A DNA stretch of 64,000 nucleotides, from contig JBMFIM010000001.1 of NCBI GenBank assembly GCA_049976305.1, positions 25,712-89,711 on the forward strand, read 5' to 3'. The notes beneath the pieces were generated by a model that saw nothing but the letters and a program-made list of their open reading frames with translations, was not told where the DNA came from and did not search any database. Both the position numbers and the translations under genes were made by a program. Numbering within the stretch: position 1 is the first letter of the stretch; the number at the start of each line of letters is the position of its first letter. Shown in pieces: positions 1 through 64,000 of this stretch. The DNA comes from Candidatus Micrarchaeia archaeon. Lineage in GTDB: Archaea; Micrarchaeota; Micrarchaeia; Micrarchaeales; CABMGC01.

Positions 1-1035
1 GCCACCTGTACCTAATTTAAGAACAGGTATGGGCAAAGGAACAGGCATGCCTGCCTTTTTCAGCCTTTCCAAAGCGATATAGTCAAACGGCGCGTGGGCT
101 GGCACGCTCATCACTATCCCTGTGCCCAGATCAGGCTTCACGAAGAAGCCGTGGTACACTGGGACCTTTACTCCATTCACTGGGTTTATGCACTGCTTTT
201 CTATGAGCTCCTGCCCGCTAAGCTCTTTCAACACACTTATCTTTAGCTGGAAGCCCAAAATGTAGCTTGCCTCTTTGGAGATATAGAAGCTTCTTTCGTC
301 TTCGCCAATTTTGCAAAGCACGTACTGGCTATCTCTGTTGACAAAAATATTGGTTACACCGAATACCGTCTCAGGCCTGTAGGTAGCACAGAGCATATAT
401 GCATCTTCTCCATCAACCTTGAACGCTATCGCCACCTCTTCCTCGATCTCCGGCTCGACATCATGCAAGGTGTCGTGCATTCCAACAGGGTTATTTTCAT
501 TAGGGCACCAGCCGACTGCATGCTTTCCTTGGACAAGAAGATGCTTGTCGTTGAGTATTCCGAACTGCCACTCTACAAACTTGCTGAAGAAGGGTTCTGT
601 AGAAACAAACTTCCTCCTGAAGTCTATGCTTAGGCCAGACCTCACAAAGCTTGCCTCGCTGTTTTTGGTGAAGTATTCTGTTATGTAAACAGGGTCTGTC
701 ATCTTTGCAATGTCTTCATCAGGAATATGGAAAAGTTTGAGCTCTTTTATAATTTCCTGGTCGTTGTTTTTTATGCGCTTTGCAAATGCAAGCACAGGAG
801 TTCCGGTAGCGTGGAAGCCCATAGGGAAAAGAACGTTGTATCCTTGCATGCGCTTGTACCTTGCCAGTGCGTCAGTAATGCTGTATGTTCGCAAGTGGCC
901 GATGTGCAAAGGTGTGTTGACATAAGGAAATGCTGCAAAAACCATATAGGCTGGCTTGTCGTTCGGCTCTACCTCAAATATCTTTGCTTCTTGCCAATTC
1001 TTTTGCCATTTTTTCTCTATGCCTGCAAAGTCCGT
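1..1035 (-). CDS. leuS: Leucyl-tRNA synthetase, archaeal type, N-terminal ~345 codons (gene continues past left edge)
   Basis: The minus-strand frame is open from 1059 to the window edge and is absent from the ORF track because it is truncated. My translation gives ...DFAGIEKKWQKNWQEAKIFEV..AFPYVNTPLHIGHLRTYSITDALARYKRMQGYNVLFPMGFHATGTP..RPETVFGVTN..MSVPAHAPFDY, which shows the class I HIGH motif and archaeal LeuRS blocks. I set the start at ACG 1035..1033 (see finding). The first ATG is at 945..943. Confidence 0.9.
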
Positions 1036-1081
1036 AAAACCACTAGAAAGAAAATGCCGTTAAAGATTAATAAAGCAAACG

Positions 1082-1155
1082 TGGAGCCAGGAAGGGGAGT
1101 CGAACCCCTCTTTGCCGCTCTGCAGGCGGCCGCATAGCCGATCTGCCATCCTGGC
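1082..1155 (-). tRNA. tRNA-Cys (GCA), CCA encoded
   Basis: Minus strand folds as GCCAGGA-TG-GCA-GATCGGCTA-TGC-G-GCCGC-CTGCAGA-GCGGC-AAAG-AGGGG-TTCGACT-CCCCT-TCCTGGC-T-CCA. It has a 7-bp acceptor stem, anticodon GCA, U73 discriminator and a genomic CCA. Confidence 0.9.
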
Positions 1156-1210
1156 TCAATAATTCTATTTCTAATATGCTTAATAATATTTTATTGACCA
1201 ACAAGCAAAA

Positions 1211-1393
1211 TCAGACAATCAGCTGAAGGATCAGGGCTATAATAAACCCCATTACGCCAAGGATTACTATTCCAAGAAGCACGATTTTGAGCGTTCGCAT
1301 GAACTCGTCGTGCGTTGGCTTGTAGCTTACGCTCATTATGTGCTTTGACTCCTCGTAAAAGCGCTTTATGCCGGTGATCGGGTTAAGATTCAT
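1211..1393 (-). CDS. secE: Protein translocase subunit SecE / Sec61 gamma
   Basis: This 60-aa protein has the motif KPTHDEFMRTLKIVLLGIVILGVMGFIIALI, an amphipathic segment followed by a single C-terminal TM helix. That is the typical archaeal SecE layout. Confidence 0.75.
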   Translation of the reverse strand: MNLNPITGIKRFYEESKHIMSVSYKPTHDEFMRTLKIVLLGIVILGVMGFIIALILQLIV

Positions 1394-1464
1394 GCTTCTA
1401 TTTTCCTGTTTTCTTTAATAAACTTTTTGATTCAAATGCTAATGCCAATGCTAAGGCGCGTTTT

Positions 1465-1938
1465 ATGGAAAACATAAAAAGGTGCATAACTGCTAGCTGC
1501 ATAATCTGCAAGGAGGGCAAGGTGGTGCTTGTGCATCACAAAAAGCTTGGCATTTGGATCTATCCTGGCGGGCATGTTGATCCAGGCGAACATCCGCACG
1601 ATGCTGCACAGAGAGAGGCGCTTGAAGAAACAGGCCTGAAGGTGGAGCTTGTTTCTTGTGGCGGCATAACTGTAAGAACCAATGATGCAACCTCTCTTCC
1701 TATGCCTTTCACGATTTTGCAGGAATACGTACCTTATCAAACCGGTGCCCACCTGCATTTTGACCTGATCTACGCAGCAAAGCCAGTATCGGGAGAGCTT
1801 AGGCTGGCAAAAGAGGAATCAACAGACATAAGGTGGTTTTCAAAAGAGGAGATAGAAAGGCTCGATACCTTGGACAACATAAAACAAGTCCTGTTGGCAT
1901 TCTTTGCAAAATGCAAGTTAGCCGAAAATGTCGTCTAA
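1465..1938 (+). CDS. NUDIX hydrolase
   Basis: The Nudix box GGHVDPGEHPHDAAQREALEETGLKV matches GX5EX7REUXEEXGU. Confidence 0.85.
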   Translation: MENIKRCITASCIICKEGKVVLVHHKKLGIWIYPGGHVDPGEHPHDAAQREALEETGLKVELVSCGGITVRTNDATSLPMPFTILQEYVPYQTGAHLHFDLIYAAKPVSGELRLAKEESTDIRWFSKEEIERLDTLDNIKQVLLAFFAKCKLAENVV

Positions 1939-2991
1939 GTCTGTGCTTCCGTGCAGCATTTCATCTGCTTTTTTCTTTATTCCTTCTTCAGTGTACTCAG
2001 CATACTGCACGCCGCCCATGACTACCATTACCTTGACTGTATTCTTCTGCAGCTGAGGTTCTATCTTGGCGCCCCATTTTAGCAATGCGTCCTTGCTTAT
2101 CCTGCTTGCTACTTCTTGGAATATGCTTTCGGCCTCTCTCAAGGTAAGGTCCGGCCCTCCTATTATGTTTACCAACGCCCTCTGAGCAGTGCTTAGGTCA
2201 ACATCAAGCAACGGGCTCTTCAGCGTGTTTTCTACCGCTATTAATGCCCTGTCTTTTGTCTCCACGCCGTTGCTCTCTCCCAAGCCTATTACTGCATAGC
2301 CTGAATCCTTAAGCACGCTTCTCAAATCCGCGAAATCCAAATTAACCATTCCTGGCTTTGTAACCATCTCCACTATGCCCTTCGTTGCATTCGCAAGCAC
2401 TTCATCGCTTACCTTGAAAGCCATGTTAAGCGGAAGGTCTGGCGCAACGCCAAGAAGCTTGTCGTTAGGTATTATTATCGTGGTATCGGTCATGCGCTTT
2501 AGCTTTGCCAAGCCCTCCAGGGCGTTGTGCATCCTTAGCCTTCCCTCGCTAGAGAAAGGCAGAGTGACTATGCCGACTGTTAGCGCACCGTTTTCCTTTG
2601 CTTCGTGCGCTATCACGGGAGCCGAGCCTGTGCCTGTGCCGCCGCCAAGCCCACAGGTGACAAAAACAAGCTGGGCGTCGCTAAGCATGTGCCTTATTTC
2701 TTCCTTGCTTTCCAATGCAGCTTCTTCTCCGAGCTTTGGATCGCTACCTGCTCCCAAGCCCCTAGTTGTCTTTTTGCCAAGCAATAGCTTCCGGTGCGCT
2801 TTGGTTATAGCAAGATGGTGGGCGTCGGTGTTTGCAGCTATGAGCGTTGCGCCTTCTATATTCATTTCGAACATTCGCGAGATTGTATTGGAGCCGCTGC
2901 CGCCTGCACCTACAATGTATATCTTTGGCTTTGCAGCCTCTATGAATTTAAGCAATTCTTCGTCATCGGGAGAGGTAAAACCTTCAGCCAT
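1918..2991 (-). CDS. ftsZ: Cell division GTPase FtsZ
   Basis: It carries IYIVGAGGSGSNTISRM and the tubulin signature GLGGGTGTGSAPVIA. The ORF runs to 3000, but GTGGA + 4 nt precedes the ATG at 2991 (MAEGF...), so I use 2991. The 3' end overlaps the convergent NUDIX gene by 21 nt. Confidence 0.95.
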   Translation of the reverse strand: MAEGFTSPDDEELLKFIEAAKPKIYIVGAGGSGSNTISRMFEMNIEGATLIAANTDAHHLAITKAHRKLLLGKKTTRGLGAGSDPKLGEEAALESKEEIRHMLSDAQLVFVTCGLGGGTGTGSAPVIAHEAKENGALTVGIVTLPFSSEGRLRMHNALEGLAKLKRMTDTTIIIPNDKLLGVAPDLPLNMAFKVSDEVLANATKGIVEMVTKPGMVNLDFADLRSVLKDSGYAVIGLGESNGVETKDRALIAVENTLKSPLLDVDLSTAQRALVNIIGGPDLTLREAESIFQEVASRISKDALLKWGAKIEPQLQKNTVKVMVVMGGVQYAEYTEEGIKKKADEMLHGSTDLDDIFG

Positions 2992-3120
2992 AACATCCAC
3001 TTATCTAGTCGCCTGATATAAAGACGCTGCTAAGAAATAAATACTTTTTGAGAGGCTAGCAAAGCAGGCAGGCTAGAAGCAAATCGAAAGATTGATATTG
3101 CTAAAGCGAGGAATTGCTTC

Positions 3121-3702
3121 ATGGCGAACGTTGTTTTTGTTTTTGGCACACCCGGAGCAGGGAAATCGAGCACACTCAGCGAGCTTGAAAACTTTGCAAA
3201 TGGCAAGGCGACAAAGGTGAACATCGGAGACGAGATGCTAAAGCTTGCACAAAAGGAGTTTGGCATTACCGACAGGGATGCAATGAGAAAGATCAGCAAC
3301 TATGCAGAAATATCGGAGCGATGGAGGCATGAAATACTTGAAAGCATAGCCAGGCAAGAAGGCCTTGTGCTAGTTGATACCCACGCAAGCATAAAATCTG
3401 AAAGCAGGCTTAGCCCTGGATTAAGCTTTAGCGACCTAGAGCTGCTAAAAGGCAGTGCAAAGGCTATTGTATACATAGACGCCTCAACAGAGGAAATAAT
3501 TGCTAGGAGGCAGCGAGACACTACAAGGAAAAGGGAGCAAGAAACACCTGAAGAGATAGACCTTCAAAGGTCTATCAATCTAGCAATGTGCTCGCTGTTT
3601 TCAGCATACCTTAATATACCCCTTTATGTAATACATAACAGGGAAGGCAAGCTGGAAGAGACTAGGAAGCAGCTTGCTAAAGTGCTAGAAGGATTGGTAT
3701 GA
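3121..3702 (+). CDS. adkA: Adenylate kinase, archaeal type
   Basis: It has the P-loop FGTPGAGKSS, the motifs DRDAMRK and VDTHASIKS..LSPGL, and a length of about 190 aa, as in archaeal AdkA. Confidence 0.8.
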   Translation: MANVVFVFGTPGAGKSSTLSELENFANGKATKVNIGDEMLKLAQKEFGITDRDAMRKISNYAEISERWRHEILESIARQEGLVLVDTHASIKSESRLSPGLSFSDLELLKGSAKAIVYIDASTEEIIARRQRDTTRKREQETPEEIDLQRSINLAMCSLFSAYLNIPLYVIHNREGKLEETRKQLAKVLEGLV

Positions 3703-4154
3703 TGCTTGTTGCCATTGCTTTGATTGCTATTGCTGCACTCTACGTTGTGTTCTCGGTATATTTGCAAAGAAAGCTGGTAAACCCGGCTAGGCTTCGCGAA
3801 GTCCAAGAAACCATAAAGACCAAGACAAAGGAGCTTAATGAGCTTAGCAAAAGCAATGCCGGCGCAGAGGTGCTTGCGCAAAAGCAGAAAGAGCTTATGC
3901 CGCTCCTAAACGAAACAATGAAGATGCAGTTCAAGCCTATGCTGGTAATCTTGCCCATTTTCATAATTTTGTATTACCTGCTCCTCCCGCTAGCTTTCCA
4001 TGGCACTGTCAGCTTCTTCTCGATAAAGATGAGTTACCAGCTTTTCTTCATACTTTTCAGCTTCGCGTTCGGCATTATTGCCTCTATAGCGGTATCGCTC
4101 CATGACAGAAAAATGGCAAAGGCGCAAGCAGCGCTCAGAATGTCTCAATCCTAG
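3699..4154 (+). CDS. DUF106 / EMC3-Oxa1-like membrane insertase homologue
   Basis: The layout is an N-terminal TM helix, a charged coiled segment (KELNELSK..QKELMPLLNETMKMQFKPML), then 2 TM helices. It lies immediately after adk, matching the conserved archaeal adk-DUF106 synteny. Confidence 0.55.
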   Translation: MMLVAIALIAIAALYVVFSVYLQRKLVNPARLREVQETIKTKTKELNELSKSNAGAEVLAQKQKELMPLLNETMKMQFKPMLVILPIFIILYYLLLPLAFHGTVSFFSIKMSYQLFFILFSFAFGIIASIAVSLHDRKMAKAQAALRMSQS

Positions 4155-4887
4155 GCCACACAATCTCTTCTTGTTCGCTGCTCATTTCTTCAGCAATCTC
4201 CACTGCGCTTATCCTGCTATAAACAACGGCAAGAATAGAAAAGAGGGTTATTACTGCTATTACCACAAAATACGTCGCGTTTGTATTCAGATATTCGAAG
4301 CTAGAGACAATAAGCATCGCAATGGCCACAGAGCCGGATGCAACATACACCCTGCCAAGCCTAAGGAGCATCAGCACGCCAGAAACGGCAAGGGCCAGAA
4401 GCATTATGAAATTTAGGAAGCTCATGCCATAGGCATAGTTGGCACTGTTTAGAAATCCAAAGAAGCCAACTTTTTGCATGTAGCTGAAAAGCAGGCCATA
4501 CTGAGAGAAGGTAAAGAATCCAAAAGCGGCAGCGTCAAAAAGAATAATAAGGCCTGCAACAAGGCTTATTGTGGTTAATGCAACTTTGCTGGGCTTTTGA
4601 GCTGTAGGCGGCTGAGGCGCGGCAAACTCTATGCCCGCCTCTTCAGCCTTCTGCCTCTCTATCTGCTCCCTGACTTCCTCCTCTATTTCCCTCGCAATTT
4701 CAAGCTCCTTTTCTTCTGGCGTCTCTTCTTTTTCTTGAGGGTTTTGCGTAGCGGGCTTGGCTTGAGGTCGGGTACTAAGCTGCGGTTGAGGCTGGGGTTT
4801 TGGCTTCTCAGCCTGCGGGGCCTGCTTCTGAGTTGTCATGCCCCTTGCCCTGAATATCATTATATCGTTTACATCTACAGGCATCAA
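4135..4887 (-). CDS. Hypothetical membrane protein (P/Q/E-rich N-terminal region, ~4 C-terminal TM helices)
   Basis: This 250-aa ORF has its start ATG overlapping the stop of the upstream eS26 gene (ATGA). I recognise no family motif. Confidence 0.5.
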   Translation of the reverse strand: MMPVDVNDIMIFRARGMTTQKQAPQAEKPKPQPQPQLSTRPQAKPATQNPQEKEETPEEKELEIAREIEEEVREQIERQKAEEAGIEFAAPQPPTAQKPSKVALTTISLVAGLIILFDAAAFGFFTFSQYGLLFSYMQKVGFFGFLNSANYAYGMSFLNFIMLLALAVSGVLMLLRLGRVYVASGSVAIAMLIVSSFEYLNTNATYFVVIAVITLFSILAVVYSRISAVEIAEEMSSEQEEIVWPRIETF

Positions 4888-5114
4888 ACGCCGAGCCTCT
4901 TCCTATTGGCCAAGGCTTTCTTCTTTTCGAATATGCCAAGGTGCTTTGCGCAGCTTATGCAATAATAGACCTTCTTTCTCTCAAAGAACCGCACATCGTT
5001 GGATGTGTGCAAGTCTGTAGAGAAAGAAACTACCTTCTCATAAGCCACTGCTTTGCTTCTTGGCACTTTCCTTCCGCAGTTGTCGCATGTCACGAGTTCT
5101 TCTCTTCCTCTCAT
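4884..5114 (-). CDS. rps26e: Ribosomal protein eS26
   Basis: CDNCGRKVPRSKAV...KVYYCISCAKHLGI matches the eS26 zinc-ribbon pattern C.xCGrxVPxdKA...YCvSCAiH. A TATA-like element lies about 27 nt upstream, which suggests a leaderless transcript. Confidence 0.75.
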   Translation of the reverse strand: MRGREELVTCDNCGRKVPRSKAVAYEKVVSFSTDLHTSNDVRFFERKKVYYCISCAKHLGIFEKKKALANRKRLGV

Positions 5115-5137
5115 ACTATTGCCTTTTTGAAACTACC

Positions 5138-5145
5138 TTTATATT
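5138..5145. promoter_or_regulatory. TATA-box-like element between divergent eS26 and RpiB-like genes
   Basis: TTTATATT / AATATAAA is centred about 27 nt from the eS26 ATG (5114) and about 36 nt from the ATG at 5178. Confidence 0.3.
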
Positions 5146-5177
5146 ATTTTGTCTATTAAGTTTAATAAAGTGCTTGC

Positions 5178-5726
5178 ATGAGAATCCTTGTAATCAGCAA
5201 TGTGCCAAAGGCGTTGGATCAGGTTGTAGATTCGCTTAAAGGCCACAACATAGTGGCAAAGGAAATGCCTATGCAAACACAGGAGCTTGTAGATGCAGTT
5301 GCAAGTGAGCTTGGAAAAGGCTATGATGTATGCGTGGTTGTGGCAAAAGATCCCGTTGGTACAGGCATTGCGTTGAACAAGCTTTCCGGCGTTTTTGCTG
5401 CAGTTTGCAACAATCCCGAGGATGTAGGCTTGGGCAAGGCAAACAATGCCAATGTCTTCATACTTAAAAGCAAAAACGAGCAGAATCCTGAAATCATAAA
5501 TGCGATATCAGGCTTGGGCTACTCAAAGAGGTTCTTTTCCCTGCAGTTCCCAAAGTTTCAGCTTAGCCTAGGCAAGCAGCAAAGGCAGCAACAGACACAG
5601 CAGCCTCAGCAGACCAAAGCCAAACAGCAACAGGCACAGCAGGCAAGCAAAGATGAGGCAGAAGAGCAGAAAGGAGATGGGAAAGGAATACTTGGAAAGA
5701 TTAAAAACGCGCTAGGAATCGTTTGA
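5178..5726 (+). CDS. RpiB/LacA/LacB-fold protein, probably non-catalytic, with Q-rich tail
   Basis: VGTGIALNKLSGVFAAVCNNPEDVGLGKANNANVFIL aligns with the RpiB block iCGTGiGmsIaANK..r.HNdaNvL. The catalytic Cys (here V) and His (here N) are both replaced. The C-terminal ~50 aa are Q/K/E low complexity. Confidence 0.5.
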   Translation: MRILVISNVPKALDQVVDSLKGHNIVAKEMPMQTQELVDAVASELGKGYDVCVVVAKDPVGTGIALNKLSGVFAAVCNNPEDVGLGKANNANVFILKSKNEQNPEIINAISGLGYSKRFFSLQFPKFQLSLGKQQRQQQTQQPQQTKAKQQQAQQASKDEAEEQKGDGKGILGKIKNALGIV

Positions 5727-6031
5727 TGGAAAATTGCAAAAAGATTGTCAAGCTAATCCTGCCTGCGGTAAGGCTTGCGGTTACTAGAAAGGCCGCTGCA
5801 AAGGGGATTTCACAGGTAAAAATTGCTAAATATCTTGGAATTGCTCAGGCTGAGGTTAGCAAGTACCTAAGCGGCAATGTGTCAAATCATATAAAGGAGT
5901 TGGCAAACAAAGTAGCAAGCAGCGAAAAGCAAATCGACGAAATAGTAGACACTATAGAGAATACTGGAGATGAAGAAGCTGTTTCAAAAAAGATCGACGC
6001 TTTGTGCGCAGAACTAGGCAACAGTCTATAA
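5723..6031 (+). CDS. HTH transcriptional regulator (COG2522-like)
   Basis: GISQVKIAKYLGIAQAEVSKYLSG is a helix-turn-helix. The start overlaps the upstream stop (ATGA). Confidence 0.5.
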   Translation: MMENCKKIVKLILPAVRLAVTRKAAAKGISQVKIAKYLGIAQAEVSKYLSGNVSNHIKELANKVASSEKQIDEIVDTIENTGDEEAVSKKIDALCAELGNSL

Positions 6032-6072
6032 CAGGCTTATAAATTTTTATGCTGAAAATAGAAGGTGGGAAG

Positions 6073-7347
6073 ATGGCAGAGGAGTTGAATCCATTCAAAA
6101 TAGCACAAAAGCAGCTTGAAGATGCTGCGGAAATAATGCAACTTGACAGGCAGGTGCTTGAGCTTCTAAAGGAGCCGCAGCAAACAGTGATTGTGAATTT
6201 TCCTGTAGAAATGAGAGACGGCACGGTAAAGACTTTCACTGGATTTAGAGTCCTTTATAACAATGCAAGAGGTCCGGGCAAAGGAGGTATAAGATACCAC
6301 CCGCAGGAAAGCTTGGATACGGTAAAGGCACTTGCTGCATGGATGACTTGGAAAACTGCGCTTGCTAACTTGCCATATGGCGGCGCCAAGGGCGGAGTAA
6401 TATGCGATCCGAAGCAGCTAAGCGATAAGGAGCTTGAAAACTTGTCAAGAGGGTATATACGCGCAATAGCAAACTTCATAGGGCCGAATGTAGATGTGCC
6501 GGCGCCTGATGTCTATACCACTCCCCAGATAATGGCTTGGATGATGGATGAATATAGCAAGCTAAAGGGCGCCAACGAATTTGCTGTTATAACAGGCAAG
6601 CCTCTAGAGGTCTGGGGCTCGGAAGGCAGGTTTGACTCCACAGCCATGGGAGGCATGTATGTGCTCAGGGAGGCAGCAAAGCTAAAGGGCATAGACCTTA
6701 AGAAGGCGAAGATAGCAATCCAGGGCTTTGGCAACGCAGGCATGTTCGCAATGGACCTTGTTACAAAACTGTTTGGCTCAAAGGTAGTGGCAATAAGCGA
6801 TTCAAAAGGCGGGGTTTACTGCGAAGATGGGCTTGATTTTGAAAAGTTGAAAGAGGCCAAGGCAAAAACCGGCAGCGTACAGAACTATGAAGGCAATAAC
6901 GTAAGGAAGATAAGCAACGAAGAACTGCTTGAGTCTGATGTTGACGTGCTCATACCCGCAGCAATAGAAAACCAGATAACAGGCGACAATGCAGACAAGA
7001 TAAATGCGAAGATTGTGCTAGAGCTAGCAAACGGGCCGGTTACACCTGCAGCCGATGCAATATTATGGGATAAGGGAGTGCTTGATCTTCCTGACTTTCT
7101 AGTCAATTCAGGAGGAGTAATTGTTTCCTACTTTGAATGGGTACAGAACTTGCAGGCATACTACTGGACAGCAGACGAGGTTTACAAGAAGCTAGATACC
7201 ATAATCACTCGGTCATTCAACGATGTAATAAGCATGCAGAAGCAGTATGCTGACAAAGGAAAGAAAATAAGCCCAAGAACTGCTGCATACATAGTGGCTG
7301 TGAGCAGAGTAGTGGCTGCCATGAAAGTAAGGGGCTGGATCCACTGA
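6073..7347 (+). CDS. gdhA: Glutamate dehydrogenase
   Basis: It carries [29 protein letters not shown] and the Rossmann motif IQGFGNAG. The ORF opens at 6049, but GGTGGG + 3 nt precedes the ATG at 6073. Confidence 0.95.
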
Positions 7348-7350
7348 ACA

Positions 7351-8028
7351 CTAAACCTTCTTCAAAGTCACAGGAAGCTTATCGCTCAGCCTGACAAGCT
7401 TTACATAGAAGAATGCATGTGACTCTACATCGTTTGTCAGGCTTACTGCGTCTTCCTTGTAATCATACCTAATAAAAGCACTCTTGCCATCATCATCGGC
7501 AAAGGTATAGTAGAAGGTTGGCACATCGTTTTCAAGCTCGCCGAGAAGATCGAATGCGCCAAACACGCTCTTTCCTCCTTCATTAGCGACATATGCAATT
7601 GGCAGGACTTCTTCTTGCACCGCTTTTTTGACAAAAAGCTTTGCCATATCCAGCAAGCTCTCTAGGCCAACGGTAGGAATGCTTATGGTTCGTGCTTTTG
7701 CCTCAAGCTTGCTAAAATCCGCACTAACCACTGCAAGCGAGCAACGGGTATCTGATGCAATAGCTGTAACGTCCTCAATCTTATCAACCATCTCTACTGC
7801 TTCTCCACTTTTGTCTAAAGAATAAACAAGATATCTCTTTGCCTGTTCAACAGGAAAGTAGTAAGCTAGGACTGTGCTATCGAGCTTCTCACCCAAGGCC
7901 ACCAGCAAATTGGTGCCGTTCTTCTTGTATAGAAAAAGGAGGTTGCTCTTGTCTACACTGCACGCCCGCCTACATATGTCGCTGATGCCTTTAGCCTTTA
8001 GCAGCAAAAGCCTGTTTGCCTGGCCCAT
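7351..8028 (-). CDS. Hypothetical cytoplasmic protein
   Basis: This 225-aa ORF has AGGTGA + 4 nt before its ATG, placed directly after the stop of the upstream secreted-protein gene. I recognise no motif. Confidence 0.5.
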   Translation of the reverse strand: MGQANRLLLLKAKGISDICRRACSVDKSNLLFLYKKNGTNLLVALGEKLDSTVLAYYFPVEQAKRYLVYSLDKSGEAVEMVDKIEDVTAIASDTRCSLAVVSADFSKLEAKARTISIPTVGLESLLDMAKLFVKKAVQEEVLPIAYVANEGGKSVFGAFDLLGELENDVPTFYYTFADDDGKSAFIRYDYKEDAVSLTNDVESHAFFYVKLVRLSDKLPVTLKKV

Positions 8029-8032
8029 ATGT

Positions 8033-8845
8033 TCACCTGCTTATCAGCCTTAGCAATTGCATAATGACATAGGCAGGTTCGTAGGTGATTGGAGATATCA
8101 AAATCCCCTGGCTCAAGGCAGCATAGTCATTTCCTACACTTACGTTGACTATAAGCGTTTCGGGAAAAACCTTTTTGACAAGCGAGCTCGTAGCTGACGC
8201 TACAAAAAGTTTGAAATGGTAAACGCCAGGCTCGTTCTCGTACACGGGCAAATAGAAGGTTGTGGGAGTATCTTTCTTTGCTATTACCTCATAGCTCTCG
8301 GCAAAGGCGGGAAGGCCCTGGGTATATAGCAAGAAAGGATCGTCTGAAGCTCCTGTGTTGTTTATGAAAATGTGGAGGTTTACTGGCTGGCCTACTCCGC
8401 TGTGCAAAACCAACGGCGAGACATTGGCTATTAGCACATCTGGCGTGACATTGATAAAGGCAGTAAAAGTAAGATTGCCAAGGCCTGAATAATTTCCTAT
8501 GTTGACAGCCCTTGCCACTATGGCATATGTGCCGTTTGGCGCATTCTGAGCGACTGTTATTTTAAGCTTCATTGGATTAGCGTAAAGCGGCGAAGGCTGA
8601 GACGTCCATCCAGAAGGCAGGCTTATTGTTTGCAAAGTGTCCCAACCTATGTTTATCATCATGCCGTTTGCATTGGTAGTATCTGCATCTGCATCTATAT
8701 AGAAGCTTTCGCCAGGCCCCACCTTTCCTAAATAAAGGCTACTGCCATTGTGGAGTGTGGCCTGTACAGGATAAGTCAAGCTAAGGTATGCTGCATTAGC
8801 AAGCACCATAGAAGCAAAGGCAAACAACAAAGGCAAAAGCTTCAT
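8033..8845 (-). CDS. Secreted protein with signal peptide and many N-glycosylation sequons
   Basis: The signal peptide is MKLLPLLFAFASMVLANA. At least 8 N-x-S/T sequons are present (NGS, NGT, NYS, NLT, NVT, NVS, NNT). The composition is beta-rich. Confidence 0.55.
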   Translation of the reverse strand: MKLLPLLFAFASMVLANAAYLSLTYPVQATLHNGSSLYLGKVGPGESFYIDADADTTNANGMMINIGWDTLQTISLPSGWTSQPSPLYANPMKLKITVAQNAPNGTYAIVARAVNIGNYSGLGNLTFTAFINVTPDVLIANVSPLVLHSGVGQPVNLHIFINNTGASDDPFLLYTQGLPAFAESYEVIAKKDTPTTFYLPVYENEPGVYHFKLFVASATSSLVKKVFPETLIVNVSVGNDYAALSQGILISPITYEPAYVIMQLLRLISR

Positions 8846-9011
8846 AATTTAGACTGCTAATGCAAAAAATATAAATGAGTAACCACTTTTGTTCTTGCTC
8901 CGGTGAAAGCCACTTTAGTTTTGAAGTTTTTTAACAAATTTTTATGTTATTTTCCAAAAAATCTTAGAAAAAAGCAAAAATTTATATATCTGAATTACAC
9001 CAAATAAAAAC

Positions 9012-9413
9012 ATGCCTCGCAGGACCTTACTACTCAATACGCCACAGCAAAAGGGAGAGAGCACTTCAGAGCTTACAGACATGCTTTGCAGTGCGCTGGG
9101 CATAGCAAACAAGACTGAAGACAAAAAGGTTTTCAAGGAGATTGTAGAAAAAAGTCTCAGGGGAGTAGGAGTAACAAGCAAGGCACTCAGCAGAGAGCTA
9201 AAGCTTCCAAGAAGCACAGTGATATACAAACTTAATTACTTCATAGAAAGCGGGCTTGTAGTAAGGAAAGGCAGGCAGTACTTCCTAAGGGGAAGCAACA
9301 TGGAAGAAACAATACAGCAACTCGAGGCTGAGGTAGAAAGCACTTTCGAGAGGCTGCTTAAGCTTGCTTCAAAGCTTGACAAATTGATAGAAAGTGAGAT
9401 TTATGGCAAATGA
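9012..9413 (+). CDS. Winged-helix transcriptional regulator upstream of grpE-dnaK-dnaJ
   Basis: SKALSRELKLPRSTVIYKLNYFIESGLVVRKGRQYFL looks like a wHTH. It overlaps the grpE start and shares its orientation. Confidence 0.5.
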   Translation: MPRRTLLLNTPQQKGESTSELTDMLCSALGIANKTEDKKVFKEIVEKSLRGVGVTSKALSRELKLPRSTVIYKLNYFIESGLVVRKGRQYFLRGSNMEETIQQLEAEVESTFERLLKLASKLDKLIESEIYGK

Positions 9414-9993
9414 AGAAAAGGCCAACGGCACAAACAAGAGAGAGCAGAGTGAGAGCAACACAAACAGCAATACTGAAGCTAAGCAACAAGAGAACAAGGA
9501 GGGCAACAAGCAGCAGCAGGAAAAACAGCAACAGCAGGAAAACGAGCTTGAAAAGAAGGAAAAGGAAATCGCAGAACTCAAGGACAGGCTTCTGAGGCTT
9601 GCAGCAGAATTTGATAACTACAAAAAGAAAGTTGCAAGCGACGTACAGTCGGCAAAGGATGTTGGCAAGGCAGAGCTCGTTTCCAAGCTATTGCCTGTAA
9701 TAGACGCTTTCGAAATAGCGCTTTACTCTTCGTCGCTCAGCGAGCAGCAAAAAGAAGTAACCAAGGGTTTTGAGCTCATCTTCAGCGAGCTATATGAAAC
9801 CCTTAAAAACGAAGGCATGCAAGAAGTAGAAGTCAAAGGAAAATTTGACCCATACACGCAAGAGGTGCTGCTTACAAAACCTAGCGAAAAACCTGAGGGC
9901 AGTGTAATAGAAGTAGTAAGGAAAGGTTATGCTTTCAAAGGCATTCTGATAAGACCTGCGAGTGTAATTGTATCGAATGGAAAGAAAGAGTGA
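9403..9993 (+). CDS. grpE: Nucleotide exchange factor GrpE
   Basis: It carries LKDRLLRLAAEFDNYKKK plus a C-terminal beta domain (GYAFKGILIRPASV). GTGAG + 4 nt precedes the ATG at 9403, while the ORF opens at 9394. The N-terminus is N/Q/E-rich. Confidence 0.9.
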   Translation: MANEEKANGTNKREQSESNTNSNTEAKQQENKEGNKQQQEKQQQQENELEKKEKEIAELKDRLLRLAAEFDNYKKKVASDVQSAKDVGKAELVSKLLPVIDAFEIALYSSSLSEQQKEVTKGFELIFSELYETLKNEGMQEVEVKGKFDPYTQEVLLTKPSEKPEGSVIEVVRKGYAFKGILIRPASVIVSNGKKE

Positions 9994-10002
9994 GGTGATA
10001 TT

Positions 10003-11853
10003 ATGGCAAAGATAATAGGAATTGATTTGGGAACATCAAATAGCGCAGCTGCAGTACTACAGGGAGGTAGGCCTGTTCTAATACCAAGTGCAGAAGGAGT
10101 GACTCTATACGGCAAGGCTTTCCCTAGCTATGTGGCCTTCACCAAAGACGGCCAAGTGCTAGTAGGCGAGCCGGCAAGAAGGCAGGCAGTTGCCAATCCA
10201 GAAGGCACAGTAACAGCATTCAAGAGAAAAATGGGTACAGACTACAAGTACAAGATCTACGGCAAGGAATACAGGCCGCAGGAGCTTGCTGCTCTGCTTT
10301 TGCAGAAGATAAAGAAAGATGCAGAGGCTTTCCTCGGCGAAGAAGTAAAGCAAGCAGTTATTACAGTGCCTGCATATTTCAACGACAACCAAAGGCAAGC
10401 TACAAAGGATGCTGCAGAAATAGCGGGCCTTGAAGTAGTCAGGCTTGTAAACGAGCCTACTGCTGCATGCTTAGCTTATGGCATAGACAAGGCCAATACC
10501 GAACAGAAAATACTAGTATACGACTTTGGAGGTGGCACACTTGATGTAACAATCATGGAATTCGGAGGTGGAGTGTTTGAGGTAAAGGCGACTAGCGGCG
10601 ACACCCAGCTAGGCGGCACTGACATGGATAACGCACTGGTAAGCTTCTTGCAGGGGGAAATAAACAAGCAATATGGCATAGACATAAGCGCCGATGCACA
10701 AGCAATGCAGAGGCTTAGGGAAGCGGCTGAGAGGGCAAAGATTGAGCTTTCCAATACGCTGACAACGCAGATAAACCTGCCATTCTTAGCAATGGGCAAG
10801 GACGGCAAGCCGATAAACTTTACATATGATCTTACTAGAGCCAAGCTGGAAGAGATAGTCTTGCCAATAGTGGAAAGGACAAGAATTCCAATGATGCAGG
10901 CACTAAAAGACGCAAAGCTAGAGCCAAAAGACATAGACAAGGTAATATTAGTAGGTGGCCCAACAAGAATGCCTATAGTACAGAGATTTGTAGAGCAGCT
11001 ACTGGGCAAGAAAATAGAAAGAGGGGTTGACCCAATGGAAGCAGTAGCCTTTGGAGCAGCAATACAGGCAGGCGTACTAACAGGCGAGGTAAAGGACATA
11101 GTGCTGCTAGATGTCACTCCACTTTCTCTAGGCATCGAAACCCTTGGCGGAGTAATGACCGTGCTTATACCCAGAAACACCACAATACCTATAAGGAAGT
11201 CGCAGATATTCACCACCGCTGAAGACGACCAGACTGCAGTAGAGATAAGAATATTGCAAGGCGAAAGGCCACTGGCAAAGGACAACACTTTGCTAGGAAC
11301 ATTCACACTTACAGGCATACCTCCAGCACCAAGAGGCACCCCGCAAATAGAAGTAACATTTGACATCGATGCAAACGGCATATTGCACGTAAGCGCCAAA
11401 GACAAAGCAACAGGCAAAGAGCAGAGCATGCGCGTAGTCGCACCTAACAAGATGAGCAGAGAAGAGATTGAGCAGAAGATAAAAGAAGCAGAGATGCACG
11501 CTGCACAGGACAAGGCGGAGCTAGAGCTTATAGAAGCAAAAAATGATGCAGAATCTCTGATTTATGCCACAAATAGGACACTCAAAGACTACAGGGACAA
11601 GATACCAAAGGACATAGTGGATAGGGTTGAAGCAGCAATCAAAAACCTGGAAGAGGCAACGAAAGGCAACGATGCTGCTGAGATCAGGCAGAAAATAGAG
11701 GAGTTGAAGAAGGAGGCAGAGGCCATAGGAGCAAGCCTGTACGGTGCACAGGCAGGAGGCAGCTTTGGGCCAGGGGCAGGCTCGGGCTCCTCTGATTCAG
11801 GCGCAGGCGCTGGATCAAGCGACTCTGATGTAAACTTCAGGGTTGAGAAGTAA
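10003..11853 (+). CDS. dnaK: Chaperone DnaK (Hsp70)
   Basis: It carries [19 protein letters not shown] and [11 protein letters not shown], with a GSG-rich tail. Confidence 0.98.
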
Positions 11854-12944
11854 TGGCAAAGGACTATTACGAAATACTCGGCGTGCCAAAAAACGCCACT
11901 TTGGACGAGATAAAGAGAGCCTACAGGCAGCTTGTAATGAAATACCACCCGGATGTAAACAAAAGCAAGGAAGCAGAAGAAAAGATGCGAGAAATAAACG
12001 AGGCTTATGCAGTACTCAGCGACCCGGAAAAGCGTAGACGCTACGATATGCTTGGATCAGAGCAGTTCAGCCAGGAGTACAGCCCAGAAGACATATTCAG
12101 AGGATTCGACATCGAAAGCATCTTCAAAGATCTTGGTTTGAATTTTGATTTTGATTTTGACCTATTTCCAGGGTTTGGCAGAGGAGACTTTAGCGGCGAA
12201 CAACCTAGAGGAAGCGATATTCTTTACAAGCTCAACCTTACTTTTGAAGAGGCTGCAAAAGGGACTGAGAAGGAGATAACAATCAGGCATGTGAAGAAAT
12301 GCCCGCACTGCAACGGAACAGGAGTAGAGCCTGGCTATGGCTACATTACTTGCGACAAGTGTGGAGGTACAGGTAGGCTTGTCAGTTTCAGGAACACATT
12401 CTTTGGCAGGCTGCAAACTGTCACTGTGTGCGACAAGTGTGGAGGAAGCGGCAAAATACCTGAAAAGAAATGCAACGTATGCCGTGGAAAAGGCGGAGTG
12501 GTAGGAGAAGACAAAATTAAGGTGGAAATACCGCCAGGAGTAATGGATGGTATGAGGCTAAGGCTTAGCGGCATGGGAGACTATGCTAATGGCAGAAGCG
12601 GCGACCTCTACCTTGAAATCCATGTCGGCAAAAGCAAAGTGTTCGAAAGAAGCGGAGATGATTTGCTAGTAACGGTAACAATTCCGTTCTATACTGCTGC
12701 GCTGGGTGGCGAAATAGAGGTGCCAACGCTAGATGGTGCAAAGAGAATTGTAATACCTCCTGGAACCCAGCCAGGCACAAAGATAAGAATTCCAAACGCA
12801 GGAATAAGGCACTTCAAGTCAAGTGGTAGCGGAGACGAGATAGTAACGCTTAATATAGAGATACCAAAAAGCCTCACACCAAACGAAAGGAAATTGCTTG
12901 AAGATTTCAAGAATTTGAGGGAAAAGAAAAGGCCCTTCTTCTAG
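11853..12944 (+). CDS. dnaJ: Co-chaperone DnaJ
   Basis: It has a J domain ([13 protein letters not shown]) and four CxxCxG zinc-finger repeats. The ATG overlaps the dnaK stop. Confidence 0.97.
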
Positions 12945-12955
12945 CCCCGCGTAGA

Positions 12956-14002
12956 CTAGAAGATACTCCTACCTTGCTTTTTTGCTACGCGCCTCGCAGT
13001 AAGAACCATTAAAATAGATATGAGAAAACCCAGCAAAACTAGCAATGAGCCAAAGTATGCGTTCTTAGCAATAAGGCTAAGCCCTAAAGCGATTGCTATA
13101 AAGGAAAAGATGGGGGGTATTGCAGGCAAACCTATTTTGTATGTCTTGAGCAGATACATTGTAAATACAAGGCCCAGCGATGCACCCACCGCTATTACCA
13201 CAGCGAAGAAGTAGCTTGCGAATGAAAAGTAAGCGCTAACTGCGAGCATAAGCGGCATTGTCAAATCACCAGTCCCCAAAGCAGTTTGTGTAGGCACCGG
13301 CAAAGCGCCTTGTCTTATTGCCTGCTTTATCTGCTTGCTCCTTATTTTTGCCTTGGCAAGCATCTTCTTGAGCTCTTTGATGCTCCTTTTGCTGAGATAA
13401 GCCTTAGGCACCAGCTCTACCTCAGAAGAGCCTACAAGCAAAGCCATGTTTCTATCTACCGCCTGCTTGCCCAATGCAAGCATGTGTTTTGTTACAAAAA
13501 CCGCCACGTAGTCATAGGCTGCTATTATCATCATAAAGACAAAGGCGACAGTAAAAGGAAGAAAGCCAAGCACTATTCCTGCACCCAAGCTGGCGATTAT
13601 TGCAACCTCGTTTCTCAGCCAAGGCTTCTTATATTTCGCAATCATAAGCAAGACAGGAAGGGCTATTGAAGCTGCCACTACTTCTGGCACGTATGCCTGT
13701 TGCGGAAATATGCTGCCAAGGATTATTAGGAAAAGGTAAAAGGAAGCAATTACTACTATTACACCTTCTATTATCGCATAGATCGCCGCACCGTGGTAAA
13801 ACTTGAAAATTAGCAAAAGAAATACGGTGCCGGCAAGCACATAAAGAAAAAACCAAAGTGCATCAAAAGAGGAAGCCTGCTGCGCAGGCACCACTGCTAT
13901 CGGTGGCAAAAAGAAGAATACTATCAGCAAACCGAGAAACTGGACTAAGAGGAAAAGAGATACAATGTAAACAAGCTGCCTGTATTCTATTATTCTCTCC
14001 AT
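12956..14002 (-). CDS. Presenilin / signal-peptide-peptidase homologue (GxGD intramembrane aspartyl protease)
   Basis: It is polytopic. AAYDYVAV gives the YD motif, ALGTGDLTMPL the GxGD motif, and LPAIPP a PAL-like motif. Confidence 0.7.
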   Translation of the reverse strand: MERIIEYRQLVYIVSLFLLVQFLGLLIVFFFLPPIAVVPAQQASSFDALWFFLYVLAGTVFLLLIFKFYHGAAIYAIIEGVIVVIASFYLFLIILGSIFPQQAYVPEVVAASIALPVLLMIAKYKKPWLRNEVAIIASLGAGIVLGFLPFTVAFVFMMIIAAYDYVAVFVTKHMLALGKQAVDRNMALLVGSSEVELVPKAYLSKRSIKELKKMLAKAKIRSKQIKQAIRQGALPVPTQTALGTGDLTMPLMLAVSAYFSFASYFFAVVIAVGASLGLVFTMYLLKTYKIGLPAIPPIFSFIAIALGLSLIAKNAYFGSLLVLLGFLISILMVLTARRVAKKQGRSIF

Positions 14003-16065
14003 TACTCTGCCTCATGCTTTACTATCTTGAGCTCCCCTGGCTTTGGCATATAAACATCTCCGCTCCTCTCGAGCTCGTCAAGATATTTTATTGCCGTTTG
14101 CCTGTCTATTCCTATTTTTTCAGCTTCTTCAAGCACAGCGGTAACCTTTGCTGTTTTCTCCTTTTCTTCAAGCTCCTTTATGATGTTCATCAGCGCGTTG
14201 ATCTTATCTACTTTCTCTTTCGGCATGCCTGTTTGCAAAATGTCAATGTCCCTCCTTCCACTTCTATCAACGGCAAGTGTGTTAAGCATATACTCAAACA
14301 AAGATATGGCAACATCTGCGTCTCTGCTGGTAACCACAGGCGAAAGCCTTGCTTTAGCGCTGGCTTCTGCAAGCCTAACAAGGCCTTCTATTTGCCTGGG
14401 CGTTATTGGCGTTACGCCTTGCTTTAGCCCAAGCTTCCTGAGCTCTATGTAATAGTTCGCTATTCTATCGCTCGCTTCTCTAAGCAACCTAGGCTTTATG
14501 TTTTTCCTTGCGTAGGCTATGTATTTTCTCAACAGCTCAGGGTCTATAGGCGGAGCTGCGACCTGTTCGTATGCTTCAACTTGCTCGAGCTGCGCACCTG
14601 CTGCTTCATGCTGAACAAGTATGTGCTTTGCTATGTTTCTGTCAAGCTCCTCATCCATAAGATCTGCTATTGGGAAGATTAGGTCAAACCTTGAAAGCAA
14701 CGCTGGAGGTATGTCAAACTGCTCAGAAGGATAGATGTTCTTTTCAAACCTCCCAAACTTCGGGTTTGCTGAAGCTAGAATTGAGGTTTTCGCGTTGAAC
14801 CTAGCAACTATGCCGGCCTTTGCCACACTGATAGTTTGCGACTCCATAGCTTCCAGAAGGCCTGCTTTGTCTTCGTCGCTGATCTTATCGAACTCGTCTA
14901 TGCATACAGTACCTCCTGATCCTAAAACAAGTGCCCCGGCCTTGAGCGTCCAGCCGCCTTCGGAAAGCTCATCCCTCTCTGCAGTAGCTGTAAGACCTGC
15001 TGAGCTTACAGACTTACCGCTTACATATATTCCCTTCGGCACTATGCTAGAAACTGCCTGCAAAAGCCTTGTCTTGGCTGTTCCAGGATCGCCGATGAGA
15101 AGAATATGTATGTCGCTTCTTATGAGCCCGCCATCAACAAGGCGCTTGTCAGGAGTCCCGCCAAACAGCTGCAGCACTATTGCCTTCTTTATCTCATCAT
15201 AGCCGTAAATTGAAGGGGCAATGGACTTGGCCAGCTTATCAAATATGAGTGGATCCTTCGCAAGCTCAATTATCTTGGCTTCTTCCTCTGGTGTTATTTC
15301 AAGTTCAGCAAATTCTTTCTGTTTTGGCTTAACCGACACGGCATCCAAAAACATAGTAAATACAGACTTTTCCTGCTTACCCCTGCTAGTAATTCTAGGC
15401 CTTATTCGCAAAATTCCAGTAATGTCCGCCCTATCGCCGGGCAAGACGCTATTTACAAGATCATCCTGAAGCCAAATTTCCATATGAAGATTAGGCACAT
15501 TGCCCTTAAGCTTTTCGAGAGGGTCTTGTATTTCCAGCTTCTGCAGGTCTATGAATTGTGACTCCTCAGTAACTTGCTTTAGTGATCTGTGCTTGCATTG
15601 TGGGCAAACCTCAGGCACTTCTTCATGCTCTATGTCAAGCTTTACTACCGCCCCGCAGACATTGCAGCGAAATACACCAACGTGAACCTTTGGCATTATC
15701 TCTGAGCGCTTTGTAATTAGCGAGTCTATGGTGAGGAGCTTCCCTATTTCGTCAGAGCCGACATCCTGTAAGAGCGGCGCTGCGGAGGGGTCCGAGTTAA
15801 AGAATCTCACATACAAGGGCTTTGCAGGGTTGGGTGCAGGATTGAGCTTGGCGAGGGCTTCGTTTGCGGCAATAATAACAGGGTCTGGGTTGTTTAGCAG
15901 TTCCTGCGCAAGCTCATGGTCAAACCTCTCCAGGTCTACGATATCTACATAAAGCGACCTTTTCTGGGGGTAAACAATAAGCAAGTTTTTAATCTGCTCA
16001 GAATAGTAGGTATTGAGAAACTCGAGGAGCCTGTCCTCATACTCTCTGGCAACCACTGCTTCCAT
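14002..16065 (-). CDS. mcm: MCM replicative helicase
   Basis: It carries a Zn motif (CNVCG..CPQC), Walker A (IGDPGTAKTRLL), Walker B (CIDEFDK) and an arginine-finger region (SRFDLIF). AGGGGA + 3 nt precedes the ATG at 16065, while the ORF opens at 16110. Confidence 0.97.
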   Translation of the reverse strand: MEAVVAREYEDRLLEFLNTYYSEQIKNLLIVYPQKRSLYVDIVDLERFDHELAQELLNNPDPVIIAANEALAKLNPAPNPAKPLYVRFFNSDPSAAPLLQDVGSDEIGKLLTIDSLITKRSEIMPKVHVGVFRCNVCGAVVKLDIEHEEVPEVCPQCKHRSLKQVTEESQFIDLQKLEIQDPLEKLKGNVPNLHMEIWLQDDLVNSVLPGDRADITGILRIRPRITSRGKQEKSVFTMFLDAVSVKPKQKEFAELEITPEEEAKIIELAKDPLIFDKLAKSIAPSIYGYDEIKKAIVLQLFGGTPDKRLVDGGLIRSDIHILLIGDPGTAKTRLLQAVSSIVPKGIYVSGKSVSSAGLTATAERDELSEGGWTLKAGALVLGSGGTVCIDEFDKISDEDKAGLLEAMESQTISVAKAGIVARFNAKTSILASANPKFGRFEKNIYPSEQFDIPPALLSRFDLIFPIADLMDEELDRNIAKHILVQHEAAGAQLEQVEAYEQVAAPPIDPELLRKYIAYARKNIKPRLLREASDRIANYYIELRKLGLKQGVTPITPRQIEGLVRLAEASAKARLSPVVTSRDADVAISLFEYMLNTLAVDRSGRRDIDILQTGMPKEKVDKINALMNIIKELEEKEKTAKVTAVLEEAEKIGIDRQTAIKYLDELERSGDVYMPKPGELKIVKHEAE

Positions 16066-16193
16066 ACTTCCCCTATTAGATTGATTTGAACAGTTATTTA
16101 AATGTTGCAAATGCGGCTCTTTGTATTTGCCTCCTCCCTGATCGAGAAAAGATATTTTAAAGTAGAAGTCAAAAATTTTAACGAGGTGGGGAG

Positions 16194-18824
16194 TTGCCTA
16201 GCGTTGCAGGCTCTACCGAAGATGCTATAAATAATGCTGCATCTGCAGAAAAAACGTCTGTATTTCTTGTAGGCGAAGCTGGCGGCGGACTAATTTGGTT
16301 TGACAAGGACAATTGGATTGGCCTATACCATATTTTGAAAGAGAGAATATTGGCAAAGAATGCACCGGCCGCGATAATTTTCCATGGCGAGATACTGCCT
16401 GCTTTGCCAAAATATATAACAAAAGGTGGTTACAGTAAGAGCCAACCTCTGCAAGAAGACATAAACAGCCTGGACCTGGCAGTAGTGCAGGTAAAGCCAC
16501 ACTTATCAAGGATAGCAAAGCTGGCAAAAGAGGAAGGAATTGAACTGTACTACGTAATGGGCCCAAGCGACAGAGACAATATTGCCCGAGAACACGACAT
16601 GCTAGTGAGAATTTATACCAACTCTCCGAAAGACTTACTACAAATGATTGTAAGTATAAGGGAAAAAATTAGAGCGAATAACAAAATAATCGAGACTACA
16701 GAAAAAATAATGAAAAAGGAGCTTGAAAAAACCACACAGAACACGAGCAAAATCCAAAACATGCAAGAAAAGATTAGGCAGCTAAAAGAGGAAAACGAAG
16801 ATTTTGAGAAGCTTGATCAGCTTTATATCAAGCTTGTAGAACTATGGCTAGAAGAACATCCGGGCGAAGCTGAACAAGATAAATCTTTGAACCCTGAAGA
16901 GAAAGGTGACATCTCTAGGCTTGTCAACGAAATTAGAGGAAGAGGCATCGAGAAAAGTGAAATAGAGAAGAAAATAGAGGAACTGACTAGGGAGCTGGAG
17001 AAAACAGACAAAGACAAAGAGCCTGAAAAATACAAGCAGCTAGATGAAGAAATAAAAAAGCTCAACAACGAGCTAAAGAAAGGAACGTACAAAGACATTA
17101 GAAAAACTAAGCAGAAAGCTGAAGAAGGCGTATTCAAAAGGGAGAGACCTGGAGAGCTTTATACAGGCCACTACGCGGGATCAAAAGAGCTAGATGCGCT
17201 TGCGTTTGAAATAGCCAATGCGTATATTGCGCTCAACATACGAAATGCGTTTGGAAGGAGAATAAATATACAAATACTTCCTGAGCTGGTAAATGATATA
17301 GCTATAAAAGGGCACGCTTTTAGAGTCTCTGACTTGCCTTCCGAAGCATCAAGAGAGTATCTTTCTGTACAGAACTATTTCAAGGCTCTAGTGCAAGGGC
17401 TAACAGGCACGACAATAGTCACTATGGCGCACACAACTTCTTACCATGTTGATACAGTTCCACCATACAATGATGTAAGGAAAAATACGGGAGTAGTATA
17501 TGAGGTTGCGGTGCCGCCAATTATAGACGGAGAAAAAGTCAAAGATGCTTGGAGATCTGGCATTAATACCCCGCTTACAAAAGCCGTAAAGAAAGGCAAA
17601 GGAGTAACTACAGGATTTGTAGAGGTTACTTTTGACAGTAATGGCGTAAAGACAACATATTATTCATATGAATTCTTGCATCAGAAGGCAGGTGAAGAAT
17701 ACAATATACAAAGAGAGATTTTGAACAAATTGCTGAGGGGCAATGGCAACAATATTACAGAAAAGCCTAGCATAGAAGACAAAATCCAGATCCATAACAA
17801 GTTGCCTGAAGAGATGAATAAGCGCCTGATCCAATTGGCCAAAAAATATTTCCCGGCCGCACTGGCGTTACCCAGTCATGAGCAGGGAGAAACGCGCCGC
17901 TTGGATGTTTTGATGGTAAATGATACGCACATCGGCACTGCTGGCTATGGTGAAATTACTACTCGCCGCATGCTCGATGCCCTGGCTAAAAAACTAAAGG
18001 AAATGGGGTTTAGCATTGGCCTACTTTTCCTTGGAGGGGACAACATCGAAGGCGCCTATAAGGCTATAAAATATGAGAAGTACGAAGGGCGTGACATACG
18101 TGGTATATATCAGCTGAAAGGCGGCGCCCTAAGGATTAAATACGAAGCTTGGTTGCAAGAGCATCAGCCCATACCGAGCACGAATGACCAAATCGCAGAG
18201 CTAGTGAACAACATAAAGCCATTGCTAAGATCTGCTAAAACAATACTGCTTGTTTCGGGCCAACACACTAACAAGACCTACCCTGACAAAACAATAGATG
18301 AAGCCACTGCAATAAGGGATGCGTTGTTGCCTATTGCTTCTAAATACGGCGTACGCGAAAAAGACATCATTGCAGTGCCAGGCGGAGACAAAGGAGTTGG
18401 AGCGGTAAGACTTGACGATGGTACTACCATTTTTGTCGCACATAGTTTGCCTAACGGGTTACGATTTCCCAACGAAACAGTATTGGCGCTAGGTGCGGAT
18501 AAGCATCAGCACATAGTTGATGTAGAAACCGACCATGGCGGGCATATAATTGTAAAAACAACGGGCGCTTCTTCTTCGCCGATTACCCACTTTGTTAACC
18601 AGATAGGCATATCAACAAGTCAGTCAATGAGGGGCTTTACTACCGTTTCTGCAGAGTACGGAAACAGAACTCACATACTTCATAAGCTTGAAACATACTT
18701 CATATCACTAGACGACCTGATGCCATTAATAAGAAAAGGATTAGAAAGAGATTTTGGCAAAGAAGACCTGGAAAGGCTTGAAAAATTTGAAGAAGGGCGG
18801 ATTACAATAAAAGCAAGCAGTTAA
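16194..18824 (+). CDS. Large orphan protein: degenerate N-terminal and better-preserved C-terminal metallophosphoesterase-like modules with a central K/E coiled coil
   Basis: The TTG start is preceded by GAGGTGGGGAG. The C-terminal module has NDTHIG (~17922), GGDNIEG (~18033), SGQHTN (~18255) and DKHQH (~18498), which resemble MPE motifs I, II, III and V. The N-terminal module has the same spacing with substituted residues (VGEAGGG, FHGEIL, MGPSDRD). About 180 aa of heptad-like K/E sequence span ~16640-17190. Confidence 0.6.
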   Translation: MPSVAGSTEDAINNAASAEKTSVFLVGEAGGGLIWFDKDNWIGLYHILKERILAKNAPAAIIFHGEILPALPKYITKGGYSKSQPLQEDINSLDLAVVQVKPHLSRIAKLAKEEGIELYYVMGPSDRDNIAREHDMLVRIYTNSPKDLLQMIVSIREKIRANNKIIETTEKIMKKELEKTTQNTSKIQNMQEKIRQLKEENEDFEKLDQLYIKLVELWLEEHPGEAEQDKSLNPEEKGDISRLVNEIRGRGIEKSEIEKKIEELTRELEKTDKDKEPEKYKQLDEEIKKLNNELKKGTYKDIRKTKQKAEEGVFKRERPGELYTGHYAGSKELDALAFEIANAYIALNIRNAFGRRINIQILPELVNDIAIKGHAFRVSDLPSEASREYLSVQNYFKALVQGLTGTTIVTMAHTTSYHVDTVPPYNDVRKNTGVVYEVAVPPIIDGEKVKDAWRSGINTPLTKAVKKGKGVTTGFVEVTFDSNGVKTTYYSYEFLHQKAGEEYNIQREILNKLLRGNGNNITEKPSIEDKIQIHNKLPEEMNKRLIQLAKKYFPAALALPSHEQGETRRLDVLMVNDTHIGTAGYGEITTRRMLDALAKKLKEMGFSIGLLFLGGDNIEGAYKAIKYEKYEGRDIRGIYQLKGGALRIKYEAWLQEHQPIPSTNDQIAELVNNIKPLLRSAKTILLVSGQHTNKTYPDKTIDEATAIRDALLPIASKYGVREKDIIAVPGGDKGVGAVRLDDGTTIFVAHSLPNGLRFPNETVLALGADKHQHIVDVETDHGGHIIVKTTGASSSPITHFVNQIGISTSQSMRGFTTVSAEYGNRTHILHKLETYFISLDDLMPLIRKGLERDFGKEDLERLEKFEEGRITIKASS

Positions 18825-18839
18825 GCTTTGCCTACTTTT

Positions 18840-19583
18840 CTACTCCTCGACGTAAGGAGCAAGATAGTAAGTTATCGAAGCCTCGCCGATTTTGTAGCTT
18901 AGCTTGAGAGGCTGGTTGGTCTTGAGCGACAAAACAACTGAGCCGCCTACAGGGCTTGACTTCACCATATTCTCAAGAAACTCCAGGTTGAAAGTTGCTG
19001 TTGCGTCCTTACTCGCCTCTACCTTCTTAACCTCAGAACCGTCAATCTCATGCACCTCTTCCAGCTCGCCAGAGTCTCCCTTCGCCGTTATTGCAAAAGA
19101 ATCTTTGCTTGCCTTGAAAGCAACATAAGACGAGATTAGGCTTGCATCTTTGAGTATGTCCTTAAGATGCTCTCCATCTACTTCAACGTTCGCATCGAAC
19201 TCGACCTTTGGCTCCTTCTCTTCCTTGCTCTTTATGTCTATAAGCTGAAGTTTGTATCTCCTTTTGCTTTTGCCTCCTGAAAATTCGAGAAGCAGCTTGT
19301 TGTCAAGATCTTTGAGCACAAGGCTTTCGTTGTCCCTTGTTCTTGATAGGATCTTGCTCAGGCTGTCTAGATTAACCCCAACGTTCACATTCTTCTCCAC
19401 ATCATATTGGGAGAATGCCTTGCTTGGCATGAAAAATGAGACCATGCTTATGCCGGATGGGTCCATTGCCTTGAGAGAGATGCCATCCTTGCTTATAACA
19501 AATGAGCCTTCGTCTATCAAGCTGACAATTGCCTCGACGCAGTCCCTCCAATATTTTGCATCATCTATCTTTATTTCAAACAC
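18840..19583 (-). CDS. pcn: DNA sliding clamp PCNA
   Basis: The 247-aa sequence FEIKIDDAKYWRDCVEAIVSLIDEGSFVISKDGISLKAMDPSGISMV is typical of archaeal PCNA. The GTG start follows GGGGA + 5 nt. Confidence 0.9.
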   Translation of the reverse strand: MFEIKIDDAKYWRDCVEAIVSLIDEGSFVISKDGISLKAMDPSGISMVSFFMPSKAFSQYDVEKNVNVGVNLDSLSKILSRTRDNESLVLKDLDNKLLLEFSGGKSKRRYKLQLIDIKSKEEKEPKVEFDANVEVDGEHLKDILKDASLISSYVAFKASKDSFAITAKGDSGELEEVHEIDGSEVKKVEASKDATATFNLEFLENMVKSSPVGGSVVLSLKTNQPLKLSYKIGEASITYYLAPYVEE

Positions 19584-19688
19584 GCAAATCCCCTGATAAA
19601 GTTACAACGAAAACATTATTTAATTTTGCTAGCAGCAGAGAGCATGGAAGGGCATACGATAGGTATATTAATTTTATCGGATAATAGA

Positions 19689-19704
19689 TATCGATTAACC
19701 GATA
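19689..19704. promoter_or_regulatory. Short inverted repeat TATCG-N6-CGATA just upstream of the padR start (candidate operator)
   Basis: The sequence TATCGattaacCGATA is preceded by another TATCG at 19675. It lies between a TATA-like GTATATTAATTTT (~19662) and the ATG at 19711. The arms are only 5 bp. Confidence 0.2.
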
Positions 19705-19710
19705 GATAGC

Positions 19711-20130
19711 ATGCAGAAGGTTTGGGGTAAAAGCAAGAGGGGATGGCTTAAGCCAATAATCATAGCGCTGCTCAGGCGATCGCCCAAAACCGGAAGCGAG
19801 ATCATGGACGAGATAGAGAGGCTCAGCTTCGGCTGGTGGAGGCCAAGTCCGGGCTCAATCTATCCGACACTCTACGAGCTTGAAAAGGAAGGGCTAATCA
19901 AGAAAAAACAATCGGGTAAATACGAGCTTACAGCCGAAGGCAGAGAGGTCATTTACCCATGGGAGAGCAGGTTTTATGCCAGAGGCGAAAGCCTTGATGG
20001 CCTGATAGCAGAAATCGACGGATACGTATCCTATCTTGAGGACATAAGCAAGGACCACAAAGAAGAGCTTCGTGAAAAGGCAAAACAACTTCAAGACATA
20101 TGCAAGAGGCTTGAAAGGCTGACAAGGTGA
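19711..20130 (+). CDS. PadR-family transcriptional regulator
   Basis: IIALLRRSPKTGSEIMDEIERLSFGWWRPSPGSIYPTLYELEKEGLI is the PadR wHTH signature. Confidence 0.85.
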   Translation: MQKVWGKSKRGWLKPIIIALLRRSPKTGSEIMDEIERLSFGWWRPSPGSIYPTLYELEKEGLIKKKQSGKYELTAEGREVIYPWESRFYARGESLDGLIAEIDGYVSYLEDISKDHKEELREKAKQLQDICKRLERLTR

Positions 20131-21137
20131 AATTAATGGTAGAGTATGCTATTGAAATAGACCATCTTACCAAAAAGTTTGGGGACTTCACAGCAGTAAA
20201 CGATATTAGCTTGAAAATAGAGAAGGGAGAGATCTTTGGCTTGCTGGGGCCTAATGGCGCGGGCAAAAGCACAACCATAAACATGCTTCTAGGCCTTATA
20301 GAGCCGACAAGCGGGACGATAATAGTAGAGGGCAAGGACATAAGAAAAAAATTAAACGAGGTAAAGCAGGATATTGGCCTGGTGATGCAAGAAACAATAG
20401 TCGAGCCAGAGCTTACAGCAGAACAAAACCTCAGGCTTTTTGGCAAGCTTTACCATATGAGCGAAGAAGAAATAGAAAAGAAAATACCGTTTTTGTTGGA
20501 CCTTGCTGGATTGACAGAGTTCAGGCACGCGTATGCTGGCACATTTTCTGGGGGTATGAAAAGAAGGCTGGAAACTGTAAAATCTCTCATTCACGACCCC
20601 AAGATTCTTGTACTTGACGAGCCTACAACCGGGTTGGACATACAAAATAGAGCCAAGGTATGGGATCTAATCCGAAAGATAAACAAGGAAAAGGGCGTGA
20701 CTGTGCTCATGACAACCCAGTATTTGGAGGAAGCAGACGAAATGTGCAATAGAATTGCAATAATAGACCATGGCAGAATAGTAGCACTAGGGACACCTAC
20801 AGAACTTAAGCATCAAATAGGAAAGAATGTAGTAGTTGAAGTTGCAACATCAAGACAATGGCTAGATAAAGTAGCAGAATTCCTTAAGAAAATAACAGGC
20901 GAGAAGGTAACAACTTCTGGGGATAGGGTCAGTGTTGCAATAAGCGGCGAGGCTGTAAAGAAAACAGAACAGATAATGAACGAACTCTCAAGGAACAAGA
21001 TACCAATAAGCGGCATAAGCATGCATGAGCCAACTCTAGATGATGTTTTCTTGAAGCTAACTGGCACCTCTCTTAGAGATGCTGCTTCCAATGAGGCTTT
21101 TGCCTCTAGAAGGGAAATGCTGATGAGAAGAAGGTGA
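20127..21137 (+). CDS. ABC transporter ATP-binding protein (ABC-2/DrrA type)
   Basis: It has Walker A (GPNGAGKST), the signature FSGGMKRRL and Walker B (ILVLDEPT). The start overlaps the padR stop. Confidence 0.92.
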   Translation: MKLMVEYAIEIDHLTKKFGDFTAVNDISLKIEKGEIFGLLGPNGAGKSTTINMLLGLIEPTSGTIIVEGKDIRKKLNEVKQDIGLVMQETIVEPELTAEQNLRLFGKLYHMSEEEIEKKIPFLLDLAGLTEFRHAYAGTFSGGMKRRLETVKSLIHDPKILVLDEPTTGLDIQNRAKVWDLIRKINKEKGVTVLMTTQYLEEADEMCNRIAIIDHGRIVALGTPTELKHQIGKNVVVEVATSRQWLDKVAEFLKKITGEKVTTSGDRVSVAISGEAVKKTEQIMNELSRNKIPISGISMHEPTLDDVFLKLTGTSLRDAASNEAFASRREMLMRRR

Positions 21138-21141
21138 TTAG

Positions 21142-22236
21142 TTGGGTATATTGGAAGACGCATATACACTTTACATAAGGGACATGCTCATATTCAAGAA
21201 GAACTGGAAGACAAGCGTAGCAAGATCCATTATATTTCCGCTTACCCTTATTTTGCTTCTTGGTAATTTAGGAACTACAGTAAACCATGCACCAATTGCT
21301 GTGGTAAATCTGGCACAAAACCCTGAAGCCATGGAATTAATAAGCGACCTTAACAGTGTAAACACGCTCCGGATTTACGCATTGACAAACCAACAACAGG
21401 CCATGCAAATGCTTGCCAATGGCTATGTTACCTCTGTGGTGGTAATACCGCAAGGGTTTACCAGACACGGCCAAATATACATATATACAGATGTATCTTC
21501 CCCTATCGCTTCACAAGAAGCAGATGCAGCTATAGAGCAAGTAGCTGCAGGGTTCGGAGCAGAGGTAAGCAGCTACAGCAGAGGCGTTGCAATCAACACA
21601 AACTATGTTTACGGAGCGGGCAGCAACTACAAAAGTTTCCTAATCGCAGGCATAGTAATAATGGTAGCGGCATTCGGCTCGATGTGGAGCGGGGGCTTTA
21701 CCCTAATAACTGATAGACAGCTGGGCAACCTAAAGGCATTTATGGCAACGCCTGTGCACAAACTCTCAATACTCCTTGGCAAGATAGCATATGGCATATC
21801 GCAATCAATGATAAACGGTATGCTCGCACTCGCCATCGGTCTACTGTATGGCGGTGCTATAGCAAGCGGTTATGCCGGCCTACTTCCGATTATATGGTTT
21901 GCATTTTTGAGCGCCCTAGGCTTCAGCGGTGTAGCAACAGCGCTGGGTGCTAGGATAAACAAAATAGAAGTGTATTCGCTTATAGGCATGGCCATCACTT
22001 TGCCATTATGGATACTTTCCGGTGCTTTCTTACCAACAAGCACGCTGCCTAGGTTTATGCAACCTTTCAGCACTTACAATCCTATGACTTATGCAGTAAA
22101 CGCAGTTAGAGACGTGATGCTAAAAGGCGTCCTCCCAATTTCCACACTGATTTATTACTCGGCACTATTGATAGGCTTCGCAGCAGTAACGATTGCGATA
22201 AGCCTAATGCTATTCAAAAACGTAAATCCGGTGTAA
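21142..22236 (+). CDS. ABC-2 type transporter permease
   Basis: AGGTGA + 4 nt precedes the TTG start. There are 6 predicted TM helices with a large first external loop, which is the ABC-2 layout. Confidence 0.8.
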   Translation: MGILEDAYTLYIRDMLIFKKNWKTSVARSIIFPLTLILLLGNLGTTVNHAPIAVVNLAQNPEAMELISDLNSVNTLRIYALTNQQQAMQMLANGYVTSVVVIPQGFTRHGQIYIYTDVSSPIASQEADAAIEQVAAGFGAEVSSYSRGVAINTNYVYGAGSNYKSFLIAGIVIMVAAFGSMWSGGFTLITDRQLGNLKAFMATPVHKLSILLGKIAYGISQSMINGMLALAIGLLYGGAIASGYAGLLPIIWFAFLSALGFSGVATALGARINKIEVYSLIGMAITLPLWILSGAFLPTSTLPRFMQPFSTYNPMTYAVNAVRDVMLKGVLPISTLIYYSALLIGFAAVTIAISLMLFKNVNPV

Positions 22237-22238
22237 AC

Positions 22239-23780
22239 ATGAAACCCTTCATCACTATGATTACGCTGGCTTTATTATTAGGCTTCGCCAGCGCACAGAT
22301 AAACGGGGCACTCTCGATAGCAAATTTGGCAGTTACACCCAATCCAGCAATAGCAGGAAGTAATATAACAATAATTTTCCAGCTATACAACTCCTATGAC
22401 AATTCGCTCAAAAACATAAACATGCACCTAGAAGGCACGTATCCCTTGCTTAACTTCTCTCCCTCTGGCACATATGAAATAAGCAGCGTAGGGCAAGGGT
22501 TGTCAGAAATATACACATATACTCTTCACATTCCCAAAACCGCACAGGAGGGGACCTATACGCTTAACCTCGTTGCTACCTACGAAACTGCCTCGCCTAT
22601 AATAGGGGGCAGCGAGGAAATAGGCAGTTCGATAATGCCAATAACAATATTCATCTACAACTTTCCAAACATCACCATAAATGCAGCAATGCAGGCTATT
22701 CCTGGCAGCGAAGCGCAAGCAGGAATTACAATAAGCAACGTAGGTTATGGGAATGCAAGGAACGTGCATTTGATCTTGCTAAACTCCACATACTTTACCC
22801 CGTTAGGAGCCAAATCTTTTAGCTTAGGCACCGTACCTCCTTCTGCGACCTTGCAACAAGTAGCGCAGTATTATGTTTCAAGAAATATAACGAGCGGAGA
22901 ACACCGTCTTGCTTTCCTAGTAAACTATACCACAGATACAAACCAAACAATAAGCAGGCTTGTCTATGCTTATGTAGAAGTAAAAATCAATAAGCCAGCA
23001 ATAAAAGTGAATGTAGCAAGCGCACAGCCGCAGACATTATCTCCTGGCTACAATCAGACAGTTATGCTCTCCATCCAAAATACAGGCACTGGCATAGCAA
23101 GGAACATAACAATAAGCCTATATCCAGGAAATGGAACGGTGCTCTTGAGCTCTATACGAAACTACTTTATAAGCTCGCTCGAGCCTTCTGCGGTTCAGCA
23201 AATACCTGTACTAGTAGGTGCTAATGGAGGGGCAGGCAAGGCAGAAATAATAGCTAACGTCACCTACTACTCTGCAAACTACGATGAGTCGTTTGCGTCT
23301 AGACAACTCCTTAACCTTACCTTATTCCCAATTGCGCAGTTTACCATAATTGGGGAAAAGTCTGCACTATATCCTGGGGCAACCGATGTACCAGTAACGC
23401 TGGAAGTAGAAAACACAGGAAATGAAGAAGCAGATAACATACAGTTTAGCATGCAAAGTGTTTACCCAATATCCCCAATAGCAAGCACATACTACTTGGC
23501 AAAGCTTATGCCGGGCCAGATCGCCAACATAACTTTCTTGGCAAGCGCCGATTCGCAAGGTGAGCCTGGAAGCTATCCTATAACAGTATTTGCAGAGTGG
23601 AAGCAGCCAAACGGTGCCATAAACCAAGAGTATACTGGCACAATCAATTACTTTGCAACAGTTTCTGCCACTGCCAGTAACGGGAGCCTCTACGATGGCC
23701 TAGTCATAATTGCAATAGTAGTAATAGTTTTGGCATATGCTGCGCTAAAGGCGCATTCCAAAGCCAGAAGGAAGAGATAA
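22239..23780 (+). CDS. S-layer-like / COG1361 (CARDB-like repeat) surface protein, C-terminally anchored
   Basis: It has a signal peptide and repeated beta-sandwich-like modules (..ISNVGYGNARNV.., ..IQNTGTGIARNI.., ..VENTGNEEADNI..). More than 15 N-x-S/T sequons are present. A C-terminal TM helix is followed by KARRKR. Confidence 0.65.
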   Translation: MKPFITMITLALLLGFASAQINGALSIANLAVTPNPAIAGSNITIIFQLYNSYDNSLKNINMHLEGTYPLLNFSPSGTYEISSVGQGLSEIYTYTLHIPKTAQEGTYTLNLVATYETASPIIGGSEEIGSSIMPITIFIYNFPNITINAAMQAIPGSEAQAGITISNVGYGNARNVHLILLNSTYFTPLGAKSFSLGTVPPSATLQQVAQYYVSRNITSGEHRLAFLVNYTTDTNQTISRLVYAYVEVKINKPAIKVNVASAQPQTLSPGYNQTVMLSIQNTGTGIARNITISLYPGNGTVLLSSIRNYFISSLEPSAVQQIPVLVGANGGAGKAEIIANVTYYSANYDESFASRQLLNLTLFPIAQFTIIGEKSALYPGATDVPVTLEVENTGNEEADNIQFSMQSVYPISPIASTYYLAKLMPGQIANITFLASADSQGEPGSYPITVFAEWKQPNGAINQEYTGTINYFATVSATASNGSLYDGLVIIAIVVIVLAYAALKAHSKARRKR

Positions 23781-23819
23781 AGAAAAGCATTATAAAAGTT
23801 CATAAGCAAAAAGAGAAAC

Positions 23820-23975
23820 ATGGCACAACTTACTTCGCCAGCACAGCAGGCAGGCATACTTAGCTTTTATGATGCGCCAGAAAAGGGGCCAAGGATAGGC
23901 GTAAAGACATTGCTGCTTGCTGTTTTGATTTTTACGCTGTTGATAATCATATTTGACAAAGTACTGGTTGTGTAG
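23820..23975 (+). CDS. secG: Protein translocase subunit Sec61 beta / archaeal SecG
   Basis: This 51-aa ORF is below the ORF-track cutoff. Its sequence is MAQLTSPAQQAGILSFYDAPEKGPRIGVKTLLLAVLIFTLLIIIFDKVLVV. The AGl.rYyD..gPki motif plus a single TM helix is typical of Sec61 beta. Confidence 0.7.
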   Translation: MAQLTSPAQQAGILSFYDAPEKGPRIGVKTLLLAVLIFTLLIIIFDKVLVV

Positions 23976-23983
23976 ATAAGTTC

Positions 23984-24806
23984 ATGCTCGCTCCGATTCA
24001 ATATATCTTTGCAATTATTTCTGGAGTGATTGTTGGATTTTCGCTAGGCTTAATAGGAGGAGGCGGATCTATTCTCGCAGTTCCCTCTTTCTTTACTTTG
24101 TGGGCTTAGATCAATGCCAGACGCTGTACATATTGTTGTTGGCACTACTGCACTTGCAGTGGGAATAAATGCCTATATTAATTCCTATATGCATTTGAGA
24201 AAAAAGAATGTGGCAATAAGAGTAGGTGGCCTGTTTGCAATAATTGGCATTTTTGGCTCCTTGCTGGGCGCGTATCTGGGAAGAATAACTCCTGGCACAG
24301 ACTTGCTTACTTACTTTGCAATCAGCATGATAGTGCTAGGCATTTATATGACTCTAAGAAAAGAGCCTACATTTACAGGAACCAAGGAGGAAGCATTGAG
24401 ACTAAGAAAAGCTACACAAAAATACCCAAAGCTGAATGCAAAGAGTGCGGCTAAGGTAAGCGCATTGGGATTTATTGTAGGCGTGGTTAGCGGATATTTT
24501 GGAATAGGAGGTGGCTTCTTAATAGTACCTTCGCTGATGTTTTCTTCTGGGCTGTGCATAACAAGGGCCATAGGCACCAGCTTAATAAGCGTTGGTAGCT
24601 TTGGAGTTGCTAGCGGTCTAGAATATGCTGCATTTGGAGATGTTCTTTTCATGGTTTCTCTCCTTTATATCGTTGGAGGAGTAGGCGGCGGCTATCTTGG
24701 AACTTCGCTAGCTGTAAAGGCGCCTAAGAAAGCCTTGCGAATAGCATATGGAATAATTATTGTACTTGTTGGAATTTACATTCTTTTCAAGGTCGGTGTA
24801 TTCTGA
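23984..24806 (+). pseudogene. TauE/SafE (DUF81) family anion exporter, reading frame broken once (+1) near 24100
   Basis: The ATG at 23984 gives ..GFSLGLIGGGGSILAVPSFFTLWA then a stop at 24107-24109. The rest (..GLRSMPDAVHIVVGTTALAV.. to 24806) is in the +1 frame (track ORF 24114..24806). Together the two parts form one normal-length TauE protein. Confidence 0.65.
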
Positions 24807-24854
24807 CATCCTCCCACGAATAAATCGTAGGCTTTCTGCTAAGCATTCTGTAAG

Positions 24855-25691
24855 CTATTCGACAAGCGCAAAAACATCTTTTCTGTTTTCGGTCACATCG
24901 CCCTGCTCAGCCAACAGGTAGAGCGTCCCTCTTATCGCTTCCTCATCCTGATGCAACAGGGTTGCAAGCTCACTCACTTTCTTGGGCCCGTTCTTTAGCT
25001 GCTTGACTAGTTCAGTTCCAAGCTTGTCAAAAAACGACTTCATGAATATGTAGTACTTTTTGTTGAACGCCCTTGTACCTATAACTTGGCCCTGCCTTAT
25101 GCTTTCAGACACCGCCATTGACAAAGCGGCAGCTTCAGCCTCTGTAGGCAAAACAACATACCCTTTGCTCTCCAGCGCTTTTACATTCTCGTTTTCTATG
25201 CCGGGCTTCACTTTAAGCAACGTCGGCTCGACTTCCCCCCATGCACGAGCCTGGTCTATCTCCTCCTTCTCCTTTGGCTTTTTCCTCAACAAGAAGGTAT
25301 CGTAAACATGCTTTGAAATGCTGTAAAGCTTCTCCTTCCTCTTTTCATCGTTGTATAGCACTACTGCTTTCTTAGCGATTAGACTTGACAAAACCTTCTT
25401 TTCGCTCTCGTTAAGCAAGCCCGCTACCCTTTGCTCGGTTCTTGAAGGATATCTAATAGTATCTAACTTTTTGAGAACGTCAAGTTCTTCTTTTGTGAAT
25501 TCTCCGGGCTCTGCAGATGGCTGACTAGAGGAGAGCAGTGACACTACATCTTCCTTCTTTGCAAACAAAAATGCGTTATCGCTAAACTTGAAAAAATCAA
25601 CCTCGTCGTTTTGGTTAAGGTGAAGTTGCGCGACAACATCATAGGGGATGTAGATTAAGTATTTGTTATCCTTTTTGTAGACCTTTACCGT
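24855..25691 (-). CDS. Putative DNA-binding protein: AbrB/SpoVT-like N-terminus and C-terminal winged helix
   Basis: The track ORF is 24855..25568 with a TTG start. The frame stays open to 25703 and encodes TVKVYKKDNKYLIYIPYDVVAQLHLNQNDEVDFFKFSDNAF, which looks like a swapped-hairpin domain. GGGTG + 5 nt precedes the in-frame ACG at 25691. The C-terminus GPKKVSELATLLHQDEEAIRGTLYLLAEQG is wHTH-like. Confidence 0.55.
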   Translation of the reverse strand, partial: TVKVYKKDNKYLIYIPYDVVAQLHLNQNDEVDFFKFSDNAFLFAKKEDVVSLLSSSQPSAEPGEFTKEELDVLKKLDTIRYPSRTEQRVAGLLNESEKKVLSSLIAKKAVVLYNDEKRKEKLYSISKHVYDTFLLRKKPKEKEEIDQARAWGEVEPTLLKVKPGIENENVKALESKGYVVLPTEAEAAALSMAVSESIRQGQVIGTRAFNKKYYIFMKSFFDKLGTELVKQLKNGPKKVSELATLLHQDEEAIRGTLYLLAEQGDVTENRKDVFALVE

Positions 25692-25701
25692 ATGGACACC
25701 C

Positions 25702-25709
25702 TTTTAAAA
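25702..25709 (+). promoter_or_regulatory. TATA-box-like element for nnr (leaderless start at 25730)
   Basis: TTTTAAAA is centred about 25 nt upstream of the ATG at 25730. Confidence 0.3.
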
Positions 25710-25729
25710 TGTATTCTACGTTATATGGT

Positions 25730-27262
25730 TGTATGCAAGACTTAAAATGGTTTTCTAAATTCACAAAACAGACGCTTAGTTCAGAAGAAATGAAAGTAGT
25801 GGAACTTAATGCTGAGAATCTGGGAATTACTGAGTTGCAAATGATGGAAAGCGCAGGCAAAGCAGTGGCAGACTTCGTAGAACAGCATTTTAAAGACAGG
25901 AAAAACCTACTTGTGCTATGCGGCAGCGGCAATAATGGTGGCGATGGCTTTGTAACTGCGAGATACCTTAGCAAAAACCATAATGTTGTAGTTGGGATCG
26001 CTGGTGGTAGGGAGAAGATAAAAGGGGCTTCTTCCCTTATAAACCTGAAAGCGCTCGAAGCTTGCGGAGTGGAACTAGTAGAAAATGTAGAATATGAACT
26101 TAGAACGCGGCTTGACCATGCAGACTTAGTAGTTGACGCTTTGGTAGGGACAGGATTCCACGGTTCGCTGAGAAGCCCTCTAAAAGAGATAGCTAGAATG
26201 TTAAACAATTCGAAAAAAGAGGTAGTGGCGATAGACCTTCCATCTGGGCTCGACGCCACAACTGGATATGAGAAAGAAGCGGTAAAGGCTACATATACAG
26301 TAACATTCCATAAAATGAAAGAAGGCCTGCTAAAATCTAAAAAGGCAGGGAAGATTGTTTGCTCAGATATAGGAATACCGCTAAAGGCTGAAGTTTTTAC
26401 CGGACCTGGAGATCTGTGGAGGGCAGTACCAAAGAAAGAGCTGTTTGATAATAAACTTAGCCATGGACGAGTCCTAATATTAGGAGGCAGTGAAGAGTTT
26501 TACGGCGCGCCTTCAATGGCTGCGATTGCTGCGTACAACGCGCTTGCTACTTTAAGGTCTGGTGCTGGCTATGTCGTATTAATGGTACCTAACTCTATTC
26601 TGAAAGTTGCTAGAGAAGTGTCTCCCAACTTAATAGTAAGAGCTGCAGGAGAAGACTATATTACAAACCTAAAAGCCATAAAACAAGAGATAGACAAAAG
26701 CAGCGTAATAGGAATTGGAATGGGAATAGGGCGTAGCATAGAGGTTCTTGAAGCCACAAAAGAAATCATAAAATACGCACTTGATAAAAACAAAAGGCTT
26801 GTAATAGATGCGGATGCACTCTACGCCTTGGGAAGAAGCCCCTTAAACAAGAATGCCGTACTCACTCCTCAGGAAAAGGAGTTTGAAACTCTTTATGGAA
26901 GAAAGCCTGAGGCAGAGATTGATAAAAGGGTAAGACAAGCAATCAAACTTGCCAACACATTAAATGCAGTAGTTGCATTGAAGGGTCATATTACTGTAAT
27001 AACCGATGGAAAGCAAGTAAAGCTTAATGAGACAGAAACTGCTGCACTGGCGACCATGGGAACCGGAGATGTGTTAACAGGTATTATTGCAGGTTTTGCA
27101 ACTAATAACGCTCAATCAATGTTCAACATTACAGCAGGAGCCATATATCTCCATGGAAGAATTGGAGATGTATTAGCAAAAGAGAAAGGGACGCACATAC
27201 TAGCTAGTGATCTTATAGATCAAATTCCACTCATAGCTGCGCAATATAGTGCTGTGGTTTGA
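25730..27262 (+). CDS. nnr: Bifunctional NAD(P)H-hydrate repair enzyme Nnr (YjeF_N epimerase + ADP-dependent dehydratase)
   Basis: The N-domain has LMESAG..CGSGNNGGDGFV. The C-domain has GGSEEFYGAP...GTGDVLTGIIAGF. The ORF opens at 25709, and ATG 25730 fits the TATA spacing. Confidence 0.9.
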   Translation, partial: CMQDLKWFSKFTKQTLSSEEMKVVELNAENLGITELQMMESAGKAVADFVEQHFKDRKNLLVLCGSGNNGGDGFVTARYLSKNHNVVVGIAGGREKIKGASSLINLKALEACGVELVENVEYELRTRLDHADLVVDALVGTGFHGSLRSPLKEIARMLNNSKKEVVAIDLPSGLDATTGYEKEAVKATYTVTFHKMKEGLLKSKKAGKIVCSDIGIPLKAEVFTGPGDLWRAVPKKELFDNKLSHGRVLILGGSEEFYGAPSMAAIAAYNALATLRSGAGYVVLMVPNSILKVAREVSPNLIVRAAGEDYITNLKAIKQEIDKSSVIGIGMGIGRSIEVLEATKEIIKYALDKNKRLVIDADALYALGRSPLNKNAVLTPQEKEFETLYGRKPEAEIDKRVRQAIKLANTLNAVVALKGHITVITDGKQVKLNETETAALATMGTGDVLTGIIAGFATNNAQSMFNITAGAIYLHGRIGDVLAKEKGTHILASDLIDQIPLIAAQYSAVV

Positions 27263-29148
27263 TGACTGCCCCTATTGCTTTAATGAAAACAGCATTCGTT
27301 GCGAGTCTAAAGAAGGCAATAGAAACTGCATTCAAAAGTCTTGAGGTAGAAGCGCTTAAAATCGAAGATACAATACTTATACCTGAAGAGGGATTCGGTG
27401 ATTTGAGCACATCTGTGTCTTTTAAGATTAGCAAAATAGTAAAAAGAAAACCCAGTGAGATAGCTAAAGAGATTATTGAAAAAATGGGAAAGCCTTCTTT
27501 CGCTAGTAAGCTAGAAGAAGCAAATGGTTACATAAACCTGTTTTTCAATGAAAGAGAGTATGCAAAGCTAGTCATAGAAACAGTAATTGAAGAAGGCGAT
27601 TTTTATGGCTCTGCTAACATAGGAGAAGACAAAAAGGTGCTTGTTGAGTATCCAAGTGTCAACCCAACAAAGCCTTGGCATATAGGCCACCTTAGAAATG
27701 CTCTCCTTGGCGATTCGATTGCTAACTTGCTAGAATTTTGCGGCTACAAGGTAGAAAGAGAAGACTATATAGACGACTTAGGCTTGCAAGTAGCTGAAAC
27801 GCTATGGGGAATAAAGCACTTAGGAAGCAGTCCAAAAGGCATGAAGTTTGACAGATTTCTCGGAGAACAGTATGTAGATGTAAATAAGAGGCTTTCAGAA
27901 AACCCAGAAGTTGAAAAGGAAATCGGCGAAATATTAAAGAAGATGGAAGCTGGCAACACCGAAGAGGCTCGAATGGCGAGAGAAGTGTCTGAGAGATGCG
28001 TAAGGGCGCAGTACCAGACCGCATATTCATATGGCCTTTACCATGACGTTCTTATATGGGAAAGCGATATTGTAAAAAGCAAGCTCCTAGATAAAGCCAA
28101 AATACTTGCGCAGGAAAAAGGGGTCATAGAAAACATTAACGAAGGAAAGTACAAGGGCTGCATTGTACTCGATTTGGAAAAGGTGAAAGGCGTTGCAAAG
28201 GAGTTTGAAAACCCGAAAGAAAAATACAAGGTGCTTATCAGAAGCAATGGTGTTGCAACGTACGCAATGAAGGATTTCGCATTCCACTTATGGAAGTTCG
28301 GCGAAATAAAGGCAGAGATAACCTTTGAACTTTTTGACAAACAGCCAAACGGAAAGCAGCTATATAGCAGCTCGCCAAATGGCAAATATATGGAATTTGG
28401 CAATGCAGATATGGTAATAAACATAATTGACAGAAGCCAGAGCCACGAACAGGCTTCAGTAAAGGCGCTGCTATCGCTTGTGGCCAGTGGCAACAAGCAA
28501 CTTATTCACCTTCCATATGGGGTCGTAAGGCTAGCTAGTGGCACATTAAGTGGGAGGCGAGGAGGCTGGCTTGGCGAGCGAGAATATACCGCTGACGAAT
28601 TACTCAAAGAAGCGACAATTAAAACTTTGGAGAAAACAAAAGAAAGCAGTAAGCTTGCACAAGGTGAGGTTGAAAAAACTGCAAAGGAAGTTGCGCTAGC
28701 GGCTATAAAATTTGAGTATTTGCGTGTTTCTCCTGAAAAGGACATTGTGTTCGATTGGGAAAGGGCTCTAAATCTTGAGGCGAATAGTGGGCCATATGTT
28801 CTTTATACTTATGCAAGGGCCAGCAGCATACTGGAAAAGGGCGGCTTTGAGCTAATGCCACCGAATGGAAAGGCTTATGAGTTTCTTACTAGGGAAGAAG
28901 ATTACGAGCTTGTAAAGCATATCGCCGTATTTCCAGAAGTAGTAGAAAGAGCATGCAAGGAATTGAAACCAAACCTTATTACAAACTACCTAATCGATAT
29001 TGCAACAATATTTAGCAAATTCTATGAGAAGATGCCAGTAATCAAGAGCGAAGCCAGGGAGTTAAGGCTCTCACTGGTATATGCAACCAAACAAGTTATA
29101 AAAAACGGCCTTGCCCTTCTCGGAGTACACGCCTTAGAAGCCCTTTAA
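27262..29148 (+). CDS. argS: Arginyl-tRNA synthetase
   Basis: It carries VEYPSVNPTKPWHIGHLRNALLGDSIANLL (HIGH) and an anticodon-binding C-terminus. GTGG + 4 nt precedes the ATG at 27262, which overlaps the nnr stop. Confidence 0.93.
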   Translation: MTAPIALMKTAFVASLKKAIETAFKSLEVEALKIEDTILIPEEGFGDLSTSVSFKISKIVKRKPSEIAKEIIEKMGKPSFASKLEEANGYINLFFNEREYAKLVIETVIEEGDFYGSANIGEDKKVLVEYPSVNPTKPWHIGHLRNALLGDSIANLLEFCGYKVEREDYIDDLGLQVAETLWGIKHLGSSPKGMKFDRFLGEQYVDVNKRLSENPEVEKEIGEILKKMEAGNTEEARMAREVSERCVRAQYQTAYSYGLYHDVLIWESDIVKSKLLDKAKILAQEKGVIENINEGKYKGCIVLDLEKVKGVAKEFENPKEKYKVLIRSNGVATYAMKDFAFHLWKFGEIKAEITFELFDKQPNGKQLYSSSPNGKYMEFGNADMVINIIDRSQSHEQASVKALLSLVASGNKQLIHLPYGVVRLASGTLSGRRGGWLGEREYTADELLKEATIKTLEKTKESSKLAQGEVEKTAKEVALAAIKFEYLRVSPEKDIVFDWERALNLEANSGPYVLYTYARASSILEKGGFELMPPNGKAYEFLTREEDYELVKHIAVFPEVVERACKELKPNLITNYLIDIATIFSKFYEKMPVIKSEARELRLSLVYATKQVIKNGLALLGVHALEAL

Positions 29149-29149
29149 C

Positions 29150-30037
29150 TCACCTTATAAGATCTATTATAAGCAGACCCGAAACAATAAGTATGCCTCC
29201 AAATACTTCAATAGGGTAATAACTACCAAGCAGAATGCTGCCTGCCAAGACTATAAGTACATCTGCGTACTCAAAATCATTAATAAAGTTTCTTTTCACT
29301 ACAGCCTGTTCGGTGTCCTCTGTCCTTAGAAAACTTACTGCAGCAAGCTCTAGTACTGAGCCCCCAACAAACACAATGCCGCTAAGCAGACCTAGAAGAA
29401 GGTACACTACGCTTATGTCTGCAAAGGCAAAAGACGGTGAAAAAAGCAGACCAAATAAAAGCAGAAATACCGGTTCAAACAAAACTTTCGACCCTACAGG
29501 ATATTTATGAATCCTATAATATTGCAAATAATAGCCAACCCCCGCTAGAGTTGCTATAGCTAATGCGAAAGGGATTGCCGAAACTTGGAATACAGAATTT
29601 TCTGTTTCTGCAAAATACGCACCGATACTAACTAAAGTCACACCTATAACTAAGAGGGCAAGAATTTTGGGTCTCATCTTAGTATGGTATCTAAACAAAT
29701 CAATCAACAAAAAGATAAGGGCAGAAATGTCCACTAACGAATACATACTGGCCAAGGTGAACCTTAAGTAGCCCAAGTAGAGAATTAGCACATATAAGAT
29801 GACAGCAAATGAGGCGACACAGCTAAACAGCCAATATTTTGGCACTTTGGGCTTTGTCTTCACCTTTGTAAAATATAAGTAAGAAGGAAGGCTAATAAAC
29901 CCGCCGATAGCAAACAAGATAAGACTGGTGCCGAAATTAATAGCTTTTAAAACCATGAATTCAGTTATTCCTCCAACACCGTAAAGAATAGAGCTAAGAA
30001 CCATATAGTAATAACTTCTTAGTTCAGTGGCGTCCAT
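29150..30037 (-). CDS. Polytopic membrane protein (DMT/EamA-like topology, ~10 TM)
   Basis: The 295 aa are hydrophobic throughout, with a two-fold repeat of 5 TM helices. The family call is weak. Confidence 0.4.
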   Translation of the reverse strand: MDATELRSYYYMVLSSILYGVGGITEFMVLKAINFGTSLILFAIGGFISLPSYLYFTKVKTKPKVPKYWLFSCVASFAVILYVLILYLGYLRFTLASMYSLVDISALIFLLIDLFRYHTKMRPKILALLVIGVTLVSIGAYFAETENSVFQVSAIPFALAIATLAGVGYYLQYYRIHKYPVGSKVLFEPVFLLLFGLLFSPSFAFADISVVYLLLGLLSGIVFVGGSVLELAAVSFLRTEDTEQAVVKRNFINDFEYADVLIVLAGSILLGSYYPIEVFGGILIVSGLLIIDLIR

Positions 30038-30098
30038 CTTTACCTTTACAAATTTACTTTGCTTATGTTTATATACTTTTAATTGTTAAAATACTAAA

Positions 30099-30193
30099 GG
30101 GCCCGTAGCTCAGCTTGGACAGAGCGGCGCCGTCCTAAGGCGAAGGCCGTGGGTTCAAAATAAGCTTGGCTTATGACAATCCCACCGGGCCCG
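30099..30193 (+). tRNA. tRNA-Arg (CCU) with a 20-nt intron in the T-loop (59/60; intron 30160..30179)
   Basis: It folds as GGGCCCG-TA-GCTC-AGCTTGGACA-GAGC-G-GCGCC-GTCCTAA-GGCGA-AGGCC-GTGGG-TTCAAA[ATAAGCTTGGCTTATGACAA]T-CCCAC-CGGGCCC-G. Removing 20 nt gives a standard 75-nt cloverleaf. The insert folds as a bulge-helix-bulge (see finding). Position 32 is G and 27:43 is G.A. Confidence 0.8.
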
Positions 30194-30204
30194 ATGGCGA
30201 TAAG

Positions 30205-31218
30205 ATGACAAAAGCCGAAGAACCTAAAGAACCTAAGGTAGTAGTAAAGCCTGTAGGCGGGCTTGGCGGCTTAGACCAGATTCACGTAGCGTTAATAATA
30301 CTAGTTTGTGTGCTAGTGGCGCTTGTTGTTGTGCTGGCATACTACAGGCCTACAGCAATTACTGTAGTAAACAACACTACAGCAGCTAAACCCATGCACA
30401 CTTCCTCGGAAATGCTAAATCTTACAGAAAGGTTGCTTGCAAGCTATAACAATCTCAACTCCTCACTAAACCTTCTGCCGTATATAACCAACATCAGCGC
30501 TGCTAACATAACCTACATATCGAGCATTAAATCGTGGCTCATAAGGGTTCCTGCAGCAAATCCAGCAACAAACGTTTCTTTCTACGTTACCTTTTTGATA
30601 AATGACTCCAATACATCAAAAGTGCTGCCACTTATACAGACGGTGCTGCCCGCAAAACTTTCACAAAACAAAGTAGTGGCAAAGGGAGTGGTTCAATTAT
30701 ACAACCATTATCCGTGCAACAAGCAGCCTATGCCGGTTTATTGGTTTATAGATCCATATGCACCCGGTGGCATAAAGAGCTTAAACTATGCAGTACAACT
30801 GCAGAATATGCTAAAGGGCAAAGTCAATGTGACAATAAAGATATTCAGCACGCAGGCGACACAGGCAATAGCAAGCCAGTATGGCATAGCAAATGCGCAG
30901 CTTCTAGGCAAGTACATATTCTGTGCTTCGCTTCAGCCAAATTTTGAAAAGTTTGCAAACATTTTGAGCTCTCTGTTTGCAGGCTCTTTCATGGGCCAGA
31001 TAGAGCTCAGCAACATAGCCAACGAATCTGGGCTCAATTATTCTGAATTAAGCTCTTGTATAGGCACCTCTCAACCAATAATCAACAATCAGGCTCTTCT
31101 AGCAAGCTACTACAACATTACTCAAGTGCCAAGCGTTATCGTTGACTGCAACCTTATGACTTTGCCTCAGACCGCTTACGATGCTGTCTGCTTTGCAAAT
31201 AGCACACTTTGCAGGTGA
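30205..31218 (+). CDS. Membrane-anchored extracellular DsbA/thioredoxin-like-fold protein lacking the CxxC site
   Basis: The track start TTG 30166 overlaps the tRNA, so I use ATG 30205 (MTKAEEPKEPK). One TM helix is followed by about 12 sequons. MPVYWFIDPYAPGG...GKYIFCASLQ...NITQVPSVIV follows the DsbA-like (Thioredoxin_4) pattern, with APGG where CPxC is expected. Confidence 0.45.
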   Translation: MTKAEEPKEPKVVVKPVGGLGGLDQIHVALIILVCVLVALVVVLAYYRPTAITVVNNTTAAKPMHTSSEMLNLTERLLASYNNLNSSLNLLPYITNISAANITYISSIKSWLIRVPAANPATNVSFYVTFLINDSNTSKVLPLIQTVLPAKLSQNKVVAKGVVQLYNHYPCNKQPMPVYWFIDPYAPGGIKSLNYAVQLQNMLKGKVNVTIKIFSTQATQAIASQYGIANAQLLGKYIFCASLQPNFEKFANILSSLFAGSFMGQIELSNIANESGLNYSELSSCIGTSQPIINNQALLASYYNITQVPSVIVDCNLMTLPQTAYDAVCFANSTLCR

Positions 31219-31222
31219 ATTC

Positions 31223-31693
31223 ATACACATCATTGTAGGAATAGATGGCGGTAAGACTGCTGCGATAGCGTGCATAGACTTATACGGCAGGCCAATCAGG
31301 CTTTTCACAGGAAGATATGTGGGCTTGAGCTGGTTCGTCAATATGATAAGAGAGGTTGGCGAGCCGGTAATAATAGCGAGCGACAAAAAGAAGCCGGATG
31401 AAATTGTAAAGAAGCTTGGTGCTGTTTTTGGAGCTGTGGTATTTTCACCTCAAGAGGATCTTACAGTAGATAAGAAGGAGGAACTGGCTAATCACGCATT
31501 TGAAAACCTTCATGAAAGAGATGCCCTTGCCGCAGCTAAGGCCGCTTACAATGCATATGCTAACAAGCTAAAGCAGGCAAGCAAGAAAGCAATAGAACAT
31601 GGCATTGAAGCGGATAAGGCAATGACTTTGGTGATTGAGCGATACTCAATGCACGAAGCAATTACCGGGAAAAAGGCAAACAGGAAAAAATAG
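31223..31693 (+). CDS. DUF460 / COG2433 RNase H-fold (RuvC/YqgF-like) putative nuclease, short form
   Basis: It carries HIIVGIDGGKTAAIACIDLYGRP...VIIASDKKKP...HERDALAAAKAAY. The track start ATG 31181 adds 14 aa and overlaps the upstream gene by 38 nt. AGGTGA + 4 nt precedes the in-frame ATA at 31223 (see finding). Confidence 0.6.
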   Translation: MHIIVGIDGGKTAAIACIDLYGRPIRLFTGRYVGLSWFVNMIREVGEPVIIASDKKKPDEIVKKLGAVFGAVVFSPQEDLTVDKKEELANHAFENLHERDALAAAKAAYNAYANKLKQASKKAIEHGIEADKAMTLVIERYSMHEAITGKKANRKK

Positions 31694-32314
31694 TCACGGT
31701 GGAGCCTGCAGATGGCCTATGATACTTGAAAGACCGACGAAAAGCGCAGCGATGACCACAAGCGCCAAGACAACGCCAAGGAGATAGTATAGTGCTTTGC
31801 CGCTTCCTTTAGGGCTCAAGTAAACCACAGGCGACAGGATTGCTGAGATTGCTGAGAGAAGGAAGAAGCTTAGGGCTGGCAGAAGGTAAACGCCCTTTTC
31901 TAAGCCGAATGCCACCATGCCATAGCTCTCTGCGAACAGGTATATGCCTAGAAGAAAGCCTAGTAAAGATATAGGCCTTACATCAAAGTTTTCATGAAGT
32001 GCATAGGCGCCTGCAAGCATTATTATTCCCAAAATCAGCATTGGGTCTCCAAAAAGCATGTTATAGGCGCCGGGCAATGGCCAGAAGAAGCTCAAGTAAA
32101 AGCCGCTTAGAAAGTCAAAGGCACCAAGGGTGAACATTACAGGAGCAAGAATGGCAAGATTTCTCTTGCCCTTGGCAAGCCCGAATACTGCATAAGCCAA
32201 AAATGCTGCGCTGGCAGAGGCTCCCAAAAGCATTACGGCAAGTGGTCTACAAACATAGCACCACAATCTGATTGAAAAGAAAAAGTTTATAAGAATGCTA
32301 GCCAAAAGAAGCAT
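31694..32314 (-). CDS. Polytopic membrane protein (possibly DUF981-like)
   Basis: The 206 aa include about 6 TM helices and the motif FFWPLPGAYNMLFGDP. The family assignment is tentative. Confidence 0.4.
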   Translation of the reverse strand: MLLLASILINFFFSIRLWCYVCRPLAVMLLGASASAAFLAYAVFGLAKGKRNLAILAPVMFTLGAFDFLSGFYLSFFWPLPGAYNMLFGDPMLILGIIMLAGAYALHENFDVRPISLLGFLLGIYLFAESYGMVAFGLEKGVYLLPALSFFLLSAISAILSPVVYLSPKGSGKALYYLLGVVLALVVIAALFVGLSSIIGHLQAPP

Positions 32315-32353
32315 TCAGCAAATTAATTTAAATAAGGCGGGCATCTAAAAATT

Positions 32354-33364
32354 GTGGCAAACCTAAAAATCCTTGAAGGAGTAGACAGCAAACTATCAGA
32401 AGAGCTAAACCTTAGCTATTATTCTAAAACCATCAATCTTCATTTTAAAACTTTTGCTATGTCGGAAGATTACAAAGGCGCTTCGGCTTTGCTCCTATAC
32501 TTTTTTTTAAACGAACAACCAGAAATGCAGAGCGAAAGTAGAATTAACATCCTTGAGTTGGGTGCACACGGCATTTATTTTGAAAGAGGAGTATATAAGT
32601 ATATGAAATTGCTAGATAAACAAAATAAGACAAACTATGCAGAAAGGATAATATACAGGATACTAGACATCTCTAAAGAAGCCATAGAAATTGCTAAAAA
32701 AAGCTATGATCTTGACAGAGATGGGTACTTCCTAACAGAATTCTATTTAGGAAATGCTTTAGATAAAAATTCGGTTCCGCCAGAAAACCATGCTATCATA
32801 ATGAATGAATTGCTTGACGATCTCGGCCACATGGTAGTAAAACGCGATGGAAAAGAGTTGCACGAGGTTATATTTTGTCTAGAGTGTGTAGGCGAGGATG
32901 CATGGCTTACTCCGTGTGAGGAACGACCACTCAAGGGAATACCTAAAAATGATCAGCTACGAATAATGCGAAGGCTAAAAGATGGCTATGCAACAACATA
33001 CTCGCCTCCGATACCTATATTATTTGACAATATAGAAGGAGCTTCGCGGGAACCAACCTTAACGATGGTCCATGATTACTTTATCTATCAGTCAAACTCC
33101 CCTAGGCTAGGCCGAGTATACGGTTCGATAAATTGCAACAACAAAGAACAGGTGAAAATAAACGGCTCTATTCAGATCACATACGACGTAAATTTTGGCG
33201 AACTCATTTACACGATGAAAAAACACGGCTTCGATATAATAGCAACTATGCCAACTGGCGATTTTGTAAAGGGCAATTTTGTCAACGTACCGATAAATAA
33301 AATCAAAAGATTGCTAGAGGACAGAAACAGCTATCTTAACATCGCAGCAGTAAAAAGACCTTAG
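32354..33364 (+). CDS. MidA/NDUFAF7-like (COG1565) putative SAM-dependent methyltransferase, divergent
   Basis: It has a GTG start. INILELGAHG is a degenerate motif I, RILDISKEAI is post-I, IIMNELLDDL resembles aNEffDAlP, and ITYDVNFGEL resembles DiTahVdF. The region is AT-rich relative to its neighbours. Confidence 0.45.
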   Translation: MANLKILEGVDSKLSEELNLSYYSKTINLHFKTFAMSEDYKGASALLLYFFLNEQPEMQSESRINILELGAHGIYFERGVYKYMKLLDKQNKTNYAERIIYRILDISKEAIEIAKKSYDLDRDGYFLTEFYLGNALDKNSVPPENHAIIMNELLDDLGHMVVKRDGKELHEVIFCLECVGEDAWLTPCEERPLKGIPKNDQLRIMRRLKDGYATTYSPPIPILFDNIEGASREPTLTMVHDYFIYQSNSPRLGRVYGSINCNNKEQVKINGSIQITYDVNFGELIYTMKKHGFDIIATMPTGDFVKGNFVNVPINKIKRLLEDRNSYLNIAAVKRP

Positions 33365-33412
33365 TTTTGAGACTGAATAGTTGACTAGAATAGAGATTGA
33401 TACCACGCTCCA

Positions 33413-33892
33413 TTATTTTATTCGGCTCTTTTGGTCTTTCTTTGTCTGCCATTTTCTCATATCGTAAACATATTGAAATTGGGTAGCATCGCCATAGTAA
33501 GATCTTGCCTCCGGACTTATATTTTTATCTTGTTCCCTCTTACGTCTTATTTCGCCCAGCCATTTTTTAAACTCCTCATAAGTTTGATAACGCTCCAATC
33601 TAGGTCCAAATACTGTTATTTCGTTAGGTTCGGCGCCCAGCTTGTTTTTTATATTGTGGTATACCTTATCAGGAATCCCTTCTTTTACATGGGAAAAGTA
33701 CACAAGAACGCATCCGCCAGACTCTTCTACATCAAACCCAAGACCAAAAAAATAAAACCGAAGGCCAAGAGAATAAGCTCCATAGCCATTTTTGCATTTT
33801 GAATCACATATAGAGTCATCAGTTCTAAGTGCTTCAATTACACTTGAATATAGGTCTTTTTTATTTTCCTTGGATGATTTAAAAAAGAGCAC
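33413..33892 (-). CDS. Hypothetical protein
   Basis: This 159-aa ORF has a GTG start 8 nt after the upstream stop. I recognise no motif. It is AT-rich. Confidence 0.4.
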   Translation of the reverse strand: MLFFKSSKENKKDLYSSVIEALRTDDSICDSKCKNGYGAYSLGLRFYFFGLGFDVEESGGCVLVYFSHVKEGIPDKVYHNIKNKLGAEPNEITVFGPRLERYQTYEEFKKWLGEIRRKREQDKNISPEARSYYGDATQFQYVYDMRKWQTKKDQKSRIK

Positions 33893-33900
33893 CTCATTAC

Positions 33901-34266
33901 CTATCTTTTAACTTTTAGTATTATTTGGTCATAGTTTAAGGGAACGTTTAGTTCTAAGGCATCCCTAGCTTCAACCTCCCTGTTACGTATAATCCGTACC
34001 TCCGCTTGCTTTGCCACTGCCACCGTCTTAATTGCATCAGCTATCTCACGCACCTTGTCAACTATTAGAGCGTTGGGAAATATTATATCTGCTTCGTTGT
34101 CAGTTATATAAACCACATCTATGCCAGTGTTTTTGAATGATATCTTGCTTTCTTTATTTTCTATTTCTAATACATAAGATTCGCCAACCTTTCTCTGGAT
34201 TGCTTTTGCTAATGTTTCTACGAACTGTAAATTTCTGCGATGATGCACTACTTGGCCAGAATACAT
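33901..34266 (-). CDS. Hypothetical protein
   Basis: This 121-aa ORF has a TATA-like TTTAAATA about 27 nt upstream of its ATG, suggesting a leaderless transcript. I recognise no motif. Confidence 0.4.
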   Translation of the reverse strand: MYSGQVVHHRRNLQFVETLAKAIQRKVGESYVLEIENKESKISFKNTGIDVVYITDNEADIIFPNALIVDKVREIADAIKTVAVAKQAEVRIIRNREVEARDALELNVPLNYDQIILKVKR

Positions 34267-34288
34267 AAAAATTTTAGAACTGCGATAC

Positions 34289-34296
34289 TATTTAAA
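34289..34296 (-). promoter_or_regulatory. TATA-box-like element for the 34266..33413 two-gene unit
   Basis: The minus strand reads TTTAAATA, centred about 27 nt upstream of the ATG at 34266. Confidence 0.3.
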
Positions 34297-34341
34297 CATT
34301 AGCATTAAAGTTATTAACCTCTATTGTGACATAATTTTTGC

Positions 34342-34458
34342 GCCAGGATGGCGGAATCCGGTAACGCGTACGCCTGGAGGCTCTCCCAGGTAGCGTATGG
34401 CTCTTCCGAGCCTTCTGGGTTCAAAACAGCTTCTGCTGGGAAAATCCCAGTCCTGGCG
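34342..34458 (+). tRNA. tRNA-Ser (GGA), type II, with two introns (12 nt at 37/38, 34380..34391; 19 nt at 59/60, 34426..34444)
   Basis: It folds as GCCAGGA-TG-GCGG-AATCCGGTA-ACGC-G-TACGC-CTGGAG[GCTCTCCCAGGT]A-GCGTA-T-GGCTC-TTCC-GAGCC-TTC-CTGGG-TTCAAA[ACAGCTTCTGCTGGGAAAA]T-CCCAG-TCCTGGC-G. It has a long variable arm, and the mature length is 86 nt. Confidence 0.8.
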
Positions 34459-34491
34459 TTATTTAGATGTTTTATAGGAAAAGGGATACGC

Positions 34492-34827
34492 ATGGAATCT
34501 AAAATAATAGCGGCGACAATAGATGACAGTTCGATGTTAACCGGAATAGGAAGGGCGCAAAGGATTGCAATAATTGAGGTTAAAGAAGGCAAAATAGCAA
34601 AAATCGAGGAGTTCGAAGTAAAATGGGACGAGGCCCATGAGAAAGAAGAAGAGGGTCTTCACCATGCCAACATTGCCAGATTTCTAAGATCGCACAACGT
34701 TACAGACATAATTGCATTCGGAGCAGGGCCTGATATGCAGCGCATGATAGAAAGGCTTGGCATCAGGCTTCATTTCTCTTCTGGAGATTATCAAGAAGCT
34801 GCAAAAAGGCTTATAGAAAGTGCCTAA
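34492..34827 (+). CDS. NifX/NifB-C-terminal-like (dinitrogenase FeMo-cofactor biosynthesis domain) protein
   Basis: The sequence is MESKIIAATIDDSSMLTGIGRAQRIAIIEV...VTDIIAFGAGPDMQRMIERLGIRL. The track ORF start at 34348 lies inside the tRNA and was rejected. Confidence 0.55.
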   Translation: MESKIIAATIDDSSMLTGIGRAQRIAIIEVKEGKIAKIEEFEVKWDEAHEKEEEGLHHANIARFLRSHNVTDIIAFGAGPDMQRMIERLGIRLHFSSGDYQEAAKRLIESA

Positions 34828-34828
34828 C

Positions 34829-35224
34829 CTAATCGGGCTCGAACTTGTATTGGTAATAAATAAGGCCTTCGTCTCCTTCTTTGTATATGCGCCTTAGCAC
34901 CGCCCTTACCCTTGTGCCAATCTGCACTGGCTTGCCATTGTCAACAATATGCCCTTCCACGATCGGTCCTTCGTCTAGCTTTATCAGCGCAACGGTGTAT
35001 GGAGCTAAGTCCTCAAAGCCGTCTGGAGGCGAGCGAATTATTGTATATGAGTAAATTTCGCCAGTTCCTTTGAACCTTAGGTCTTTCATCTTTGAGTTTC
35101 TGCCGCAATTCCTGCACACTAGCCTTGGCGGAAAGTATTTTGCCCCGCAATTTTCGCACATATTGCCCAGGAGTATGTACCTAGACCTTACTTTTCTCCA
35201 CAAATCAGCAGGAGACTTTTCCAT
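34829..35224 (-). CDS. DUF35 OB-fold/zinc-ribbon protein (scaffold of the archaeal thiolase/HMG-CoA synthase complex)
   Basis: It has CENCGAKYFPPRLVCRNCGR and an OB-fold C-terminus. AGTGG + TTTT precedes the ATG. Confidence 0.85.
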   Translation of the reverse strand: MEKSPADLWRKVRSRYILLGNMCENCGAKYFPPRLVCRNCGRNSKMKDLRFKGTGEIYSYTIIRSPPDGFEDLAPYTVALIKLDEGPIVEGHIVDNGKPVQIGTRVRAVLRRIYKEGDEGLIYYQYKFEPD

Positions 35225-35231
35225 AAAACCA

Positions 35232-36395
35232 CTAATTTACGCGCTTAAGTATGTGCACAACGGCAGTTGCACCGCTACCGCCGACGTTGTGTGTGAGCCC
35301 AATTTCTGCGCCATCTACTTGCCTACCTTCAGCCTCTCCCCTTAGCTGCCAAGTAATCTCAACCGCCTGCTTTATTCCTGTAGCACCTACAGGATGCCCG
35401 CAACCTTTAAGTCCGCCGCTGGTGTTGACAGAAACATCGCCGTTTATTGCGGTTCTGCCTTCTTCTATGGCTTTTGCCGCCTCGCCTTTTTTGAAAAAGC
35501 CTAGGTCTTCCATTGCAATTATCTCCGCTATAGTAAAACAGTCATGAACCTCTGCCACGTCTATGTCCTTTGGCGTTACCTTTGCATGCTCATACGCCTT
35601 CTGGCTTGCGATCCTTGCTGCCTTTATGCTGGTAAGGCTCTCTCTGTCTGCCAGCCTCAGGGTATCGCTTGCCTGCTCGCTTGCTGCTATCAGTACCGGC
35701 GTATCGTTGTATTTCTTTGCAACCTCCATCGGAGCCAGCACTATTGCGGCTGCACCATCGGTAATTGGCGAGCAGTCAAGAAGTTTCAGAGGGTCTGCAA
35801 CCATCTTTGAATTGAGCACATCATCTATCGTTATGCGCCTGTGGAACTGGGCGTATTTGTTGTGGTAGGCGTTTTCATGATTCTTTACTGCTACTGCTGC
35901 CATTTGCTCCTCAGTAGTACCGTATTCGTGCATATGCCGCCTTGCCATGAGGGCATACAGGCCTGGGAATGTTAGACCTTGGAAGAGCTCCCATTCTTGA
36001 TCCCCAGCTCCGCCTAGTGCAGTTGTGGCTTCGCCTGTGCTTACATCTGTCATTTTCTCAACTCCGCCTACAACCACTATGTCATGGAGGCCGCTGGCGA
36101 CCGCCATGTAGCCTTGCCTGAGTGCCGTACCGCCGCTGGCACACGCATTCTCAACACGCGTAGCAGGTATGTTGCCAAGGCCGAGCTGATCAGCCATAAG
36201 CGCTGCAACGTGCTCTTGACCTATGAATCTGCCTGGTGTCATACTGCCACCATAGATGGCATCAATATCCTTGCTGGATATGCCTGCATCTTCCAAGGCT
36301 GCAAGTCCGGCTTCAGCCATAAGCTCCTTTATTCCTGATTCCCATCTTTCACCAAACTTTGTAAGACCAACGCCTATAATTGCCACATCTCTCAT
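35232..36395 (-). CDS. Acetyl-CoA acetyltransferase (thiolase)
   Basis: [11 protein letters not shown] contains the active-site Cys. The C-terminus has [24 protein letters not shown]. Confidence 0.92.
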
Positions 36396-36399
36396 AGCA

Positions 36400-37446
36400 T
36401 CACCGTTCTATACTCCCCCTGTTTCGCAAATAGGTAGCGTAGTCCACATAAATCTTGCCTTCGCTTATCATCTTCTCCACAGCTTCTATTGCGTATCTTT
36501 TCTCTTCTATTGGCTCCTTGACTTCCAGCGCGAAGGAATCGCTGCCTGCCCCAGAGCCGAAGCTTGTAACCATTATCTTCTCTCCAGGCTTAGCAACATC
36601 AAGCGTGGCTGCAAGGCCGAGCATGGAAGCGCCAGAGTAGGTATTGCCTATTCTCGGCGTAAGCAAACCATACTTTATTTGTTCCTCGCTAAACCCGAGC
36701 TGCTTTGCAACCTGCATAGGAAACTTTCCGTTAGGCTGGTGAAAAACAGCGTAGGCAAAGTCGCTAGGCTTAAGCCCTGTTTCTTCCAAAAGCTTATGGG
36801 TTGCATTTATTATGTGCTTGAAATATGCCGGCTCGCCAGTAAACCTGCCGCCGTGTGAAGGGTATCTTGCCCCTTCCCTTCTCCAAAAGTCGGGCGTGTC
36901 TGTCACATAGCTAACTGTTTTTATTATCTCAGCTATTATCTCCTTCTTTTCTTTTCCTATGATGAATGCGGCGCCCCCGGCGCTTGCTGTGTACTCTAGT
37001 GCGTCACCGGGTCTGCCTTGCGAAGTATCAGAACCTATGGCCATTCCATATTCTATCATGCCGCTGAGCACCTCAGCAGCAATTATCTGCATGCCGTCTG
37101 TGCCTGCCTTGCATGCAAACTCCAAGTCAGAAGCCATGGCATAAGGGCTTGCATCTATTGCTTCTGCCACTATACTTGCAGTAGGCTTGACAGCGTAAGG
37201 CGGAGATTCAGAGCCGACATAGATGGCGCCTATTTTGCTGGCATCAATACCAGCATGCTTTATCGCCCTCCTTGCCGCCTCTACTGCTATAGTTGCTGAG
37301 TCCTCGTCTATTCCGGGCACGCTTTTCTCAAATATGTTAAGTCCGGATTTTATCGACTCTGCATCTTCTCCCCACACTCTCGCTATCTCCTCTACCTTTA
37401 TCCTGTACTTAGGCACATACGCCCCATACCCAACAATGCCTACCAA
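36400..37446 (-). CDS. Hydroxymethylglutaryl-CoA synthase (archaeal)
   Basis: It carries [25 protein letters not shown]...[35 protein letters not shown] + 4 nt precedes the TTG at 37446, while the ORF opens at 37512 inside the upstream gene. Confidence 0.92.
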
Positions 37447-37450
37447 GCAA

Positions 37451-38311
37451 TCACCTATATTCCTCAAGAAGCTGCAGCACTTGCTCCTTCGTATGCTGAG
37501 GCTGCTTGGCAAGGCTGCCTTTCTTCAGAGTTATATCAAGCTCATTGTATGTTGGCCTCTCTACCTTATAGAACAGGCCAATTGGTATTTTGCTCCAGTT
37601 GCTTCTCTCAGCCTCTGTTGCAAGATTAAACGCTGAGGCCAAGTCAGAGGTGTTGTTTCCTTGGAGCTTGTATATGCGCTGCCTGAACCAGTCGTAGGTG
37701 TTTAGCGTGTTAAAGCTTACGCAAGGGCTGAACACATCGATCAAGGCAAAGCCTTTATGCACTATGCCTTCTTTTATCAATTCGCTAAGGTGCGCAGGGT
37801 CTCCAGAAAAACCTCTTGCAACAAAGGTTGCGCCAGATGCAAGCGCTAGCGCAAGCGGGTTGACAGGATCTTCGATGTCACCGAAAGGCGTAGACTTAGT
37901 TTTGGCGCCGACAAGGCTCGTGGGAGAAGCTTGGCCAGTGGTTAGGCCGTATATCTGGTTGTTCATTACTATGTAGGCAATGTCTATGTTCCTCCTTGCT
38001 GCATGGATAAGATGGGCTACACCTATGCCATAAGCGTCACCATCGCCTGCAGTGCCTATTACCTCTAGATCACTGTTTGCAAGCTTTACGCCTGTAGCAA
38101 CTGGCAATACTCTGCCGTGTATACTGTGTATGCCGTATGTGCTGAATACATGTGGCATTGCAGAGCTGCAGCCTATTCCAGATACCATAACCACTTTGCT
38201 CTTGTCTATTTGGAGCTCGTTCAAAGCCCTCAGAATGCCTGCCTGAACTCCATAATCGCCACATCCGGGGCACCATACCGGCTTTACGCCAGATGTATAG
38301 ATTTGTGCCAT
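37451..38311 (-). CDS. 2-oxoacid:ferredoxin oxidoreductase, beta (TPP-binding) subunit
   Basis: It carries WCPGCGDYG and GIGCSS...[15 protein letters not shown] + 4 nt precedes the ATG. Confidence 0.92.
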
Positions 38312-38320
38312 TATTCCACC

Positions 38321-40045
38321 TTAAGCGCCAACCAGGCTTTTAGCCTGCCTGTAAATCTCTTCAGCAGTGAATGGCTCGCCATTCCACTTCCTTATCTTCT
38401 TAGCTATTTCAACGCCTGTCTGAAGCCTGACCCACTGCGCAAGCTGTGCGTTGTAGTTTGCTTCCACATCTATCAAGTCTTTGCCTGCAAGCATTTCCCT
38501 GGTCTTCTCGGCATCTAGTGGAAGGAGATAGGAGAAGGAAATAAGGCCGAAGTCAAGGCCTTCTTTATTCAGCATTTCGACTGCCTCGCTTGCAGGGCCA
38601 TAGGTGGAGCCGTAGACTACAAGGAAGTGCTTAGCTGTGGGGTTGCTGAGCTCAGGAACAAATATAGGCTCATTTTTAAGTGCTGTGTCGAGCTTTTTCA
38701 TTCTCTTCTCATACATCTTGTCCCTTATTTCAACATATGGGTCTATGCCTGCAAACATGTCGCTCACCAAGTCTCCATACTCGTCATGCTCGTCGCTTGC
38801 AGCCACGAACTCCAAGCCAGGTGTGCCTGGAATAGACCTTGGAGATATGCCGTCTTCGGTAAGCGCATATCGCTTAAACCTGCCACTTGCTGTGCTAGCA
38901 TCTGCGATTTTTCCTCTGTCTATCTCAACGTTTACGTCAAAAGACTCAACGCCCTTGTAAGATTCCGAGAGGAATTGGTCTAGCAGGATTATTACCGGGC
39001 ATTGATACCTGTCTGCCAAGTTGAAAGCCTCAGCGCCTATTTTGAAGCACTCCTCCTGAGTTCTTGGCGCAACAACTATTCTAGGGAACTCGCCCTGAGA
39101 TGCGTGCATTACAAACAGCATGTCTGCTTGCGAATGTTTTGTAGGCAAGCCTGTGCTTGGTCCAGACCTTTGCGATTCAACTACCACAATGGGCACTTCA
39201 AGCATGCCTGCCATGCCTAGTCCTTCCACCATGAGCGAGAAGCCGCCGCCGCTTGTTCCACACATTGCGCGAATGCCGGCACTTGCTGCACCCACTGTCA
39301 TATTTATTGCTGCTATTTCGTCTTCTGTCTGCTTAAACAACACGCCCTTGTCTTCGTGAGCAGCAAACCAGTGGAGTATGCTGCTGGCGGGGGTCATTGG
39401 GTATGCAAAGTAAGCCCTGCAATCAGCAGCATAAGCGCCTATCGCTGTAGCCGTGTTGCCATCCAGCAGGTACCGCTGCTTGCCATCACTATGTAAAGAA
39501 TATACAGCGTCTATACCTTGGAAGTTGTAACCGGCACTTGCTGCCTTTAAGTTATTAGCGATTACCTCCTCTCCCTTCTTTCCAAAAGTTCTCCTAAGTA
39601 CGTCTTCTAGTTCACTTAGTGGAAGACCTAGCAGCTTTAGCACCGCACCCAACGCCACCGTATTTCTCATTACAGGATCTCCCGACTGGCTTACCGCTAT
39701 TTCGAGAAGAGGAATTGGTATTTTGCGGACTGATTGAAGAGAGTCTGCATTGGCCTTGCTAGGATCGAAGATTACTATGGCATTTGGCTTTATGTGCGTT
39801 TTCTGGTTCTCTATTGCGTCTTGATTCAATGCCACTAGTATGTCCGCAAGCTCTCCAAAGCTACCTATTTCAGAATCTGCAATCCTTACCTGGTACCATA
39901 CATGCCCGCCTCTAATTATTGACTGGTAGCCCCTATATGCAAAGACATGCATGCCATTTCTTGCCGCAACCTTTGCAAGAAGCGCACCTGCCGACTCTAT
40001 ACCGTCGCCGTTTGCGCCGGCTATTCTTACAGCTACACTTGTCAT
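38321..40045 (-). CDS. 2-oxoacid:ferredoxin oxidoreductase, alpha subunit (gamma-alpha fusion)
   Basis: The N-terminal gamma-like domain has RIAGANGDGIESAG..RGYQSIIRGGH. It is followed by the alpha domain (AYPMTPASSI...GGGFSLM). Confidence 0.9.
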   Translation of the reverse strand: MTSVAVRIAGANGDGIESAGALLAKVAARNGMHVFAYRGYQSIIRGGHVWYQVRIADSEIGSFGELADILVALNQDAIENQKTHIKPNAIVIFDPSKANADSLQSVRKIPIPLLEIAVSQSGDPVMRNTVALGAVLKLLGLPLSELEDVLRRTFGKKGEEVIANNLKAASAGYNFQGIDAVYSLHSDGKQRYLLDGNTATAIGAYAADCRAYFAYPMTPASSILHWFAAHEDKGVLFKQTEDEIAAINMTVGAASAGIRAMCGTSGGGFSLMVEGLGMAGMLEVPIVVVESQRSGPSTGLPTKHSQADMLFVMHASQGEFPRIVVAPRTQEECFKIGAEAFNLADRYQCPVIILLDQFLSESYKGVESFDVNVEIDRGKIADASTASGRFKRYALTEDGISPRSIPGTPGLEFVAASDEHDEYGDLVSDMFAGIDPYVEIRDKMYEKRMKKLDTALKNEPIFVPELSNPTAKHFLVVYGSTYGPASEAVEMLNKEGLDFGLISFSYLLPLDAEKTREMLAGKDLIDVEANYNAQLAQWVRLQTGVEIAKKIRKWNGEPFTAEEIYRQAKSLVGA

Positions 40046-40208
40046 GCAAACACTTTGAGAGGTATTTAACCTGCAAAAGCTTATAAAAGAGGGCTTGGTA
40101 TTGAGTAATTGCCGAATTCGCTTCTAGCCGATACCTGCTTAGACGCCTTGCTAATAAATGAAAGCGAATGCTTAAAAATAGCAAAAAACAACTAAAAATG
40201 GGGGGAGT

Positions 40209-40700
40209 ATGCCAAAAGAGGTCGTATCTGACCAGCTAACGCAATTGATAGAGCTTGAAAAAGAAGTAATAAAGGAAATTAAGGCTCAAGAGCCTAAAGG
40301 CGGCGTTGAAAAGATGCTTGATGCTGCTGCTAGAGCATTTAAACGCCTTCTTAGGAAGCCTGAAAACACAAGCAACGAGGATTTAGAAGCAAAGAAAAAG
40401 CAGCTTGTAGAAAAATTCAAGGAAGTCTATAAGAGCGGAACTGACGAAGAGAAGTTTAGTTATTTAAAGTGGCACATAGAAAACGAGGGTGCGCTGGGTG
40501 CTGCAGAGAATATACGTAAAATGTACGGAGTTGATGTAGAAGAAGAGTGTTTGTCTCTCTTTCCAGAGCTCAGAGGCATTCCTCTCTACAGTAATGAAAG
40601 TCCTGTACCAAATGCCTTGATTATTTCCCTACTCGAGAAAAATGAAAAGACTTTAGCAACCGCTAAAAGAATTGTAAACAAGATAGCAGAATCCTTATAG
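40209..40700 (+). CDS. Hypothetical protein (helical, K/E-rich)
   Basis: This 163-aa ORF has GGGGGA + 2 nt before its ATG. I recognise no motif. Confidence 0.4.
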   Translation: MPKEVVSDQLTQLIELEKEVIKEIKAQEPKGGVEKMLDAAARAFKRLLRKPENTSNEDLEAKKKQLVEKFKEVYKSGTDEEKFSYLKWHIENEGALGAAENIRKMYGVDVEEECLSLFPELRGIPLYSNESPVPNALIISLLEKNEKTLATAKRIVNKIAESL

Positions 40701-40711
40701 CAGGTGAATGG

Positions 40712-40987
40712 GTGCCGGTTAGAAAGGCAGTCGATGACGGTCCCAAATTAAACGATTACCAAAAAGCTCTAATTAAAGACCCAGTCTGCATGAGCACCTT
40801 GCGCTTCATTCGTGACAACGAAAGTTATGGGGCTGCAATAAACGTTATGCCTTTGAAAATAAAAAATATCGAGCTAGATGAAGCAAAAATAAAGATAGAT
40901 GAAAGCTTGAAAGTGCTAGAATCTGCAGGTTTGTTGAAAGTAAAGAAGCTTGCCACAGGAATCGTTGACTACCTGCTGACGCCGTAG
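40712..40987 (+). CDS. Hypothetical small protein (possible winged helix)
   Basis: This 91-aa ORF has AGGTGA + 4 nt before its GTG start. ESLKVLESAGLLKVKK resembles a wHTH wing, but weakly. Confidence 0.35.
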   Translation: MPVRKAVDDGPKLNDYQKALIKDPVCMSTLRFIRDNESYGAAINVMPLKIKNIELDEAKIKIDESLKVLESAGLLKVKKLATGIVDYLLTP

Positions 40988-41227
40988 GGCAAACGCCTTG
41001 CCACACTTCTCGATGTCTTAAATACTTTGAAGGAATTGGCTGAATATCGTAACTAGCAAAAGCTACGCAAGGGGTTTGGAAAGAGATTGCAAGAAGCCAG
41101 CAACAAAAGACGAACCCCCTACTCTACATGAAAACAGGAAAAGATATAAAAACATTAAGGAAAAATATTATTATATACTCATTAATTTTGCAGCAATGCT
41201 TTGATGCTAATTTGAAAAGGTGAAAAC

Positions 41228-42877
41228 ATGGCAAGCGAAAACACACTTGGTCAGCAGTATTATATACTGCCTGAGGGGGCCACAAGGCTTATTGGAAGGG
41301 AGGCCCAAAGGACAAACATAGCAGTGGCATACGCGGTTGCAAGCATCATAAAGTCCACACTAGGACCTAAAGGAATGGACAAAATGCTGGTGAGCGAGCT
41401 TGGGGACATAGTAATAACAAACGACGGAGCAACAATACTTGAGGAGATGAACGTAGAGCACCCAGTAGCAAAGCTCATGGTTGAGATAGCAAAGACCCAG
41501 GACAAAGAAGTGGGCGATGGCACTACCAGCGTAGTAGTGCTTGCTGGCGAACTCTTGAAAAATGCCGGCGACCTGATAGAGAAGGGCATTAATCCCAACA
41601 CGATAATAAAAGGCTACGACATGGCGGCGAAGAAAGCTACTGACTTGCTTAACAAGTACTCGATACCTGTCACCTTGGACGATGACGACTTGCTCGAGAA
41701 GGTAGTGCTCGTGGCAGGAGGCTCTAAGAACATTGGCTCCGACTCTACAAGAAAGTATCTTGCCCAGCTTGTCATAAAGGCGGTCAAGCAGGTTGCTGAG
41801 AAGCAAGGCAACAAGATAGTGATTGATAAGGACTACATAAAGGTAGAGAAGAAAGAAGGAGGCAGCATAGAGGACACGCAGCTGATAAACGGTGTACTCA
41901 TTGACAAAGAAGTCGCACATCCTCAAATGCCAAAATCGATAACAAATGCAAAAATCGCCTTGCTTGATGTAGCACTTGAGATAGAGAAGACAGAAACAGA
42001 CGCCCGCATAGAAATAACATCTCCGGAGCAGATGGAGTCTTTCCTCAAGCAAGAGGAGAAGATGCTCAAGGAGATGGTTGACAAGATTGCACAGAGCGGC
42101 GCAAACGCAATATTCGTAGAAAAGGGCATTGATGACGTAGCGCAGCACTACCTGGCGAAGGCAGGCATATTGGCAGTAAGAAGGGTAAAGAAGAGCGACA
42201 TAGAGAAGCTGGCAAAAGCAACAGGTGCAAAGCTGGTAACAAGCCTTGACGACCTGTCACCAAGCGACATAGGCTTTGCAGGCCTAGTCGAGGAAAGGAA
42301 GATCGGTGGCGAGCAGATGGTGTTCGTAGAGAAGTGCAAGGATCCAAAGAGCGTGACCTTGTTTGTTAGAGGCGGCACACAGCAGGTAATTGACGAAGCT
42401 GAAAGAACCATAAACGATGAAATAGGCGCGCTCACCGCAGCACTAGAGCTTGGCTCTTGCGTATACGGTGGAGGAGCCGTAGAGGCAAGCTTGGCGAAGG
42501 AGCTGAGAGACTACGCAAACGAAGTAGGAGGCAGAGAGCAGCTTGCAATTCAGGCTTTCGCAGACGCGCTGGAGATTATTCCAAAGACTCTAGCTGACAG
42601 TGCAGGCATGGACCCGATAGACACCATTGTACAGCTAAGAAGCAAACAGAGAACAAAAGAAGGCATGGTATACGGCATAGACGTATACAAGGGTACCATA
42701 GGGGACATGAGCAAGCTTGGAGTAATTGAGCCTATGAAGATAAAGCAGCAGGCAATAGCAAGTGCTACAGAAGCAAGCGTGCAAATACTCCGCATAGACG
42801 ACATGATAAGCGCAAAGGCATCGCAGCCTAGCAGTGGGACAGGGCAAAACACACCTCCGGCAGGAGAAGAAGACTAA
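41228..42877 (+). CDS. ths: Thermosome subunit (group II chaperonin)
   Basis: It carries TLGPKGMDKML, ITNDGATIL, VGDGTTSVVVLAGELL and VYGGGAVE. GGTGA + 4 nt precedes the ATG. Confidence 0.97.
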   Translation: MASENTLGQQYYILPEGATRLIGREAQRTNIAVAYAVASIIKSTLGPKGMDKMLVSELGDIVITNDGATILEEMNVEHPVAKLMVEIAKTQDKEVGDGTTSVVVLAGELLKNAGDLIEKGINPNTIIKGYDMAAKKATDLLNKYSIPVTLDDDDLLEKVVLVAGGSKNIGSDSTRKYLAQLVIKAVKQVAEKQGNKIVIDKDYIKVEKKEGGSIEDTQLINGVLIDKEVAHPQMPKSITNAKIALLDVALEIEKTETDARIEITSPEQMESFLKQEEKMLKEMVDKIAQSGANAIFVEKGIDDVAQHYLAKAGILAVRRVKKSDIEKLAKATGAKLVTSLDDLSPSDIGFAGLVEERKIGGEQMVFVEKCKDPKSVTLFVRGGTQQVIDEAERTINDEIGALTAALELGSCVYGGGAVEASLAKELRDYANEVGGREQLAIQAFADALEIIPKTLADSAGMDPIDTIVQLRSKQRTKEGMVYGIDVYKGTIGDMSKLGVIEPMKIKQQAIASATEASVQILRIDDMISAKASQPSSGTGQNTPPAGEED

Positions 42878-43031
42878 TAATGTAGTTTGACTTTTCTTTT
42901 CCTTTTCTCTTCCATTTCCCTTTGTGTTTAAGTTTTATTTTACTACTTGTTTCTAATTTTTCTAATTATGGCTAGGAGTAGAAGCTGCGTTGAGGCAAAA
43001 CAGAATTAGAAGTGGATTAAAAAGTAAAACT

Positions 43032-43403
43032 TTACTTGTAGATTGACTTGTAGACGTTGCCACTGTCATCAGTGATTACTATGCATTCCCCTTCGCACTC
43101 CACCAGGCACGCTTGGCAAAGAATACATGCTTCGCCGTTCACTGCCACAGAGATACCGCCGCTCGTACCGTCGTTGTCGTTGGCAAAGTGCCTGTGGCCA
43201 TCTTGCACGTTTGCCCACTTGTCATAAGTGGCCTTGTCCACTTTTCCAGTCCACTGGTGCTCTGGCGGTGCCTTGTCTGTGTTAACTTCAGGGTTGGGCT
43301 TATCGCCGACCATCCTGCTTTTCATTTCGAATACAGCTACCGGGCAAACGTCCTTGCAGTGCTGGCAGCCAGTGCAATATTCCTTCTCTACATAAACCTG
43401 CAT
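43032..43403 (-). CDS. 4Fe-4S dicluster ferredoxin-like protein with ~60-aa insert
   Basis: The two cluster motifs CTGCQHCKDVCP and CILCQACLVEC are separated by a charged insert. Confidence 0.7.
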   Translation of the reverse strand: MQVYVEKEYCTGCQHCKDVCPVAVFEMKSRMVGDKPNPEVNTDKAPPEHQWTGKVDKATYDKWANVQDGHRHFANDNDGTSGGISVAVNGEACILCQACLVECEGECIVITDDSGNVYKSIYK

Positions 43404-43467
43404 AAAATCACTATAACTGAGTTATTAAACTTTTTATTACTTTTGCAGGCTTCGCCAATCGGCTATG

Positions 43468-43770
43468 TTAGCCGAACAGGCTTGCAAGACCGCCGGCAGC
43501 CTCTTCCTCGCTCTTCTTTTCCTCCGCCTTCTCCTCCTTCTTTTCCTGAGCTTGGGCCTGCTGAGGCGCTGCCGCCTGCTGTGCTACCTGCTGTGCTTGG
43601 GCGTTCTTTATTACCTCTTTTATGTTTACCCCTTTCAAGGAGTTTACAACTGCTTTTATCATTGCTTCGTCAGGCTCCTTGCCGGCTGCCTTGACTACGT
43701 TCTTCATGTTTTCCTCGTTTATCTCCTTTCCTAGAGAATCGAGCAATAGCGCTGCGTATATGTACTCCAT
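43468..43770 (-). CDS. rpl12: Ribosomal stalk protein P1 (aL12)
   Basis: It begins [10 protein letters not shown], has an acidic/Ala-rich hinge and ends GLASLFG. GGTGA + 5 nt precedes the ATG at 43770. Confidence 0.92.
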
Positions 43771-43781
43771 GTTTTTCACCT

Positions 43782-44618
43782 TCAAGCATTCGTATTATTT
43801 ATACCCGCTACCTTATTAATATTATTTGCCTCTTGGGCTGCCTTTTCGACCAGCTTCTCCATAATCTCCGGCTCCGGTATGTTTGCCGAAATGCCTAAGG
43901 CCATGGCTTCATTATATGCCTTGCTTACAAAATATGCTGCATTGTAAGGAGTTACGTAGCCTATTCCTGTGCTCAAAGCGTTTGCCTCTACAAAAGACTT
44001 CGCAACCTCAGAAGCCACATAGGCAGGCGTTATGCTCAATGCCTCTTTGCCGAACAGCAGCCCTTCGAAGTAAGCGGCAGAGATTGTGGTAGATACTGTG
44101 AAAGGCTTTATATCGAGAAGCTTTAAGGCATTTGCTACCTGTGCGGTTATTTTCTTGCCAGCTTCTATGATCTTTTTATCCTTTGCAATTACGACTTTAT
44201 TCTTCTGTATCTGAACATCAAGCCCAGCAGCCTTAAGCTCTGTAACTGCTTGGCCTGGTTGAATATTTGTCTCGCCAGCTTTCACTTCTATATCCATAGG
44301 GGCTATCTGGCCAGGCTTAGCAAGTAGTTGCAGAGAGTTTGAACCTATCTTAGAGTAGAGCGTAAATGGATCAAGATCTGAAAGAACAAGCGCAACATCG
44401 CCCTCTATCTTGCCGGCCAGGCCTGCCTTATCGCCAAGTGCGCGCTTGATAAGCGTGTTTCTACCTACAATTATCTCAGCCTCTCCTCTGAGCGAATTTC
44501 TTGCTTTTTGAAGAAGCCTGTCTGGTATGCCTGCAAGAGGCAAAACTGCAACTGTTTTGTGCTTGCTTATCTTTTCTGCAAGCTTTTTCACGAAAGCCTC
44601 TTTTTCTTTTCTCAACAT
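43782..44618 (-). CDS. rpl10: Ribosomal protein uL10 (P0)
   Basis: Its position between L1 and P1 and an N-terminus typical of archaeal P0 ([27 protein letters not shown]) support the call. Confidence 0.88.
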
Positions 44619-44626
44619 TCTAGCAC

Positions 44627-45262
44627 CTACATAAGCCTCAATGGCTTGCTCATAGTGAGCTTCACGAAGACAGACTTTAGGCTGTTTTTGCCTGTCTTTG
44701 CCACTATGTTGTTAAGCACCTCTTGCATGTTCTCAAAAAGCTTCTTTGGCTCCATGTCCTCTGTACCTATTGGGCAGTGCACCGTTGGCAAAAGCTTGCC
44801 GCTTGTTTTGACAACAACCTGTCTGCTAAGCTCATCAACGGCCTTTGCCAACGAAGTACCTGGGAGCAGGGGTCTTGGCATCTTGCCCCTGGGCCCAAGA
44901 TATTGGCCAAGATATTTAGCTATTGTTGGCATTAAGTTCGGTTGAGCAAGAAGCGCGTATTTTGCCAAACTTGCTAGCTTCTGCTTATCAGTGGCTATTG
45001 CAGGTATATCCTCTGCTTTTATTACTTCTATTCCTGCCTTTTGTGCTTCTTCCATTACAGATCTATCAGAGGCAAACACTGCTATTTTGCTAGCCTTTCC
45101 TCTTCCATGCGGCAAAAGAATTGAAAGATTGAGCCTGTTGTTTTGGTTTGTAAAATCAACTCCTTTGAAATTCACTGCTAGCTCGACTGTTTGCTTAAAC
45201 TTCCTTTTGCCTTTGTTCTCTGCAAGGAACTTTTCAAAATCAGCGTACTTGTCTTCTAGCAT
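44627..45262 (-). CDS. rpl1: Ribosomal protein uL1
   Basis: It carries KRKFKQTVELAVNFKGVD...LPHGRGK...LGPRGKMP. AGGAGGG lies upstream. Confidence 0.92.
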   Translation of the reverse strand: MLEDKYADFEKFLAENKGKRKFKQTVELAVNFKGVDFTNQNNRLNLSILLPHGRGKASKIAVFASDRSVMEEAQKAGIEVIKAEDIPAIATDKQKLASLAKYALLAQPNLMPTIAKYLGQYLGPRGKMPRPLLPGTSLAKAVDELSRQVVVKTSGKLLPTVHCPIGTEDMEPKKLFENMQEVLNNIVAKTGKNSLKSVFVKLTMSKPLRLM

Positions 45263-45374
45263 TCAATCCCTCCTGCAAAATGCAGTACTTGCGGGTTGTT
45301 TATATTAAGCTGAAAAGATATTTAAGGCTAATGGAGAAACTGCTTGCCTAACCAGTAGCATGACAAAGGCCATT

Positions 45375-46292
45375 TCATCGTTCCAAATTTTTAAATCCTG
45401 TTTTGTAGTAGGCAATTAAAGCGTAGAAAGTAAAACGGCTATGCACGAACTTAAATTCTTCTACCATTATATCCTGCTTTCCTAGCAACACCCCTGCTGC
45501 GTTAACGAACCCTTTGGCGTTTAGTTCTGCCAGTAGAGGGGTATAATCATATCCTTGGTTCATTTTGAAGATTGGCACATACACTATCAAACGACCGCCT
45601 GGCTTTATCATATCTGCTACCCCGCTTACTAATTCGTGCAACTCTGGTCTAGGTAGATAGTCTACCACTCCTCCTGCGATGACGTTATCAAACTTGGGAA
45701 CGAATTTTGCTATCTCTCTTTTTGCCTCTAATTGGGGAAATTCGCCCTTCACAAAGTGTGCATTGTTTGAGCTTTGCAAAAGGGGAGCAAGGGTTTCAAA
45801 TACGGCAAAAGAGGAGTCTACACCCACATAGGTAAATTCTAATCGGCGAGCCCTAGAATCAATAAAAGCCTGCATGTTTTGCAACGCAGCCAATACTGGC
45901 GCGCCTGGACCACAGCCTATGTCGAGTATGGAAGATTTGTGCAGCTTCCTTTTGAAAGTTTTTGTAAATGCAGTAAAGAAGGCTTGCGATACTGGAGCAA
46001 TGTGTTCTGCATAATACCTAACGAAAAGAAGATCCATGAACGCGACAGAATTGATTAAATGAGCTATGCGGTTATATTCCTCATTCAAATTTTTAGAAGG
46101 CACTATCCTTTCCTGTTTCCTTACCAATGAGTATTGGGACGGGTTAAGCGCATCTTCTGGCCTTATTTCTGACGTTTTCCTAACTGCACTCAAAAGGTCT
46201 CCTAGTGCCAACTCTTCGTAAATTGGAAGACCTGAAAGATCGACTTTTCCCCGAGGCAGCTGGGATATCTTCCTGTAAGCTACTTCACTCAT
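45375..46292 (-). CDS. Class I SAM-dependent methyltransferase
   Basis: Motif I is ILDIGCGPGAPV. A later block reads GVVDYLP...IKPGGRLIVYV. Confidence 0.7.
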   Translation of the reverse strand: MSEVAYRKISQLPRGKVDLSGLPIYEELALGDLLSAVRKTSEIRPEDALNPSQYSLVRKQERIVPSKNLNEEYNRIAHLINSVAFMDLLFVRYYAEHIAPVSQAFFTAFTKTFKRKLHKSSILDIGCGPGAPVLAALQNMQAFIDSRARRLEFTYVGVDSSFAVFETLAPLLQSSNNAHFVKGEFPQLEAKREIAKFVPKFDNVIAGGVVDYLPRPELHELVSGVADMIKPGGRLIVYVPIFKMNQGYDYTPLLAELNAKGFVNAAGVLLGKQDIMVEEFKFVHSRFTFYALIAYYKTGFKNLER

Positions 46293-46384
46293 GCTGCCTT
46301 TTGTAATTCTTTCAGTATTTATAGTTTGCCTTTTAGCTTTTAGGAGATCAAAAACATAATAAAGGTTATTTTGTTTACCATATT

Positions 46385-47664
46385 GTGCGGGGCTACTACG
46401 AAACAGAGCACATAACTAAATTCGTCTGGCTTGTCACCTTATTCTCCTCCATGGGCATGTTCATGGATGGCTACGTGCTTACTATATTCTCCGCTGCCAC
46501 TGCTTTGCCTACTGGTCTGAAATATGTTTTCAAGCCGACAAGTTTGGAATGGGGACTCATGGGTGCGGCTCCACTCATCGGCATGCTGCTTGGGGCTGCT
46601 ACTTTTGGCAACATCGCTGACAGGATAGGCAGAAGAAAAATGTACATTTATGACCTTAGTGCAACTGCGTTGTTCTTGCTTCTCACTGCATTTTCGACCA
46701 ACTGGCTTGAGTTTTTCCTGCTGCAGCTTGGCGCTGGCGTAGGCATTGGCGCAGATTATCCGATAAGCTCCTCTATCCAGGCAGAGTTTTCACCTACGAA
46801 AAGGCGCGGCATGCTGCTTGTCCTCAACATTTTCATGTAGACTTATAGGCAGCATTGTTTTCCTGCTTGTCTCGATTCCCCTCTATTTTGTAGGCAATGT
46901 TGCATGGAAGCTAATGTATGGCACTGCTGCAATAATTCCCTTGATTGTTGTAGCTGCAAGGAACACAATTCCAGAATCGCCATGGTGGCTCAAGCTTAAA
47001 GAAAAGAAAAAGGAGTTTGAAAAATCAGTTTCGATAATTGCGGCCTCAGTCGGCGTGCTGCCGAGTAGGCTTGCGGAAAGCATAAAGCTGGAAAAGGGCA
47101 AAAGCAGCAGCATGGTTTGCTTATGATGTTGCTAGCTATGGCGTTTGGACCTTCACACCGTCTATTTTCATAAGCACAGGAAGCAGCTATGTTGGGTCGA
47201 TTATTGCTGACTTGCTCGAAGAAGTGCCTGTCTTTATAGGATTTGCTTTATGCGTAACTCTTGTTGATAGAGTAGGTAGGGAGCCGCTCGAAGAATATGG
47301 ATTCTTGCTGGCAGGCATATCCTTGCTAATCTTTGCAGCATATGCGCATTTTACAAAGGAAACGCCATTTGCTATTGCCTTCGTAGGCTTTGCGCTTATG
47401 CACGTATTCCACAACCTAGGGCCTACAAACCTCACATATACATATCCAGCAGAGGCGTATCCTACGAGGCTTAGGGCTACGGCACATGGCTTTGCTACCT
47501 CGTTTAGCAGAATCGGAGGCATTCTTGGCATAGTGGCTTTTCCAGTGCTTCTCAATTCCCTCAGCCTATCGGCGGCGCTAGTGATGTTTGCAGCCTTTGA
47601 ATTCCTGGGATTCACAGTTACTGTTTTGTGGGCGCCTGAAACGAAGAAAAAAGCCCTTTTTTAA
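46385..47664 (+). pseudogene. MFS transporter (sugar-porter-like) broken by two +1 frame shifts
   Basis: Three consecutive track ORFs (46385..46840, 46818..47126, 47212..47664) lie in frames 2, 0 and 1. Together they read as one ~425-aa MFS protein, with GNIADRIGRRKMY, EFSPTKRRGML, IPESPWWL and YPAEAYPTRLRATAHGF. The junctions fall near 46831-46840 and 47086-47105. Confidence 0.7.
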
Positions 47665-47688
47665 GCTTAGGCCAATAATATTGAGAAT

Positions 47689-48159
47689 ATGACTGAGAAA
47701 AACGAACTTGACCCCTTTTGCAACAAAGAGCAAATAATCAAGCAAGCATACTACGAAAGCAGGCATACGTACGTACTTTACAACCTCTATCCAGTAGTCA
47801 AAGGCCATTCGCTAATAGTGCCTAAAAGGCACGTTACTGATTTGATGCAGCTTACAGATAAAGAGGCTGAGGACCTGATAAAGACAATGAGGCATGTCAT
47901 ACCTGTATTATTGAAGGCATATAAGTGCGAAAGCTCGTACAACATTGTAGCACAAATTGGAGAGTACTCTGGTAGAAGCGTTGAACATCTTCACATACAC
48001 ATAATACCAAGAAACAAGTTCGATGTATATCAAGACTATAATGATAAGCTCTATGCCGACTTGAGAAAATACGAGCTTAGGCACCTTGCAATGCATGAAA
48101 TAGGGAATGAGGTGGCAAAGCTGAGGAAGCTATTCCACTACAAGCCTAAAAAGATTTAG
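47689..48159 (+). CDS. HIT-family nucleotide hydrolase/transferase
   Basis: The histidine triad HLHIHIIPR is present. Confidence 0.85.
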   Translation: MTEKNELDPFCNKEQIIKQAYYESRHTYVLYNLYPVVKGHSLIVPKRHVTDLMQLTDKEAEDLIKTMRHVIPVLLKAYKCESSYNIVAQIGEYSGRSVEHLHIHIIPRNKFDVYQDYNDKLYADLRKYELRHLAMHEIGNEVAKLRKLFHYKPKKI

Positions 48160-48197
48160 CTTTTATTTTTGCTCTGCGCTAAAATTTTTGTGGGTGT

Positions 48198-49526
48198 ATG
48201 GTGGCAAAAACGAAAGTGCTCATTCTTGGCGCTGCTGGAAGGGATTTCCATGTCTTCAACACCCTGTTCAGGGACGACCCAAATTATGAAGTTGTCGGGT
48301 TTACAGCAGCACAAATACCGTTCATAAGCAATAGGCTGTATCCAAAGGAGCTTAGCGGCAAACTTTATCCAAACGGAATAAAAATATATGACGAAAAAGA
48401 TCTGCCTAGGCTCATAAAAGAGCTCGGCGCTGATGTATGCATACTTGCATATAGCGACCTAAGCAACGATACGGTGATGGAAAAAGCAAGTATGGCGAAC
48501 GCAAACGGCGCAGATTTTTGGCTTATTGCGCCGGAGCGAACGATGCTGAAATCAAACAAGCCAGTAATAGCTGTATGTGGAGTAAGAACTGGTGTGGGGA
48601 AAAGCCCTACAAGCAGGTATGTTGCAAAGCTACTTAGAAGTTTGGGTAAGAAGGTGGTGATAATAAGGCATCCTATGCCATATGGCGACCTAGCAAAGCA
48701 AAAAGTGCAAAGGTTTGCTGAAATAAAAGACCTTGACAAATACAAGACAACTATAGAAGAGAGGGAAGATTATGAGCCTCATATACTAAACAGGTTTATT
48801 GTCTATGCTGGTGTGGATTATGCAGAGATATTGAAGAATGCAGAGAAAGAAGCAGATATAATATTATGGGATGGCGGCAACAATGACACTCCTTTCATAA
48901 AGCCGGATCTGATGATAACTGTCGCAGACCCACTCCGCGCAGGCCATGAGCTTACTTACTATCCAGGGCAAACAGCAGCGAGGATGGCAGACGTTTTGCT
49001 AGTGAATAAAATAAACTCTGCAAGCAAAGAAGATGTAGAAAGAGTTGTAGCAGATTTAAAGAAAATAAACAACAAGGCAAAGATTTTGCTTTCAGAATCA
49101 GTAGTAACACCAGACAATCCAAACATAATAAAAGGCAAGCGGGTGCTTCTTGTAGAGGATGGGCCTACAATAACCCATGGTGGAATGACGTTCGGTGCTG
49201 CAACTGTGGCGGCAAAAGAATATGGAGCTAAAGAGATAGTTGATGCAAAGCAATATGCTGTTGGGATAATAAAGCAGGTTTATGAGCAGTATCCGCACCT
49301 TGGAAAGGAGCTCCCGGCAGTAGGCTATAGCGACAAGGAAATAAGAGATTTAGAAGCGACAATTAACAAAGCTGATTGTGATGTTGTAATTTCTGCAACG
49401 CCCACGAACCTAAGACACGTAATTAATGTAGACAAGCCAATAGTTCAGGTAAGCTATGAGATAAAACCAATGAGCGATGAACTCGACACAATAATAAAAG
49501 AATTTATAAATAAAGGCAAAAAATAA
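48198..49526 (+). CDS. COG2403-family P-loop protein (annotated elsewhere as predicted GTPase / cyclic 2,3-diphosphoglycerate synthetase-like)
   Basis: It carries VLILGAAGRDFHVFN and the P-loop-like VCGVRTGVGKSPTS, and is about 440 aa. The family is recalled from memory, not searched. Confidence 0.45.
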   Translation: MVAKTKVLILGAAGRDFHVFNTLFRDDPNYEVVGFTAAQIPFISNRLYPKELSGKLYPNGIKIYDEKDLPRLIKELGADVCILAYSDLSNDTVMEKASMANANGADFWLIAPERTMLKSNKPVIAVCGVRTGVGKSPTSRYVAKLLRSLGKKVVIIRHPMPYGDLAKQKVQRFAEIKDLDKYKTTIEEREDYEPHILNRFIVYAGVDYAEILKNAEKEADIILWDGGNNDTPFIKPDLMITVADPLRAGHELTYYPGQTAARMADVLLVNKINSASKEDVERVVADLKKINNKAKILLSESVVTPDNPNIIKGKRVLLVEDGPTITHGGMTFGAATVAAKEYGAKEIVDAKQYAVGIIKQVYEQYPHLGKELPAVGYSDKEIRDLEATINKADCDVVISATPTNLRHVINVDKPIVQVSYEIKPMSDELDTIIKEFINKGKK

Positions 49527-49532
49527 TATTGT

Positions 49533-49606
49533 GGGCCTGTAACTCAGCTTGGTAGAGTGACTGGCTCTTAACCAGTAAGTCGTGGGTCCGAATCCCACCA
49601 GGCCCG
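49533..49606 (+). tRNA. tRNA-Lys (CUU)
   Basis: It folds as GGGCCTG-TA-ACTC-AGCTTGGTA-GAGT-G-ACTGG-CTCTTAA-CCAGT-AAGTC-GTGGG-TCCGAAT-CCCAC-CAGGCCC-G. The T-loop reads UCC instead of UUC. The gene starts 6 nt after the upstream stop codon. Confidence 0.9.
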
Positions 49607-49658
49607 CTTGAAATTTACAAAATCACAAAAACAATAAGTACTGGGTTAAACTTTAGAT

Positions 49659-50405
49659 ATGTTTATATATCTCAGAAGCGAAAATAATATTGGTGATTTT
49701 TTGAAAGGCAGGGCAGCAGGTAAGAATAAGAATAATGCTCATTCTAAAAAGGTGAAAAAGCAGGGAAACAAGGTTAATGCTGCTAAAACTAGCCATAAGA
49801 AGGCCCAGGCAAAAACTAAAATAGGCGTTGAAGCTAGGAAAAAGGCTAAAGAGCTAGAAAAAGAGAAGCTAGAAAGGCAGCAGAAAAAGGAGCAGGCTAG
49901 GAAGGTGCTTGAGGCAATAAACACCGTACTTGCAAACGACGCTTTTGTAGAGTACATACACACAAATGTTGGCAGATACGGCGTTGAAGTGATGAAGAGG
50001 CTCACAGTTCCAAAGACTGACGACGCGCTCGCAAACGAGCTCAGCGTTAAGGTCAACGAAGTGAGGCGTGTGCTAAACCTGCTTAGCGGCTACGGCATAA
50101 CAAAATATGACACTGAAAAAGACTCTAAAGGCTGGCTGACATTTCACTGGTATGTTGATGCAGACAAGTTGCTTGAATTCAATAACAACATAAGTGCAAA
50201 GAAGGAAGAAGTGCTGATAGGCCTGCCTGAAGATTGTGATGATTTCTTTGTGTGTGAGAAATGTTTTGACTATAACAAAGTTGTTCTACCTTTTGACGTT
50301 GCGTTTGAGCATTCTTTCAAATGCCCTGATTGCGGCAAACCTTTGAAAAGGTTAAGCAAAGAAGAAGCTAAGTCACTACTTCTTGAAAAAGAAAAAGTTA
50401 TTTAA
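49659..50405 (+). CDS. tfe: Transcription factor E (TFE alpha) with ~90-aa K-rich N-terminal extension
   Basis: It has a wHTH (DDALANELSVKVNEVRRVLNLLSGYGI..GWLTFHWYVD) and a Zn ribbon (CEKC...CPDCG). No internal start codon is available before the wHTH. Confidence 0.8.
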   Translation: MFIYLRSENNIGDFLKGRAAGKNKNNAHSKKVKKQGNKVNAAKTSHKKAQAKTKIGVEARKKAKELEKEKLERQQKKEQARKVLEAINTVLANDAFVEYIHTNVGRYGVEVMKRLTVPKTDDALANELSVKVNEVRRVLNLLSGYGITKYDTEKDSKGWLTFHWYVDADKLLEFNNNISAKKEEVLIGLPEDCDDFFVCEKCFDYNKVVLPFDVAFEHSFKCPDCGKPLKRLSKEEAKSLLLEKEKVI

Positions 50406-50429
50406 TTGAAAGGGCAAATTAAACAATAA

Positions 50430-50504
50430 AGCGAGGTGGGGTAGTTTGGAGTACCCGCTGGGCTCATAACCCAGAGATCGGTGGTTCAAATCCACCCCTC
50501 GCTA
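50430..50504 (+). tRNA. Initiator tRNA-Met (CAU)
   Basis: It folds as AGCGAGG-TG-GGGT-AGTTTGGAGT-ACCC-G-CTGGG-CTCATAA-CCCAG-AGATC-GGTGG-TTCAAAT-CCACC-CCTCGCT-A. The A1:U72 pair and three G:C pairs closing the anticodon stem are archaeal initiator features. Confidence 0.85.
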
Positions 50505-50516
50505 TACAGAGTTGAG

Positions 50517-50609
50517 TGCCACTAATCTTTCCTTATTTTTACTTATTTTATTTTTCTTTGTTATTCAACTTTATTATAAAAATAGAAAATGAACTGTTGA
50601 TTAGTGGCA
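50517..50609. repeat. 11-bp perfect inverted repeat (TGCCACTAATC / GATTAGTGGCA) flanking a 71-nt ~80% AT spacer between convergent tRNA genes
   Basis: The arms lie at 50517..50527 and 50599..50609. The spacer has oligo-T runs on both strands, consistent with archaeal termination signals. Confidence 0.6.
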
Positions 50610-50634
50610 TTCTACTCTTACTAAACACCAGAAT

Positions 50635-50707
50635 TAGCTCCAGCCAGATTCGAACTGGCGTCTGCGGGTCCAGAGCCCGCCATCCTTGACCTCTAGACGA
50701 TGGAGCT
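50635..50707 (-). tRNA. tRNA-Gln (CUG)
   Basis: Minus strand folds as AGCTCCA-TC-GTCT-AGAGGTCAA-GGAT-G-GCGGG-CTCTGGA-CCCGC-AGAC-GCCAG-TTCGAAT-CTGGC-TGGAGCT-A. It has an A1:U72 pair. Confidence 0.85.
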
Positions 50708-50763
50708 TCTTTTATATTAATGTTGTTAATAAATAAATATCCAACTTACTTTGGTTAGGTTAA

Positions 50764-51453
50764 ATGTTTGCAAGAGAACATATTGGACTTAGCAGGGAAA
50801 TTAAAGATTTACTAATCGCCGATCTAGTCTTGACTTTAGCTTTTGATTTTGTTTTCAATGGAGGCATAGAAAGCGCACCTGAAATTGGCGCTTTGGCTTT
50901 TTTCTTTCCTATTGCGTTAGTTGCAGTGACTTTTTCTTTTGTTTTACACGAATACATGCACAAAGTAGTTGCTGAGCACTACGGAGCGGTAGCTGCCTTT
51001 AGAAAATCAGATACTGGATTGATTATTACACTGCTTACTAGTATGTTTGGCTTTTTGATAGGTTTGCCAGGTGCTACTGTGATCTACACCAGCTATTTCA
51101 CAAAAAAAGAAGATGCATATGTCTCTCTTGCAGGACCGCTTACCAACTTTGCAGTTTTCATAGCTTTCTTCGCACTGAGTCTCCTAGTGCCTGTACATAG
51201 CTACCTTTACCAAATGTTCTTCTACACTATGCTGATAAGTATAATCTTGGCCTTTTTCAACATGCTGCCAATATTCCCTCTTGATGGAAGCAAAGTGTTT
51301 AGGTGGAACAAATTAGTCTATTTTGCAATAATGGCTGTTATCTTTGCATTGCTGCTTCTCATATTTCCAACACCTTGGCTAATAGGCGATCTTGTAATAA
51401 TGTTTGTGCTGGCCTTCATAATGAGCATGTTTACTAGGGCGGTTCTTTTCTAG
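50764..51453 (+). CDS. M50 family (site-2 protease-like) membrane metalloprotease
   Basis: It has the HExxH motif (LHEYMHKVVA) and the NMLPIFPLDGSKV motif, in a polytopic protein. Confidence 0.85.
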   Translation: MFAREHIGLSREIKDLLIADLVLTLAFDFVFNGGIESAPEIGALAFFFPIALVAVTFSFVLHEYMHKVVAEHYGAVAAFRKSDTGLIITLLTSMFGFLIGLPGATVIYTSYFTKKEDAYVSLAGPLTNFAVFIAFFALSLLVPVHSYLYQMFFYTMLISIILAFFNMLPIFPLDGSKVFRWNKLVYFAIMAVIFALLLLIFPTPWLIGDLVIMFVLAFIMSMFTRAVLF

Positions 51454-52016
51454 GTCTTTTCCAAATATTCGACTAGCTTTTCCACGTCCTTTTTGAGGTT
51501 TGCTTTGGTGCTTGTGTTGAATATTACCAAATCTGCATGGTCTATGAGGCTTTGCAAGCCATGTGCAGGGTCCCTTTTTCCAGAGAACCCGTTTAGCTCC
51601 ATGTTTTCTATTCTTTTGAATTCTTCAAAAGTTTTAGGATCATCTGGCTTGTTTCTCTTCTTTATTCTCTCAAATCTCGTTCTTTCAGGCGCAACAACCG
51701 CCAAAACCAAGAAGTCTTTGATCTTGCTTCTGAAATATTCCTCTTCGTACGTACTTCTCATGCCGGTTATTGCCACATTCCCATTTTCCCTCTTTACTTT
51801 TTCATAGGTAAGCCTAGCTACAACATCATTCCCTTCTTCCTCTCTAAGCTTTGTAGCAAACTCCCTTATGCTTTTTGAATTTACCTCTAGGCCCCTTTTC
51901 TTCATCTCCTCTACTACAGCATCCCTCATTTCTACGATCTTGAATCCTTTTTCATGTAAGATCTCCGCTACTGTGCTTTTTCCAGAACCGGTATAGCCCG
52001 TTATGCCGATTATCAA
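51450..52016 (-). CDS. UPF0200-type P-loop nucleotide kinase (adenylate/dephospho-CoA kinase-like)
   Basis: It begins IIGITGYTGSGKSTVAEIL and resembles archaeal UPF0200 in overall shape. AGGTGGG + 3 nt precedes the TTG start. Confidence 0.6.
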   Translation of the reverse strand: MIIGITGYTGSGKSTVAEILHEKGFKIVEMRDAVVEEMKKRGLEVNSKSIREFATKLREEEGNDVVARLTYEKVKRENGNVAITGMRSTYEEEYFRSKIKDFLVLAVVAPERTRFERIKKRNKPDDPKTFEEFKRIENMELNGFSGKRDPAHGLQSLIDHADLVIFNTSTKANLKKDVEKLVEYLEKT

Positions 52017-52024
52017 ATTCCCAC

Positions 52025-52363
52025 CTATCTTATTTTGCTCCCCGGCCTGACTTCTTTGTTTGGCGTAAGTAAAGATATTATTCCATCATCCTCAGCAGCA
52101 AGCAGCATACCTTGCGATTCTACACCAGCAACATTCTTTGGCTTAAGGTTTGCGACGCAAACAATAAGCTTGCCAACAAGCTCTTCTTCACCATATTGCT
52201 CTCTTATTCCAGCGACTATCGTTCTTGTTCCAAGCTCTTCACCAAGGTCTACTGTAATTATGTACATCGGCTTCTTTGCCTGGTGATGAGGCTCAACCTT
52301 TACAATCTTGCCAACCCGCAGGTCTGCCTTTTTAAATTCTTCTATGTCAATAATGTCAGTTAT
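52025..52363 (-). CDS. tRNA-binding OB-fold protein (Trbp111/CsaA/EMAP-II-like)
   Basis: The track ORF (52025..52267) starts at MYIITVDLGEE. The same frame upstream encodes TDIIDIEEFKKADLRVGKIVKVEPHHQAKKP, which is the conserved first strands of the domain. There is no ATG/GTG/TTG in that stretch. AGGTGG + TTTT precedes the in-frame ATA at 52363 (see finding). Confidence 0.75.
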   Translation of the reverse strand: MTDIIDIEEFKKADLRVGKIVKVEPHHQAKKPMYIITVDLGEELGTRTIVAGIREQYGEEELVGKLIVCVANLKPKNVAGVESQGMLLAAEDDGIISLLTPNKEVRPGSKIR

Positions 52364-52387
52364 AAAACCACCTAATATGTGTTATTC

Positions 52388-52939
52388 ATGAGGCTTTTTA
52401 TAGGAATCGATGTGCCTGAAGAAGTAAAAGAAAAGGCAGAGCTCCTTGAGCAAGAAATAAAATCTTTGCAGGGATCTTTCACTTTTGTAAAAAAAGAAGC
52501 CATGCACATAACCCTCAACTTCATAGGGGAAGTCGATGAGCAAAAGACACAGGCAGCAGTAAAAGCCTTGAGCAGCATTTCAATAGCCAAGTTTCAGGTT
52601 TCTTTTGAGGGCGTTTCCTATTTCTCGCCAAGGTTCATAAAAGTCGTCTATCTGGGAATAAGCAAAGGAGTACAGGAACTGAAAAATGCCTTTTCAATTA
52701 TAGGAAACGCGCTTGCAGAAGCAGGTGTGCCATACGAGCACGACCTTCCTTACGTCCCGCATTTTACCATAGCTAGGGTGAAATACATAAAAGACAGGAC
52801 CCCACTTCTCAATCTTATCGAGAAGCACAAGGGCGAAAAATTTGGAGACTTCGAAGTAGAAGCCATAGCGCTAAAGAAAAGCACCCTTACCCCTGACGGG
52901 CCTGTGTATGAAAACTTGCACGAACTCAAACTTTTGTAG
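52388..52939 (+). CDS. thpR: 2H phosphoesterase, LigT/ThpR family (RNA 2',3'-cyclic phosphodiesterase / 2'-5' RNA ligase)
   Basis: It begins MRLFIGIDVP and has two HxT/S motifs (HITLNF and HFTIARV). The ORF opens at 52379. Confidence 0.85.
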   Translation: MRLFIGIDVPEEVKEKAELLEQEIKSLQGSFTFVKKEAMHITLNFIGEVDEQKTQAAVKALSSISIAKFQVSFEGVSYFSPRFIKVVYLGISKGVQELKNAFSIIGNALAEAGVPYEHDLPYVPHFTIARVKYIKDRTPLLNLIEKHKGEKFGDFEVEAIALKKSTLTPDGPVYENLHELKLL

Positions 52940-53531
52940 GGTGGGCGACTAAGCTTTGAAACTGCTCTAAGCTTGTCTGCGTAGTGAGCTCGCCAGGCTT
53001 GTAGAAGCGGTCATAAATGAGAACATCATTGCTAGAGCCGGTCTTAGCATCTATTGCTATGTGCCTTGTCTCGTTTCCAAAAAGATCCAGTTCAACGAGC
53101 TTGACGTTTGGCTTGAGAGCGGTATACGCAAGCTCTATGTTCGCAAGCAAGTCAGTGCCATAGCCTTCTCTGAGGTTCTGCATACCTATTGCTCTAAGCT
53201 CTAAATTTGGCTTTTTAAGCTTTTTGATAAAGTTGTAAAGAAGTTTTTTCATATCTTCCTGTTTTATTGCTCTAAAGGCGAAAACATGGCCTGAGTTGAC
53301 ATCATAAATGCTTATTAGGAGGTCGTAGTCTAAAGACTTCGCAAGCACATACCTTTTTTCTGCATACTCCACCATGGCGCTTTGCCCGTATCCTATTTCT
53401 ACAAAGTTGGCTCTAAGCGAGGAGAGAGAAATGTGCGGTCTCTCTGCAGAGGCAATCCTTATCTGTGCGTTTCCAAATCCCTGCCGTTTTGCATCAAGGT
53501 AGGCTTTGAAGAAGTCCACGCTACCACACAT
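52926..53531 (-). CDS. Hypothetical protein
   Basis: This 201-aa ORF has no motif I recognise. Its 3' end overlaps thpR by 14 nt. Confidence 0.4.
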   Translation of the reverse strand: MCGSVDFFKAYLDAKRQGFGNAQIRIASAERPHISLSSLRANFVEIGYGQSAMVEYAEKRYVLAKSLDYDLLISIYDVNSGHVFAFRAIKQEDMKKLLYNFIKKLKKPNLELRAIGMQNLREGYGTDLLANIELAYTALKPNVKLVELDLFGNETRHIAIDAKTGSSNDVLIYDRFYKPGELTTQTSLEQFQSLVAHPTKV

Positions 53532-53582
53532 TTTTATATATCTTCGGTTAATTTAATATTTGACTGCTTTTGAGTTGATGCT

Positions 53583-54155
53583 ATGCAAATTAAGTTTTTA
53601 GAGAACAGCCCCTTTGCAGTGAGGTTTACTATTAGTGGCATAAACGCTGCGTTTGCGAACGCAATAAGAAGGATAGCCATGGGAAGTGTGCCCACTTTTG
53701 CCATAGACACAGTTACCTTTTACGAGAATACAAGCGCAATGTTTGACGAATATATAGCTCACAGGATAGGCCTTATACCTATCATAACGCCTTCGAAGGG
53801 TTATGACGAAAAGGACAAGATACTGTTCTCGCTAGAGGCAGAAGGCCCTAAGACTGTTTATTCAAGCGAGCTAAAGAGCGAGGACAAGAAAGTAAAGGTT
53901 GCCAATGAGAAAATTCCAATCATAAAGCTTGCAGAAGGCCAGCACATACGGCTGGAAGGCACAGCAGTCATGGGCACAGGCTCAAAACATGCAAAGTTTC
54001 AGCCAGGCTACATTACCTACAAGCAGCTCGGTGATGACGAGTTTGAGTTTTACATAGAAACTTTTGGCCAGATGCCTGCAGGCGAAATACTTGAGAAAGC
54101 ACTGGCTGTGCTTGAAAAGCAGCTTAGCATTACCGAAGACGCGCTTAAAAAATAG
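53583..54155 (+). CDS. rpoD: DNA-directed RNA polymerase subunit D (Rpo3), short form
   Basis: It carries FANAIRRIAMGSVPTFAIDTVTFYENTSAMFDEYIAHRIGLIPI. At 190 aa it has no cysteine-rich Fe-S domain. Confidence 0.88.
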   Translation: MQIKFLENSPFAVRFTISGINAAFANAIRRIAMGSVPTFAIDTVTFYENTSAMFDEYIAHRIGLIPIITPSKGYDEKDKILFSLEAEGPKTVYSSELKSEDKKVKVANEKIPIIKLAEGQHIRLEGTAVMGTGSKHAKFQPGYITYKQLGDDEFEFYIETFGQMPAGEILEKALAVLEKQLSITEDALKK

Positions 54156-54254
54156 GCGGGGGTGGCAGAGCTTGGCCAAATGCGCAGGACTGAGGTCTTG
54201 CCGCAGAACTCCTGTGGTTTAGAACCTGCGTGAGTTCAAATCTCACCCCCCGCA
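54156..54254 (+). tRNA. tRNA-Leu (GAG), type II, with 13-nt intron at 37/38 (54196..54208)
   Basis: It folds as GCGGGGG-TG-GCA-GAGCTTGGCCAAA-TGC-G-CAGGA-CTGAGG[TCTTGCCGCAGAA]C-TCCTG-T-GGTT-TAG-AACC-TGC-GTGAG-TTCAAAT-CTCAC-CCCCCGC-A. Its first base directly follows the rpoD stop codon. Confidence 0.85.
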
Positions 54255-54349
54255 ATTTATTGATCTAGAAGCAACTTTCGCTTAAGGCTGAAAGCGTAAC
54301 AGTTATAAATAAATGCTAACAGAAATAATAACTACATCGTGGCAATTAA

Positions 54350-54781
54350 ATGGCCGAGTATATAATAGATTGTGATTCAAAGATCCTGGGAAGGCTTGCG
54401 AGTAAGGTAGCCAAGATGCTGCTCAATGGCGACAGCGTAGTCTTGGTAAACGCAGAAAAAGCAGTGATAAGCGGCCATGCAGATGATATTATAAAGAATT
54501 ACAAGCAGAAGGTAGAGTTTAAGGACAAGGCAAATCCCGAGCACTCGCCTTATATCTCAAGGAGGCCTGATCTTTTAGTAAAGAGGGTAATTAGAGGAAT
54601 GTTGCCTTTCAAGAAAACTAAAGGAAAGCTAGCTTATAAGAGGCTCAAAGTTTTCATGGGCTTGCCTAAGCAATATCAGAGCAAGCAATTATATTCCTTG
54701 CCTGTAAAAACAAAAAAGGACGTGATTGAGAAAAGCATAAGCATTCTGGAGCTTTCCAGAAAGCTAGGATACAATAGGTGA
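54350..54781 (+). CDS. rpl13: Ribosomal protein uL13
   Basis: It carries IIDCDSKILGRLAS and GMLPFKKTKGK, and sits in the rpoD-L13-S9-rpoN context. Confidence 0.9.
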   Translation: MAEYIIDCDSKILGRLASKVAKMLLNGDSVVLVNAEKAVISGHADDIIKNYKQKVEFKDKANPEHSPYISRRPDLLVKRVIRGMLPFKKTKGKLAYKRLKVFMGLPKQYQSKQLYSLPVKTKKDVIEKSISILELSRKLGYNR

Positions 54782-54785
54782 AAAA

Positions 54786-55265
54786 ATGGCCGAAGAGCAG
54801 CAGGCTCCAGTTCAGGAAGAGAAGCCATTGCAGCAGAAGGCTAAGAAGAAAGTGAAGAAAAAAGTAGTGACAGCTCATGCAAGAAGAAAAGAAGCTAGGG
54901 CTAGGGCAAGGCTTGTCCCGGGATCGGGCAGGCTTACAATAAATGGAAAAGATGTTAACGCAATAGAAAACAAGTACCTGAGGGCGATTGTGCTAGAGCC
55001 TATAAACCTTTCTAAAATAACCAAGGAAATTGCAAAGAGCTCAGATATTGAAGTGAGTGTTAGAGGGGGAGGCATAAGCGGGCAGATGCAGGCAGCGAGG
55101 AGTGCAATAGCAAAAGTCATAGTAAATGCAAGCAAGGATGAAGTAGTAAAGAAGATCTACGCTACTTATGACAGAAGCCTCATTATAGACGATGTTAGGC
55201 AGGTCGAGCCTAAGAAGTTCAAAGGGCCTAAGGCGAGGGCTAGGTTCCAGAAGTCTTATAGGTGA
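54786..55265 (+). CDS. rps9: Ribosomal protein uS9
   Basis: It carries [19 protein letters not shown] and a C-terminal [17 protein letters not shown]. Confidence 0.92.
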
Positions 55266-55269
55266 TACT

Positions 55270-55470
55270 ATGATGATACCGGTGAGATGCTTTTCATGCG
55301 GCCAAGTAATAGCAGACAAATGGGAGGAGTTTGACAGGCGTGTTCACAAGAATGGCGAAGATGCCGGAAAGGTGCTTGACGAGCTAGGGGTAAAAAGGTA
55401 CTGCTGCAGAAGGATGCTTATAAGCCATGTGGACTTGATAGACGAGATAATAGAGTATACGCGTAAGTGA
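55270..55470 (+). CDS. rpoN: RNA polymerase subunit N (Rpo10)
   Basis: It carries [14 protein letters not shown]...[13 protein letters not shown] + 4 nt precedes the ATG at 55270, and the track ORF start at 55192 lies inside rps9. Confidence 0.9.
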
Positions 55471-55528
55471 AAACGAAAAGCATTTATGAATAAATGGGTT
55501 AATATGTTAGGCCAGGTTAGTGCTTTGC

Positions 55529-55614
55529 GGGGTCGTCTGCTAGCCTGGTAGGCTCTGCGCTTAGGGAGCGCATGACCCGAGAAAAATTCGGGAATTCAAA
55601 TCTCGGCGACCCCG
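55529..55614 (+). tRNA. tRNA-Pro with A34 anticodon (AGG) and a 13-nt intron at 53/54 (55582..55594)
   Basis: It folds as GGGGTCG-TC-TGCT-AGCCTGGTA-GGCT-C-TGCGC-TTAGGGA-GCGCA-TGAC-CCGAG[AAAAATTCGGGAA]TTCAAAT-CTCGG-CGACCCC-G. The D-stem has a U10.U25 mismatch, and G37 is present as in Pro tRNAs. The mature length is 73 nt. Confidence 0.65.
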
Positions 55615-55622
55615 GTGATTTA

Positions 55623-56333
55623 ATGGCAGAAGCTGGAACAGAAGCCGAAAATGTGGCGAATGCAAGCCAAGCAGAGGAGCAGAAGGCAGAGAAGCCTAAA
55701 AAGCAGAAAAGGCAGAAGGAGCAGCAACCTACTGACGCTTATACTGAGTACTTGGAAGCTGGAATGCAAATAGGAGCAATGATAAAGGCGCCAGGCATGT
55801 CTAGATTTATTTTCAAAACTAGAGAAGACGGCCTTCACCTTTTTGATATAAAGACTGTGCTTGACAGGATTGCTTTAGCAGCCAAGTTTCTGGCAAGATA
55901 CCCTTCTGAGAATATAGTGGTTACTGCGTCTAGAGTCTATGCCCTTACTCCCGCAAAGAAGTTTGCGGAAATAACAGGGGCAAAGCTGATAACAGGCAGG
56001 GTGCTGCCTGGCATATTCACAAATCCTAACAAAGAAGGCTATGTGGAGCCAGATGTGGTATTGGTAAGCGATCCTAGGAATGAGCATCAAGCAGTGAGCG
56101 AGGCAAGTAAGATAAACATACCAGTAGTTGCGCTTGTAGATACTGACAATTGGATAAAGAACATAGATCTGATAGTACCGTGCAACAACAAAGGAAGAAA
56201 GTCTTTAGCAATGATCTACTTCCTACTTACGAAAGAACTACTAAAAGCAAAAGGGCAAATAAAATCAGACGAAGAATTCAAGTATACGCCAGCTGATTTT
56301 GAGGCAAAAATAGAGCTCAAGCAGTCAAAATAG
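55623..56333 (+). CDS. rps2: Ribosomal protein uS2
   Basis: It carries EYLEAGMQIGA...FIFKTREDGLHLFDI...VLVSDPRNEHQAVSEASKINIPVVALVDTD. The track start at 55572 lies in the tRNA, so I use ATG 55623. Confidence 0.92.
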   Translation: MAEAGTEAENVANASQAEEQKAEKPKKQKRQKEQQPTDAYTEYLEAGMQIGAMIKAPGMSRFIFKTREDGLHLFDIKTVLDRIALAAKFLARYPSENIVVTASRVYALTPAKKFAEITGAKLITGRVLPGIFTNPNKEGYVEPDVVLVSDPRNEHQAVSEASKINIPVVALVDTDNWIKNIDLIVPCNNKGRKSLAMIYFLLTKELLKAKGQIKSDEEFKYTPADFEAKIELKQSK

Positions 56334-56570
56334 CTAAGCGTGCTCGTCTACCAGGATTGTATCAGACACCCTTTTTACCCTTTCGTATTTTATGCTGTCT
56401 TTGAAAATTTTCTTCAGCATGTCTTCGGTTTTTGCTTGGTCTATTTTTGCAGTAAGTAGATGTGAAACCCTCTTCTCCTCAAGGTCTATTATCACATGCT
56501 CAACTTCGCCAAGCCACTTGCCTGACGTTGAGATGATGCGCTTTCCATAAAGCTCAGATACGCTTACCAT
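56334..56570 (-). CDS. PRC-barrel domain protein
   Basis: SELYGKRIISTSGKWLGEVEHVIIDLEEKRVSHLL follows the PRC-barrel pattern. Confidence 0.55.
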   Translation of the reverse strand: MVSVSELYGKRIISTSGKWLGEVEHVIIDLEEKRVSHLLTAKIDQAKTEDMLKKIFKDSIKYERVKRVSDTILVDEHA

Positions 56571-56575
56571 AAAAT

Positions 56576-57121
56576 CTACTTCGTTTTAAGCCTAAATATC
56601 CTTTTGGAGGCAAAGATTCTTATTATGTTTGCCTGCAATGCTGCTAGAAAAGCCTGCTCGTCTTGTTCAAGCTCTTTAAGTTCATTTGGCTCGAATAGGT
56701 CTTTGCGTTCATTAACAAGCCTCTTGAGCAAAAGGTCATTCATACTATAATACCTTCTGCCACATTTCTTGCACACATATATTGGCACAACACCAACGTT
56801 TTCTATTTCCTCCGGCTTTTGTCTGTCTAGTGCTCTCTCTATCTCTCCTCCGCAAGCTTCACATACTGCGTTGACTTTTATTTTTTCATACTCTTTGCCG
56901 GTTTCTTCAATCTCTACCTTATCCTCTATGAAGTTGCTTAATTCCTTAACAATGTCTCTGCCTCTATGGTATTCCTGCCTTAGTACCTCACCATTGGTGT
57001 TGAACTCAGTAAGTAAAGTACCTATCTTGGTTGGCTCCGCCAAGCTGAACCTAGAGACGCCTTCCAGCACATACTGCTCTGTTTTTATTCTATGGTCAAT
57101 GCTCCTAAAGGCTTTTACCAT
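56576..57121 (-). CDS. Hypothetical zinc-ribbon protein
   Basis: The 181 aa contain CEACGG...(x34)...CKKCGRRY. It is translationally adjacent to the histone gene stop. Confidence 0.45.
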   Translation of the reverse strand: MVKAFRSIDHRIKTEQYVLEGVSRFSLAEPTKIGTLLTEFNTNGEVLRQEYHRGRDIVKELSNFIEDKVEIEETGKEYEKIKVNAVCEACGGEIERALDRQKPEEIENVGVVPIYVCKKCGRRYYSMNDLLLKRLVNERKDLFEPNELKELEQDEQAFLAALQANIIRIFASKRIFRLKTK

Positions 57122-57334
57122 CTACAATTCCTCCTTCTTGAAGATGTAGGATTCAATATCTTCTTTAGTTACTTTGTTCCTTTTTTCTTTTTTTGCATTT
57201 TTCACTGCATATTTTGCTATTTCTCTGGCCTTCTTTTCTAAGAACCTGGCAATCTCAGCCGCGCCATCCTCAGTTATATTGGAGCCCGTATATTTCTTTA
57301 CGAGCTTTTTTACAGAATCTACGGATATTGGCAT
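57122..57334 (-). CDS. Archaeal histone (HMf-type histone fold)
   Basis: MPISVDSVKKLVKKYTGSNITEDGAAEIARFLEKKAREIAKYAVKNAKKEKRNKVTKEDIE aligns with HMfB (PIAPIGRIIK..RVSDDA....A...A.HAGRKT....DI). The ORF opens at GTG 57346. Confidence 0.8.
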   Translation of the reverse strand: MPISVDSVKKLVKKYTGSNITEDGAAEIARFLEKKAREIAKYAVKNAKKEKRNKVTKEDIESYIFKKEEL

Positions 57335-57458
57335 AAGCATCAGCACTCAAGATCTTCATCACTTCTCAGGTTTATAGATCATCATGCAATAGTGCATAGC
57401 CACAAAAAGATATTTATTTATTCGCTCATATAAAAACTACTTCGTATCTGGTGTTTTT

Positions 57459-57779
57459 GTGGAAGAAGTAAAAAGCAGCGAATTCGAGGAAAAAGTCCTT
57501 AAGTCAAAAGTGCCGGTAGTGGTTGATTTTTGGGCGGAATGGTGTGGGCCCTGCAGAATATTCGACCCAATTCTTAGGGAGGTAGAGAAAGAATATGCTG
57601 GCAAGGTGAAGTTCTATTCCCTCAATACTGACGAGAACCAAGATATTGCGATACAATATAACATAATGAGCATACCTACCGAGCTCCTTTTTGAAAATGG
57701 CGTGCCAAAAGCAATGTCCGTTGGCGCAGTACCTAAGGAAGTATTTAAGAAATGGCTTGATGAAAACTTGGAAGGCTAG
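57459..57779 (+). CDS. trxA: Thioredoxin
   Basis: The WAEWCGPCR active site is present. GGTG + 5 nt precedes the GTG start. Confidence 0.92.
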   Translation: MEEVKSSEFEEKVLKSKVPVVVDFWAEWCGPCRIFDPILREVEKEYAGKVKFYSLNTDENQDIAIQYNIMSIPTELLFENGVPKAMSVGAVPKEVFKKWLDENLEG

Positions 57780-59161
57780 TCTGTTTTTCTTTTTCTATAG
57801 TTGGAGTAGCCCAACAGTGCGGTTAATGCCTTGACAGCAGAAGCCGGCGAATCGTAAACTGGAACGCCCCCACTTTCCATCATTATTTTTTGCATTGCAG
57901 TGTAGGAAGAGCCAGGACTTATTACTACTACCGGCTTATCTGTGGCGTTTTTCTGTTTTATTATTTCTGCAGCTACTGTAGAGTCTGCACCAGGTGTCTG
58001 GAATAAAACAATGGCTATGATCATGTCTACATTAGGATCCCTGCTTACAAGCTCAAGCGCTTTGCCGAACCTCTCAGCGTCGGCATCGCCAGCTAGGTCG
58101 AGCGGGTCTGCTATATTTACAATAGGCGGCATTGCTTTTCTTAGTGCCTCTTTCGTTTCTTCGCTGAATTCTGCAAGCTTGAGCTTTCCAGAAGACCCGA
58201 TTTCATCTGCAGTAAGCACACCAGTTCCTCCACCATTTGTTATTACTGCAACGTTGTTCCCCGTTGTTTCCTCTTCAAGGCTGAATATTTTGGCGTATGT
58301 AATGAGGTCTTCCAAATCTTCAGCGACTGTAAAGCCAAATTGCTTAAATATCGCCTCTTGTACAGCATAATTGCCTGCAAGCGAAGCAGTATGAGAATGC
58401 GCGGCGTTCGCACCAGCAGAAGTCCTTCCTGCCTTAAGTACAATTACTGGTTTTTTCATCGATATCTTCTTTGCTACTTTTACGAACTCAGCCCCGCGTT
58501 TTATTCCTTCAATGTACATTACTACTACTTTGGTTTCTTCATCCTTTAGTAGATAGTTAAGTATGTCTGTTTCATCAATTGCAGCAGCATTGCCATATGA
58601 AAAGAACTTCGAAAGGCCGAAGCCCTCCCCCTCTATGACGTCTAGTACAGTGCTGCCAACAGCGCCGCTCTGAGAGACAAAACTTACATAGCCCACCTTA
58701 GGCTCGCTTAACTTATATGCGGGCAAGAACAGCGTGTTGACCCTTGAGCGGGTATCTAGCACGCCCAGGCAATTAGGACCAAGCATTGCAATATTGTATT
58801 TTTCAGCAATCTTCACTATTTTGTCCTGTAGCTCTTTATTGCCAACTTCAGCAAAGCCGCCGCTTATCACTACTGCGCTTTTGACCTTCTTTTTGCCGCA
58901 TTCCTCCAGCACTTCAGGCACTACTGGTGCTGGCACAGCGATAACTGCAAGATCTATGTTGCCTTTTATCTCGCTAACATGCGCATAAGCTTTCAAGCCA
59001 AGCAGATTCTCTGCATTAGGATTAACAGGGTAAAGCTTGCCAGAATAGCCTGTGTTTATGTAGTTTTCAAGTATTACTCTACCTGCCTTGCCAGGCACTC
59101 TAGATGCCCCGATAATAGCTACGCTTTTAGGCTTTAGCATGAACTTAAGGTTGCTATTCAT
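57776..59161 (-). CDS. acdA: Acetyl-CoA synthetase (ADP-forming), alpha subunit
   Basis: It has the CoA-binding motif PKSVAIIGAS..PGKAG and the ligase-CoA domain motif FVSQSGAVG. Confidence 0.88.
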   Translation of the reverse strand: MNSNLKFMLKPKSVAIIGASRVPGKAGRVILENYINTGYSGKLYPVNPNAENLLGLKAYAHVSEIKGNIDLAVIAVPAPVVPEVLEECGKKKVKSAVVISGGFAEVGNKELQDKIVKIAEKYNIAMLGPNCLGVLDTRSRVNTLFLPAYKLSEPKVGYVSFVSQSGAVGSTVLDVIEGEGFGLSKFFSYGNAAAIDETDILNYLLKDEETKVVVMYIEGIKRGAEFVKVAKKISMKKPVIVLKAGRTSAGANAAHSHTASLAGNYAVQEAIFKQFGFTVAEDLEDLITYAKIFSLEEETTGNNVAVITNGGGTGVLTADEIGSSGKLKLAEFSEETKEALRKAMPPIVNIADPLDLAGDADAERFGKALELVSRDPNVDMIIAIVLFQTPGADSTVAAEIIKQKNATDKPVVVISPGSSYTAMQKIMMESGGVPVYDSPASAVKALTALLGYSNYRKRKTD

Positions 59162-59772
59162 ACAATCATCCTTATGTCTACGACTTCATAGTCTTTTTCT
59201 CTGATAAACACAGGATTAAGGTCTATCTCTTTTATGTTGCTTTTTTCAAAAAGCCTGGAAAACTTCATTAGCAGGTTTACTACCATGTTTGTGGCTTTGC
59301 CGCCGTGTGTAATTATGTCTTTTGCCTTAAGCTGATTTATCATCTCCATTGCATCATAGCGCGTAATAGGGCAAAGCCTCAGGGCAGTATCTTTGAATAT
59401 CTCTACATATATGCCTCCAAGCCCTATGAGAACTACCTTTCCGAATTGGTTATCTGTATTGCCTCCCAGTATCGCCTCGACGCCACCGCTGCTCATTTTC
59501 TGCGCGAGTATTTTGTAAGGAGCATAGGGCTTTGCATTTTCAGAAAGCCTGCTGAAGGCTTCCCTTATGGCCTTTTCAGAATCCAAGTTCAGCATCACCA
59601 AGCCAGCCTTTGATTTGTGTAGTGCTTTGTCAGAAAGCGCTTTCAAGGCAATTGCGTTACCGTTGGCAAAGGCTATTGCCTCATCTGGCGTTTTTACATA
59701 CTCGGCATCAACGCTTTTTATGCCAAATTTATCAAGCAATGCTTTTGCTTTGAAATATTCTAAGAGCGTCAA
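59158..59772 (-). CDS. acdB: Acetyl-CoA synthetase (ADP-forming), beta (ATP-grasp) subunit
   Basis: It carries LLEYFKAKALLDKFGIKSV...ALKALSDKALHKSKAGLV. The start is ambiguous between TTG 59772 and ACG 59769 (see finding). Confidence 0.82.
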   Translation of the reverse strand: MTLLEYFKAKALLDKFGIKSVDAEYVKTPDEAIAFANGNAIALKALSDKALHKSKAGLVMLNLDSEKAIREAFSRLSENAKPYAPYKILAQKMSSGGVEAILGGNTDNQFGKVVLIGLGGIYVEIFKDTALRLCPITRYDAMEMINQLKAKDIITHGGKATNMVVNLLMKFSRLFEKSNIKEIDLNPVFIREKDYEVVDIRMIV

Positions 59773-59777
59773 ACCAC

Positions 59778-60458
59778 CTATATAATATGCTTAGCGGCCA
59801 ATACTGCAAGGAGGACTATTATTAAGATGACGATTAAAATCACAAGACCTATGACGCCTTTCTTGCTATTACCTTTCTTCATCCCCAGCGCCTGTTGAAT
59901 TTCAATTTCATTTTGTACCTCCTGCCCTAAGCCGCTTTCTGCTCTCGTTTGAGCCTGAGGTTGTGCTTGTTGCGTTGGCTGCTGTGCCTTTGTTTTTTCT
60001 TTAGCTCTGAGAAATCCTTGTTCTGTCAGCAGCAATTCCACATTGCCATTTTTAAGCTCATAATTCAGCAAGTTCTGCTTGTACAGCTTATAGAGCCTAA
60101 AGGCAAGGTCTCTAGGCACTATGTTTAGTGCAGTCTGCAACTCTGAGGGTATGCGTTTTCCTCCGGATAGCTGAAACAGTATTTCTTCATCAAGGCTATC
60201 AAGTGGCTCTCCTGCCTTTGCATCAAGTTCGCTAAGCAGCGCCTTTGCGGAATCAGTAAGTTGCATAGCGGTAGGTCCAGGAAATCCTGAAGAAAAGTCT
60301 ACAAGCCCCTTCTGCTTAAGGGTTCCAGCAAGGTTTGCAGCGTCGAAAACGCTGGCATTTATCAAACTTCCGAACTTCTCAAGTGTAGTGTCAGGAGTTA
60401 TTCTCAAAAGGCACGCAACATCCAAAAAGCTTATGTTGGTGTTCGCATCAGCAGCCAT
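59778..60458 (-). CDS. Hypothetical tail-anchored membrane protein
   Basis: The 226 aa comprise a soluble helical domain, a Q-rich linker and a single C-terminal TM helix (VIGLVILIVILIIVLLAVLAA). Confidence 0.45.
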   Translation of the reverse strand: MAADANTNISFLDVACLLRITPDTTLEKFGSLINASVFDAANLAGTLKQKGLVDFSSGFPGPTAMQLTDSAKALLSELDAKAGEPLDSLDEEILFQLSGGKRIPSELQTALNIVPRDLAFRLYKLYKQNLLNYELKNGNVELLLTEQGFLRAKEKTKAQQPTQQAQPQAQTRAESGLGQEVQNEIEIQQALGMKKGNSKKGVIGLVILIVILIIVLLAVLAAKHII

Positions 60459-60514
60459 TCTATCAGAAAGTAATTAGATATTAAAAATATAAATCAATCT
60501 ATCTGTTGCAAAGT

Positions 60515-61603
60515 TTAGTGTATGTGAAAGAGCCTTTTAATAATTAGGCTTGGGCTGTCCATATCGCCATGCTTGCTTAGAAACTCCCCCATGCCTATTG
60601 CGTTCATTATGTTTATCGCAATTTCCATGCCTTTTGTGCCAAGCGATGAGTAGAAGCCGTGGACAAGCTTATGCAGCAGCATATCCACTCCAAATTTCTT
60701 CTTGAAGGCTTTTTCATAGTCGCTTAGCGGAGCATCTCTTTCAATATTTTCCTTTATCGCCCAGGCAGCAATAATTGCTGCGTTTCCTCCAAATATTACG
60801 CCTCCGCCAGTGCTTGCCTTTACCTGCCCTGCAGCGTCCCCAACTAGCAACACCTTTTTCTTTTCATCTACTATTCTTTTTTTAGATATCAAAGGTATGA
60901 TGCTTGCATACGCGCTAATCGGCTTCTTGTCGGCGGCTTCTCTAACATACGCGTTCAGAAAGTTTTCAAATGCTGACTTTGCATTTCCGAATCTAGAATC
61001 GATGCCTGTGGCGATCTCTATTGTGTCCTTTGAAGTTGGTGCCATCCAAGAGAAAAAGCCTGGCGATATGCGGCTATCAAAGAATAGGTCTACTGATTTT
61101 TCCTCATTTTGCCACTCATATTCCGCTCTGTATGTTAAAATATAAGTGGTCTTGCCAGAAAGGCCGAAGTGCTTTGCAACGGTAGACACAGCCCCATCAG
61201 CACCAACAACTATGCCCTCTTTGCTTAGCTCGTTTAGTTCGTTCGAGCCTATTTGCTTACCAAGCACAAACTCTGCACCTGCCTCTTTTGCTTCCTCTAT
61301 GCAAATCTCATTAAGCACTTGCCTGTCTACCACATGTGCCTGCGGTTGTTCTGAAAGGATTTTTAGGGTCGATTTGCCAGCATGGATCCTGGCTCCGTAT
61401 AATGTGTTTGTTATTGCTTTTTTGTAATTTATTTTCAGGCTTTCAAGGCCCTTTATTGAGAGTATTCCGCTTGCCATCTGCGGGCTTCCAGGCTTGTATT
61501 TCCTATCATAAACAACTGTGCTTATTCCAAATTTGGCAAGGTTTTTGGCAAGTATGGCTCCAGCTGTGCCTGCCCCTACTATGCTTACCTTTTGTTTTGC
61601 CAT
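60515..61603 (-). CDS. Geranylgeranyl reductase family flavoprotein (digeranylgeranylglycerophospholipid reductase-like)
   Basis: It has the FAD motif VSIVGAGTAGAILA and LVGDAAGQVKASTGGG. The ORF opens at 61642, and ATG 61603 gives MAKQKVSIVGAG. Confidence 0.82.
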   Translation of the reverse strand: MAKQKVSIVGAGTAGAILAKNLAKFGISTVVYDRKYKPGSPQMASGILSIKGLESLKINYKKAITNTLYGARIHAGKSTLKILSEQPQAHVVDRQVLNEICIEEAKEAGAEFVLGKQIGSNELNELSKEGIVVGADGAVSTVAKHFGLSGKTTYILTYRAEYEWQNEEKSVDLFFDSRISPGFFSWMAPTSKDTIEIATGIDSRFGNAKSAFENFLNAYVREAADKKPISAYASIIPLISKKRIVDEKKKVLLVGDAAGQVKASTGGGVIFGGNAAIIAAWAIKENIERDAPLSDYEKAFKKKFGVDMLLHKLVHGFYSSLGTKGMEIAINIMNAIGMGEFLSKHGDMDSPSLIIKRLFHIH

Positions 61604-61656
61604 AAAACAATCTTTATATTCTTTTATTTTTAAAACATACATACTTAGGTTAGCTT

Positions 61657-64000
61657 ATGTCGCTTCTTTATGCGTTCTCAGTGGCATTCCTAAGCATAAT
61701 TGTTCCCGGCTTTCTGTTAGCTTACGCTCTTCTTGCAAAAACCAAACTGCACATGTTTGAGATAACAATGATTGGCTTTATTTTTGGTCTAATTTTCCCG
61801 CCTGTTCTCACATGGTTTGAATCCTATTTCATGGATTATATTCATGCTTTCACCTTCTCAGCTGGGTTGTACGAAGTTAACGTAGCTTTGCTTTCAATAC
61901 TGGGACTTGCTCTTATTTGGATGCAAGGTTTGCTTAAGCTTCCTAAACACGAAAGCAAATTGCGTGAAGAAAGGAAAGAAACAATTTATGAGTTGAGGAA
62001 CAGGATCAGGACGCTGGGCATAGATGAGAAGCTAATCCGAGAGCACGAGGAAGAGGAAGAAATGCTGAGAAGAAAACACAGGGAAGAACTTGAACGGCTT
62101 AAAGATGCGGGCATAGAAGAAAGGACAAAAATAGAAGAATTGCACAAAAGGGAAGAGGAAGAGCTTCTTGCAAGACACGAAAAAGAGGAGAGGCTTCTGC
62201 TGGAAGGAAAGCCGGAGAAGGCAAAGGAAAGCAACGCTCTGCTGTGGACCTTTGTTCTGGTCCTTGTTCTCTTTACCTTCCTTACAAGGATAATCAACAT
62301 AGGTATAGCGCCAAAATTCTTTGAGTTTGACCCTTACTTTGACATGTTGAGCACAGAATCTATTTTGGTGTTTGGCTACCAGTATTTGCACGATTTTTCT
62401 GCATGGCCTGTACTGACTGCAGGCTCCCCGCACAGAATACAGCCGATAGTGCCCTATTTAGAAGCATTTTGGTACCAGTTAGCAAACATCGCTAAAGCAT
62501 CAGCGACCTCAGTAAGTACTGCTTTGCTTAGCTATGTGAGCAGCTTCTATCCTCCAATAACAGCAGCAATGCTTGTGTTCGTTGTTTTCATGTTCCTGTA
62601 CCATGAATATGGCAAGATCCCAGCAATATTTGGCAGTGTTCTGGTCGCATCAATGCCCGTAATCGTGACCACCTTCATTGCTGGAGAGCAACTTCTAGAA
62701 CCATGGGGCATTTTTACTTTATTCTTCTTTTATGTGACATACGCACTTGCTGTTAACAACCCTAAGGATCTTAGGCTTGCTGTTTTGGCCGGCGTAGCCT
62801 TTGCATCAACTTTCTTAGGCGCCCACTACTACACTGTTGACGCAGGCGTTCTAGCTCTGTACATCTTGCTTCAAGGCATCGTTGATTTGATAAGACATGG
62901 CAAGATTTCGAATGACTTTTACAAAATGAATGCTACAGTGCTTGCAGTGATTGCCATTTTCCTGGCGCTCTACCAACCATACAGAGCTACTCTTGAGGAA
63001 AAGATACCGAACATTTTTGGCGTGCCAATAACGCTAGGTTTTGCGCTGTACGCACTGATAATAGTCGCAATAGCCGATTTGATCGTGAGGTATGCAACGC
63101 CCAAGCTGGAGAGAAGGACTTCGCTCGTTTATGCAATTTCAATCGCCTCGGTTATAGGAATAGCAGGAGTTGTTGCAGCATATGTTAAGGGCGGGCTTAG
63201 AAAGTATGAAAAGCAGTTTGCGAGATACTCCGTTCTGGTGCTGCTTTTCTTCCTTGTCTTGGTTTTTGCCTTTGCTACCCCAGTGCACAAAGCACTGACT
63301 TCCTACCTCGCATTGAGCAAGCACTTCACTTCACCTTCTTCGCCTCTTTTCATGACAGTGCAGGAATTCGCACCCACAGGATTCGGTTACGATTTCGCAG
63401 CAGGTGGCTTTGGCATAATCGGGATAAACGCTATTGTCTGGTTTGTGCTAATCCTCTTCATAATAGTGTCTATTCTATCTATAGTCTATCGTGATTCTAG
63501 GGTCAGCCTGCTCTTTTTGGCAGCAACGCTGCCTCTAGCCTATGCAGCGATGATCGAAGTCAAGTACTTGCCTCATTTCGGGGCGGCATACACAATTATG
63601 CTGAGCATGATAGTAGGCGAAGTTCTTATGTTGATGAAGAAAAGAGGAATGAAACTCGATTTCTCAAACAAATACTTTACTGCATTTGTCATCTTCCTTG
63701 TTTTGGTGATGCTTGCAGAAGCAGTGCCAACCTTTGTAAATATATTCAGCGGTTATGCTGAAAGGAACAACTGCACCGCAATGGCTACCCCTCCGCACGT
63801 AAATTCAATAGGCTACGACATGTTCTGCAATCTAGTTCCAAACTACTGGCTTAATGCCACTGCGTGGATGAGGCAGAACGTAGGTCCTTATGGGCCTCGC
63901 ATACTTTCTTGGTGGGATTACGGGGACTGGATAAACTGGTTCGGCAACAGCAACGCTGTGCTGAGAGGAGACAATGCAGTGCCAACATTAGACTACGCCA
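61657..64000 (+). CDS. aglB: Oligosaccharyltransferase AglB (STT3 family), N-terminal 781 codons (continues past right edge), with N-terminal extension
   Basis: It is absent from the ORF track because it is truncated. My translation has no stops. It shows FEFDPYF (first acidic loop motif), TVQEF (TIxE-like) and SWWDYGDWI (WWDYG). About 190 extra N-terminal residues comprise 3 TM helices plus an E/R/K coiled coil. Confidence 0.85.
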   Translation, partial: MSLLYAFSVAFLSIIVPGFLLAYALLAKTKLHMFEITMIGFIFGLIFPPVLTWFESYFMDYIHAFTFSAGLYEVNVALLSILGLALIWMQGLLKLPKHESKLREERKETIYELRNRIRTLGIDEKLIREHEEEEEMLRRKHREELERLKDAGIEERTKIEELHKREEEELLARHEKEERLLLEGKPEKAKESNALLWTFVLVLVLFTFLTRIINIGIAPKFFEFDPYFDMLSTESILVFGYQYLHDFSAWPVLTAGSPHRIQPIVPYLEAFWYQLANIAKASATSVSTALLSYVSSFYPPITAAMLVFVVFMFLYHEYGKIPAIFGSVLVASMPVIVTTFIAGEQLLEPWGIFTLFFFYVTYALAVNNPKDLRLAVLAGVAFASTFLGAHYYTVDAGVLALYILLQGIVDLIRHGKISNDFYKMNATVLAVIAIFLALYQPYRATLEEKIPNIFGVPITLGFALYALIIVAIADLIVRYATPKLERRTSLVYAISIASVIGIAGVVAAYVKGGLRKYEKQFARYSVLVLLFFLVLVFAFATPVHKALTSYLALSKHFTSPSSPLFMTVQEFAPTGFGYDFAAGGFGIIGINAIVWFVLILFIIVSILSIVYRDSRVSLLFLAATLPLAYAAMIEVKYLPHFGAAYTIMLSMIVGEVLMLMKKRGMKLDFSNKYFTAFVIFLVLVMLAEAVPTFVNIFSGYAERNNCTAMATPPHVNSIGYDMFCNLVPNYWLNATAWMRQNVGPYGPRILSWWDYGDWINWFGNSNAVLRGDNAVPTLDYA

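Follow-up and report, generated by a model that had tools for sequence, protein, structure and literature searches.

The window, a stretch of 64,000 nucleotides from the genome of a Micrarchaeia archaeon (contig JBMFIM010000001.1), begins inside a minus-strand gene for archaeal leucyl-tRNA synthetase (LeuRS), leuS, whose 5′ part (1..1035) crosses the left window edge and whose frame spans 939 codons when read from an ACG at 1033..1035. The host is a tiny symbiotic archaeon of the Micrarchaeota (Micrarchaeaceae). Upstream on the same strand lie an in-frame stop codon, TAA, that closes the leuS frame (1060..1062), a TATA-like element, TTTATTAA (1067..1074), which a by-eye comparison of upstream sequences marks as the probable leuS promoter, and a tRNA-Cys(GCA) gene (1082..1155). 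As the tRNA gene is directly upstream, there is no space for an N-terminal extension of leuS. A frame scan of the minus strand from TAA 1062..1060 to ATG 945..943 detects no in-frame ATG, GTG, or TTG between the two; the codons that follow the stop are CGG CAT TTT CTT TCT AGT GGT TTT ACG GAC TTT GCA GGC ATA GAG AAA AAA TGG. The sequence statements of an earlier note on this DNA, which had drawn attention to the missing canonical start codon, thus all hold. By itself, a run of 38 codons devoid of canonical starts has a probability of ~0.13 by chance alone. However, the conserved LeuRS N-terminus, DFAGIEKKWQ, is encoded 5′ of ATG 945..943, which lies next to the Rossmann-fold strand and the HIGH motif, 30 codons downstream of the ACG.

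The gene itself shows no sign of damage. In the near-identical NCBI assembly L175, which holds a full-length copy, leuS read from the ACG yields 939 amino acids with no internal stop, and the product scores 1061 bits against PRK12300 (cut-off 677) and 875 bits against TIGR00395 (cut-off 648.5), covering profile positions 3-936 of 938. The translation carries PLHIGH and EKMSKS and matches the LeuRS editing domain PF13603. Thus, leuS encodes an intact archaeal leucyl-tRNA synthetase of class Ia. Alignments with NCBIfam and PDB entries extend almost to the ACG, leaving 1-5 residues, and the Asp encoded directly after the ACG is matched by N5 of MAELNFKAIEEKWQ in the Pyrococcus horikoshii enzyme (1WKB/1WZ2), in agreement with the Pyrococcus N-terminus given in the earlier note.

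A genome-specific Shine-Dalgarno (SD) geometry singles out the same codon. The rule in this genome is GGTG[A/G/T], 4 nt, and the start codon: in the window, GGTG[AGT] precedes canonical starts at a spacer of 4 nt in 15 of 28 cases, the sole spacing that stands out, each other spacer from 0 to 10 nt giving 0-2. The ACG has the same arrangement, with an SD-like AGTGG (1040..1044, minus strand) separated from it by TTTT (1036..1039), although the full GGTG[AGT] is not reached, AGTGG being a one-mismatch variant of the genomic motif. No other in-frame leuS codon displays this geometry. With an assumed 16S rRNA 3′ tail, GAUCACCUCC, as the window lacks an rRNA gene, the element would form a 6-bp duplex, and the computed SD/anti-SD energies are -4.9 kcal/mol for the ACG, -2.1 kcal/mol for an in-frame ATA at 1018..1020, and +0.1 kcal/mol for ATG 945. 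As the earlier note had observed, the 9 nt in front of the ACG, AGTGGTTTT at 1044..1036, recur identically at 35233..35225, where AGTGGTTTT-ATG (35222..35233, minus strand) opens a DUF35/ChsH2-type gene, which therefore combines the leuS ribosome-binding site with a canonical ATG (35224). The identity of the 9-mer is weak evidence when taken alone: 2 matches compare with 0.7 expected, and as many arise in 16 of 100 shuffles. The context is no product of chance: matches to GTGGTTTN with A[T/C][G/A] immediately behind it number 5 vs 0.34 expected, a count reached by none of 100 shuffles, and every such match in the window sits at the 5′ end of a gene.

Counts of near-cognate codons at this spacing carry less weight. 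Within the window, ACG is found twice 4 nt after the SD vs 0 at in-phase control spacers, while ATA, also found twice, shows no significant excess over the 1-2 occurrences at those spacers. The case for near-cognate initiation is carried by comparisons of orthologues, not by these counts. Across the phylum, in 82 further Micrarchaeota loci totalling 508 kb, no enrichment of ACG or ATA at the SD spacing was apparent, with 2 ACG and 0 ATA next to canonical starts in 24 of 87; GGTG[AGT] with a 4-nt spacer is thus weak in the phylum at large, and the trait therefore belongs to a subclade. A relaxed NGTGN scan for SD sites added only noise from spurious open reading frames.

Alignment of leuS 5′ regions, as proposed in the earlier note, adds comparative evidence. 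The same AGTGGTTTT-ACG is present in four assemblies, namely, the window, L175, L176 (JGI), and L001, the last with ~9% DNA divergence from the window (about 91% DNA identity). An error of sequencing or assembly is ruled out by this agreement. Between the ACG and ATG 945 (1024..946), L001 differs from the window at 7 sites, every one a third codon position, compared with 87, 8, and 1 differences at positions 3, 1, and 2 in leuS as a whole (9 of 96 at positions 1 and 2) and a third-position divergence of 25%. The stretch between the ACG and ATG 945 is therefore translated, and its codons are under purifying selection. The 46 nt at 1036..1081 show 0 differences in L001, whereas neighbouring intergenic regions differ by 7-14%.

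More distant relatives place the start at or near the same codon. Among the 83 Micrarchaeota leuS loci compared, all but one (82) have a canonical start 1-7 codons before the conserved [DN][YF] codon; the exception is L001, the close relative, and the window is likewise without. The start directly precedes [DN][YF] in 22 of the 83 loci (M-D-Y type), where the initiator Met is orthologous to the ACG, and is one codon further upstream in 55. In L013, leuS reads GGTGT-TCGC-ATA. Conservation of the leuS ACG itself is not statistically significant, as only two diverged lineages carry it. A metagenome scan for closer leuS relatives that could polarise the change returned none above 73% identity, and all of those matches had canonical starts.

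Taken together, the SD geometry, the orthologous start position, and the third-position changes support what the earlier note had proposed, and translation of leuS probably starts at ACG 1035..1033, the best-supported reading of the locus. Under this explanation, leuS would be an intact essential gene that has lost its canonical start codon. The competing starts predict distinct N-terminal peptides, (M)DFAGIEK from the ACG vs (M)EKK... and MVFAAFPYVNTPLHIGHLR from the alternatives.

An unlikely alternative is initiation five codons further in, at the near-cognate ATA 1020..1018, the Ile codon of GIEKKW, which would give a LeuRS of 934 amino acids beginning M-E-K-K-W-Q. The PGAP gene call in L175 (3374..6178) begins at the corresponding position, translation table 11 lists ATA among its rare starts, ATA serves as a start elsewhere in the window, and a 9-codon open reading frame running out of frame from GTG 1043..1041 to TAG 1019..1017 (1017..1043, minus strand) ends in AUAG and overlaps the ATA, such that termination-reinitiation is conceivable. 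However, PGAP cannot call ACG, and its choice was forced by rules rather than by evidence. The ATA has no SD at the required spacing, whereas the other near-cognate starts documented in the window all have GGTGN and 4 nt. Furthermore, the aligned codon is internal in leuS loci that possess canonical starts upstream, most of which read ATA there, and a start at this position would forfeit the conserved [DN][YF] residues, which the window retains as D-F.

It is even harder to credit that C-to-U editing converts the genomic ACG into AUG in the mRNA, which would make initiation canonical at the RNA level. Chloroplasts and plant mitochondria are well known to restore AUG start codons from ACG in this way, and an edited start would account for the place of the ACG and its conservation just as well. 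However, the parallel ATA starts described below are beyond C-to-U repair and would demand a second, A-to-I system; no candidate editing factor is present in the window, and to our knowledge no mRNA-editing system is known in archaea.

A start at the out-of-frame GTG 1043..1041, possibly leaderless, followed by a -1 frameshift on GUU UUA, is very unlikely, as is a run that in reality has five Ts instead of TTTT. Distances from TATA box to start, measured by eye in the window, are 37-47 nt for SD-led genes and 28-31 nt for leaderless genes; the TATA-like element at 1074..1067 would put the transcript start near 1044/1043, with the out-of-frame GTG as the sole start-like codon there, and its distance to this GTG (31 nt) fits the leaderless class. 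An extra T would give M-V-F-T-D-F-A-G, an N-terminus of the same length as in L003, L005, and L006 (ATG, three codons, and [DN]F), and the window bears frameshift lesions elsewhere, in TauE. Against these points, the four Ts are identical in four assemblies, one of them ~9% diverged, and some 1-nt indel will bring any out-of-frame codon into frame. GTG forms the core of the SD-like element and recurs in all SDs of the genome, and where the 9-mer is repeated, at 35233..35225, it precedes an in-frame ATG. As to frameshifting, GGUUUUA (G GUU UUA, 1041..1035) is not a slippery heptamer of the X XXY YYZ type, after slippage the P-site tRNA would be mismatched at the second position, and no stimulatory structure lies 3′ of the site (z = -0.4). 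A stable fold is absent over 1081..985 (z = -0.40; equalled or bettered by 68 of 200 shuffles), and an Rfam search for known RNA families at gathering threshold matched tRNAs only. With neither a slippery site nor a stable structure, frameshifting or reinitiation from GTG 1043 was rejected; the other near-cognate cases, moreover, offer no frameshift option.

It is scarcely credible that synthesis begins at ATG 945..943, where the JGI gene call starts (909 amino acids), or that this copy is decaying while a second leuS (L002, 77% identity), present in bin KMA_Bin06, serves the cell: the 30 upstream codons evolve under purifying selection, the ATG lacks an SD, a start there would remove the conserved N-terminal helix and fall inside the first Rossmann-fold strand beside HIGH, the gene is intact over 939 codons, and the 2.7-fold lower coverage of the L002 contig suggests that the bin is mixed, not that L002 is a paralogue.

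Initiation at ACG is not confined to leuS. The earlier note had described a recurring pattern at four further sites, two of which are robust, one well supported, and one ambiguous. At 25689..25700 (minus strand), a gene for a protein with AbrB-like and wHTH parts begins GGTGT-CCAT-ACG, with the first canonical start 44 codons further in. Its orthologues in L169, L170/171, L172, L173, and L174 all read GGTGT-NNNN-ACG, with an in-frame TAA directly before the ACG in L172 (GGTGT-TTAA-ACG), and orthologues with ATG begin MVKVFKKDNKY at the same codon. Although ACG makes up 14% of Thr codons, it is invariant at this start in the window and five further lineages. The second case is a tRNA-binding (CsaA/MetRS-beta-like) gene with GGTGG-TTTT-ATA (52361..52372, minus strand), in which the sole canonical start falls within the PF01588 domain; the ATA is conserved in three lineages, with L164/165 and L166-168 retaining it at the same SD spacing, and a fourth, L162/163, carries ATG there. 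This ATA doubles as part of the TATA box of a divergent gene. Having no canonical alternative, and with their positions confirmed by orthologues, the starts at 25691 and 52363 are robust. On the plus strand, the well-supported ATA at 31223 is the probable start of a DUF460-like gene (GGTGA-ATTC-ATA, 31214..31225), whose SD includes the stop TGA of an upstream open reading frame. Stand-alone homologues begin MHLIVGID at this codon, and none of the inspected homologues covers the 14 residues that follow an upstream ATG at 31181. In the fourth case, an ATP-grasp (ADP-forming acetyl-CoA synthetase beta-like) gene with GGTGG-TTTG-ACG (59767..59778, minus strand), the ACG sits 4 nt after the SD, and a TTG sits only 1 nt after it, leaving the start at 59769 ambiguous; a parallel site at 27254..27264, GTGGTTTG-ATG, has ATG in place of the ACG.

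The sequence features of the leuS leader are compatible with a simple mechanism. From the position of the TATA-like element, transcription would begin near 1044, giving a 5′ untranslated region of ~9 nt and placing the SD at the extreme 5′ end of the mRNA. On this short-leadered transcript, the SD-like AGUGG(U), located 4 nt upstream, would pair with the 3′ end of 16S rRNA and thereby fix the ACG in the P site, where the standard initiator Met-tRNA (anticodon CAU) would pair with it at two of the three positions, the middle one being mismatched. The protein would presumably begin Met-Asp-Phe-Ala-Gly-Ile-Glu. An unusual initiator tRNA was ruled out: A1:U72, G29-31:C39-41, and anticodon CAU mark the tRNA-Met at 50430..50504 as an entirely typical archaeal initiator. 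Because this tRNA is canonical, mismatch-tolerant initiation is the simplest mechanism. It would form part of a clade-wide habit in which ACG and AUA act as conserved starts exactly 4 nt behind GGUG[A/G/U]. The evidence leans towards a Micrarchaeaceae (DPANN) clade that routinely uses ACG and AUA starts with this SD and 4-nt spacer in ~5-8% of its genes, including an essential aminoacyl-tRNA synthetase, and that has kept them over long evolutionary times, interleaved with ATG orthologues. No account of such starts emerged from a literature search that paired Micrarchaeota, DPANN, ARMAN, or archaea with start codons or ACG.

Parallels exist in several systems. Near-cognate initiation is familiar from eukaryotes, as exemplified by the ACG starts of AAV VP2 and of Sendai virus C′. 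The archaeal case would resemble these in that initiator Met-tRNA tolerates a codon one base away from AUG. However, eukaryotic ribosomes depend on scanning and Kozak context and use ACG for alternative isoforms, whereas here the codon would be positioned by an SD duplex with a fixed 4-nt spacer and would be the sole start of housekeeping genes. Rare starts are also known in bacteria, such as the AUU of infC, and translation table 11 admits AUA, AUC, AUU, and CUG. These share with the present cases SD-led initiation at a one-mismatch codon, but ACG is outside table 11, and the codons described here have been retained at particular genes in lineages that diverged deeply. In Escherichia coli, measurements of all 64 codons revealed that ACG-initiated GFP carries an N-terminal Met and that ACG is among the codons initiating at ~0.1-1% of AUG (bioRxiv 10.1101/063800). 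This level would be low for an essential synthetase, unless the machinery of the organism is more permissive. The edited starts of plant organelles likewise have a genomic ACG at a conserved initiator-Met position; the co-occurring ATA starts, unexplained by C-to-U editing, set the present system apart. A further parallel comes from Haloferax volcanii, where ribosome profiling assigned ~30% of harringtonine-identified putative alternative sites to near-cognate codons, which were alternative or internal and were set aside as possible false positives (PMC7261190). Here, also in an archaeon, the near-cognate codon would be the only possible start and is backed by comparative genomics.

Archaeal initiation operates with eukaryote-like factors on bacteria-like mRNAs. 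The archaeal set, aIF1, aIF1A, aIF2, and aIF5B, is contained within that of eukaryotes (PMC11698992). If a middle-position mismatch is tolerated, or even selected, at the only start codon of an essential gene, the lineage concerned would be a natural test case for the trade-off between aIF1/aIF2 fidelity and SD anchoring. If the clade-wide reading is true, translation table 11 lacks a start codon that prokaryotes use, ACG, and start-codon proofreading in this clade (aIF1, aIF2, or the ribosome) would be measurably relaxed or re-tuned. ACG and ATA are the two non-canonical codons one transition away from ATG, the third codon within the same reach being GTG. Their fixation is consistent with drift in small symbiont populations. 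The invariance of the ACG in the AbrB-like gene and the overlap of ATA with a TATA box suggest that the near-cognate state can also be maintained by selection.

The consequences for annotation are practical. Prodigal-type callers share with PGAP the inability to call ACG, and genes are truncated or missed as a result: leuS is called at 909 or 934 amino acids (JGI and PGAP, respectively, both from codons lacking an SD), the AbrB-like protein at 237, and the tRNA-binding protein at 89-98. For the last (P0121), PGAP chose an upstream ATA, the SD-spaced ATA being five codons downstream. Such miscalled starts distort DPANN protein families, domain inventories, and completeness estimates. Elsewhere, callers extended genes to unrelated upstream ATG codons.

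The minus-strand leucyl-tRNA synthetase gene leuS derives from a member of the Micrarchaeota (DPANN), and the nearest homologues of its LeuRS fragment are likewise from Micrarchaeota. Downstream of a tRNA-Cys gene ending at 1082, a TATA-like TTTATTAA (1074..1067) and an in-frame TAA (1062..1060), all on the minus strand, the leuS frame reads CGG CAT TTT CTT TCT AGT GGT TTT ACG GAC TTT GCA GGC ATA GAG AAA AAA TGG, and its earliest in-frame ATG, GTG or TTG is the ATG at 945..943 (minus). The DFAGIEKKWQKNWQEAKIFE encoded at this 5′ end corresponds to the conserved N-terminal helix of archaeal LeuRS: the alignment to NCBIfam PRK12300 begins at profile position 5, on the window D, and that to P. 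horikoshii LeuRS (1WKB/1WZ2) at its residue 5 (MAEL-NFKAIEEKWQ). A stretch of 38 codons lacking a canonical start is unremarkable by itself (P ~0.13); what is remarkable is that the start-free gap spans the conserved N-terminus and that a stop and a tRNA gene close it off on its 5′ side. The earlier note, which proposed initiation at the ACG at 1035..1033, had described the frame, the TAA, the first ATG at 945 and the conserved N-terminus correctly, since layout, codons and N-terminal alignments all bear these statements out.

The exact ...CTAGTGGTTTTACGGACTTTGC... is present in three further assemblies. Two of these homologous loci, L175 (NCBI GCA_049972015.1) and L176 (JGI 3300039096), carry one mismatch each to the window over 493 nt, and the third, L001 (KMA_Bin06), is ~9% diverged from the window, with 357 mismatches in 4 kb. 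The 96 differences between the window and L001 within leuS are distributed over codon positions 3, 1 and 2 as 87, 8 and 1. The seven that lie in the 30 codons from the ACG to ATG 945 all fall on third positions; this stretch is therefore translated in the leuS frame. Across the 46 nt from the tRNA gene to the ACG, the window and L001 show no change; neighbouring intergenic regions differ by 7–14%. Read from the ACG, the complete leuS of L175 comprises 939 codons with no stop, retains the HIGH and KMSKS motifs, and lies above the cut-off of both NCBIfam models. The missing start of leuS is thus neither an artefact nor the mark of a pseudogene. As a separate matter, the KMA_Bin06 MAG carries two leuS genes, L001 (98% identical to the window, contig at 17.7x) and L002 (77%, 6.5x), and is probably a mix of two Micrarchaeota populations.

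Two classes of start are found among all long ORFs of the window, namely, leaderless starts with a TATA box 28–31 nt upstream, and starts preceded by GGTG[A/G/T] and exactly 4 nt (SD+4). With a spacer of 4 nt, GGTG[AGT] near an ORF 5′ end is followed by an in-frame canonical start in 15 of 28 cases, compared with 0–2 at each of the remaining spacers between 0 and 10 nt. The ACG (aGTGG-TTTT) is the only in-frame codon with SD+4 geometry upstream of the conserved leuS N-terminus; with both the 16S 3′ end and the leuS transcript start being inferred, the predicted SD/anti-SD duplex amounts to −4.9 kcal/mol for the ACG, −2.1 for ATA 1020, and +0.1 for ATG 945. The nine nucleotides preceding the ACG do recur unchanged, as had been proposed, before the certain ATG of the DUF35/ChsH2-type gene at 35224. 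More broadly, the window contains five matches to GTGGTTTN+A[T/C][G/A] (0.34 expected), all at gene 5′ ends, a number that none of 100 shuffles reaches; for ATA, the count-based enrichment is weak in this one 64-kb window. Because SD+4 geometry is weak over 508 kb of other Micrarchaeota loci, the ACG/ATA start trait is limited to a subclade. The argS gene (27254..27264, +) begins at TTG 27259 in the ORF list, and its SD geometry, GTGGT-TTG-ATG (SD+4), favours ATG 27262.

Among 83 Micrarchaeota leuS 5′ regions, gathered from one genome-contig scan and one metagenome scan, a canonical start lies 1–7 codons before the [DN][YF] codon in 82, at offset −2 (M-I-D-Y) in 55, −1 (M-D-Y) in 22, −4 in three, and −3 and −7 in one each. 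The sole locus without one is L001, the close relative of the window, which makes the loss recent and specific to this lineage. The window ACG occupies the Met position of 22 relatives. Public calls for leuS disagree, PGAP placing L175 at 3374..6178 from an ATA (window 1020) and JGI placing L176 at 3449..6178 from an ATG (window 945). Initiation at ATA 1020, as in the PGAP call, is unlikely: this codon has no SD, and the codon aligned with it in relatives is an ordinary internal residue, ATA in most. In the leuS of L013, from a hot-spring Micrarchaeaceae MAG, GGTGT-TCGC-ATA-ATA-GAC-TAC (1171) sets an ATA at SD+4 in the consensus M-I-D-Y position; the closest canonical ATG lies 5 codons upstream, and its use would put the SD within the coding region.

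Key support for reading leuS from the ACG comes from further genes, whose comparison with orthologues argues that this clade genuinely starts translation at ACG and ATA. The AbrB-like gene (minus) has an ACG at 25691 (GGTGT-CCAT-ACG-GTA-AAG); its earliest canonical start is 44 codons inward and would remove the AbrB-like domain, and ATG-bearing orthologues start MVKVFKKDNKY at exactly the window ACG codon. GGTGT-NNNN-ACG is kept in five further lineages, with spacers CCAT (L169), TCGT (L170/171), TTAA (L172), TTCA (L173), and TTGC (L174). In L172, an in-frame TAA within the spacer immediately precedes the ACG, so that no upstream codon can be the start. Of this genome's Thr codons only 14% are ACG, yet the codon is invariant at the AbrB-like start, and ACG and ATG lineages are interleaved in a neighbour-joining tree. 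The gene of the tRNA-binding protein (minus) has an ATA at 52363 (GGTGG-TTTT-ATA); its sole canonical start falls within PF01588, NF007494 positions 2–111 align from two residues past this ATA, and the PGAP call (P0121) starts at another ATA 5 codons 5′ of the SD-spaced one. The SD-spaced ATA is kept in L164/165 (GGTGG-TTTT-ATA) and L166-168 (GGTGA-TTTA-ATA), and L162/163 carry an ATG at the same codon (TGTGG-TTGT-ATG). In the DUF460-like gene (+), stand-alone homologues start MHLIVGID at the codon of ATA 31223 (GGTGA-ATTC-ATA), and none of the homologues inspected covers the 14 residues following the upstream ATG 31181. Gene callers shortened these genes or stretched them to unrelated upstream ATGs. 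The recurring pattern suspected in the earlier note thus holds at 25691, 52363, and 31223, where orthologue or homologue N-termini coincide with these codons; at 59769 (GGTGG-TTTG-ACG), the counterpart of GTGGTTTG-ATG at 27254, an ACG start is ambiguous, with a TTG at SD+1.

Restoration of the leuS ACG through C-to-U editing of the mRNA is very unlikely, as it fails to account for the ATA cases. A reading from the out-of-frame GTG 1043, via frameshift or one extra T, is scarcely credible: one added T would bring it into the leuS frame, but the T4 run is the same in four assemblies, the heptamer is non-slippery, no structure was found downstream, and the GTG is merely the SD core. That leuS is truncated to ATG 945, the JGI call, or is a decaying copy is hard to credit, as this disregards the purifying selection on the codons upstream.

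Eukaryotes offer well-known examples of near-cognate initiation. The process is measurable in E. coli, where ACG belongs to the 0.1–1% class and yields N-terminal Met (bioRxiv 10.1101/063800), and in Haloferax ~30% of the putative alternative initiation sites fell on near-cognate codons, though these were left aside (PMC7261190). In archaea, initiation on mRNAs that are leaderless or SD-led makes use of aIF1, aIF1A, and aIF2 (PMC11698992). Our literature search turned up no account of ACG/AUA starts from Micrarchaeota or elsewhere in DPANN, and we rate them as a probable variation on known near-cognate initiation. The initiator tRNA-Met (50430..50504, +) is of archaeal type with nothing unusual (A1:U72, three G:C pairs in the anticodon stem at G29-31:C39-41, CAU anticodon). 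In the simplest model for the ACG and ATA starts, SD pairing and the rigid 4-nt spacer would place the near-cognate codon in the P site, whereupon Met-tRNAi would tolerate one mismatch, A35·C (ACG) or C34·A (AUA). Since these two non-canonical codons, ACG and ATA, are each a single transition from ATG, their origin is consistent with mutational decay that a symbiont of small population size tolerates, and their long-term retention suggests that they are at least not strongly deleterious. The tRNA-binding ATA (52363..52361, minus) is the complement of positions 2–4 of TTATAAAA (52360..52367), the TATA box 28 nt upstream of the leaderless LigT ATG at 52388. This overlap also occurs in L164 and L166/167 and is missing from the ATG-bearing L162/163; a change from ATA to ATG would weaken the box to TCATAAAA. 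A dual constraint, as start and LigT TATA box, may keep this ATA; no second role of this kind was found at the leuS ACG.

Several further features merit mention. In a relative, a TrkA_N-domain gene (L164 13075, L165 5048) has GGTGG-TAGC-ACG 10 codons 5′ of the called ATG and no canonical start further up, and may be another case of an ACG start. The DUF460-like domain (within 30205..31693, +) is a separate 156-aa ORF whose SD (GGTGA) includes the stop TGA of the upstream ORF; in many homologues, of ~620–690 aa, the domain is found at residues ~240–400, and the arrangement resembles a split gene whose two parts are translationally coupled. At 30099..30193 (+), an intron of ~18–20 nt interrupts the T-loop of a tRNA-Arg(CCU), GTGGG TTCAAA[ATAAGCTTGGCTTATGAC]AATCCCAC, whose native sequence is missed by ARAGORN (also with -i) and by Rfam at gathering threshold; ARAGORN reports tRNA-Arg(cct) after removal of 18–22 nt. 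This tRNA overlaps the listed TTG start of ORF 30166..31218, whose true start is therefore probably the ATG at ~30205. The divergent AbrB-like (ACG 25691, minus) and YjeF/Nnr (ATG 25709, plus) starts, in 25689..25735, are 17 nt apart and separated by the palindromic TTTTAAAA (25701..25708); the true YjeF start may be ATG 25733, leaderless and 32 nt past the box. Finally, compared with intact 274-aa orthologues (L169, L170, L171), the TauE/SafE exporter gene (~23982..24806, +) has lost one nucleotide at each of two sites 33 nt apart. This puts its first 42 codons, the 11 that follow, and the last 230 (from ATG 24114) in three different frames, and the gene is a pseudogene in this strain or the source of a truncated product.

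Follow-up and report, generated by a model that had tools for sequence, protein, structure and literature searches.

In Escherichia coli, infC and pcnB start at AUU, and NCBI translation table 11 lists ATT, ATC, ATA and CTG as rare starts. Initiation at ACG occurs in eukaryotes and their viruses, for example in AAV VP2 and Sendai virus C', and start codons in plant organelles undergo ACG-to-AUG editing by C-to-U deamination. To our knowledge, no natural prokaryotic gene has been reported to start at ACG, and a literature search of incomplete coverage turned up neither near-cognate starts in Micrarchaeota or DPANN archaea nor natural prokaryotic ACG starts. When initiation from all 64 codons was measured in E. 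coli, AUA, AUC, AUU, CUG and ACG all gave measurable initiation, ACG at only 0.1-1% of AUG, and mass spectrometry detected an N-terminal Met for ACG and AUC, the two codons so tested (bioRxiv 10.1101/063800). The output from an ACG start could thus be very low. Here we describe a gene of a Candidatus Micrarchaeia archaeon in which ACG is in all probability the true start codon of a conserved DNA-binding-type protein. The gene lies in a stretch of 64,000 nt (GCA_049976305.1, contig JBMFIM010000001.1, positions 25,712 to 89,711 of the forward strand), which is called the window below; orthologous loci in other genomes are designated by L numbers.

Reading frame upstream of the called start

In the ORF list of the window, the gene is called at 24855..25568 (minus strand) with a TTG start and 237 aa. 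According to the preliminary description, its frame is open further upstream for 45 codons without ATG, GTG or TTG, back to an in-frame TAA at 25706..25704 (minus strand). Translation of 24855..25760 (minus strand) confirmed this: the residues after the TAA are KGVHTVKVYKKDNKYLIYIPYDVVAQLHLNQNDEVDFFKFSDNAF, followed by LFAKK..., and a frame scan placed the first ATG, GTG or TTG at codon 45, i.e., the TTG at 25568. The sequence likewise contains the GGGTG described 5 nt before an in-frame ACG. This Shine-Dalgarno-like motif (25701..25697, core GGTG 25700..25697) is separated by the spacer TCCAT (25696..25692) from the ACG at 25691..25689, all on the minus strand. Read from this ACG to the TAG at 24857..24855, the proposed full CDS (24855..25691, minus strand) comprises 278 codons, 41 of them ahead of the TTG, and is supported by the open frame, the homologues and an AlphaFold model; the segment DNKYLIYIPYDVVAQLHLNQNDEVDFFK lies within residues 1-41. 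Neither at the window locus nor in its relatives does the frame contain a canonical start from the upstream stop to the conserved N-terminus. An upstream canonical start was also rejected because the TAA shuts the frame 4 codons upstream of the ACG in the window and adjoins the ACG in L011, while the longer calls P0005 and P0007 use unconserved upstream ATGs.

The substitution pattern indicates that the 41 codons preceding the TTG are translated and under strong purifying selection. Compared with the 84%-identical relative L002, they contain 16 synonymous differences and 1 non-synonymous difference (omega about 0.004, with synonymous divergence saturated in this comparison), and compared with L008 they contain 12 and 0, respectively. 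More than 240 homologues were found in Micrarchaeota, most of them 265-300 aa long, with 98% of the extended translation covered. The TTG chosen by gene callers (25566..25568, minus strand) falls within the conserved motif AFLFAKK, and its position is CTA in L004 and L005. By this comparison, it is an internal Leu codon and no real start.

Start codons and upstream motifs in orthologues

The ACG at 25691..25689, a single base away from AUG, would presumably be decoded by the initiator tRNA as Met. It had been proposed as a start candidate and proved to be the best one: this very position is where orthologues begin, with MVKVFKK or MKVFKK, so that the ACG aligns with their initiator Met. The start position in 82 orthologues was ATG in 34, GTG or TTG in 11, ATA, ATC, ATT or ACG in 33 and CTG in 2; near-cognate starts were thus found in 35 of the 82 (43%) and canonical starts in 45, and within clades the former persist down to 39% identity. 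Among 80 species representatives, the codon aligned to the ACG was ATG (21), ATA (17), ATC (9), ACG (6), GTG (2), ATT (1) or TTG (1). AAG and AGG were not found at the start position among the orthologues. The ACG is kept in L002, L005, L008, L010, L011 and L064 and originated independently in L059, and the arrangement GGTG-N5-ACG-GTA-AAR is common to at least 6 other genomes. The ACG clade has 7 members, diverging to 62% identity, in which the codon is strictly ACG and never ACA, ACC or ACT; only 13-20% of Thr codons are ACG. In L011, L015, L041, L046, L057, L061 and L071, an in-frame stop (TAA in L011) stands immediately ahead of the near-cognate codon. The L010 locus is ambiguous because in-frame GTGs stand after and before its ACG. 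L009 and L064, which are 80% identical and share an identical 12 nt upstream, start with ATG and ACG, respectively. The case picked out in the preliminary description belongs to a broader pattern, in which near-cognate starts are spread through Micrarchaeota and which that description did not see.

The upstream motif varied with the type of start codon. An exact GGTG at 5 nt was present in 29 of 33 near-cognate orthologues, 3 of 34 ATG orthologues and none of 11 GTG/TTG orthologues (Fisher p = 2e-11; the test ignores phylogeny, and shared ancestry partly inflates the association). When the tree was compared with the motif table, at least 6 sister-group contrasts agreed in direction. In the window, about 20 canonical starts have GGTG at 4-6 nt, mostly 5, and a spacing control showed that near-cognate codons opening long frames were enriched only at GGTG+5 (p = 1.3e-4). 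The combination of GGTG and ACG therefore goes beyond chance, since canonical starts in the window usually have GGTG+5 and the GGTG-N5-ACG arrangement is kept in other genomes.

We consider Shine-Dalgarno-assisted near-cognate initiation by the ordinary initiator tRNA to be the best explanation of these observations, with a probability of about 0.8. The GGTG would pair with the 16S rRNA 3' terminus and so position the ACG in the P site of the ribosome, where the ordinary initiator Met-tRNA (anticodon CAU) would take ACG with one mismatch, and the protein would begin with Met. A weak start codon with a strong Shine-Dalgarno motif might then give about the output of ATG with a weak motif, as expected from compensatory evolution of expression level. 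The initiator tRNA of the window (50430..50504) has a normal CAU anticodon, an A1:U72 pair and a GGG/CCC stem; the window does not contain the 16S rRNA 3' terminus.

Comparative genomics points to initiation at ACG, presumably with Met, and the GGTG would then lie within the mRNA, which depends on the 5' leader. An ATATAA box at 25721..25726 (minus strand), about 32 nt upstream of the ACG, is a possible TATA box of the gene and as such would give a 5' leader of about 6-10 nt, starting near the GGTG. A palindromic TTTTAAAA box (25702..25709, assigned to neither strand) lies about 27 nt upstream of the conserved ATG at 25733 of the divergent NAD(P)HX-repair (YjeF) gene. It is probably the TATA box of that gene, whose mRNA would then be leaderless. 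In YjeF, the N-terminal sequence MQDLKWF is conserved, with an ATG start in nearly all loci. These A/T boxes recur in the same criss-cross arrangement in orthologous intergenic regions, with centres at about -14 and -32. Because this geometry suggests a leader of about 6-15 nt, the mRNA may lack part of the GGTG.

The same boxes bear on the possibility that the N-terminal domain is translated by another route, namely a leaderless-type start on a transcript that begins at the ACG or beside it, an additional, dedicated initiator tRNA, or frameshifting out of an out-of-frame GTG or ATG in or near the GGTG. A short leader would suit such a route, an out-of-frame ATG stands 11 nt upstream in L005 and L011, and a single initiator tRNA, that of the window, was inspected. 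However, leaderless initiation is generally the kind that demands AUG most strictly, and the tight link with an exact GGTG, placed at the 5 nt normal for this genome, favours initiation guided by a Shine-Dalgarno motif. The out-of-frame GTG/ATG frames stop before or at the start codon (e.g., GTG ATT TAA in the ATA clade); as they end within 2-5 codons and have no slippery site, frameshifting was rejected. A dedicated initiator tRNA for ACG was set aside in view of the normal anticodon of the window tRNA, although a second one could lie elsewhere in the genome. Altogether, we regard another route as unlikely. We rate C-to-U editing, which would turn ACG into AUG in the mRNA and make initiation canonical, as very unlikely: the strict ACG of the 7 clade members would also be expected of an edited start, but ATA, ATC, ATT or CTG stands at the same position in 28 other orthologues, where C-to-U cannot yield AUG. 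Near-cognate initiation would cover all of these codons by a single mechanism. A literature search on mRNA C-to-U editing in archaea found nothing, and we know of no description of it in this domain.

Alternatively, the 237-aa protein may be the real one, the ATG having mutated to ACG in this clade with loss of the AbrB domain and initiation at TTG 25568 or another internal codon. Every public gene call of the cluster starts at this TTG or is shorter, and in E. coli ACG initiates poorly. Against this, the upstream codons have kept their very low omega despite saturated synonymous divergence and are intact in 33 of 33 near-cognate orthologues; furthermore, the TTG has no GGTG ahead of it and is replaced by CTA in relatives, and the first canonical codon is scattered from +3 to +49 among different species. 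This makes the shorter protein highly improbable. A sequencing or assembly error hiding a true ATG might be suspected because window genes (TauE and an MFS transporter) are broken by single-base indels. Yet the same ACG is present in L007, L008, L002/L003, L005, L064 and L011, which come from different samples and assemblers; L007 is an independent contig with only 3 mismatches to the window in its first 1037 nt. Since the ACG recurs in independent assemblies, such an error was rejected as having a negligible probability.

Predicted domains of the 278-residue protein

The preliminary description had likened the extension to AbrB, and this likeness held up at the family level. Residues 1-45 (25557..25691, minus strand) are supported as a SpoVT/AbrB/MazE-type domain by profile matches, the predicted model mdfbad348a0c1, Foldseek and omega. 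The N-terminus of the window protein matched PF04014 with 19.9 bits (E=7e-4), which is sub-threshold alone against the gathering cut-off of 24.7, while 26 of 30 orthologous N-termini matched it at E<=0.01 (best 8.6e-9), and precomputed PF04014 matches exist for P0004, P0016 and P0037. In the AlphaFold model of residues 1-55 (pLDDT 86), strands 3-7, 10-14, 31-37 and 40-45 and helix 17-22 form a beta-beta-alpha-beta-beta topology. Among the top ~35 matches of this model in a Foldseek search of the PDB, almost all were MazE, VapB, SpoVT, AbrB, C56/C68 or related swapped-hairpin-type or RIFT-fold proteins; examples were 1mvf_D (TM 0.74, rmsd 1.8 A) and 1ub4_C (probability 1.0), with weak E-values (>=0.02) for this small domain. 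A profile search of PDB sequences with the N-terminus gave E-values of about 0.4-1 with AbrB and SpoVT among the matches, which is not decisive alone. Homodimeric swapped-hairpin DNA binding is a putative property of this domain, which was modelled as a monomer.

For the full 278-aa protein, the AlphaFold model (pLDDT 80.9) predicted three winged-helix-like modules in the C-terminal 210 residues (residues about 67-278; 24858..25493, minus strand). Foldseek matched this region to the SelB C-terminus, ScpB, UFL1/DDRGK1, ESCRT-II and MarR-type winged helices, and Pfam HTH matches were weak. Whole-protein fold matches were weak as well (best E 6e-4, TM-scores 0.2-0.3). Because the whole-protein search gave only generic tandem winged-helix matches, we assign no function and claim no specific family. 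The protein appears to be specific to Micrarchaeota, its architecture having been found mainly in sequences so labelled. No match to an initiation-factor family was found in Pfam or the PDB. The neighbouring genes encode TauE, Sec61-beta, YjeF and ArgRS. Some JGI names (MazE or PrlF) suggest a MazE/VapB-type antitoxin; this was rejected because there is no adjacent toxin gene and the protein has the 210-residue winged-helix C-terminus and no short toxin-binding tail.

The N-terminal 45 residues share their topology and profile signature with PF04014 proteins (PDB 1ub4, 1mvf, 2w1t, 1yfb and 5l6l; archaeal plasmid C56, 7xi6, and C68, 3o27). However, PF04014 proteins carry a toxin-binding tail or a GAF domain, whereas the Micrarchaeota protein has three predicted winged-helix-like modules and no toxin gene alongside. 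Repeated winged helices likewise occur in the SelB C-terminus (1lva), ScpB (6juv, 3w6j), ESCRT-II (3cuq) and RNA polymerase III/TFIIE, as weak Foldseek matches.

Extent in the lineage and comparison with known systems

The preliminary description saw the same arrangement at leuS, which lies on the minus strand and runs past the window start. This stood in that no canonical start precedes the conserved N-terminus of leuS and the in-frame ACG of the gene (1035..1033) aligns with the Met of orthologues, but the upstream motif there is AGTGG and no exact GGTG is present. An 880-aa ORF (16182..18824) is not leuS; it gave no Pfam match and has a canonical TTG start. A gene for a tRNA-binding protein has ATA at 52363 with GGTG+5; its Pfam domain starts 18 residues before the first ATG, and its orthologues have ATA, ATA and ATT at the start. 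The tRNA-binding protein is MetRS-beta-like. Pfam scans of further window ORFs with long open upstream regions gave no additional firm case, and DUF460 (ATA 31223) and ATP-grasp (ACG 59769) genes are ambiguous candidates. Almost no other near-cognate starts were found in about 497 kb of orthologous flanks, which hold only about 5 gene families, and more cases were seen in a wider sample (the window and L087-89). One of the flank families, YjeF, looks leaderless and always has ATG.

From these cases, the capacity for near-cognate initiation looks lineage-wide and missed by gene callers. We lean slightly towards the view that Micrarchaeota, and perhaps other DPANN archaea, follow a relaxed rule by which an exact GGTG 5 nt upstream allows AUA, AUC, AUU, CUG and ACG. 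Such starts would be stable, would trade off with Shine-Dalgarno strength and would make up several per cent of all starts; in the window, some 3-5 of about 65 genes would have them, the essential leuS among these. A lineage change in start-site proofreading (aIF1, rRNA KsgA/Dim1 methylation or initiator-tRNA modification) could be the cause. As an optional extra layer, weak codons may have been selected to hold certain DNA- or tRNA-binding proteins at a low level.

Because the probable ACG start is non-standard, public annotations drop the first domain. The 7 cluster members in public records are called from TTG 25568 or shorter, the named ones being labelled 'hypothetical', and many family representatives are likewise N-truncated in databases. 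In these records the cluster stands as a 237-aa 'hypothetical protein' that lacks the DNA-binding-type domain, and leuS and the tRNA-binding protein are similarly affected. If the relaxed rule is true, standard gene callers would cut such genes short or extend them wrongly wherever this pattern occurs, and gene prediction in DPANN archaea should admit near-cognate starts behind strong GGTG motifs. Conserved ACG and AUH starts that co-vary with Shine-Dalgarno strength provide a natural data set on compensation between start codon and ribosome site and raise the testable question of how faithful initiation is in archaea with reduced genomes.

In E. coli, infC and pcnB likewise have a near-cognate codon, AUU, behind a Shine-Dalgarno motif and use the normal initiator tRNA and Met. 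In contrast to these bacterial weak starts, the present one is found in an archaeon, ACG lies outside the table-11 set, near-cognate starts have long been conserved within clades down to 39-62% protein identity, and the motif ahead of the near-cognate codons is stronger than that of orthologues starting with ATG. Autoregulation of the infC type is not indicated because the predicted product consists of an AbrB-like domain and winged helices and is no IF3/aIF1-like fidelity factor. In AAV VP2, Sendai virus C' and edited plant organelle genes, ACG also stands at the functional start of a conserved protein. Whereas the eukaryotic, viral and organelle cases rely on scanning with Kozak context or on C-to-U editing, the Micrarchaeota gene has a prokaryote-type GGTG at 5 nt, and, unlike in plant organelles, sister Micrarchaeota use ATA, ATC or ATT, which are beyond repair by such editing.

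Coding 5' extension and its AbrB-like domain

The window has a GC content of 44% and, going by how its homologues and related contigs are named, appears to derive from a Micrarchaeota (DPANN) archaeon. On its minus strand, ORF calling placed a 237-aa frame with a TTG start at 24855..25568. The preliminary description held that this frame is open back to a TAA at 25706..25704, that the 45 codons from this stop to the TTG include no ATG, GTG or TTG, and that a GGGTG (25701..25697) lies 5 nt before an in-frame ACG (25691..25689), the proposed start. The ORF list, the translation, a codon-by-codon reading of the frame and the sequence itself bore out each of these elements; the 5-nt spacer reads TCCAT.

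A homologue search with the extended translation as query returned 245 homologues (E ≤ 0.001), the majority of which were 265–300 aa long and spanned 98% of the extended query. In the 41-codon stretch ahead of the TTG, 16 synonymous substitutions and a single non-synonymous one (omega about 0.004) separate the window from the related locus L002 (84% protein identity), and 12 synonymous and no non-synonymous ones separate it from L008. Comparison of orthologue 5' ends, a check proposed at the outset, thus revealed a conserved extension with near-full coverage by homologues and under purifying selection, and on these alignments the 41-codon stretch is coding. The called TTG is a Leu codon inside the conserved motif AFLFAKK, its position reads CTA in relatives, and no GGTG lies upstream of it in the window. 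In public databases the extension is cut off: all seven members of the 90% cluster of the window protein (NCBI, JGI, ENA) were called at 237 aa or shorter, the named members were all labelled "hypothetical protein", and the 278-aa form was not found in a collection of 15 billion proteins.

The extension had been read as AbrB-like, and this reading was upheld by profile matches and by the predicted fold. In an HMM search, the N-terminus of the window protein alone matched PF04014 (SpoVT/AbrB/MazE) with 19.9 bits (E = 7e-4), under the 24.7-bit cut-off, while 26 of 30 orthologous N-termini matched at E ≤ 0.01 (best 8.6e-9). Modelled on their own with AlphaFold, residues 1–55 form a beta-beta-alpha-beta-beta arrangement (pLDDT 86), and the best ~35 PDB matches of this model were nearly all MazE, VapB, SpoVT, AbrB, C56/C68 (archaeal plasmid proteins) or related RIFT-fold structures. 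The AbrB fold itself is well known. The remainder of the protein is predicted to comprise three winged-helix-like modules, which gave generic matches only, to SelB, ScpB, ESCRT-II and MarR. Where labels exist, this architecture occurs mainly in Micrarchaeota-labelled sequences; a profile search yielded 544 clusters at 50% identity among 1.84 billion representatives, many of them N-truncated calls. The gene is head-to-head with an NAD(P)HX repair gene (YjeF_N/Carb_kinase) and next to argS, in conserved synteny. An antitoxin identity was rejected because no toxin gene is adjacent.

Probable near-cognate start codons and the GGTG motif

Canonical-start orthologues open with MVKVFKKDNKY or MKVFKK, and the window reads T(ACG)-VKVYKKDNKY in the alignment; the ACG therefore occupies the position of the orthologous Met. 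GGTGT-N4-ACG-GTA-AAR recurs in the DNA of L001/L008, L002/L003, L004/L064, L005 and L006/L011, and in L011 an in-frame TAA is the codon immediately before the ACG. The ACG is kept in 7/7 clade members, and with the Met alignment this retention favors the start candidate originally proposed; among Thr codons, the share of ACG is only 13% across the window and 20% within this gene. L009 (ATG) and L064 (ACG), at 80% identity, are identical over the 12 nt upstream. An independent 1.3-kb contig (L007) has the same ACG, with 3 mismatches to the window across its first 1037 nt, and a sequencing error at this codon was excluded by the independent assemblies.

In each of 80 species representatives we determined which codon aligns with the window ACG: it was ATG in 21, ATA in 17, ATC in 9, ACG in 6, GTG in 2, and ATT and TTG in 1 each; most of the others have an ATG or TTG start one codon further downstream. 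At that downstream position L026 and L047 carry CTG in place of the TTG start of their closest relatives, and their next canonical codons (ATG, GTG or TTG) follow 76 and 18 codons later, respectively. In seven loci an in-frame stop immediately precedes the near-cognate codon, that is, one differing from ATG by one base. A neighbor-joining tree distributes near-cognate starts over at least eight clades, with two origins of ACG, and the state persists within clades whose protein identity has dropped to 39% (ATH, where H is A, C or T), 60% (ATA) and 62% (ACG). Because the first downstream canonical codon is scattered among orthologues, from +3 to +49, there is no conserved alternative start.

The start codon was strongly associated with the motif before it. 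An exact GGTG stood exactly 5 nt upstream in 29 of 33 near-cognate orthologues (nearby in 32), versus 3 of 34 ATG orthologues (nearby in 4) and 0 of 11 GTG/TTG orthologues (nearby in 2), giving a Fisher p of 2e-11 with orthologues counted as independent despite their shared ancestry. When the tree was set against the motif table, at least six sister-group contrasts agreed in direction and none was opposite. Within the window, some 20 canonical starts share this geometry (GGTG+5). Codon strength and motif strength run opposite to each other, weak codons going with strong motifs and strong codons with weak ones, as would be expected from stabilizing selection on expression.

Probable near-cognate starts in other genes

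Across about 497 kb of flanking DNA from the orthologous loci, which contains few gene families, a scan found almost no further near-cognate starts. In the window, a tRNA-binding gene (PF01588, MetRS-beta/CsaA-like; 52028..52363, minus strand) has an ATA start (52363..52361) at GGTG+5 (GGTG 52372..52369). Counted from this ATA, PF01588 begins at residue 15, and the first ATG, residue 33, would lose 18 domain residues. The Met of database protein P0122 coincides exactly with the ATA, six close relatives were called N-truncated, and the NCBI record for a 99%-identical protein (P0121) opens five codons earlier, at a different ATA; orthologues behind GGTG+5 have ATA in L087 and L088 and ATT in L089. 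The leuS gene (1..1059, minus strand) extends beyond the start of the window. From the upstream TAA up to its conserved IEKKWQ motif, the frame contains no ATG, GTG or TTG. An in-frame ACG (1035..1033) lies behind AGTGGTTTT, a context also found before the canonical ATG of the gene at 34829..35236 (minus strand), and aligns with the initiator Met of the orthologous MDYKELDAKWQ. Two further candidates at exact GGTG+5 are ambiguous: an ATA at 31223 (plus strand) for a DUF460 protein, directly after the stop of the preceding gene and with an alternative ATG lacking a Shine-Dalgarno motif 14 codons upstream, and an ACG at 59769 (minus strand) for an ATP-grasp protein, where a TTG one codon earlier is an alternative but has a poor spacing of 2 nt.

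For a spacing test, the window and three new loci (about 110 kb) were searched for frames of at least 80 codons opening at GGTG+5, no more than 30 codons after a stop and without an intervening canonical start. Canonical codons accounted for 13 such frames, the five near-cognate codons for 7 and the other 53 sense codons for 7; all other spacings pooled gave 8 near-cognate and 109 other frames (p = 1.3e-4), a result that is indicative only, since four of the seven near-cognate frames are orthologues of one gene.

Several other genes in the window have unusual frames or starts. A TauE/SafE exporter gene (23984..24806, plus strand) is split into 41-aa and 230-aa pieces by two single-base deletions (near 24082 and 24113) relative to the intact 274-aa gene of 95%-identical L001, and represents either pseudogenization or an indel error of the assembly. 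An MFS/sugar transporter gene (46337..47664, plus strand) lies in three frames (Pfam Sugar_tr positions 2–144, 163–214 and 276–445), which implies two frameshifts, so that either this gene too is disrupted or the assembly is in error. An 880-aa ORF (16182..18824, plus strand), with a TTG start at a good GGTGG+5 and no Pfam match at E ≤ 0.001, is head-to-head with an MCM helicase gene (14002..16197, minus strand), their open frames sharing 16 nt. The first canonical codon of the latter is a TTG 29 codons past the stop, with no GGTG at working distance and a GGAGG 19 nt upstream.

Proposed initiation mechanism and comparison with known systems

The initiator tRNA-Met (50430..50504, plus strand) carries the hallmarks of an archaeal initiator, namely A1:U72 and an anticodon stem with three G:C pairs (GGG/CCC), together with a standard CAU anticodon and loop. 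Because the anticodon is normal, this tRNA would read ACG or AUH with one mismatch, which must then be tolerated, at least with this tRNA. In E. coli, AUA, AUC, AUU, CUG and ACG have all been reported to give measurable initiation, at 1–2% of AUG for the first four and 0.1–1% for ACG, and an N-terminal Met was confirmed by mass spectrometry for ACG and AUC, the two of these codons so tested (bioRxiv 10.1101/063800). The near-cognate codons found here are these same five initiation-competent codons, and neither AAG nor AGG was found as a start. Loss of the rRNA methylase KsgA/Dim1 increases protein from non-AUG starts in Haloferax volcanii and E. coli (PMC7897474), so the ribosome modification state is a plausible, if speculative, lever for lineage-specific tolerance.

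The intergenic region of about 41 bp holds two A/T boxes in a criss-cross arrangement: ATATAA (25726..25721), about 32 nt from the ACG, and TTTTAAAA (25709..25702), about 27 nt from an ATG at 25733. YjeF (NAD(P)HX epimerase/dehydratase) has an ATG start in nearly all of ~80 loci, and in the region 25709..25735 (plus strand) it probably starts at this ATG, which opens the conserved MQDLKWF, and not at ATG 25709 of the ORF list. Given its distance from the TATA-like box, the YjeF mRNA is probably leaderless. For the AbrB-winged-helix gene, the box geometry suggests a leader of only about 6–10 nt beginning at or near the GGTG, and this short leader is where the Shine-Dalgarno model is weakest.

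Purifying selection on the upstream codons contradicts the idea of a truncated protein made from the TTG, and out-of-frame GTG or ATG codons near the motif cannot supply the start by frameshifting, as their frames stop immediately. C-to-U editing, which turns ACG into AUG, would account for the ACG but not for ATA, ATC, ATT and CTG in sister species. Some other initiation route may instead operate. Initiation at the near-cognate codon itself would cover all five codons.

Our search of the full-text literature, the coverage of which was incomplete, found no prior report of near-cognate starts from Micrarchaeota or DPANN archaea, or of a natural ACG start in a prokaryote. Known examples of near-cognate initiation include the AUU codons of bacterial infC and pcnB and the ACG and CUG starts of eukaryotic and viral genes. 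New here is a natural, conserved ACG as probable start behind a prokaryote-type Shine-Dalgarno motif; also new are the repeated use of ACG, AUH and CUG across one archaeal phylum, the covariation of start codon type with motif strength, and the consequent loss of N-terminal domains from public annotations of these gene families.

Follow-up and report, generated by a model that had tools for sequence, protein, structure and literature searches.

A predicted bulge-helix-bulge intron in the T-loop of a Micrarchaeota tRNA-Arg(CCU) gene

[quoted passage not shown] The closest described systems belong to the phylum Micrarchaeota. In ARMAN-2 (Candidatus Micrarchaeum acidiphilum), 56% of the tRNA genes are disrupted (Fujishima et al. 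2011, PMC3239211); the pre-tRNA-Cys(GCA) of this organism carries a 13-nt intron at 59/60 with a motif of the relaxed hBH type, and its pre-tRNA-Pro(GGG) carries introns at both 53/54 and 59/60 with a strict BHB motif (PMC3239211, Fig. 1C). The three-unit epsilon2 endonuclease of ARMAN-2 cleaves a 59/60 intron as well as a canonical one in vitro (PMC3239211), and later structural work ascribes the broad specificity to an ARMAN-specific loop (PMC3488258, PMC12397907).

The window examined here, which is the whole stretch of 64,000 nucleotides that was analysed, contains a tRNA-Arg(CCU) gene with a 20-nt insertion that resembles these T-loop introns. An earlier note on this DNA had stated that such introns are known from Thermoproteales and from ARMAN-type archaea, in agreement with the literature (PMC3239211, PMC4090602). 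The tRNA-Arg intron and that of ARMAN-2 pre-tRNA-Cys occur in the same phylum, at the same 59/60 bond, and are both short, although the former measures 20 nt rather than 13 nt, and the tRNA-Cys gene of the window is itself intron-less. In contrast to the hBH motif of the ARMAN-2 precursor, the tRNA-Arg junction has both bulges and a 5-bp inner helix, with one mismatch; and whereas the ARMAN-2 Cys intron is cut by the epsilon2 EndA in vitro, excision from tRNA-Arg(CCU) is something that we infer. Like ARMAN-2 pre-tRNA-Pro, tRNA-Arg(CCU) has a BHB intron in the T-loop, and T-loop introns occur in two more genes of the window, at 53/54 in tRNA-Pro and at 59/60 in tRNA-Ser, but the ARMAN-2 precursor combines two introns with a strict motif, while tRNA-Arg has a single intron and a U.C opposition in the central helix. 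The mechanism proposed below is thus the one published for ARMAN-2, extended to another tRNA and to another organism of the phylum, and since 59/60 introns and their cleavage by an epsilon2 enzyme were published for ARMAN-2 in 2011, the kind of intron found in tRNA-Arg(CCU) has already been described.

Wider comparisons can also be drawn. Thermoproteales and other Crenarchaeota (Sugahara 2008 and Fujishima 2010, as reviewed in PMC4090602 and PMC4033280) share with this lineage the 53/54 and 59/60 sites, relaxed BHB motifs, a high proportion of disrupted tRNA genes and a patchy intron distribution among relatives; they differ in phylum and in their endonuclease, which is of the (alpha-beta)2 type rather than the epsilon2 type expected here. 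The canonical archaeal 37/38 intron, exemplified in the window by tRNA-Leu(GAG) and tRNA-Ser(GGA), follows the same 3-4-3 logic and the same cleavage register, with the distinction that its central helix engages anticodon-loop bases 32-35, whereas that of tRNA-Arg engages T-loop bases 54-57.

The tRNA-Arg(CCU) gene and its intron junction

The features of the locus are collected in Table 1. The earlier note had read positions 30099-30193 as a tRNA-Arg(CCU) gene with a 20-nt T-loop intron, and the coordinates, the stems and splicing in silico all bear this out: once 30160-30179 are deleted, the T-loop reads TTCAAAT and the remaining 75 nt are recognised by ARAGORN as tRNA-Arg(cct). The unspliced sequence of 30099-30193 is not called by ARAGORN with either the default settings or the intron option, which is directed at anticodon-loop introns. 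Similarly, the Rfam tRNA model aligns to the unspliced locus only as a truncated match of 21.2 bits, against a gathering score of 29, and returns no match there at the gathering threshold. The 5′ exon is matched by BLAST in Micrarchaeota loci, and CCA is not encoded at the 3′ end of the gene.

Table 1. Features of the tRNA-Arg(CCU) locus and of the other disrupted tRNA genes in the window (a caret marks a predicted splice site)
Feature	Position	Strand	Description
ArgRS gene	27259-29148		1 kb upstream of the tRNA; Pfam DALR_1, tRNA-synt_1d, Arg_tRNA_synt_N
TATA-box-like element	30068-30075	+	TTTATATA; 24-31 nt upstream of the tRNA 5′ end; read from sequence
tRNA-Arg(CCU) gene	30099-30193	+	95 nt; read from sequence
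5′ exon	30099-30159	+	61 nt, tRNA positions 1-59; acceptor 5′ strand, D-arm, anticodon arm, variable loop, T-stem 5′ strand and T-loop part TTCAAA (30154-30159)
Acceptor stem	30099-30105 / 30186-30192	+	GGGCCCG/CGGGCCC
D-stem		+	GCTC/GAGC
Anticodon stem		+	GCGCC/GGCGA, G27.A43 included
Anticodon loop		+	GTCCTAA; G32 at 30132, anticodon CCT at 30134-30136
T-stem	30149-30153 / 30181-30185	+	GTGGG/CCCAC; strands separated by 27 nt
Central helix H, 5′ strand	30154-30157	+	U54 U55 C56 A57; pairs with 30174-30177
5′ bulge	30158-30160	+	AA^A; 5′ cleavage predicted between 30159 and 30160
Intron	30160-30179	+	ATAAGCTTGGCTTATGACAA; 20 nt at tRNA position 59/60; removal restores T-loop TTCAAAT and a callable tRNA
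Inner hairpin h′	30161-30173	+	UAAGC 30161-30165, loop UUG 30166-30168, GCUUA 30169-30173
Central helix H, 3′ strand	30174-30177	+	UGAC; UGAA in orthologues L005 and L006
3′ bulge	30178-30180	+	AA^U; 3′ cleavage predicted between 30179 and 30180
3′ exon	30180-30193	+	14 nt, tRNA positions 60-73; U60, CCCAC, acceptor 3′ strand, discriminator
Discriminator	30193	+	G
Downstream gene	30205-31218	+	337 aa, conserved, no Pfam family; ATG 11 nt after the tRNA 3′ end
tRNA-Ser(GGA)	34342-34458		12-nt 37/38 intron 34380-34391; 19-nt 59/60 intron 34426-34444
tRNA-Leu(GAG)	54156-54254		13-nt 37/38 intron 54196-54208; mistyped as Phe by ARAGORN
tRNA-Pro(AGG)	55529-55614		13-nt 53/54 intron 55582-55594

Two departures from the usual tRNA pattern, G32 and the G27.A43 opposition, had been noted as atypical. 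Both are present, but they do not read as defects: G32 recurs in the BLAST-found orthologues L003, L005 and L006 (in the metagenome matches it is preset by the search pattern, and only the BLAST-found orthologues count as independent), and the 27-43 pair is G.A or G.U, and Watson-Crick in none, among the same three. These are conserved lineage traits and not marks of decay. Upstream of the gene, the TTTATATA box is a putative archaeal promoter, and A/T-rich boxes stand at similar upstream distances in the orthologues and before most other tRNA genes of the window.

The junction itself is composed of an outer helix h, which is the 5-bp T-stem, the central helix H, and an inner helix h′ of 5 bp. 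With UUCA facing UGAC, H comprises three Watson-Crick pairs and a U.C opposition (U54 with the C at 30177) adjoining the 3′ bulge. A relaxed BHB has a central helix of about four positions between two bulges, one on each strand, that contain the splice sites, while the strict hBHBh′ class has four canonical pairs in H; because only three Watson-Crick pairs are present in H, the tRNA-Arg(CCU) motif is relaxed, not strict. The hBHBh′ drawing given in the earlier note thus holds in its helices, bulges and register, but not in the strict class that its name implies. Owing to the run of A residues, deletions at 57/58, 58/59 or 59/60 leave an identical mature sequence, and the 59/60 position is for this reason assigned from the BHB register. 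Each of the eight introns that were compared (59/60 in five cases, 37/38 in two, 53/54 in one) can be drawn in this register, and the 3′ bulge AA^U is identical in each of the five at 59/60. With the register held fixed, at least three of four H pairs together with an h′ of at least 5 bp arise in 0.07-0.12% of shuffled introns or of random 20-mers drawn from the window.

The minimum free energy (MFE) structure of the precursor predicted by RNAfold contains the inner hairpin h′, and in it the T-arm forms a 6-bp hairpin across a 6x6 internal loop, at -12.5 kcal/mol. The BHB conformer of the T-arm, computed with the U.C left open, has an energy of -9.0 kcal/mol, about 3.5 kcal/mol above the MFE structure; by this calculation it is accessible, though not the ground state. 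BHB motifs are usually not the ground-state fold of their precursors. A self-splicing group I or group II intron, whose catalytic core would span hundreds of nucleotides, was also considered and rejected, the insert being only 20 nt long and Rfam giving no intron family there at E<=10.

Disrupted tRNAs, alleles and gene neighborhood

Disruption is not confined to tRNA-Arg(CCU). The window was searched with a custom scanner, which requires a T-stem, the sequence NTCRA, an oversized loop and an acceptor stem and passes candidates spliced in silico to ARAGORN, and with a scan of single deletions. The latter, covering 1.8 million variants from 1130 acceptor-like pairs across the whole window, yielded only three loci, all of them coherent tRNAs. 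Of the eight tRNA genes detected in the window, half are disrupted (Arg, Ser, Pro and Leu) and half are intact (Cys, Lys, Met and Gln); as in ARMAN-2, the disruptions include the non-canonical sites 53/54 and 59/60. The introns of the Ser, Pro and Leu genes follow the same BHB register as that of tRNA-Arg. In the 59/60 intron of tRNA-Ser(GGA), H is UUCA/GGAA, with three Watson-Crick pairs and an A.G opposition, and h′ is CAGC/GCUG. Sequence-similar, "transposed" introns have been reported in Thermoproteales; the window offers no clear case of this, and the resemblance between its Arg and Ser 59/60 introns is weak, their alignment scoring marginally above shuffled sequences (p ~0.003-0.02), and it is confounded by the UUCA pairing that both introns share. 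An integration-site remnant at tRNA-Arg(CCU) was likewise considered and rejected, as no duplicated 3′ part of the tRNA is present, unlike at locus L084.

Orthologues were sought in a genome collection by ArgRS synteny, with BLAST of the exons against the syntenic loci, and by one scan of metagenome contigs with a degenerate pattern of the 5′ exon, which is the only place where the tRNA pattern itself was the query; together these gave 21 instances of tRNA-Arg(CCU). The orthologous loci are syntenic, with ArgRS upstream and the same conserved gene downstream. Loci L007 and L087 contain the same 20-nt intron within a gene identical at 95 of 95 positions, with flanks 89% identical. In L091, where the flanks are 73% identical and the downstream protein 75%, the exons match at 74 of 75 positions and the 20-nt intron has two changes, both neutral for the structure: A4->G retains a G.U pair in h′, and G9->U falls in the hairpin loop. 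The U54.C mismatch of H is retained in this relative. Shorter introns occupy the same bond elsewhere, namely the 15-nt AACTAACGTTGAAAA of L006, L086 and L094 and the 14-nt AAAACATTTGAAAA of L005; in both, H is UUCA/UGAA with all four pairs Watson-Crick, the bulges are again AA^A and AA^U, and h′ is reduced to 2 bp. Twelve other loci have no intron and read exactly TTCAAAT in the T-loop, which identifies that sequence as the mature loop; the three of them that were scored reach 55.7-59.1 bits on the Rfam tRNA model.

The alleles at this one bond thus measure 20, 15, 14 or 0 nt, and all the intron-bearing forms keep their splice-site bulges and their T-loop-pairing strand. Relative to the flanks, the 20-nt intron has changed at 0 of 20 positions where flank identity is 89% and at 2 of 20 where it is 73% (binomial p ~0.1 and ~0.06, respectively), values that are no more than suggestive of constraint on the intron. 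On a neighbor-joining tree of the downstream protein, which is rough and too crude to order gains and losses, the 20-nt clade adjoins the intron-less L092 and L096 and is separate from the clade with 14/15-nt introns. The history could thus consist of two gains, or of a single gain and no fewer than two losses.

The host of these genes belongs to the Micrarchaeota. The ArgRS encoded upstream is 92-94% identical to that of the "Candidatus Micrarchaeota archaeon KMA_Bin06" MAG and 46-49% identical to those of five other Micrarchaeota or Micrarchaeales MAGs, beyond which identity falls to about 30%; these values place the organism in the phylum of ARMAN-2, within the DPANN, as was anticipated when an ultrasmall archaeon of the ARMAN type was first suggested as the host. 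AGG makes up 377 of the 798 Arg codons in window ORFs (47%) and is the most used of them, so the cognate tRNA is unlikely to be dispensable, and the gene is very probably functional.

Downstream of the tRNA, the ORF list of the window had included a frame of 30166-31218 starting at TTG 30166, a triplet that is in fact the hairpin loop of h′ in the intron. The earlier note had dismissed this ORF as an artefact, which is correct for the extension into the tRNA but not for the gene itself: twelve loci have homologues that are 45-94% identical, and L089 adds a weak, partial match of 36%. A Shine-Dalgarno-like GGCGAT at 30196-30201 precedes ATG 30205, the most likely start to judge by sequence. The homologous gene begins 11-18 nt past the tRNA in 12 of 13 loci, and this short spacing suggests that the tRNA and the gene are probably co-transcribed. 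Since a conserved gene follows the tRNA at a distance of 11 nt, it is conceivable that the co-transcribed mRNA matures in a step linked to splicing or processing of the T-loop intron.

Proposed processing and its alternatives

The reading preferred here, to which a probability of about 0.9 is assigned, is that the locus is a functional Micrarchaeota tRNA-Arg(CCU) gene from which a 20-nt intron at 59/60 is removed by protein enzymes, with EndA as the nuclease. In the precursor, the UGAC at the 3′ end of the intron would pair with the invariant U54-A57, extending the T-stem into a BHB of four stacked positions, with the bulges AA^A and AA^U on opposite strands and the 5-bp intron hairpin closing the structure. 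EndA is predicted to cut after the second nucleotide of each bulge, a position deduced by combining what PMC4090602 says of the BHB with what is generally known of its cleavage register, after which the exons of 61 and 14 nt would be sealed by a ligase of the RtcB type to give the T-loop UUCAAAU, with the predicted mature junction ...GGGUUCAAA joined to UCCCAC.... As U54.C lies beside the 3′ bulge and makes the motif a relaxed one, a tolerant endonuclease would be needed, and an enzyme of the broad-specificity epsilon2 type is what membership of the phylum leads one to expect. Neither EndA nor RtcB is encoded in the window (Pfam, 47 ORFs, without a tRNA_int_endo match), and a phmmer search of six-frame ORFs from the window and from 182 kb of 24 related loci (246 kb in all) gave nothing below E = 0.2 for EndA; the query was the M. 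jannaschii EndA sequence, validated by its match to PDB 1a79 (E = 8e-111).

It could be argued instead that a 20-bp palindrome inserted into the T-loop has turned the locus into a tRNA pseudogene, and that AGG is decoded by another CCU copy or, through wobble, by tRNA-Arg(UCU). Standard detectors do reject the locus in its unspliced form. No other tRNA-Arg was found in the window, which is the part of the genome that the search for a second copy covered. Such decay is nonetheless very unlikely, because the four stems are intact and the exons of L091 have hardly diverged against flanks of only 73% identity, the insert retains its BHB geometry through changes that are only compensating or neutral, and in two other lineages an insert of different sequence, framed by identical bulges, occupies precisely this bond. 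Moreover, all copies of this exon variant recovered by the metagenome scan carry the intron, and the codon concerned is the commonest for Arg. The least credible of the alternatives is that the 20 nt are retained, as an enlarged T-loop with an extra hairpin, in an aberrant tRNA or in a tRNA-like RNA with another role. The predicted MFE of the whole precursor is compatible with this, being a stable cloverleaf with a hairpin extension of the T-arm (-42 kcal/mol, z = -2.7). In a tRNA, however, U54-A57 must make the tertiary contacts between T-loop and D-loop, and the insert would sequester exactly these bases. The intron-less orthologues point to a standard 7-nt loop as the functional state, the insert ranges over all the lengths given above while the splice-site bulges stay constant, and removal of a 59/60 insert is known in vitro for Micrarchaeota (PMC3239211). 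Length and sequence that vary around a preserved junction structure are what an endonuclease-spliced intron predicts, unlike a pseudogene or a retained expansion.

A further alternative concerns only the manner of removal: EndA might act through a bulge-helix-loop or another relaxed register, cutting at 57/58 or 58/59 with the same product. The A-run renders the three deletion registers equivalent in sequence, helix H is imperfect, and the 2-bp inner helix of L005 and L006 resembles hBH/BHL substrates such as ARMAN-2 pre-tRNA-Cys (PMC3239211). Against this stand the 3-4-3 spacing and the 5-bp h′, which the window sequence and L091 can both form in full, and the agreement of 8/8 introns with a single register in which the cut follows the second bulge nucleotide, so that a different register seems as improbable as the loss of the gene's function.

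Meaning for annotation and for the lineage

The tRNA-Arg(CCU) intron leaves the knowledge of archaeal tRNA splicing unchanged, and the gain lies mostly in annotation. Neither ARAGORN nor the Rfam tRNA model sees the tRNA for the commonest Arg codon, and both also miss the two-intron tRNA-Ser and the tRNA-Pro of the window; a genome annotated with these tools would seem to be short of essential tRNAs.

For the evolution of these introns, a more adventurous idea is that the 59/60 intron of tRNA-Arg(CCU) has been gained repeatedly at the same bond within the Micrarchaeota through active, site-directed mobility. It is prompted by the intron-less lineages that separate the 20-nt and 14/15-nt clades on the rough tree, and it is speculative and, on balance, doubtful; if true, it would mean that introns in DPANN archaea are mobile and use the invariant T-loop UUCAAAU as a universal docking site. 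More directly, the 20-, 15-, 14- and 0-nt alleles make up a small natural series, in which constraint falls on the bulges and on the T-loop-pairing strand. A mismatch in the central helix is evidently tolerated in this lineage, in keeping with an endonuclease of broad specificity.

Intron-bearing tRNA genes for leucine, serine and proline

Several further tRNA genes are interrupted in the window (table). The gene starting directly behind the last base of an rpoD/Rpb3-like ORF (53583-54155) was typed as tRNA-Phe(GAA) by ARAGORN -i, a typing contradicted by its long variable arm and G37; these same features indicate tRNA-Leu(GAG) with a canonical intron at 37/38. Rfam matches the gene with permissive filters only (45.7 bits).

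The two-intron tRNA-Ser(GGA) locus, the second intron of which is ACAGCTTCTGCTGGGAAAA, receives no ARAGORN call and no Rfam match even at E<=10; the related locus L087 carries this same gene. A mechanically called ORF (34348-34827) overlaps the tRNA, and since its Nitro_FeMo-Co Pfam domain starts only at residue 67, the true start of this protein gene is probably near ATG 34493.

The tRNA-Pro(AGG) gene has an A34 anticodon, which is rare in Archaea. The tRNA is similar to the unusual Pro tRNAs that have been described from ARMAN genomes. Among the Pro codons of the window, CCT is used most (41%). The tRNA contains G37 and a weak D-stem of two Watson-Crick pairs and a G.U, and its 3′ end is overlapped by GGTGAT, ahead of the ribosomal protein S2 gene, the likely ATG of which lies 9 nt beyond the tRNA end.

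Features of the window and of one related locus
Feature	Location	Strand	Remarks
tRNA-Leu(GAG)	54156-54254	+	13-nt anticodon-loop intron, 54196-54208
tRNA-Ser(GGA)	34342-34458	+	hidden gene; two introns, long variable arm
first intron	34380-34391	+	12 nt, at 37/38
second intron	34426-34444	+	19 nt, at 59/60
tRNA-Pro(AGG)	55529-55614	+	hidden gene
intron	55582-55594	+	13 nt, at 53/54
tRNA-Arg(CCU) copy	L084, about 5473-5547	reverse	another metagenome; lacks 5′ acceptor strand
LigT-like 2H phosphoesterase/2′-5′ RNA ligase family protein	52379-52939	+	Pfam LigT_PEase, E = 1e-23
876-aa ORF	16194-18824	+	charged coiled-coil-like sequence abundant

Other features of the window

The LigT-like protein is an enzyme of RNA-end chemistry, distinct from the RtcB-type splicing ligase. 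Between two genes, 57337-57389 (-) resembles several families of archaeal C/D box sRNA, with scores below threshold (snoPyro_CD, 29.6 bits; sR5, 28 bits), and may encode a C/D box guide RNA. An MFS/sugar transporter (46385-47664, +) appears split into at least two ORFs, Pfam placing the N-terminal part of Sugar_tr at 46385-46840 and the C-terminal part at 47212-47664; it may be a pseudogene or reflect assembly frameshifts. The 876-aa ORF matches no Pfam family at E<=0.01.

Genomic surroundings of tRNA-Arg(CCU)

The arginyl-tRNA synthetase gene (27259-29148, +) precedes tRNA-Arg(CCU), which starts at 30099, by about 1 kb, a linkage also found, at 1-4 kb, in the related loci L003, L005 and L006. 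In L084, the copy displays GATTATA in place of GGGCCTG and is preceded by unrelated DNA; L090, from the same sample, contains an intact copy. The L084 copy looks like a partial tRNA duplicate that an integrated element has left at its edge.

Immediately 3′ to tRNA-Arg(CCU) is a gene whose conserved product, a membrane-anchored protein about 340 aa long, is assigned to no family by Pfam. The ATG of this gene follows the tRNA end by 11-18 nt, in the window (30193-30205) as in L003, L005, L006, L091, L092, L094, L095 and L096, with a Shine-Dalgarno-like GGTG/GGCG in between. Because this layout is kept across Micrarchaeota sharing less than 50% protein identity, it suggests that the tRNA and the mRNA form a single co-transcript from which RNase Z frees the parts.

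Follow-up and report, generated by a model that had tools for sequence, protein, structure and literature searches.

The canonical archaeal tRNA intron, at position 37/38, carries a strict hBHBh' motif of the euryarchaeal type and is cleaved by an alpha4 or alpha'2 EndA; in the register of the bulge-helix-bulge (BHB) motif each 3-nt bulge is cut after its second nucleotide, and it is this established knowledge of the archaeal motif that sets the splice-site register in which BHB parameters are given here. The closest described system is that of ARMAN-2 (Candidatus Micrarchaeum acidiphilum), in which 56% of tRNA genes are disrupted (Fujishima et al. 2011, PMC3239211). Its pre-tRNA-Cys(GCA) contains a 13-nt intron at 59/60 with a relaxed hBH motif, its pre-tRNA-Pro(GGG) contains introns at both 53/54 and 59/60, and its three-unit epsilon2 EndA cleaves a strict 37/38 intron as well as the 59/60 intron in vitro; substrates with the 5' splice site in a loop need an enzyme of broad specificity (PMC3239211). 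ARMAN-1 and ARMAN-2 are counted among the lineages with multiple-intron tRNAs in one review (PMC4033280), and intron transposition in Thermoproteales is described in another (PMC4090602). Heavily interrupted tRNA genes, those with T-loop introns included, were already described for this lineage in 2011, and the gene discussed here is a further example from a related species. We propose that this gene, from a DPANN archaeon of the Micrarchaeaceae, is functional, encodes tRNA-Ser(GGA) and is split by two protein-spliced introns of the BHB type, a reading that the sequence and its orthologues make highly probable (about 0.93).

The gene is 117 nt long and lies at 34342..34458 (+) of the window, by which we mean the whole 64,000-nt stretch of DNA that was analysed; its sequence matches the description in the initial annotation, which had proposed a tRNA-Ser(GGA) with two inserts. 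With 34380..34391 and 34426..34444 taken out, what is left is an 86-nt class II cloverleaf that ARAGORN calls as tRNA-Ser(GGA), so that the proposed stems and variable arm are borne out by the sequence and by the call on the spliced product. In the ARAGORN fold this product has a 7-bp acceptor stem (GCCAGGA/TCCTGGC) with discriminator G73, a 3-bp D stem, an anticodon stem UACGC/GCGUA that closes the loop CUGGAGA with its anticodon GGA, a 5-bp variable arm (GGCTC/GAGCC) and the T arm CUGGG-UUCAAAU-CCCAG. G73 is an archaeal and eukaryal serine identity element, and the locus combines it with the long variable arm and the Ser anticodon GGA that characterize a class II tRNA-Ser. Exon 1 (34342..34379, +) comprises the 5' strand of the acceptor stem, the D arm, the 5' strand of the anticodon stem and loop nucleotides 32-37 (CUGGAG), and its sequence is identical across the loci L001, L081, L082, L111 and L128. 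Exon 2 (34392..34425, +) runs from A38 through the 3' strand of the anticodon stem and the variable arm (GGCTC-TTCC-GAGCC) to the 5' strand of the T stem and T-loop nucleotides 54-59 (TTCAAA), and exon 3 (34445..34458, +) supplies U60, the 3' strands of the T stem (CCCAG) and acceptor stem (TCCTGGC), and G73. No CCA is encoded at the 3' end of the locus.

When the whole window was searched, the Ser locus was reported neither by ARAGORN, with default settings or with canonical introns allowed, nor by Rfam at gathering thresholds, and a permissive Rfam scan (E<=10) of 28000..38000 also missed it. A gene with two interruptions would be expected to escape such searches, and its absence from the calls is not counter-evidence. 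Four uninterrupted tRNAs (Cys, Lys, Met and Gln) were called in the window by ARAGORN and Rfam. Every BHB-like excision of 10-110 nt on either strand, about 99,000 candidates, was removed in silico and ARAGORN rerun on the product; new tRNAs appeared at exactly four loci (Arg, Ser, Leu and Pro) and nowhere else in the window. Because so many excisions yielded these four loci only, and because the arrangement is conserved in 12 sequence variants, the tRNA match of the Ser locus after excision is not a chance one. The scan and the ARAGORN calls agree with the earlier count of four interrupted tRNAs among the eight of the window. The tRNA-Arg(CCT) gene (30099..30193, +) contains a 20-nt intron (30160..30179) at 59/60 with an H helix TTCA/TGAC (3/4 pairs), bulges AA|A and AA|U, and an inner hairpin TAAGC-TTG-GCTTA; analysis in the splice-site register confirms that it has the same position, geometry and bulges as the T-loop intron of the Ser gene. 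A 13-nt intron (54196..54208) interrupts tRNA-Leu(GAG) (54156..54254, +) at 37/38, with a relaxed motif and the 3' bulge AA|C, and another of 13 nt (55582..55594) interrupts tRNA-Pro(AGG) (55529..55615, +) at 53/54, with an H helix CCCG/CGGG (4/4 pairs) and the 3' bulge AA|U. The 3' bulge thus reads AA|N at four of the five intron junctions in the window, the exception being, as had been noted, the anticodon-loop intron of the Ser gene.

Intron 1 (34380..34391, +) is 12 nt long (GCTCTCCCAGGT) and lies in the anticodon loop at 37/38. The anticodon stem is its outer helix, its H helix is formed by CUGG (nucleotides 32-35) and CCAG with all four pairs, and its bulges are AG|G on the 5' side and GU|A on the 3' side, beside the anticodon stem. 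The inner helix is absent, so that the 5' cut falls inside an 8-nt loop. Intron 1 is therefore canonical in position only and its motif is of the relaxed hBH/BHL type; the earlier label of a canonical 37/38 intron stands for the position, the 4-bp CTGG/CCAG helix and the GU|A bulge, but not for the motif.

Intron 2 (34426..34444, +) is 19 nt long (ACAGCTTCTGCTGGGAAAA) and interrupts the T loop at 59/60 in a near-strict hBHBh' motif. The 5-bp T stem serves as the outer helix and the inner hairpin, CAGC-UUCU-GCUG, has a 4-bp helix; the H helix, UUCA (54-57)/GGAA, has three of four pairs, with an A57.G mismatch in this window, and is flanked by the bulges AA|A (5') and AA|U (3'). All that had been proposed for the T-loop insert, namely TTCA/GGAA with three pairs, these two bulges, the hairpin CAGC-TTCT-GCTG and position 59/60, was recovered in the splice-site register. 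The A runs allow four junction registers (56/57 to 59/60) that leave the identical mature T loop, and a BHB is found at 59/60 only. We note that it is the intron at the non-canonical position that has the near-strict motif and the intron at the canonical position that has the relaxed one. ViennaRNA predicts the acceptor stem, the variable arm, the T stem, the CUGG/CCAG helix and the hairpin of intron 2; in its minimum free energy (MFE) fold the weak H helix of intron 2 is not formed and a slipped pairing is preferred around intron 1. The full BHB cloverleaf has an energy of -46.2 kcal/mol as against -52.4 kcal/mol for the MFE fold, a gap that is uninformative either way because nearest-neighbour rules penalise bulges.

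Orthologues of the Ser gene were sought by two routes. Loci anchored on the adjacent thiolase gene form a syntenic set that is independent of the tRNA sequence and comprises 80 genome loci, mostly from Micrarchaeota. As the synteny is short-range, a single syntenic tRNA-Ser (L001) was found over these 80 genomes, and close relatives added two (L081 and L082). The three Micrarchaeaceae assemblies hold two distinct sequences, L001 being the same as L081, and in each of them 86/86 exon nucleotides are identical to those of the window while the flanks have diverged. The differences are confined to the two inserts and consist of a G-U-preserving change in the H helix of intron 1, changes in loops, and a G-to-U change that makes an A-U pair of A57.G. 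The BHB-excision scan was also applied to the 80 thiolase-anchored loci and found few tRNAs of any sort, so that it is unusable as a genome-wide census of intron positions. A metagenome scan with a pattern of T arm and acceptor, in which a T-loop gap of 0-30 nt was allowed, returned 14 more interrupted copies and 108 uninterrupted matches. Twelve distinct variants of the pre-tRNA-Ser, from Micrarchaeota assemblies, are available for comparison; the inserts are at the same two positions in 12/12, and their removal in silico yields tRNA-Ser(GGA) from each variant. Since the T arm and the 3' strand of the acceptor were prescribed by the scan pattern, invariance there among the metagenome variants is partly by construction.

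Across the 12 variants intron 1 measures 11-14 nt; its loop varies freely and its H helix is retained, the 3' strand of this helix reading CCAG, CUAG (with a G-U pair) or CCUG (with one mismatch); its inner helix h' amounts to 0-1 bp in every variant. The insert at the second position ranges from 16 to 30 nt, and the 3-4-3 bulge-helix-bulge geometry of intron 2 is retained in all 12. On the 5' side the bulge reads AA|A in all variants but one, which has AA|U; on the 3' side it reads AA|U or UA|U, and the 3' strand of the H helix is UGAA in 10 variants. A full 4-bp H helix, in which A57.G is replaced by A-U, is present in 10/12, and only the window and its closest relative have the mismatch. 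Covariation is seen in the inner helix of intron 2, which among the orthologues reads CAGC/GCTG, CAGCT/GGCTG, TGC/GCA and GCGATATG/CATATTGC, or in RNA letters CAGC/GCUG, CAGCU/GGCUG, UGC/GCA and GCGAUAUG/CAUAUUGC, sequences that are unrelated yet complementary. As MAFFT did not align this helix across length classes, it was left out of the formal pair count and its covariation was scored in the splice-site-anchored register. Over the alignable helices 98.7% of cells are paired, compared with 25-49% when the partners are slid; the figures for the two H helices are 94% and 96%, and the anticodon stem shows one compensatory change from A-U to G-C. With structure conserved and sequence free, the BHB motifs are kept by selection in the orthologues, and both Ser introns are old and have been inherited vertically and stably within the clade.

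Uninterrupted genes provide natural controls. Run on the 108 uninterrupted matches to the pattern, ARAGORN gave 104 tRNA genes, 99 of which are tRNA-Ser(GGA); these uninterrupted tRNA-Ser(GGA) genes are archaeal and come mostly from hypersaline and marine contigs. The spliced product of the window is identical to them at 72-73 of 86 positions (84%), with no gap at either junction. A covariance model (R1) built from 17 uninterrupted tRNA-Ser(GGA) genes only, and run on the unspliced locus, matched 34342..34438 at 38.5 bits (E about 1e-7); it treated intron 1 as an insertion and slipped into the T-loop intron instead of spanning the 19-nt insertion. For tRNA-Arg(CCT), the orthologues lie upstream of the same 337-aa gene, and those of L209/L210, L211 and L212 keep a 20-24-nt insert at 59/60, the comparative set holding four distinct interrupted Arg variants. 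Their inner helices read TAAGC/GCUUA, UAGGC/GCUUA (with a G-U pair), UAAGCA/UGCUUA and UAAGU/GCUUA, so that pairing is kept. In a more distant Micrarchaeota genome (L213) the tRNA-Arg is uninterrupted and its T loop is exactly UUCAAAU, as excision predicts. The 59/60 Arg intron is therefore polymorphic within the phylum, and the comparison shows that 59/60 introns are gained or lost there. The initial reading of both inserts as introns is supported by the identity of the exons, by the covarying inner helix, and by uninterrupted Ser and Arg genes that match across the junctions.

One other explanation for the locus is a tRNA pseudogene in decay, with two insertions gathered over time and with no splicing or use of its transcript. 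The failure of standard tRNA finders to report it and the mismatch in the H helix of its T-loop insert in this window would both fit decay, but that mismatch is seen in the window and its closest relative only, whereas the exons are perfectly conserved between genomes in which flanks and intron loops have diverged. A pseudogene would also not account for the cleavable geometry of both inserts in 12 variants, with covariation of the helix, or for the promoter-like element that is kept upstream, and we regard decay as very improbable. We give equally little credence to the proposal that the anticodon-loop insert alone is an intron and that the mature RNA keeps the T-loop insert, which would form an enlarged T loop or an additional hairpin. 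The thermodynamic fold is in its favour, since it shows an independent hairpin in a 7x7 internal loop and no stable BHB. Against it, the insert keeps an exact 3-nt/4-bp/3-nt register to the T stem in all variants while the hairpin varies, from 16 to 30 nt, and the conserved T54-A58 and T-loop-D-loop architecture of tRNAs in general would be lost if the T loop were expanded. The 59/60 intron of ARMAN-2, moreover, is cleaved by its EndA in vitro (PMC3239211).

A match to a tRNA after two deletions might also have arisen by chance, given that some 99,000 candidate excisions were tried, or the inserts might reflect an artefact of assembly. The new tRNAs were found at four loci only, each of them a complete cloverleaf, and the same Ser gene with both inserts is present in independent JGI, NCBI and ENA assemblies; chance or misassembly is effectively refuted by these assemblies and by the orthologues, and is the least credible of the alternatives. 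The preferred reading remains that of a functional gene with two introns.

The surroundings of the gene contain elements that may serve its expression. A TATA-like element, TTATTAA (34311..34317, +), lies 31 to 25 nt upstream of the tRNA 5' end and is preceded by a purine-rich AAAG, a putative BRE/TATA promoter; an A/T-rich TATA-like element occurs at about the same upstream distance in most of the 12 orthologues despite their diverged flanks. Downstream, the T-rich trailer TTATTTAGATGTTTTAT (34459..34475, +) is likely to act as an archaeal oligo-T termination signal, and short T runs are also present in the trailers of several Ser orthologues. The next protein gene (34492..34827, +) encodes 111 aa from the ATG at 34492, with a Nitro_FeMo-Co domain (Pfam PF02579) at residues 19-108, and this 111-aa product is what gene callers report on the source contigs. 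Two ORFs that overlap the tRNA had been judged to be artefacts, correctly in view of the true start at ATG 34492: that of 34348..34827 (+) is an over-extension, as PF02579 lies in the 111-aa product, and the minus-strand ORF of 34314..34592 (92 aa) is antisense to both the tRNA and the downstream gene. A C/D-box sRNA or coding function within the introns was dismissed, as these are only 12 and 19 nt long.

The adjoining thiolase (35232..36395, -) is 89-99% identical to proteins of Candidatus Micrarchaeia/Micrarchaeaceae metagenome-assembled genomes (MAGs), and the 80 loci recovered with it belong nearly all to Micrarchaeota or related DPANN, a few MAGs being labelled otherwise. An identical thiolase with the same neighbour genes is found on JGI 3300039096 Ga0395593_061703 and NCBI GCA_049972015.1. 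Other genes of the window are plainly archaeal (PCNA, thermosome, TFE-alpha, L10P, FtsZ and ArgRS), and the thiolase matches place the host in the Micrarchaeaceae.

We propose the following pathway for the Ser transcript, in which cleavage, ligation and end processing follow what is established for archaeal tRNA splicing and what ARMAN-2 EndA does in vitro. The putative BRE/TATA-like promoter, some 25-31 nt upstream, would drive transcription of this gene alone. Pairing of loop nucleotides 32-35 of the precursor with CCAG of intron 1 would give a relaxed bulge-helix-loop stacked on the anticodon stem; T-loop nucleotides 54-56(57), as sequence and comparison show, pair with the 3' part of intron 2 to give a 3-4-3 BHB between the T stem and the intron hairpin. 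An endonuclease of broad specificity, called for because intron 1 has a relaxed motif and intron 2 sits in the T loop, would then make its cuts between the second and third nucleotides of the bulges, at AG|G and GU|A in intron 1 and at AA|A and AA|U in intron 2. The enzyme expected is a three-unit epsilon2 EndA as in ARMAN-2; a scan of 30 ORFs of the window turned up neither EndA nor RtcB, so that its type is assumed from the lineage. The three exons would be joined by an RtcB-type ligase, and RNase P, 3' trimming and the addition of CCA, which the gene does not encode, would complete the 86-nt class II tRNA.

The resemblance between the 59/60 introns of the Ser and Arg genes had been taken as a hint of common origin. 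The two introns are identical at 14/20 positions, which 9% of random introns under the same constraints also reach (p about 0.09), and common origin is not supported statistically against this constrained null. Much of the similarity between the two introns is forced by their shared T-loop sequence and bulges. The Ser and Arg T arms match at 15/17 nt and the introns share an A-...AGC-TT-GCT...-TGA-AA core. Perhaps the two introns are copies of one element that was moved by recombination across near-identical T arms, although we consider this rather unlikely. If it were so, the recurrent AA|N 3' bulge would be a sequence preference either of the epsilon2 endonuclease or of the insertion process, intron transposition, documented so far in Thermoproteales, would extend to DPANN archaea, and the presence or absence of the tRNA-Arg intron (L209-L212 as opposed to L213) would be a dated snapshot of its gain or loss.

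The current picture of tRNA intron biology is unchanged by the Ser locus, the value of which lies mainly in annotation and in comparative data on Micrarchaeota BHB introns. No description of a class II Ser tRNA with a relaxed 37/38 and a near-strict 59/60 intron was found in the literature, the supplementary tRNA table for ARMAN-2 lying outside the comparison, and a 2025 paper on EndA structure makes no mention of non-canonical, T-loop or multiple introns or of Micrarchaeota/DPANN. Half of the tRNA genes of the window escape ARAGORN and Rfam at default settings; it follows that annotations of Micrarchaeota MAGs will under-count tRNAs and will place spurious ORFs over them, as in this window. 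The comparative set of 12 Ser variants, four distinct interrupted Arg variants and one intron-less Arg gene should be useful for studying the co-evolution of the epsilon2 endonuclease and tRNA gene disruption.

Set against the canonical 37/38 intron, intron 1 of the Ser gene has the same position, the 4-bp helix formed from nucleotides 32-35 and a 3-nt 3' bulge that would be cut after its second nucleotide, but it lacks the inner helix h' and its 5' splice site is in a loop. The multi-intron tRNAs of Thermoproteales/Crenarchaeota (Sugahara et al. 2007/2008; PMC4033280, PMC4090602), with up to three introns per gene and an EndA of broad specificity, resemble the genes described here in having non-canonical BHB introns, in the T loop among other places. 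They differ in that the EndA is a heterotetrameric (alpha-beta)2 enzyme there and a three-unit epsilon2 enzyme in the Micrarchaeum lineage, and in that large-scale intron transposition is documented for Thermoproteales (Fujishima 2010), whereas the Ser and Arg introns here agree only to the extent given above. The likeness to ARMAN-2 is closer: the lineage is the same (Micrarchaeaceae/Micrarchaeota), introns occupy positions 59/60, 53/54 and 37/38, a gene may have more than one, and strict hBHBh' motifs are mixed with relaxed hBH/BHL ones. What sets the present gene apart from ARMAN-2 is that it encodes a class II tRNA-Ser(GGA) in a different species, known from a MAG, that it combines introns at 37/38 and 59/60, and that its intron at the non-canonical position is near-strict and its intron at the canonical position relaxed.

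Judged from these sequences, the 59/60 intron of tRNA-Arg(CCT) is a presence/absence polymorphism. An intron of 20-24 nt occupies this position in the tRNA-Arg(CCT) genes of three Micrarchaeaceae relatives (loci L209, L211 and L212) and in that of the window (30099..30193, + strand), whereas one distant Micrarchaeota genome carries an uninterrupted copy (L213:1338..1413, JAGWHC010000001.1). This polymorphism could provide a date for the gain or loss of the 59/60 intron. Downstream of the uninterrupted gene lies a conserved 337-aa gene, as in the compared Micrarchaeaceae loci. In the window, the arginyl-tRNA synthetase gene (27259..29148, + strand) precedes the interrupted tRNA-Arg(CCT) by approximately 1 kb, and the order ArgRS, tRNA-Arg and 337-aa gene was found again in L212 and L213. 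The L211 orthologue (L211:1383..1484, JAVYWZ010000003.1) carries a longer intron of 24 nt with an inner helix of 6 bp, and its T stem contains a C50.A64 mismatch (GCGGG/CCCAC).

For tRNA-Ser(GGA), another low-GC lineage apparently has an interruption pattern that differs from that of the window gene. A tRNA-Ser(GGA)-like gene of 114 nt (L124:12946..13059, - strand; Ga0209542_10012798, 37% GC) has the same acceptor as the window tRNA-Ser(GGA) and an uninterrupted T arm; additional sequence is present between the D arm and the anticodon stem, and a further insert of approximately 11 nt lies near 37/38. Within the window, tRNA-Cys(GCA) (1082..1155, - strand) and tRNA-Ser(GGA) (34342..34458, + strand) have the acceptor stem GCCAGGA/TCCTGGC in common, with U as the discriminator in the former versus G in the latter. 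The Ser-derived covariance model gave tRNA-Cys(GCA) 52.6 bits, a higher score than that of the interrupted tRNA-Ser(GGA) gene.

Long tRNA introns are suggested to occur in Micrarchaeota too, because the excision scan, an in silico removal of BHB-like inserts, points to such introns in two tRNA-Ala genes. One, a tRNA-Ala(TGC) (L038:2892..3090, + strand), may contain two long inserts, of approximately 45 nt at the anticodon and approximately 80 nt close to the 3' end; the other (L031:2725..2887, + strand) may contain one canonical intron of 71 nt with an inner helix of 11 bp.

The interrupted tRNA-Pro of the window (55529..55615, + strand) has the anticodon AGG and a weak D stem. Few archaeal tRNAs have an A at the wobble position. 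Pro(AGG) was reported for ARMAN-4/5, and Pro(GGG) carrying introns at 53/54 and 59/60 for ARMAN-2 (Fujishima et al., 2011; PMC3239211). The window gene, from a Micrarchaeaceae genome, has A34 together with one intron, at 53/54.
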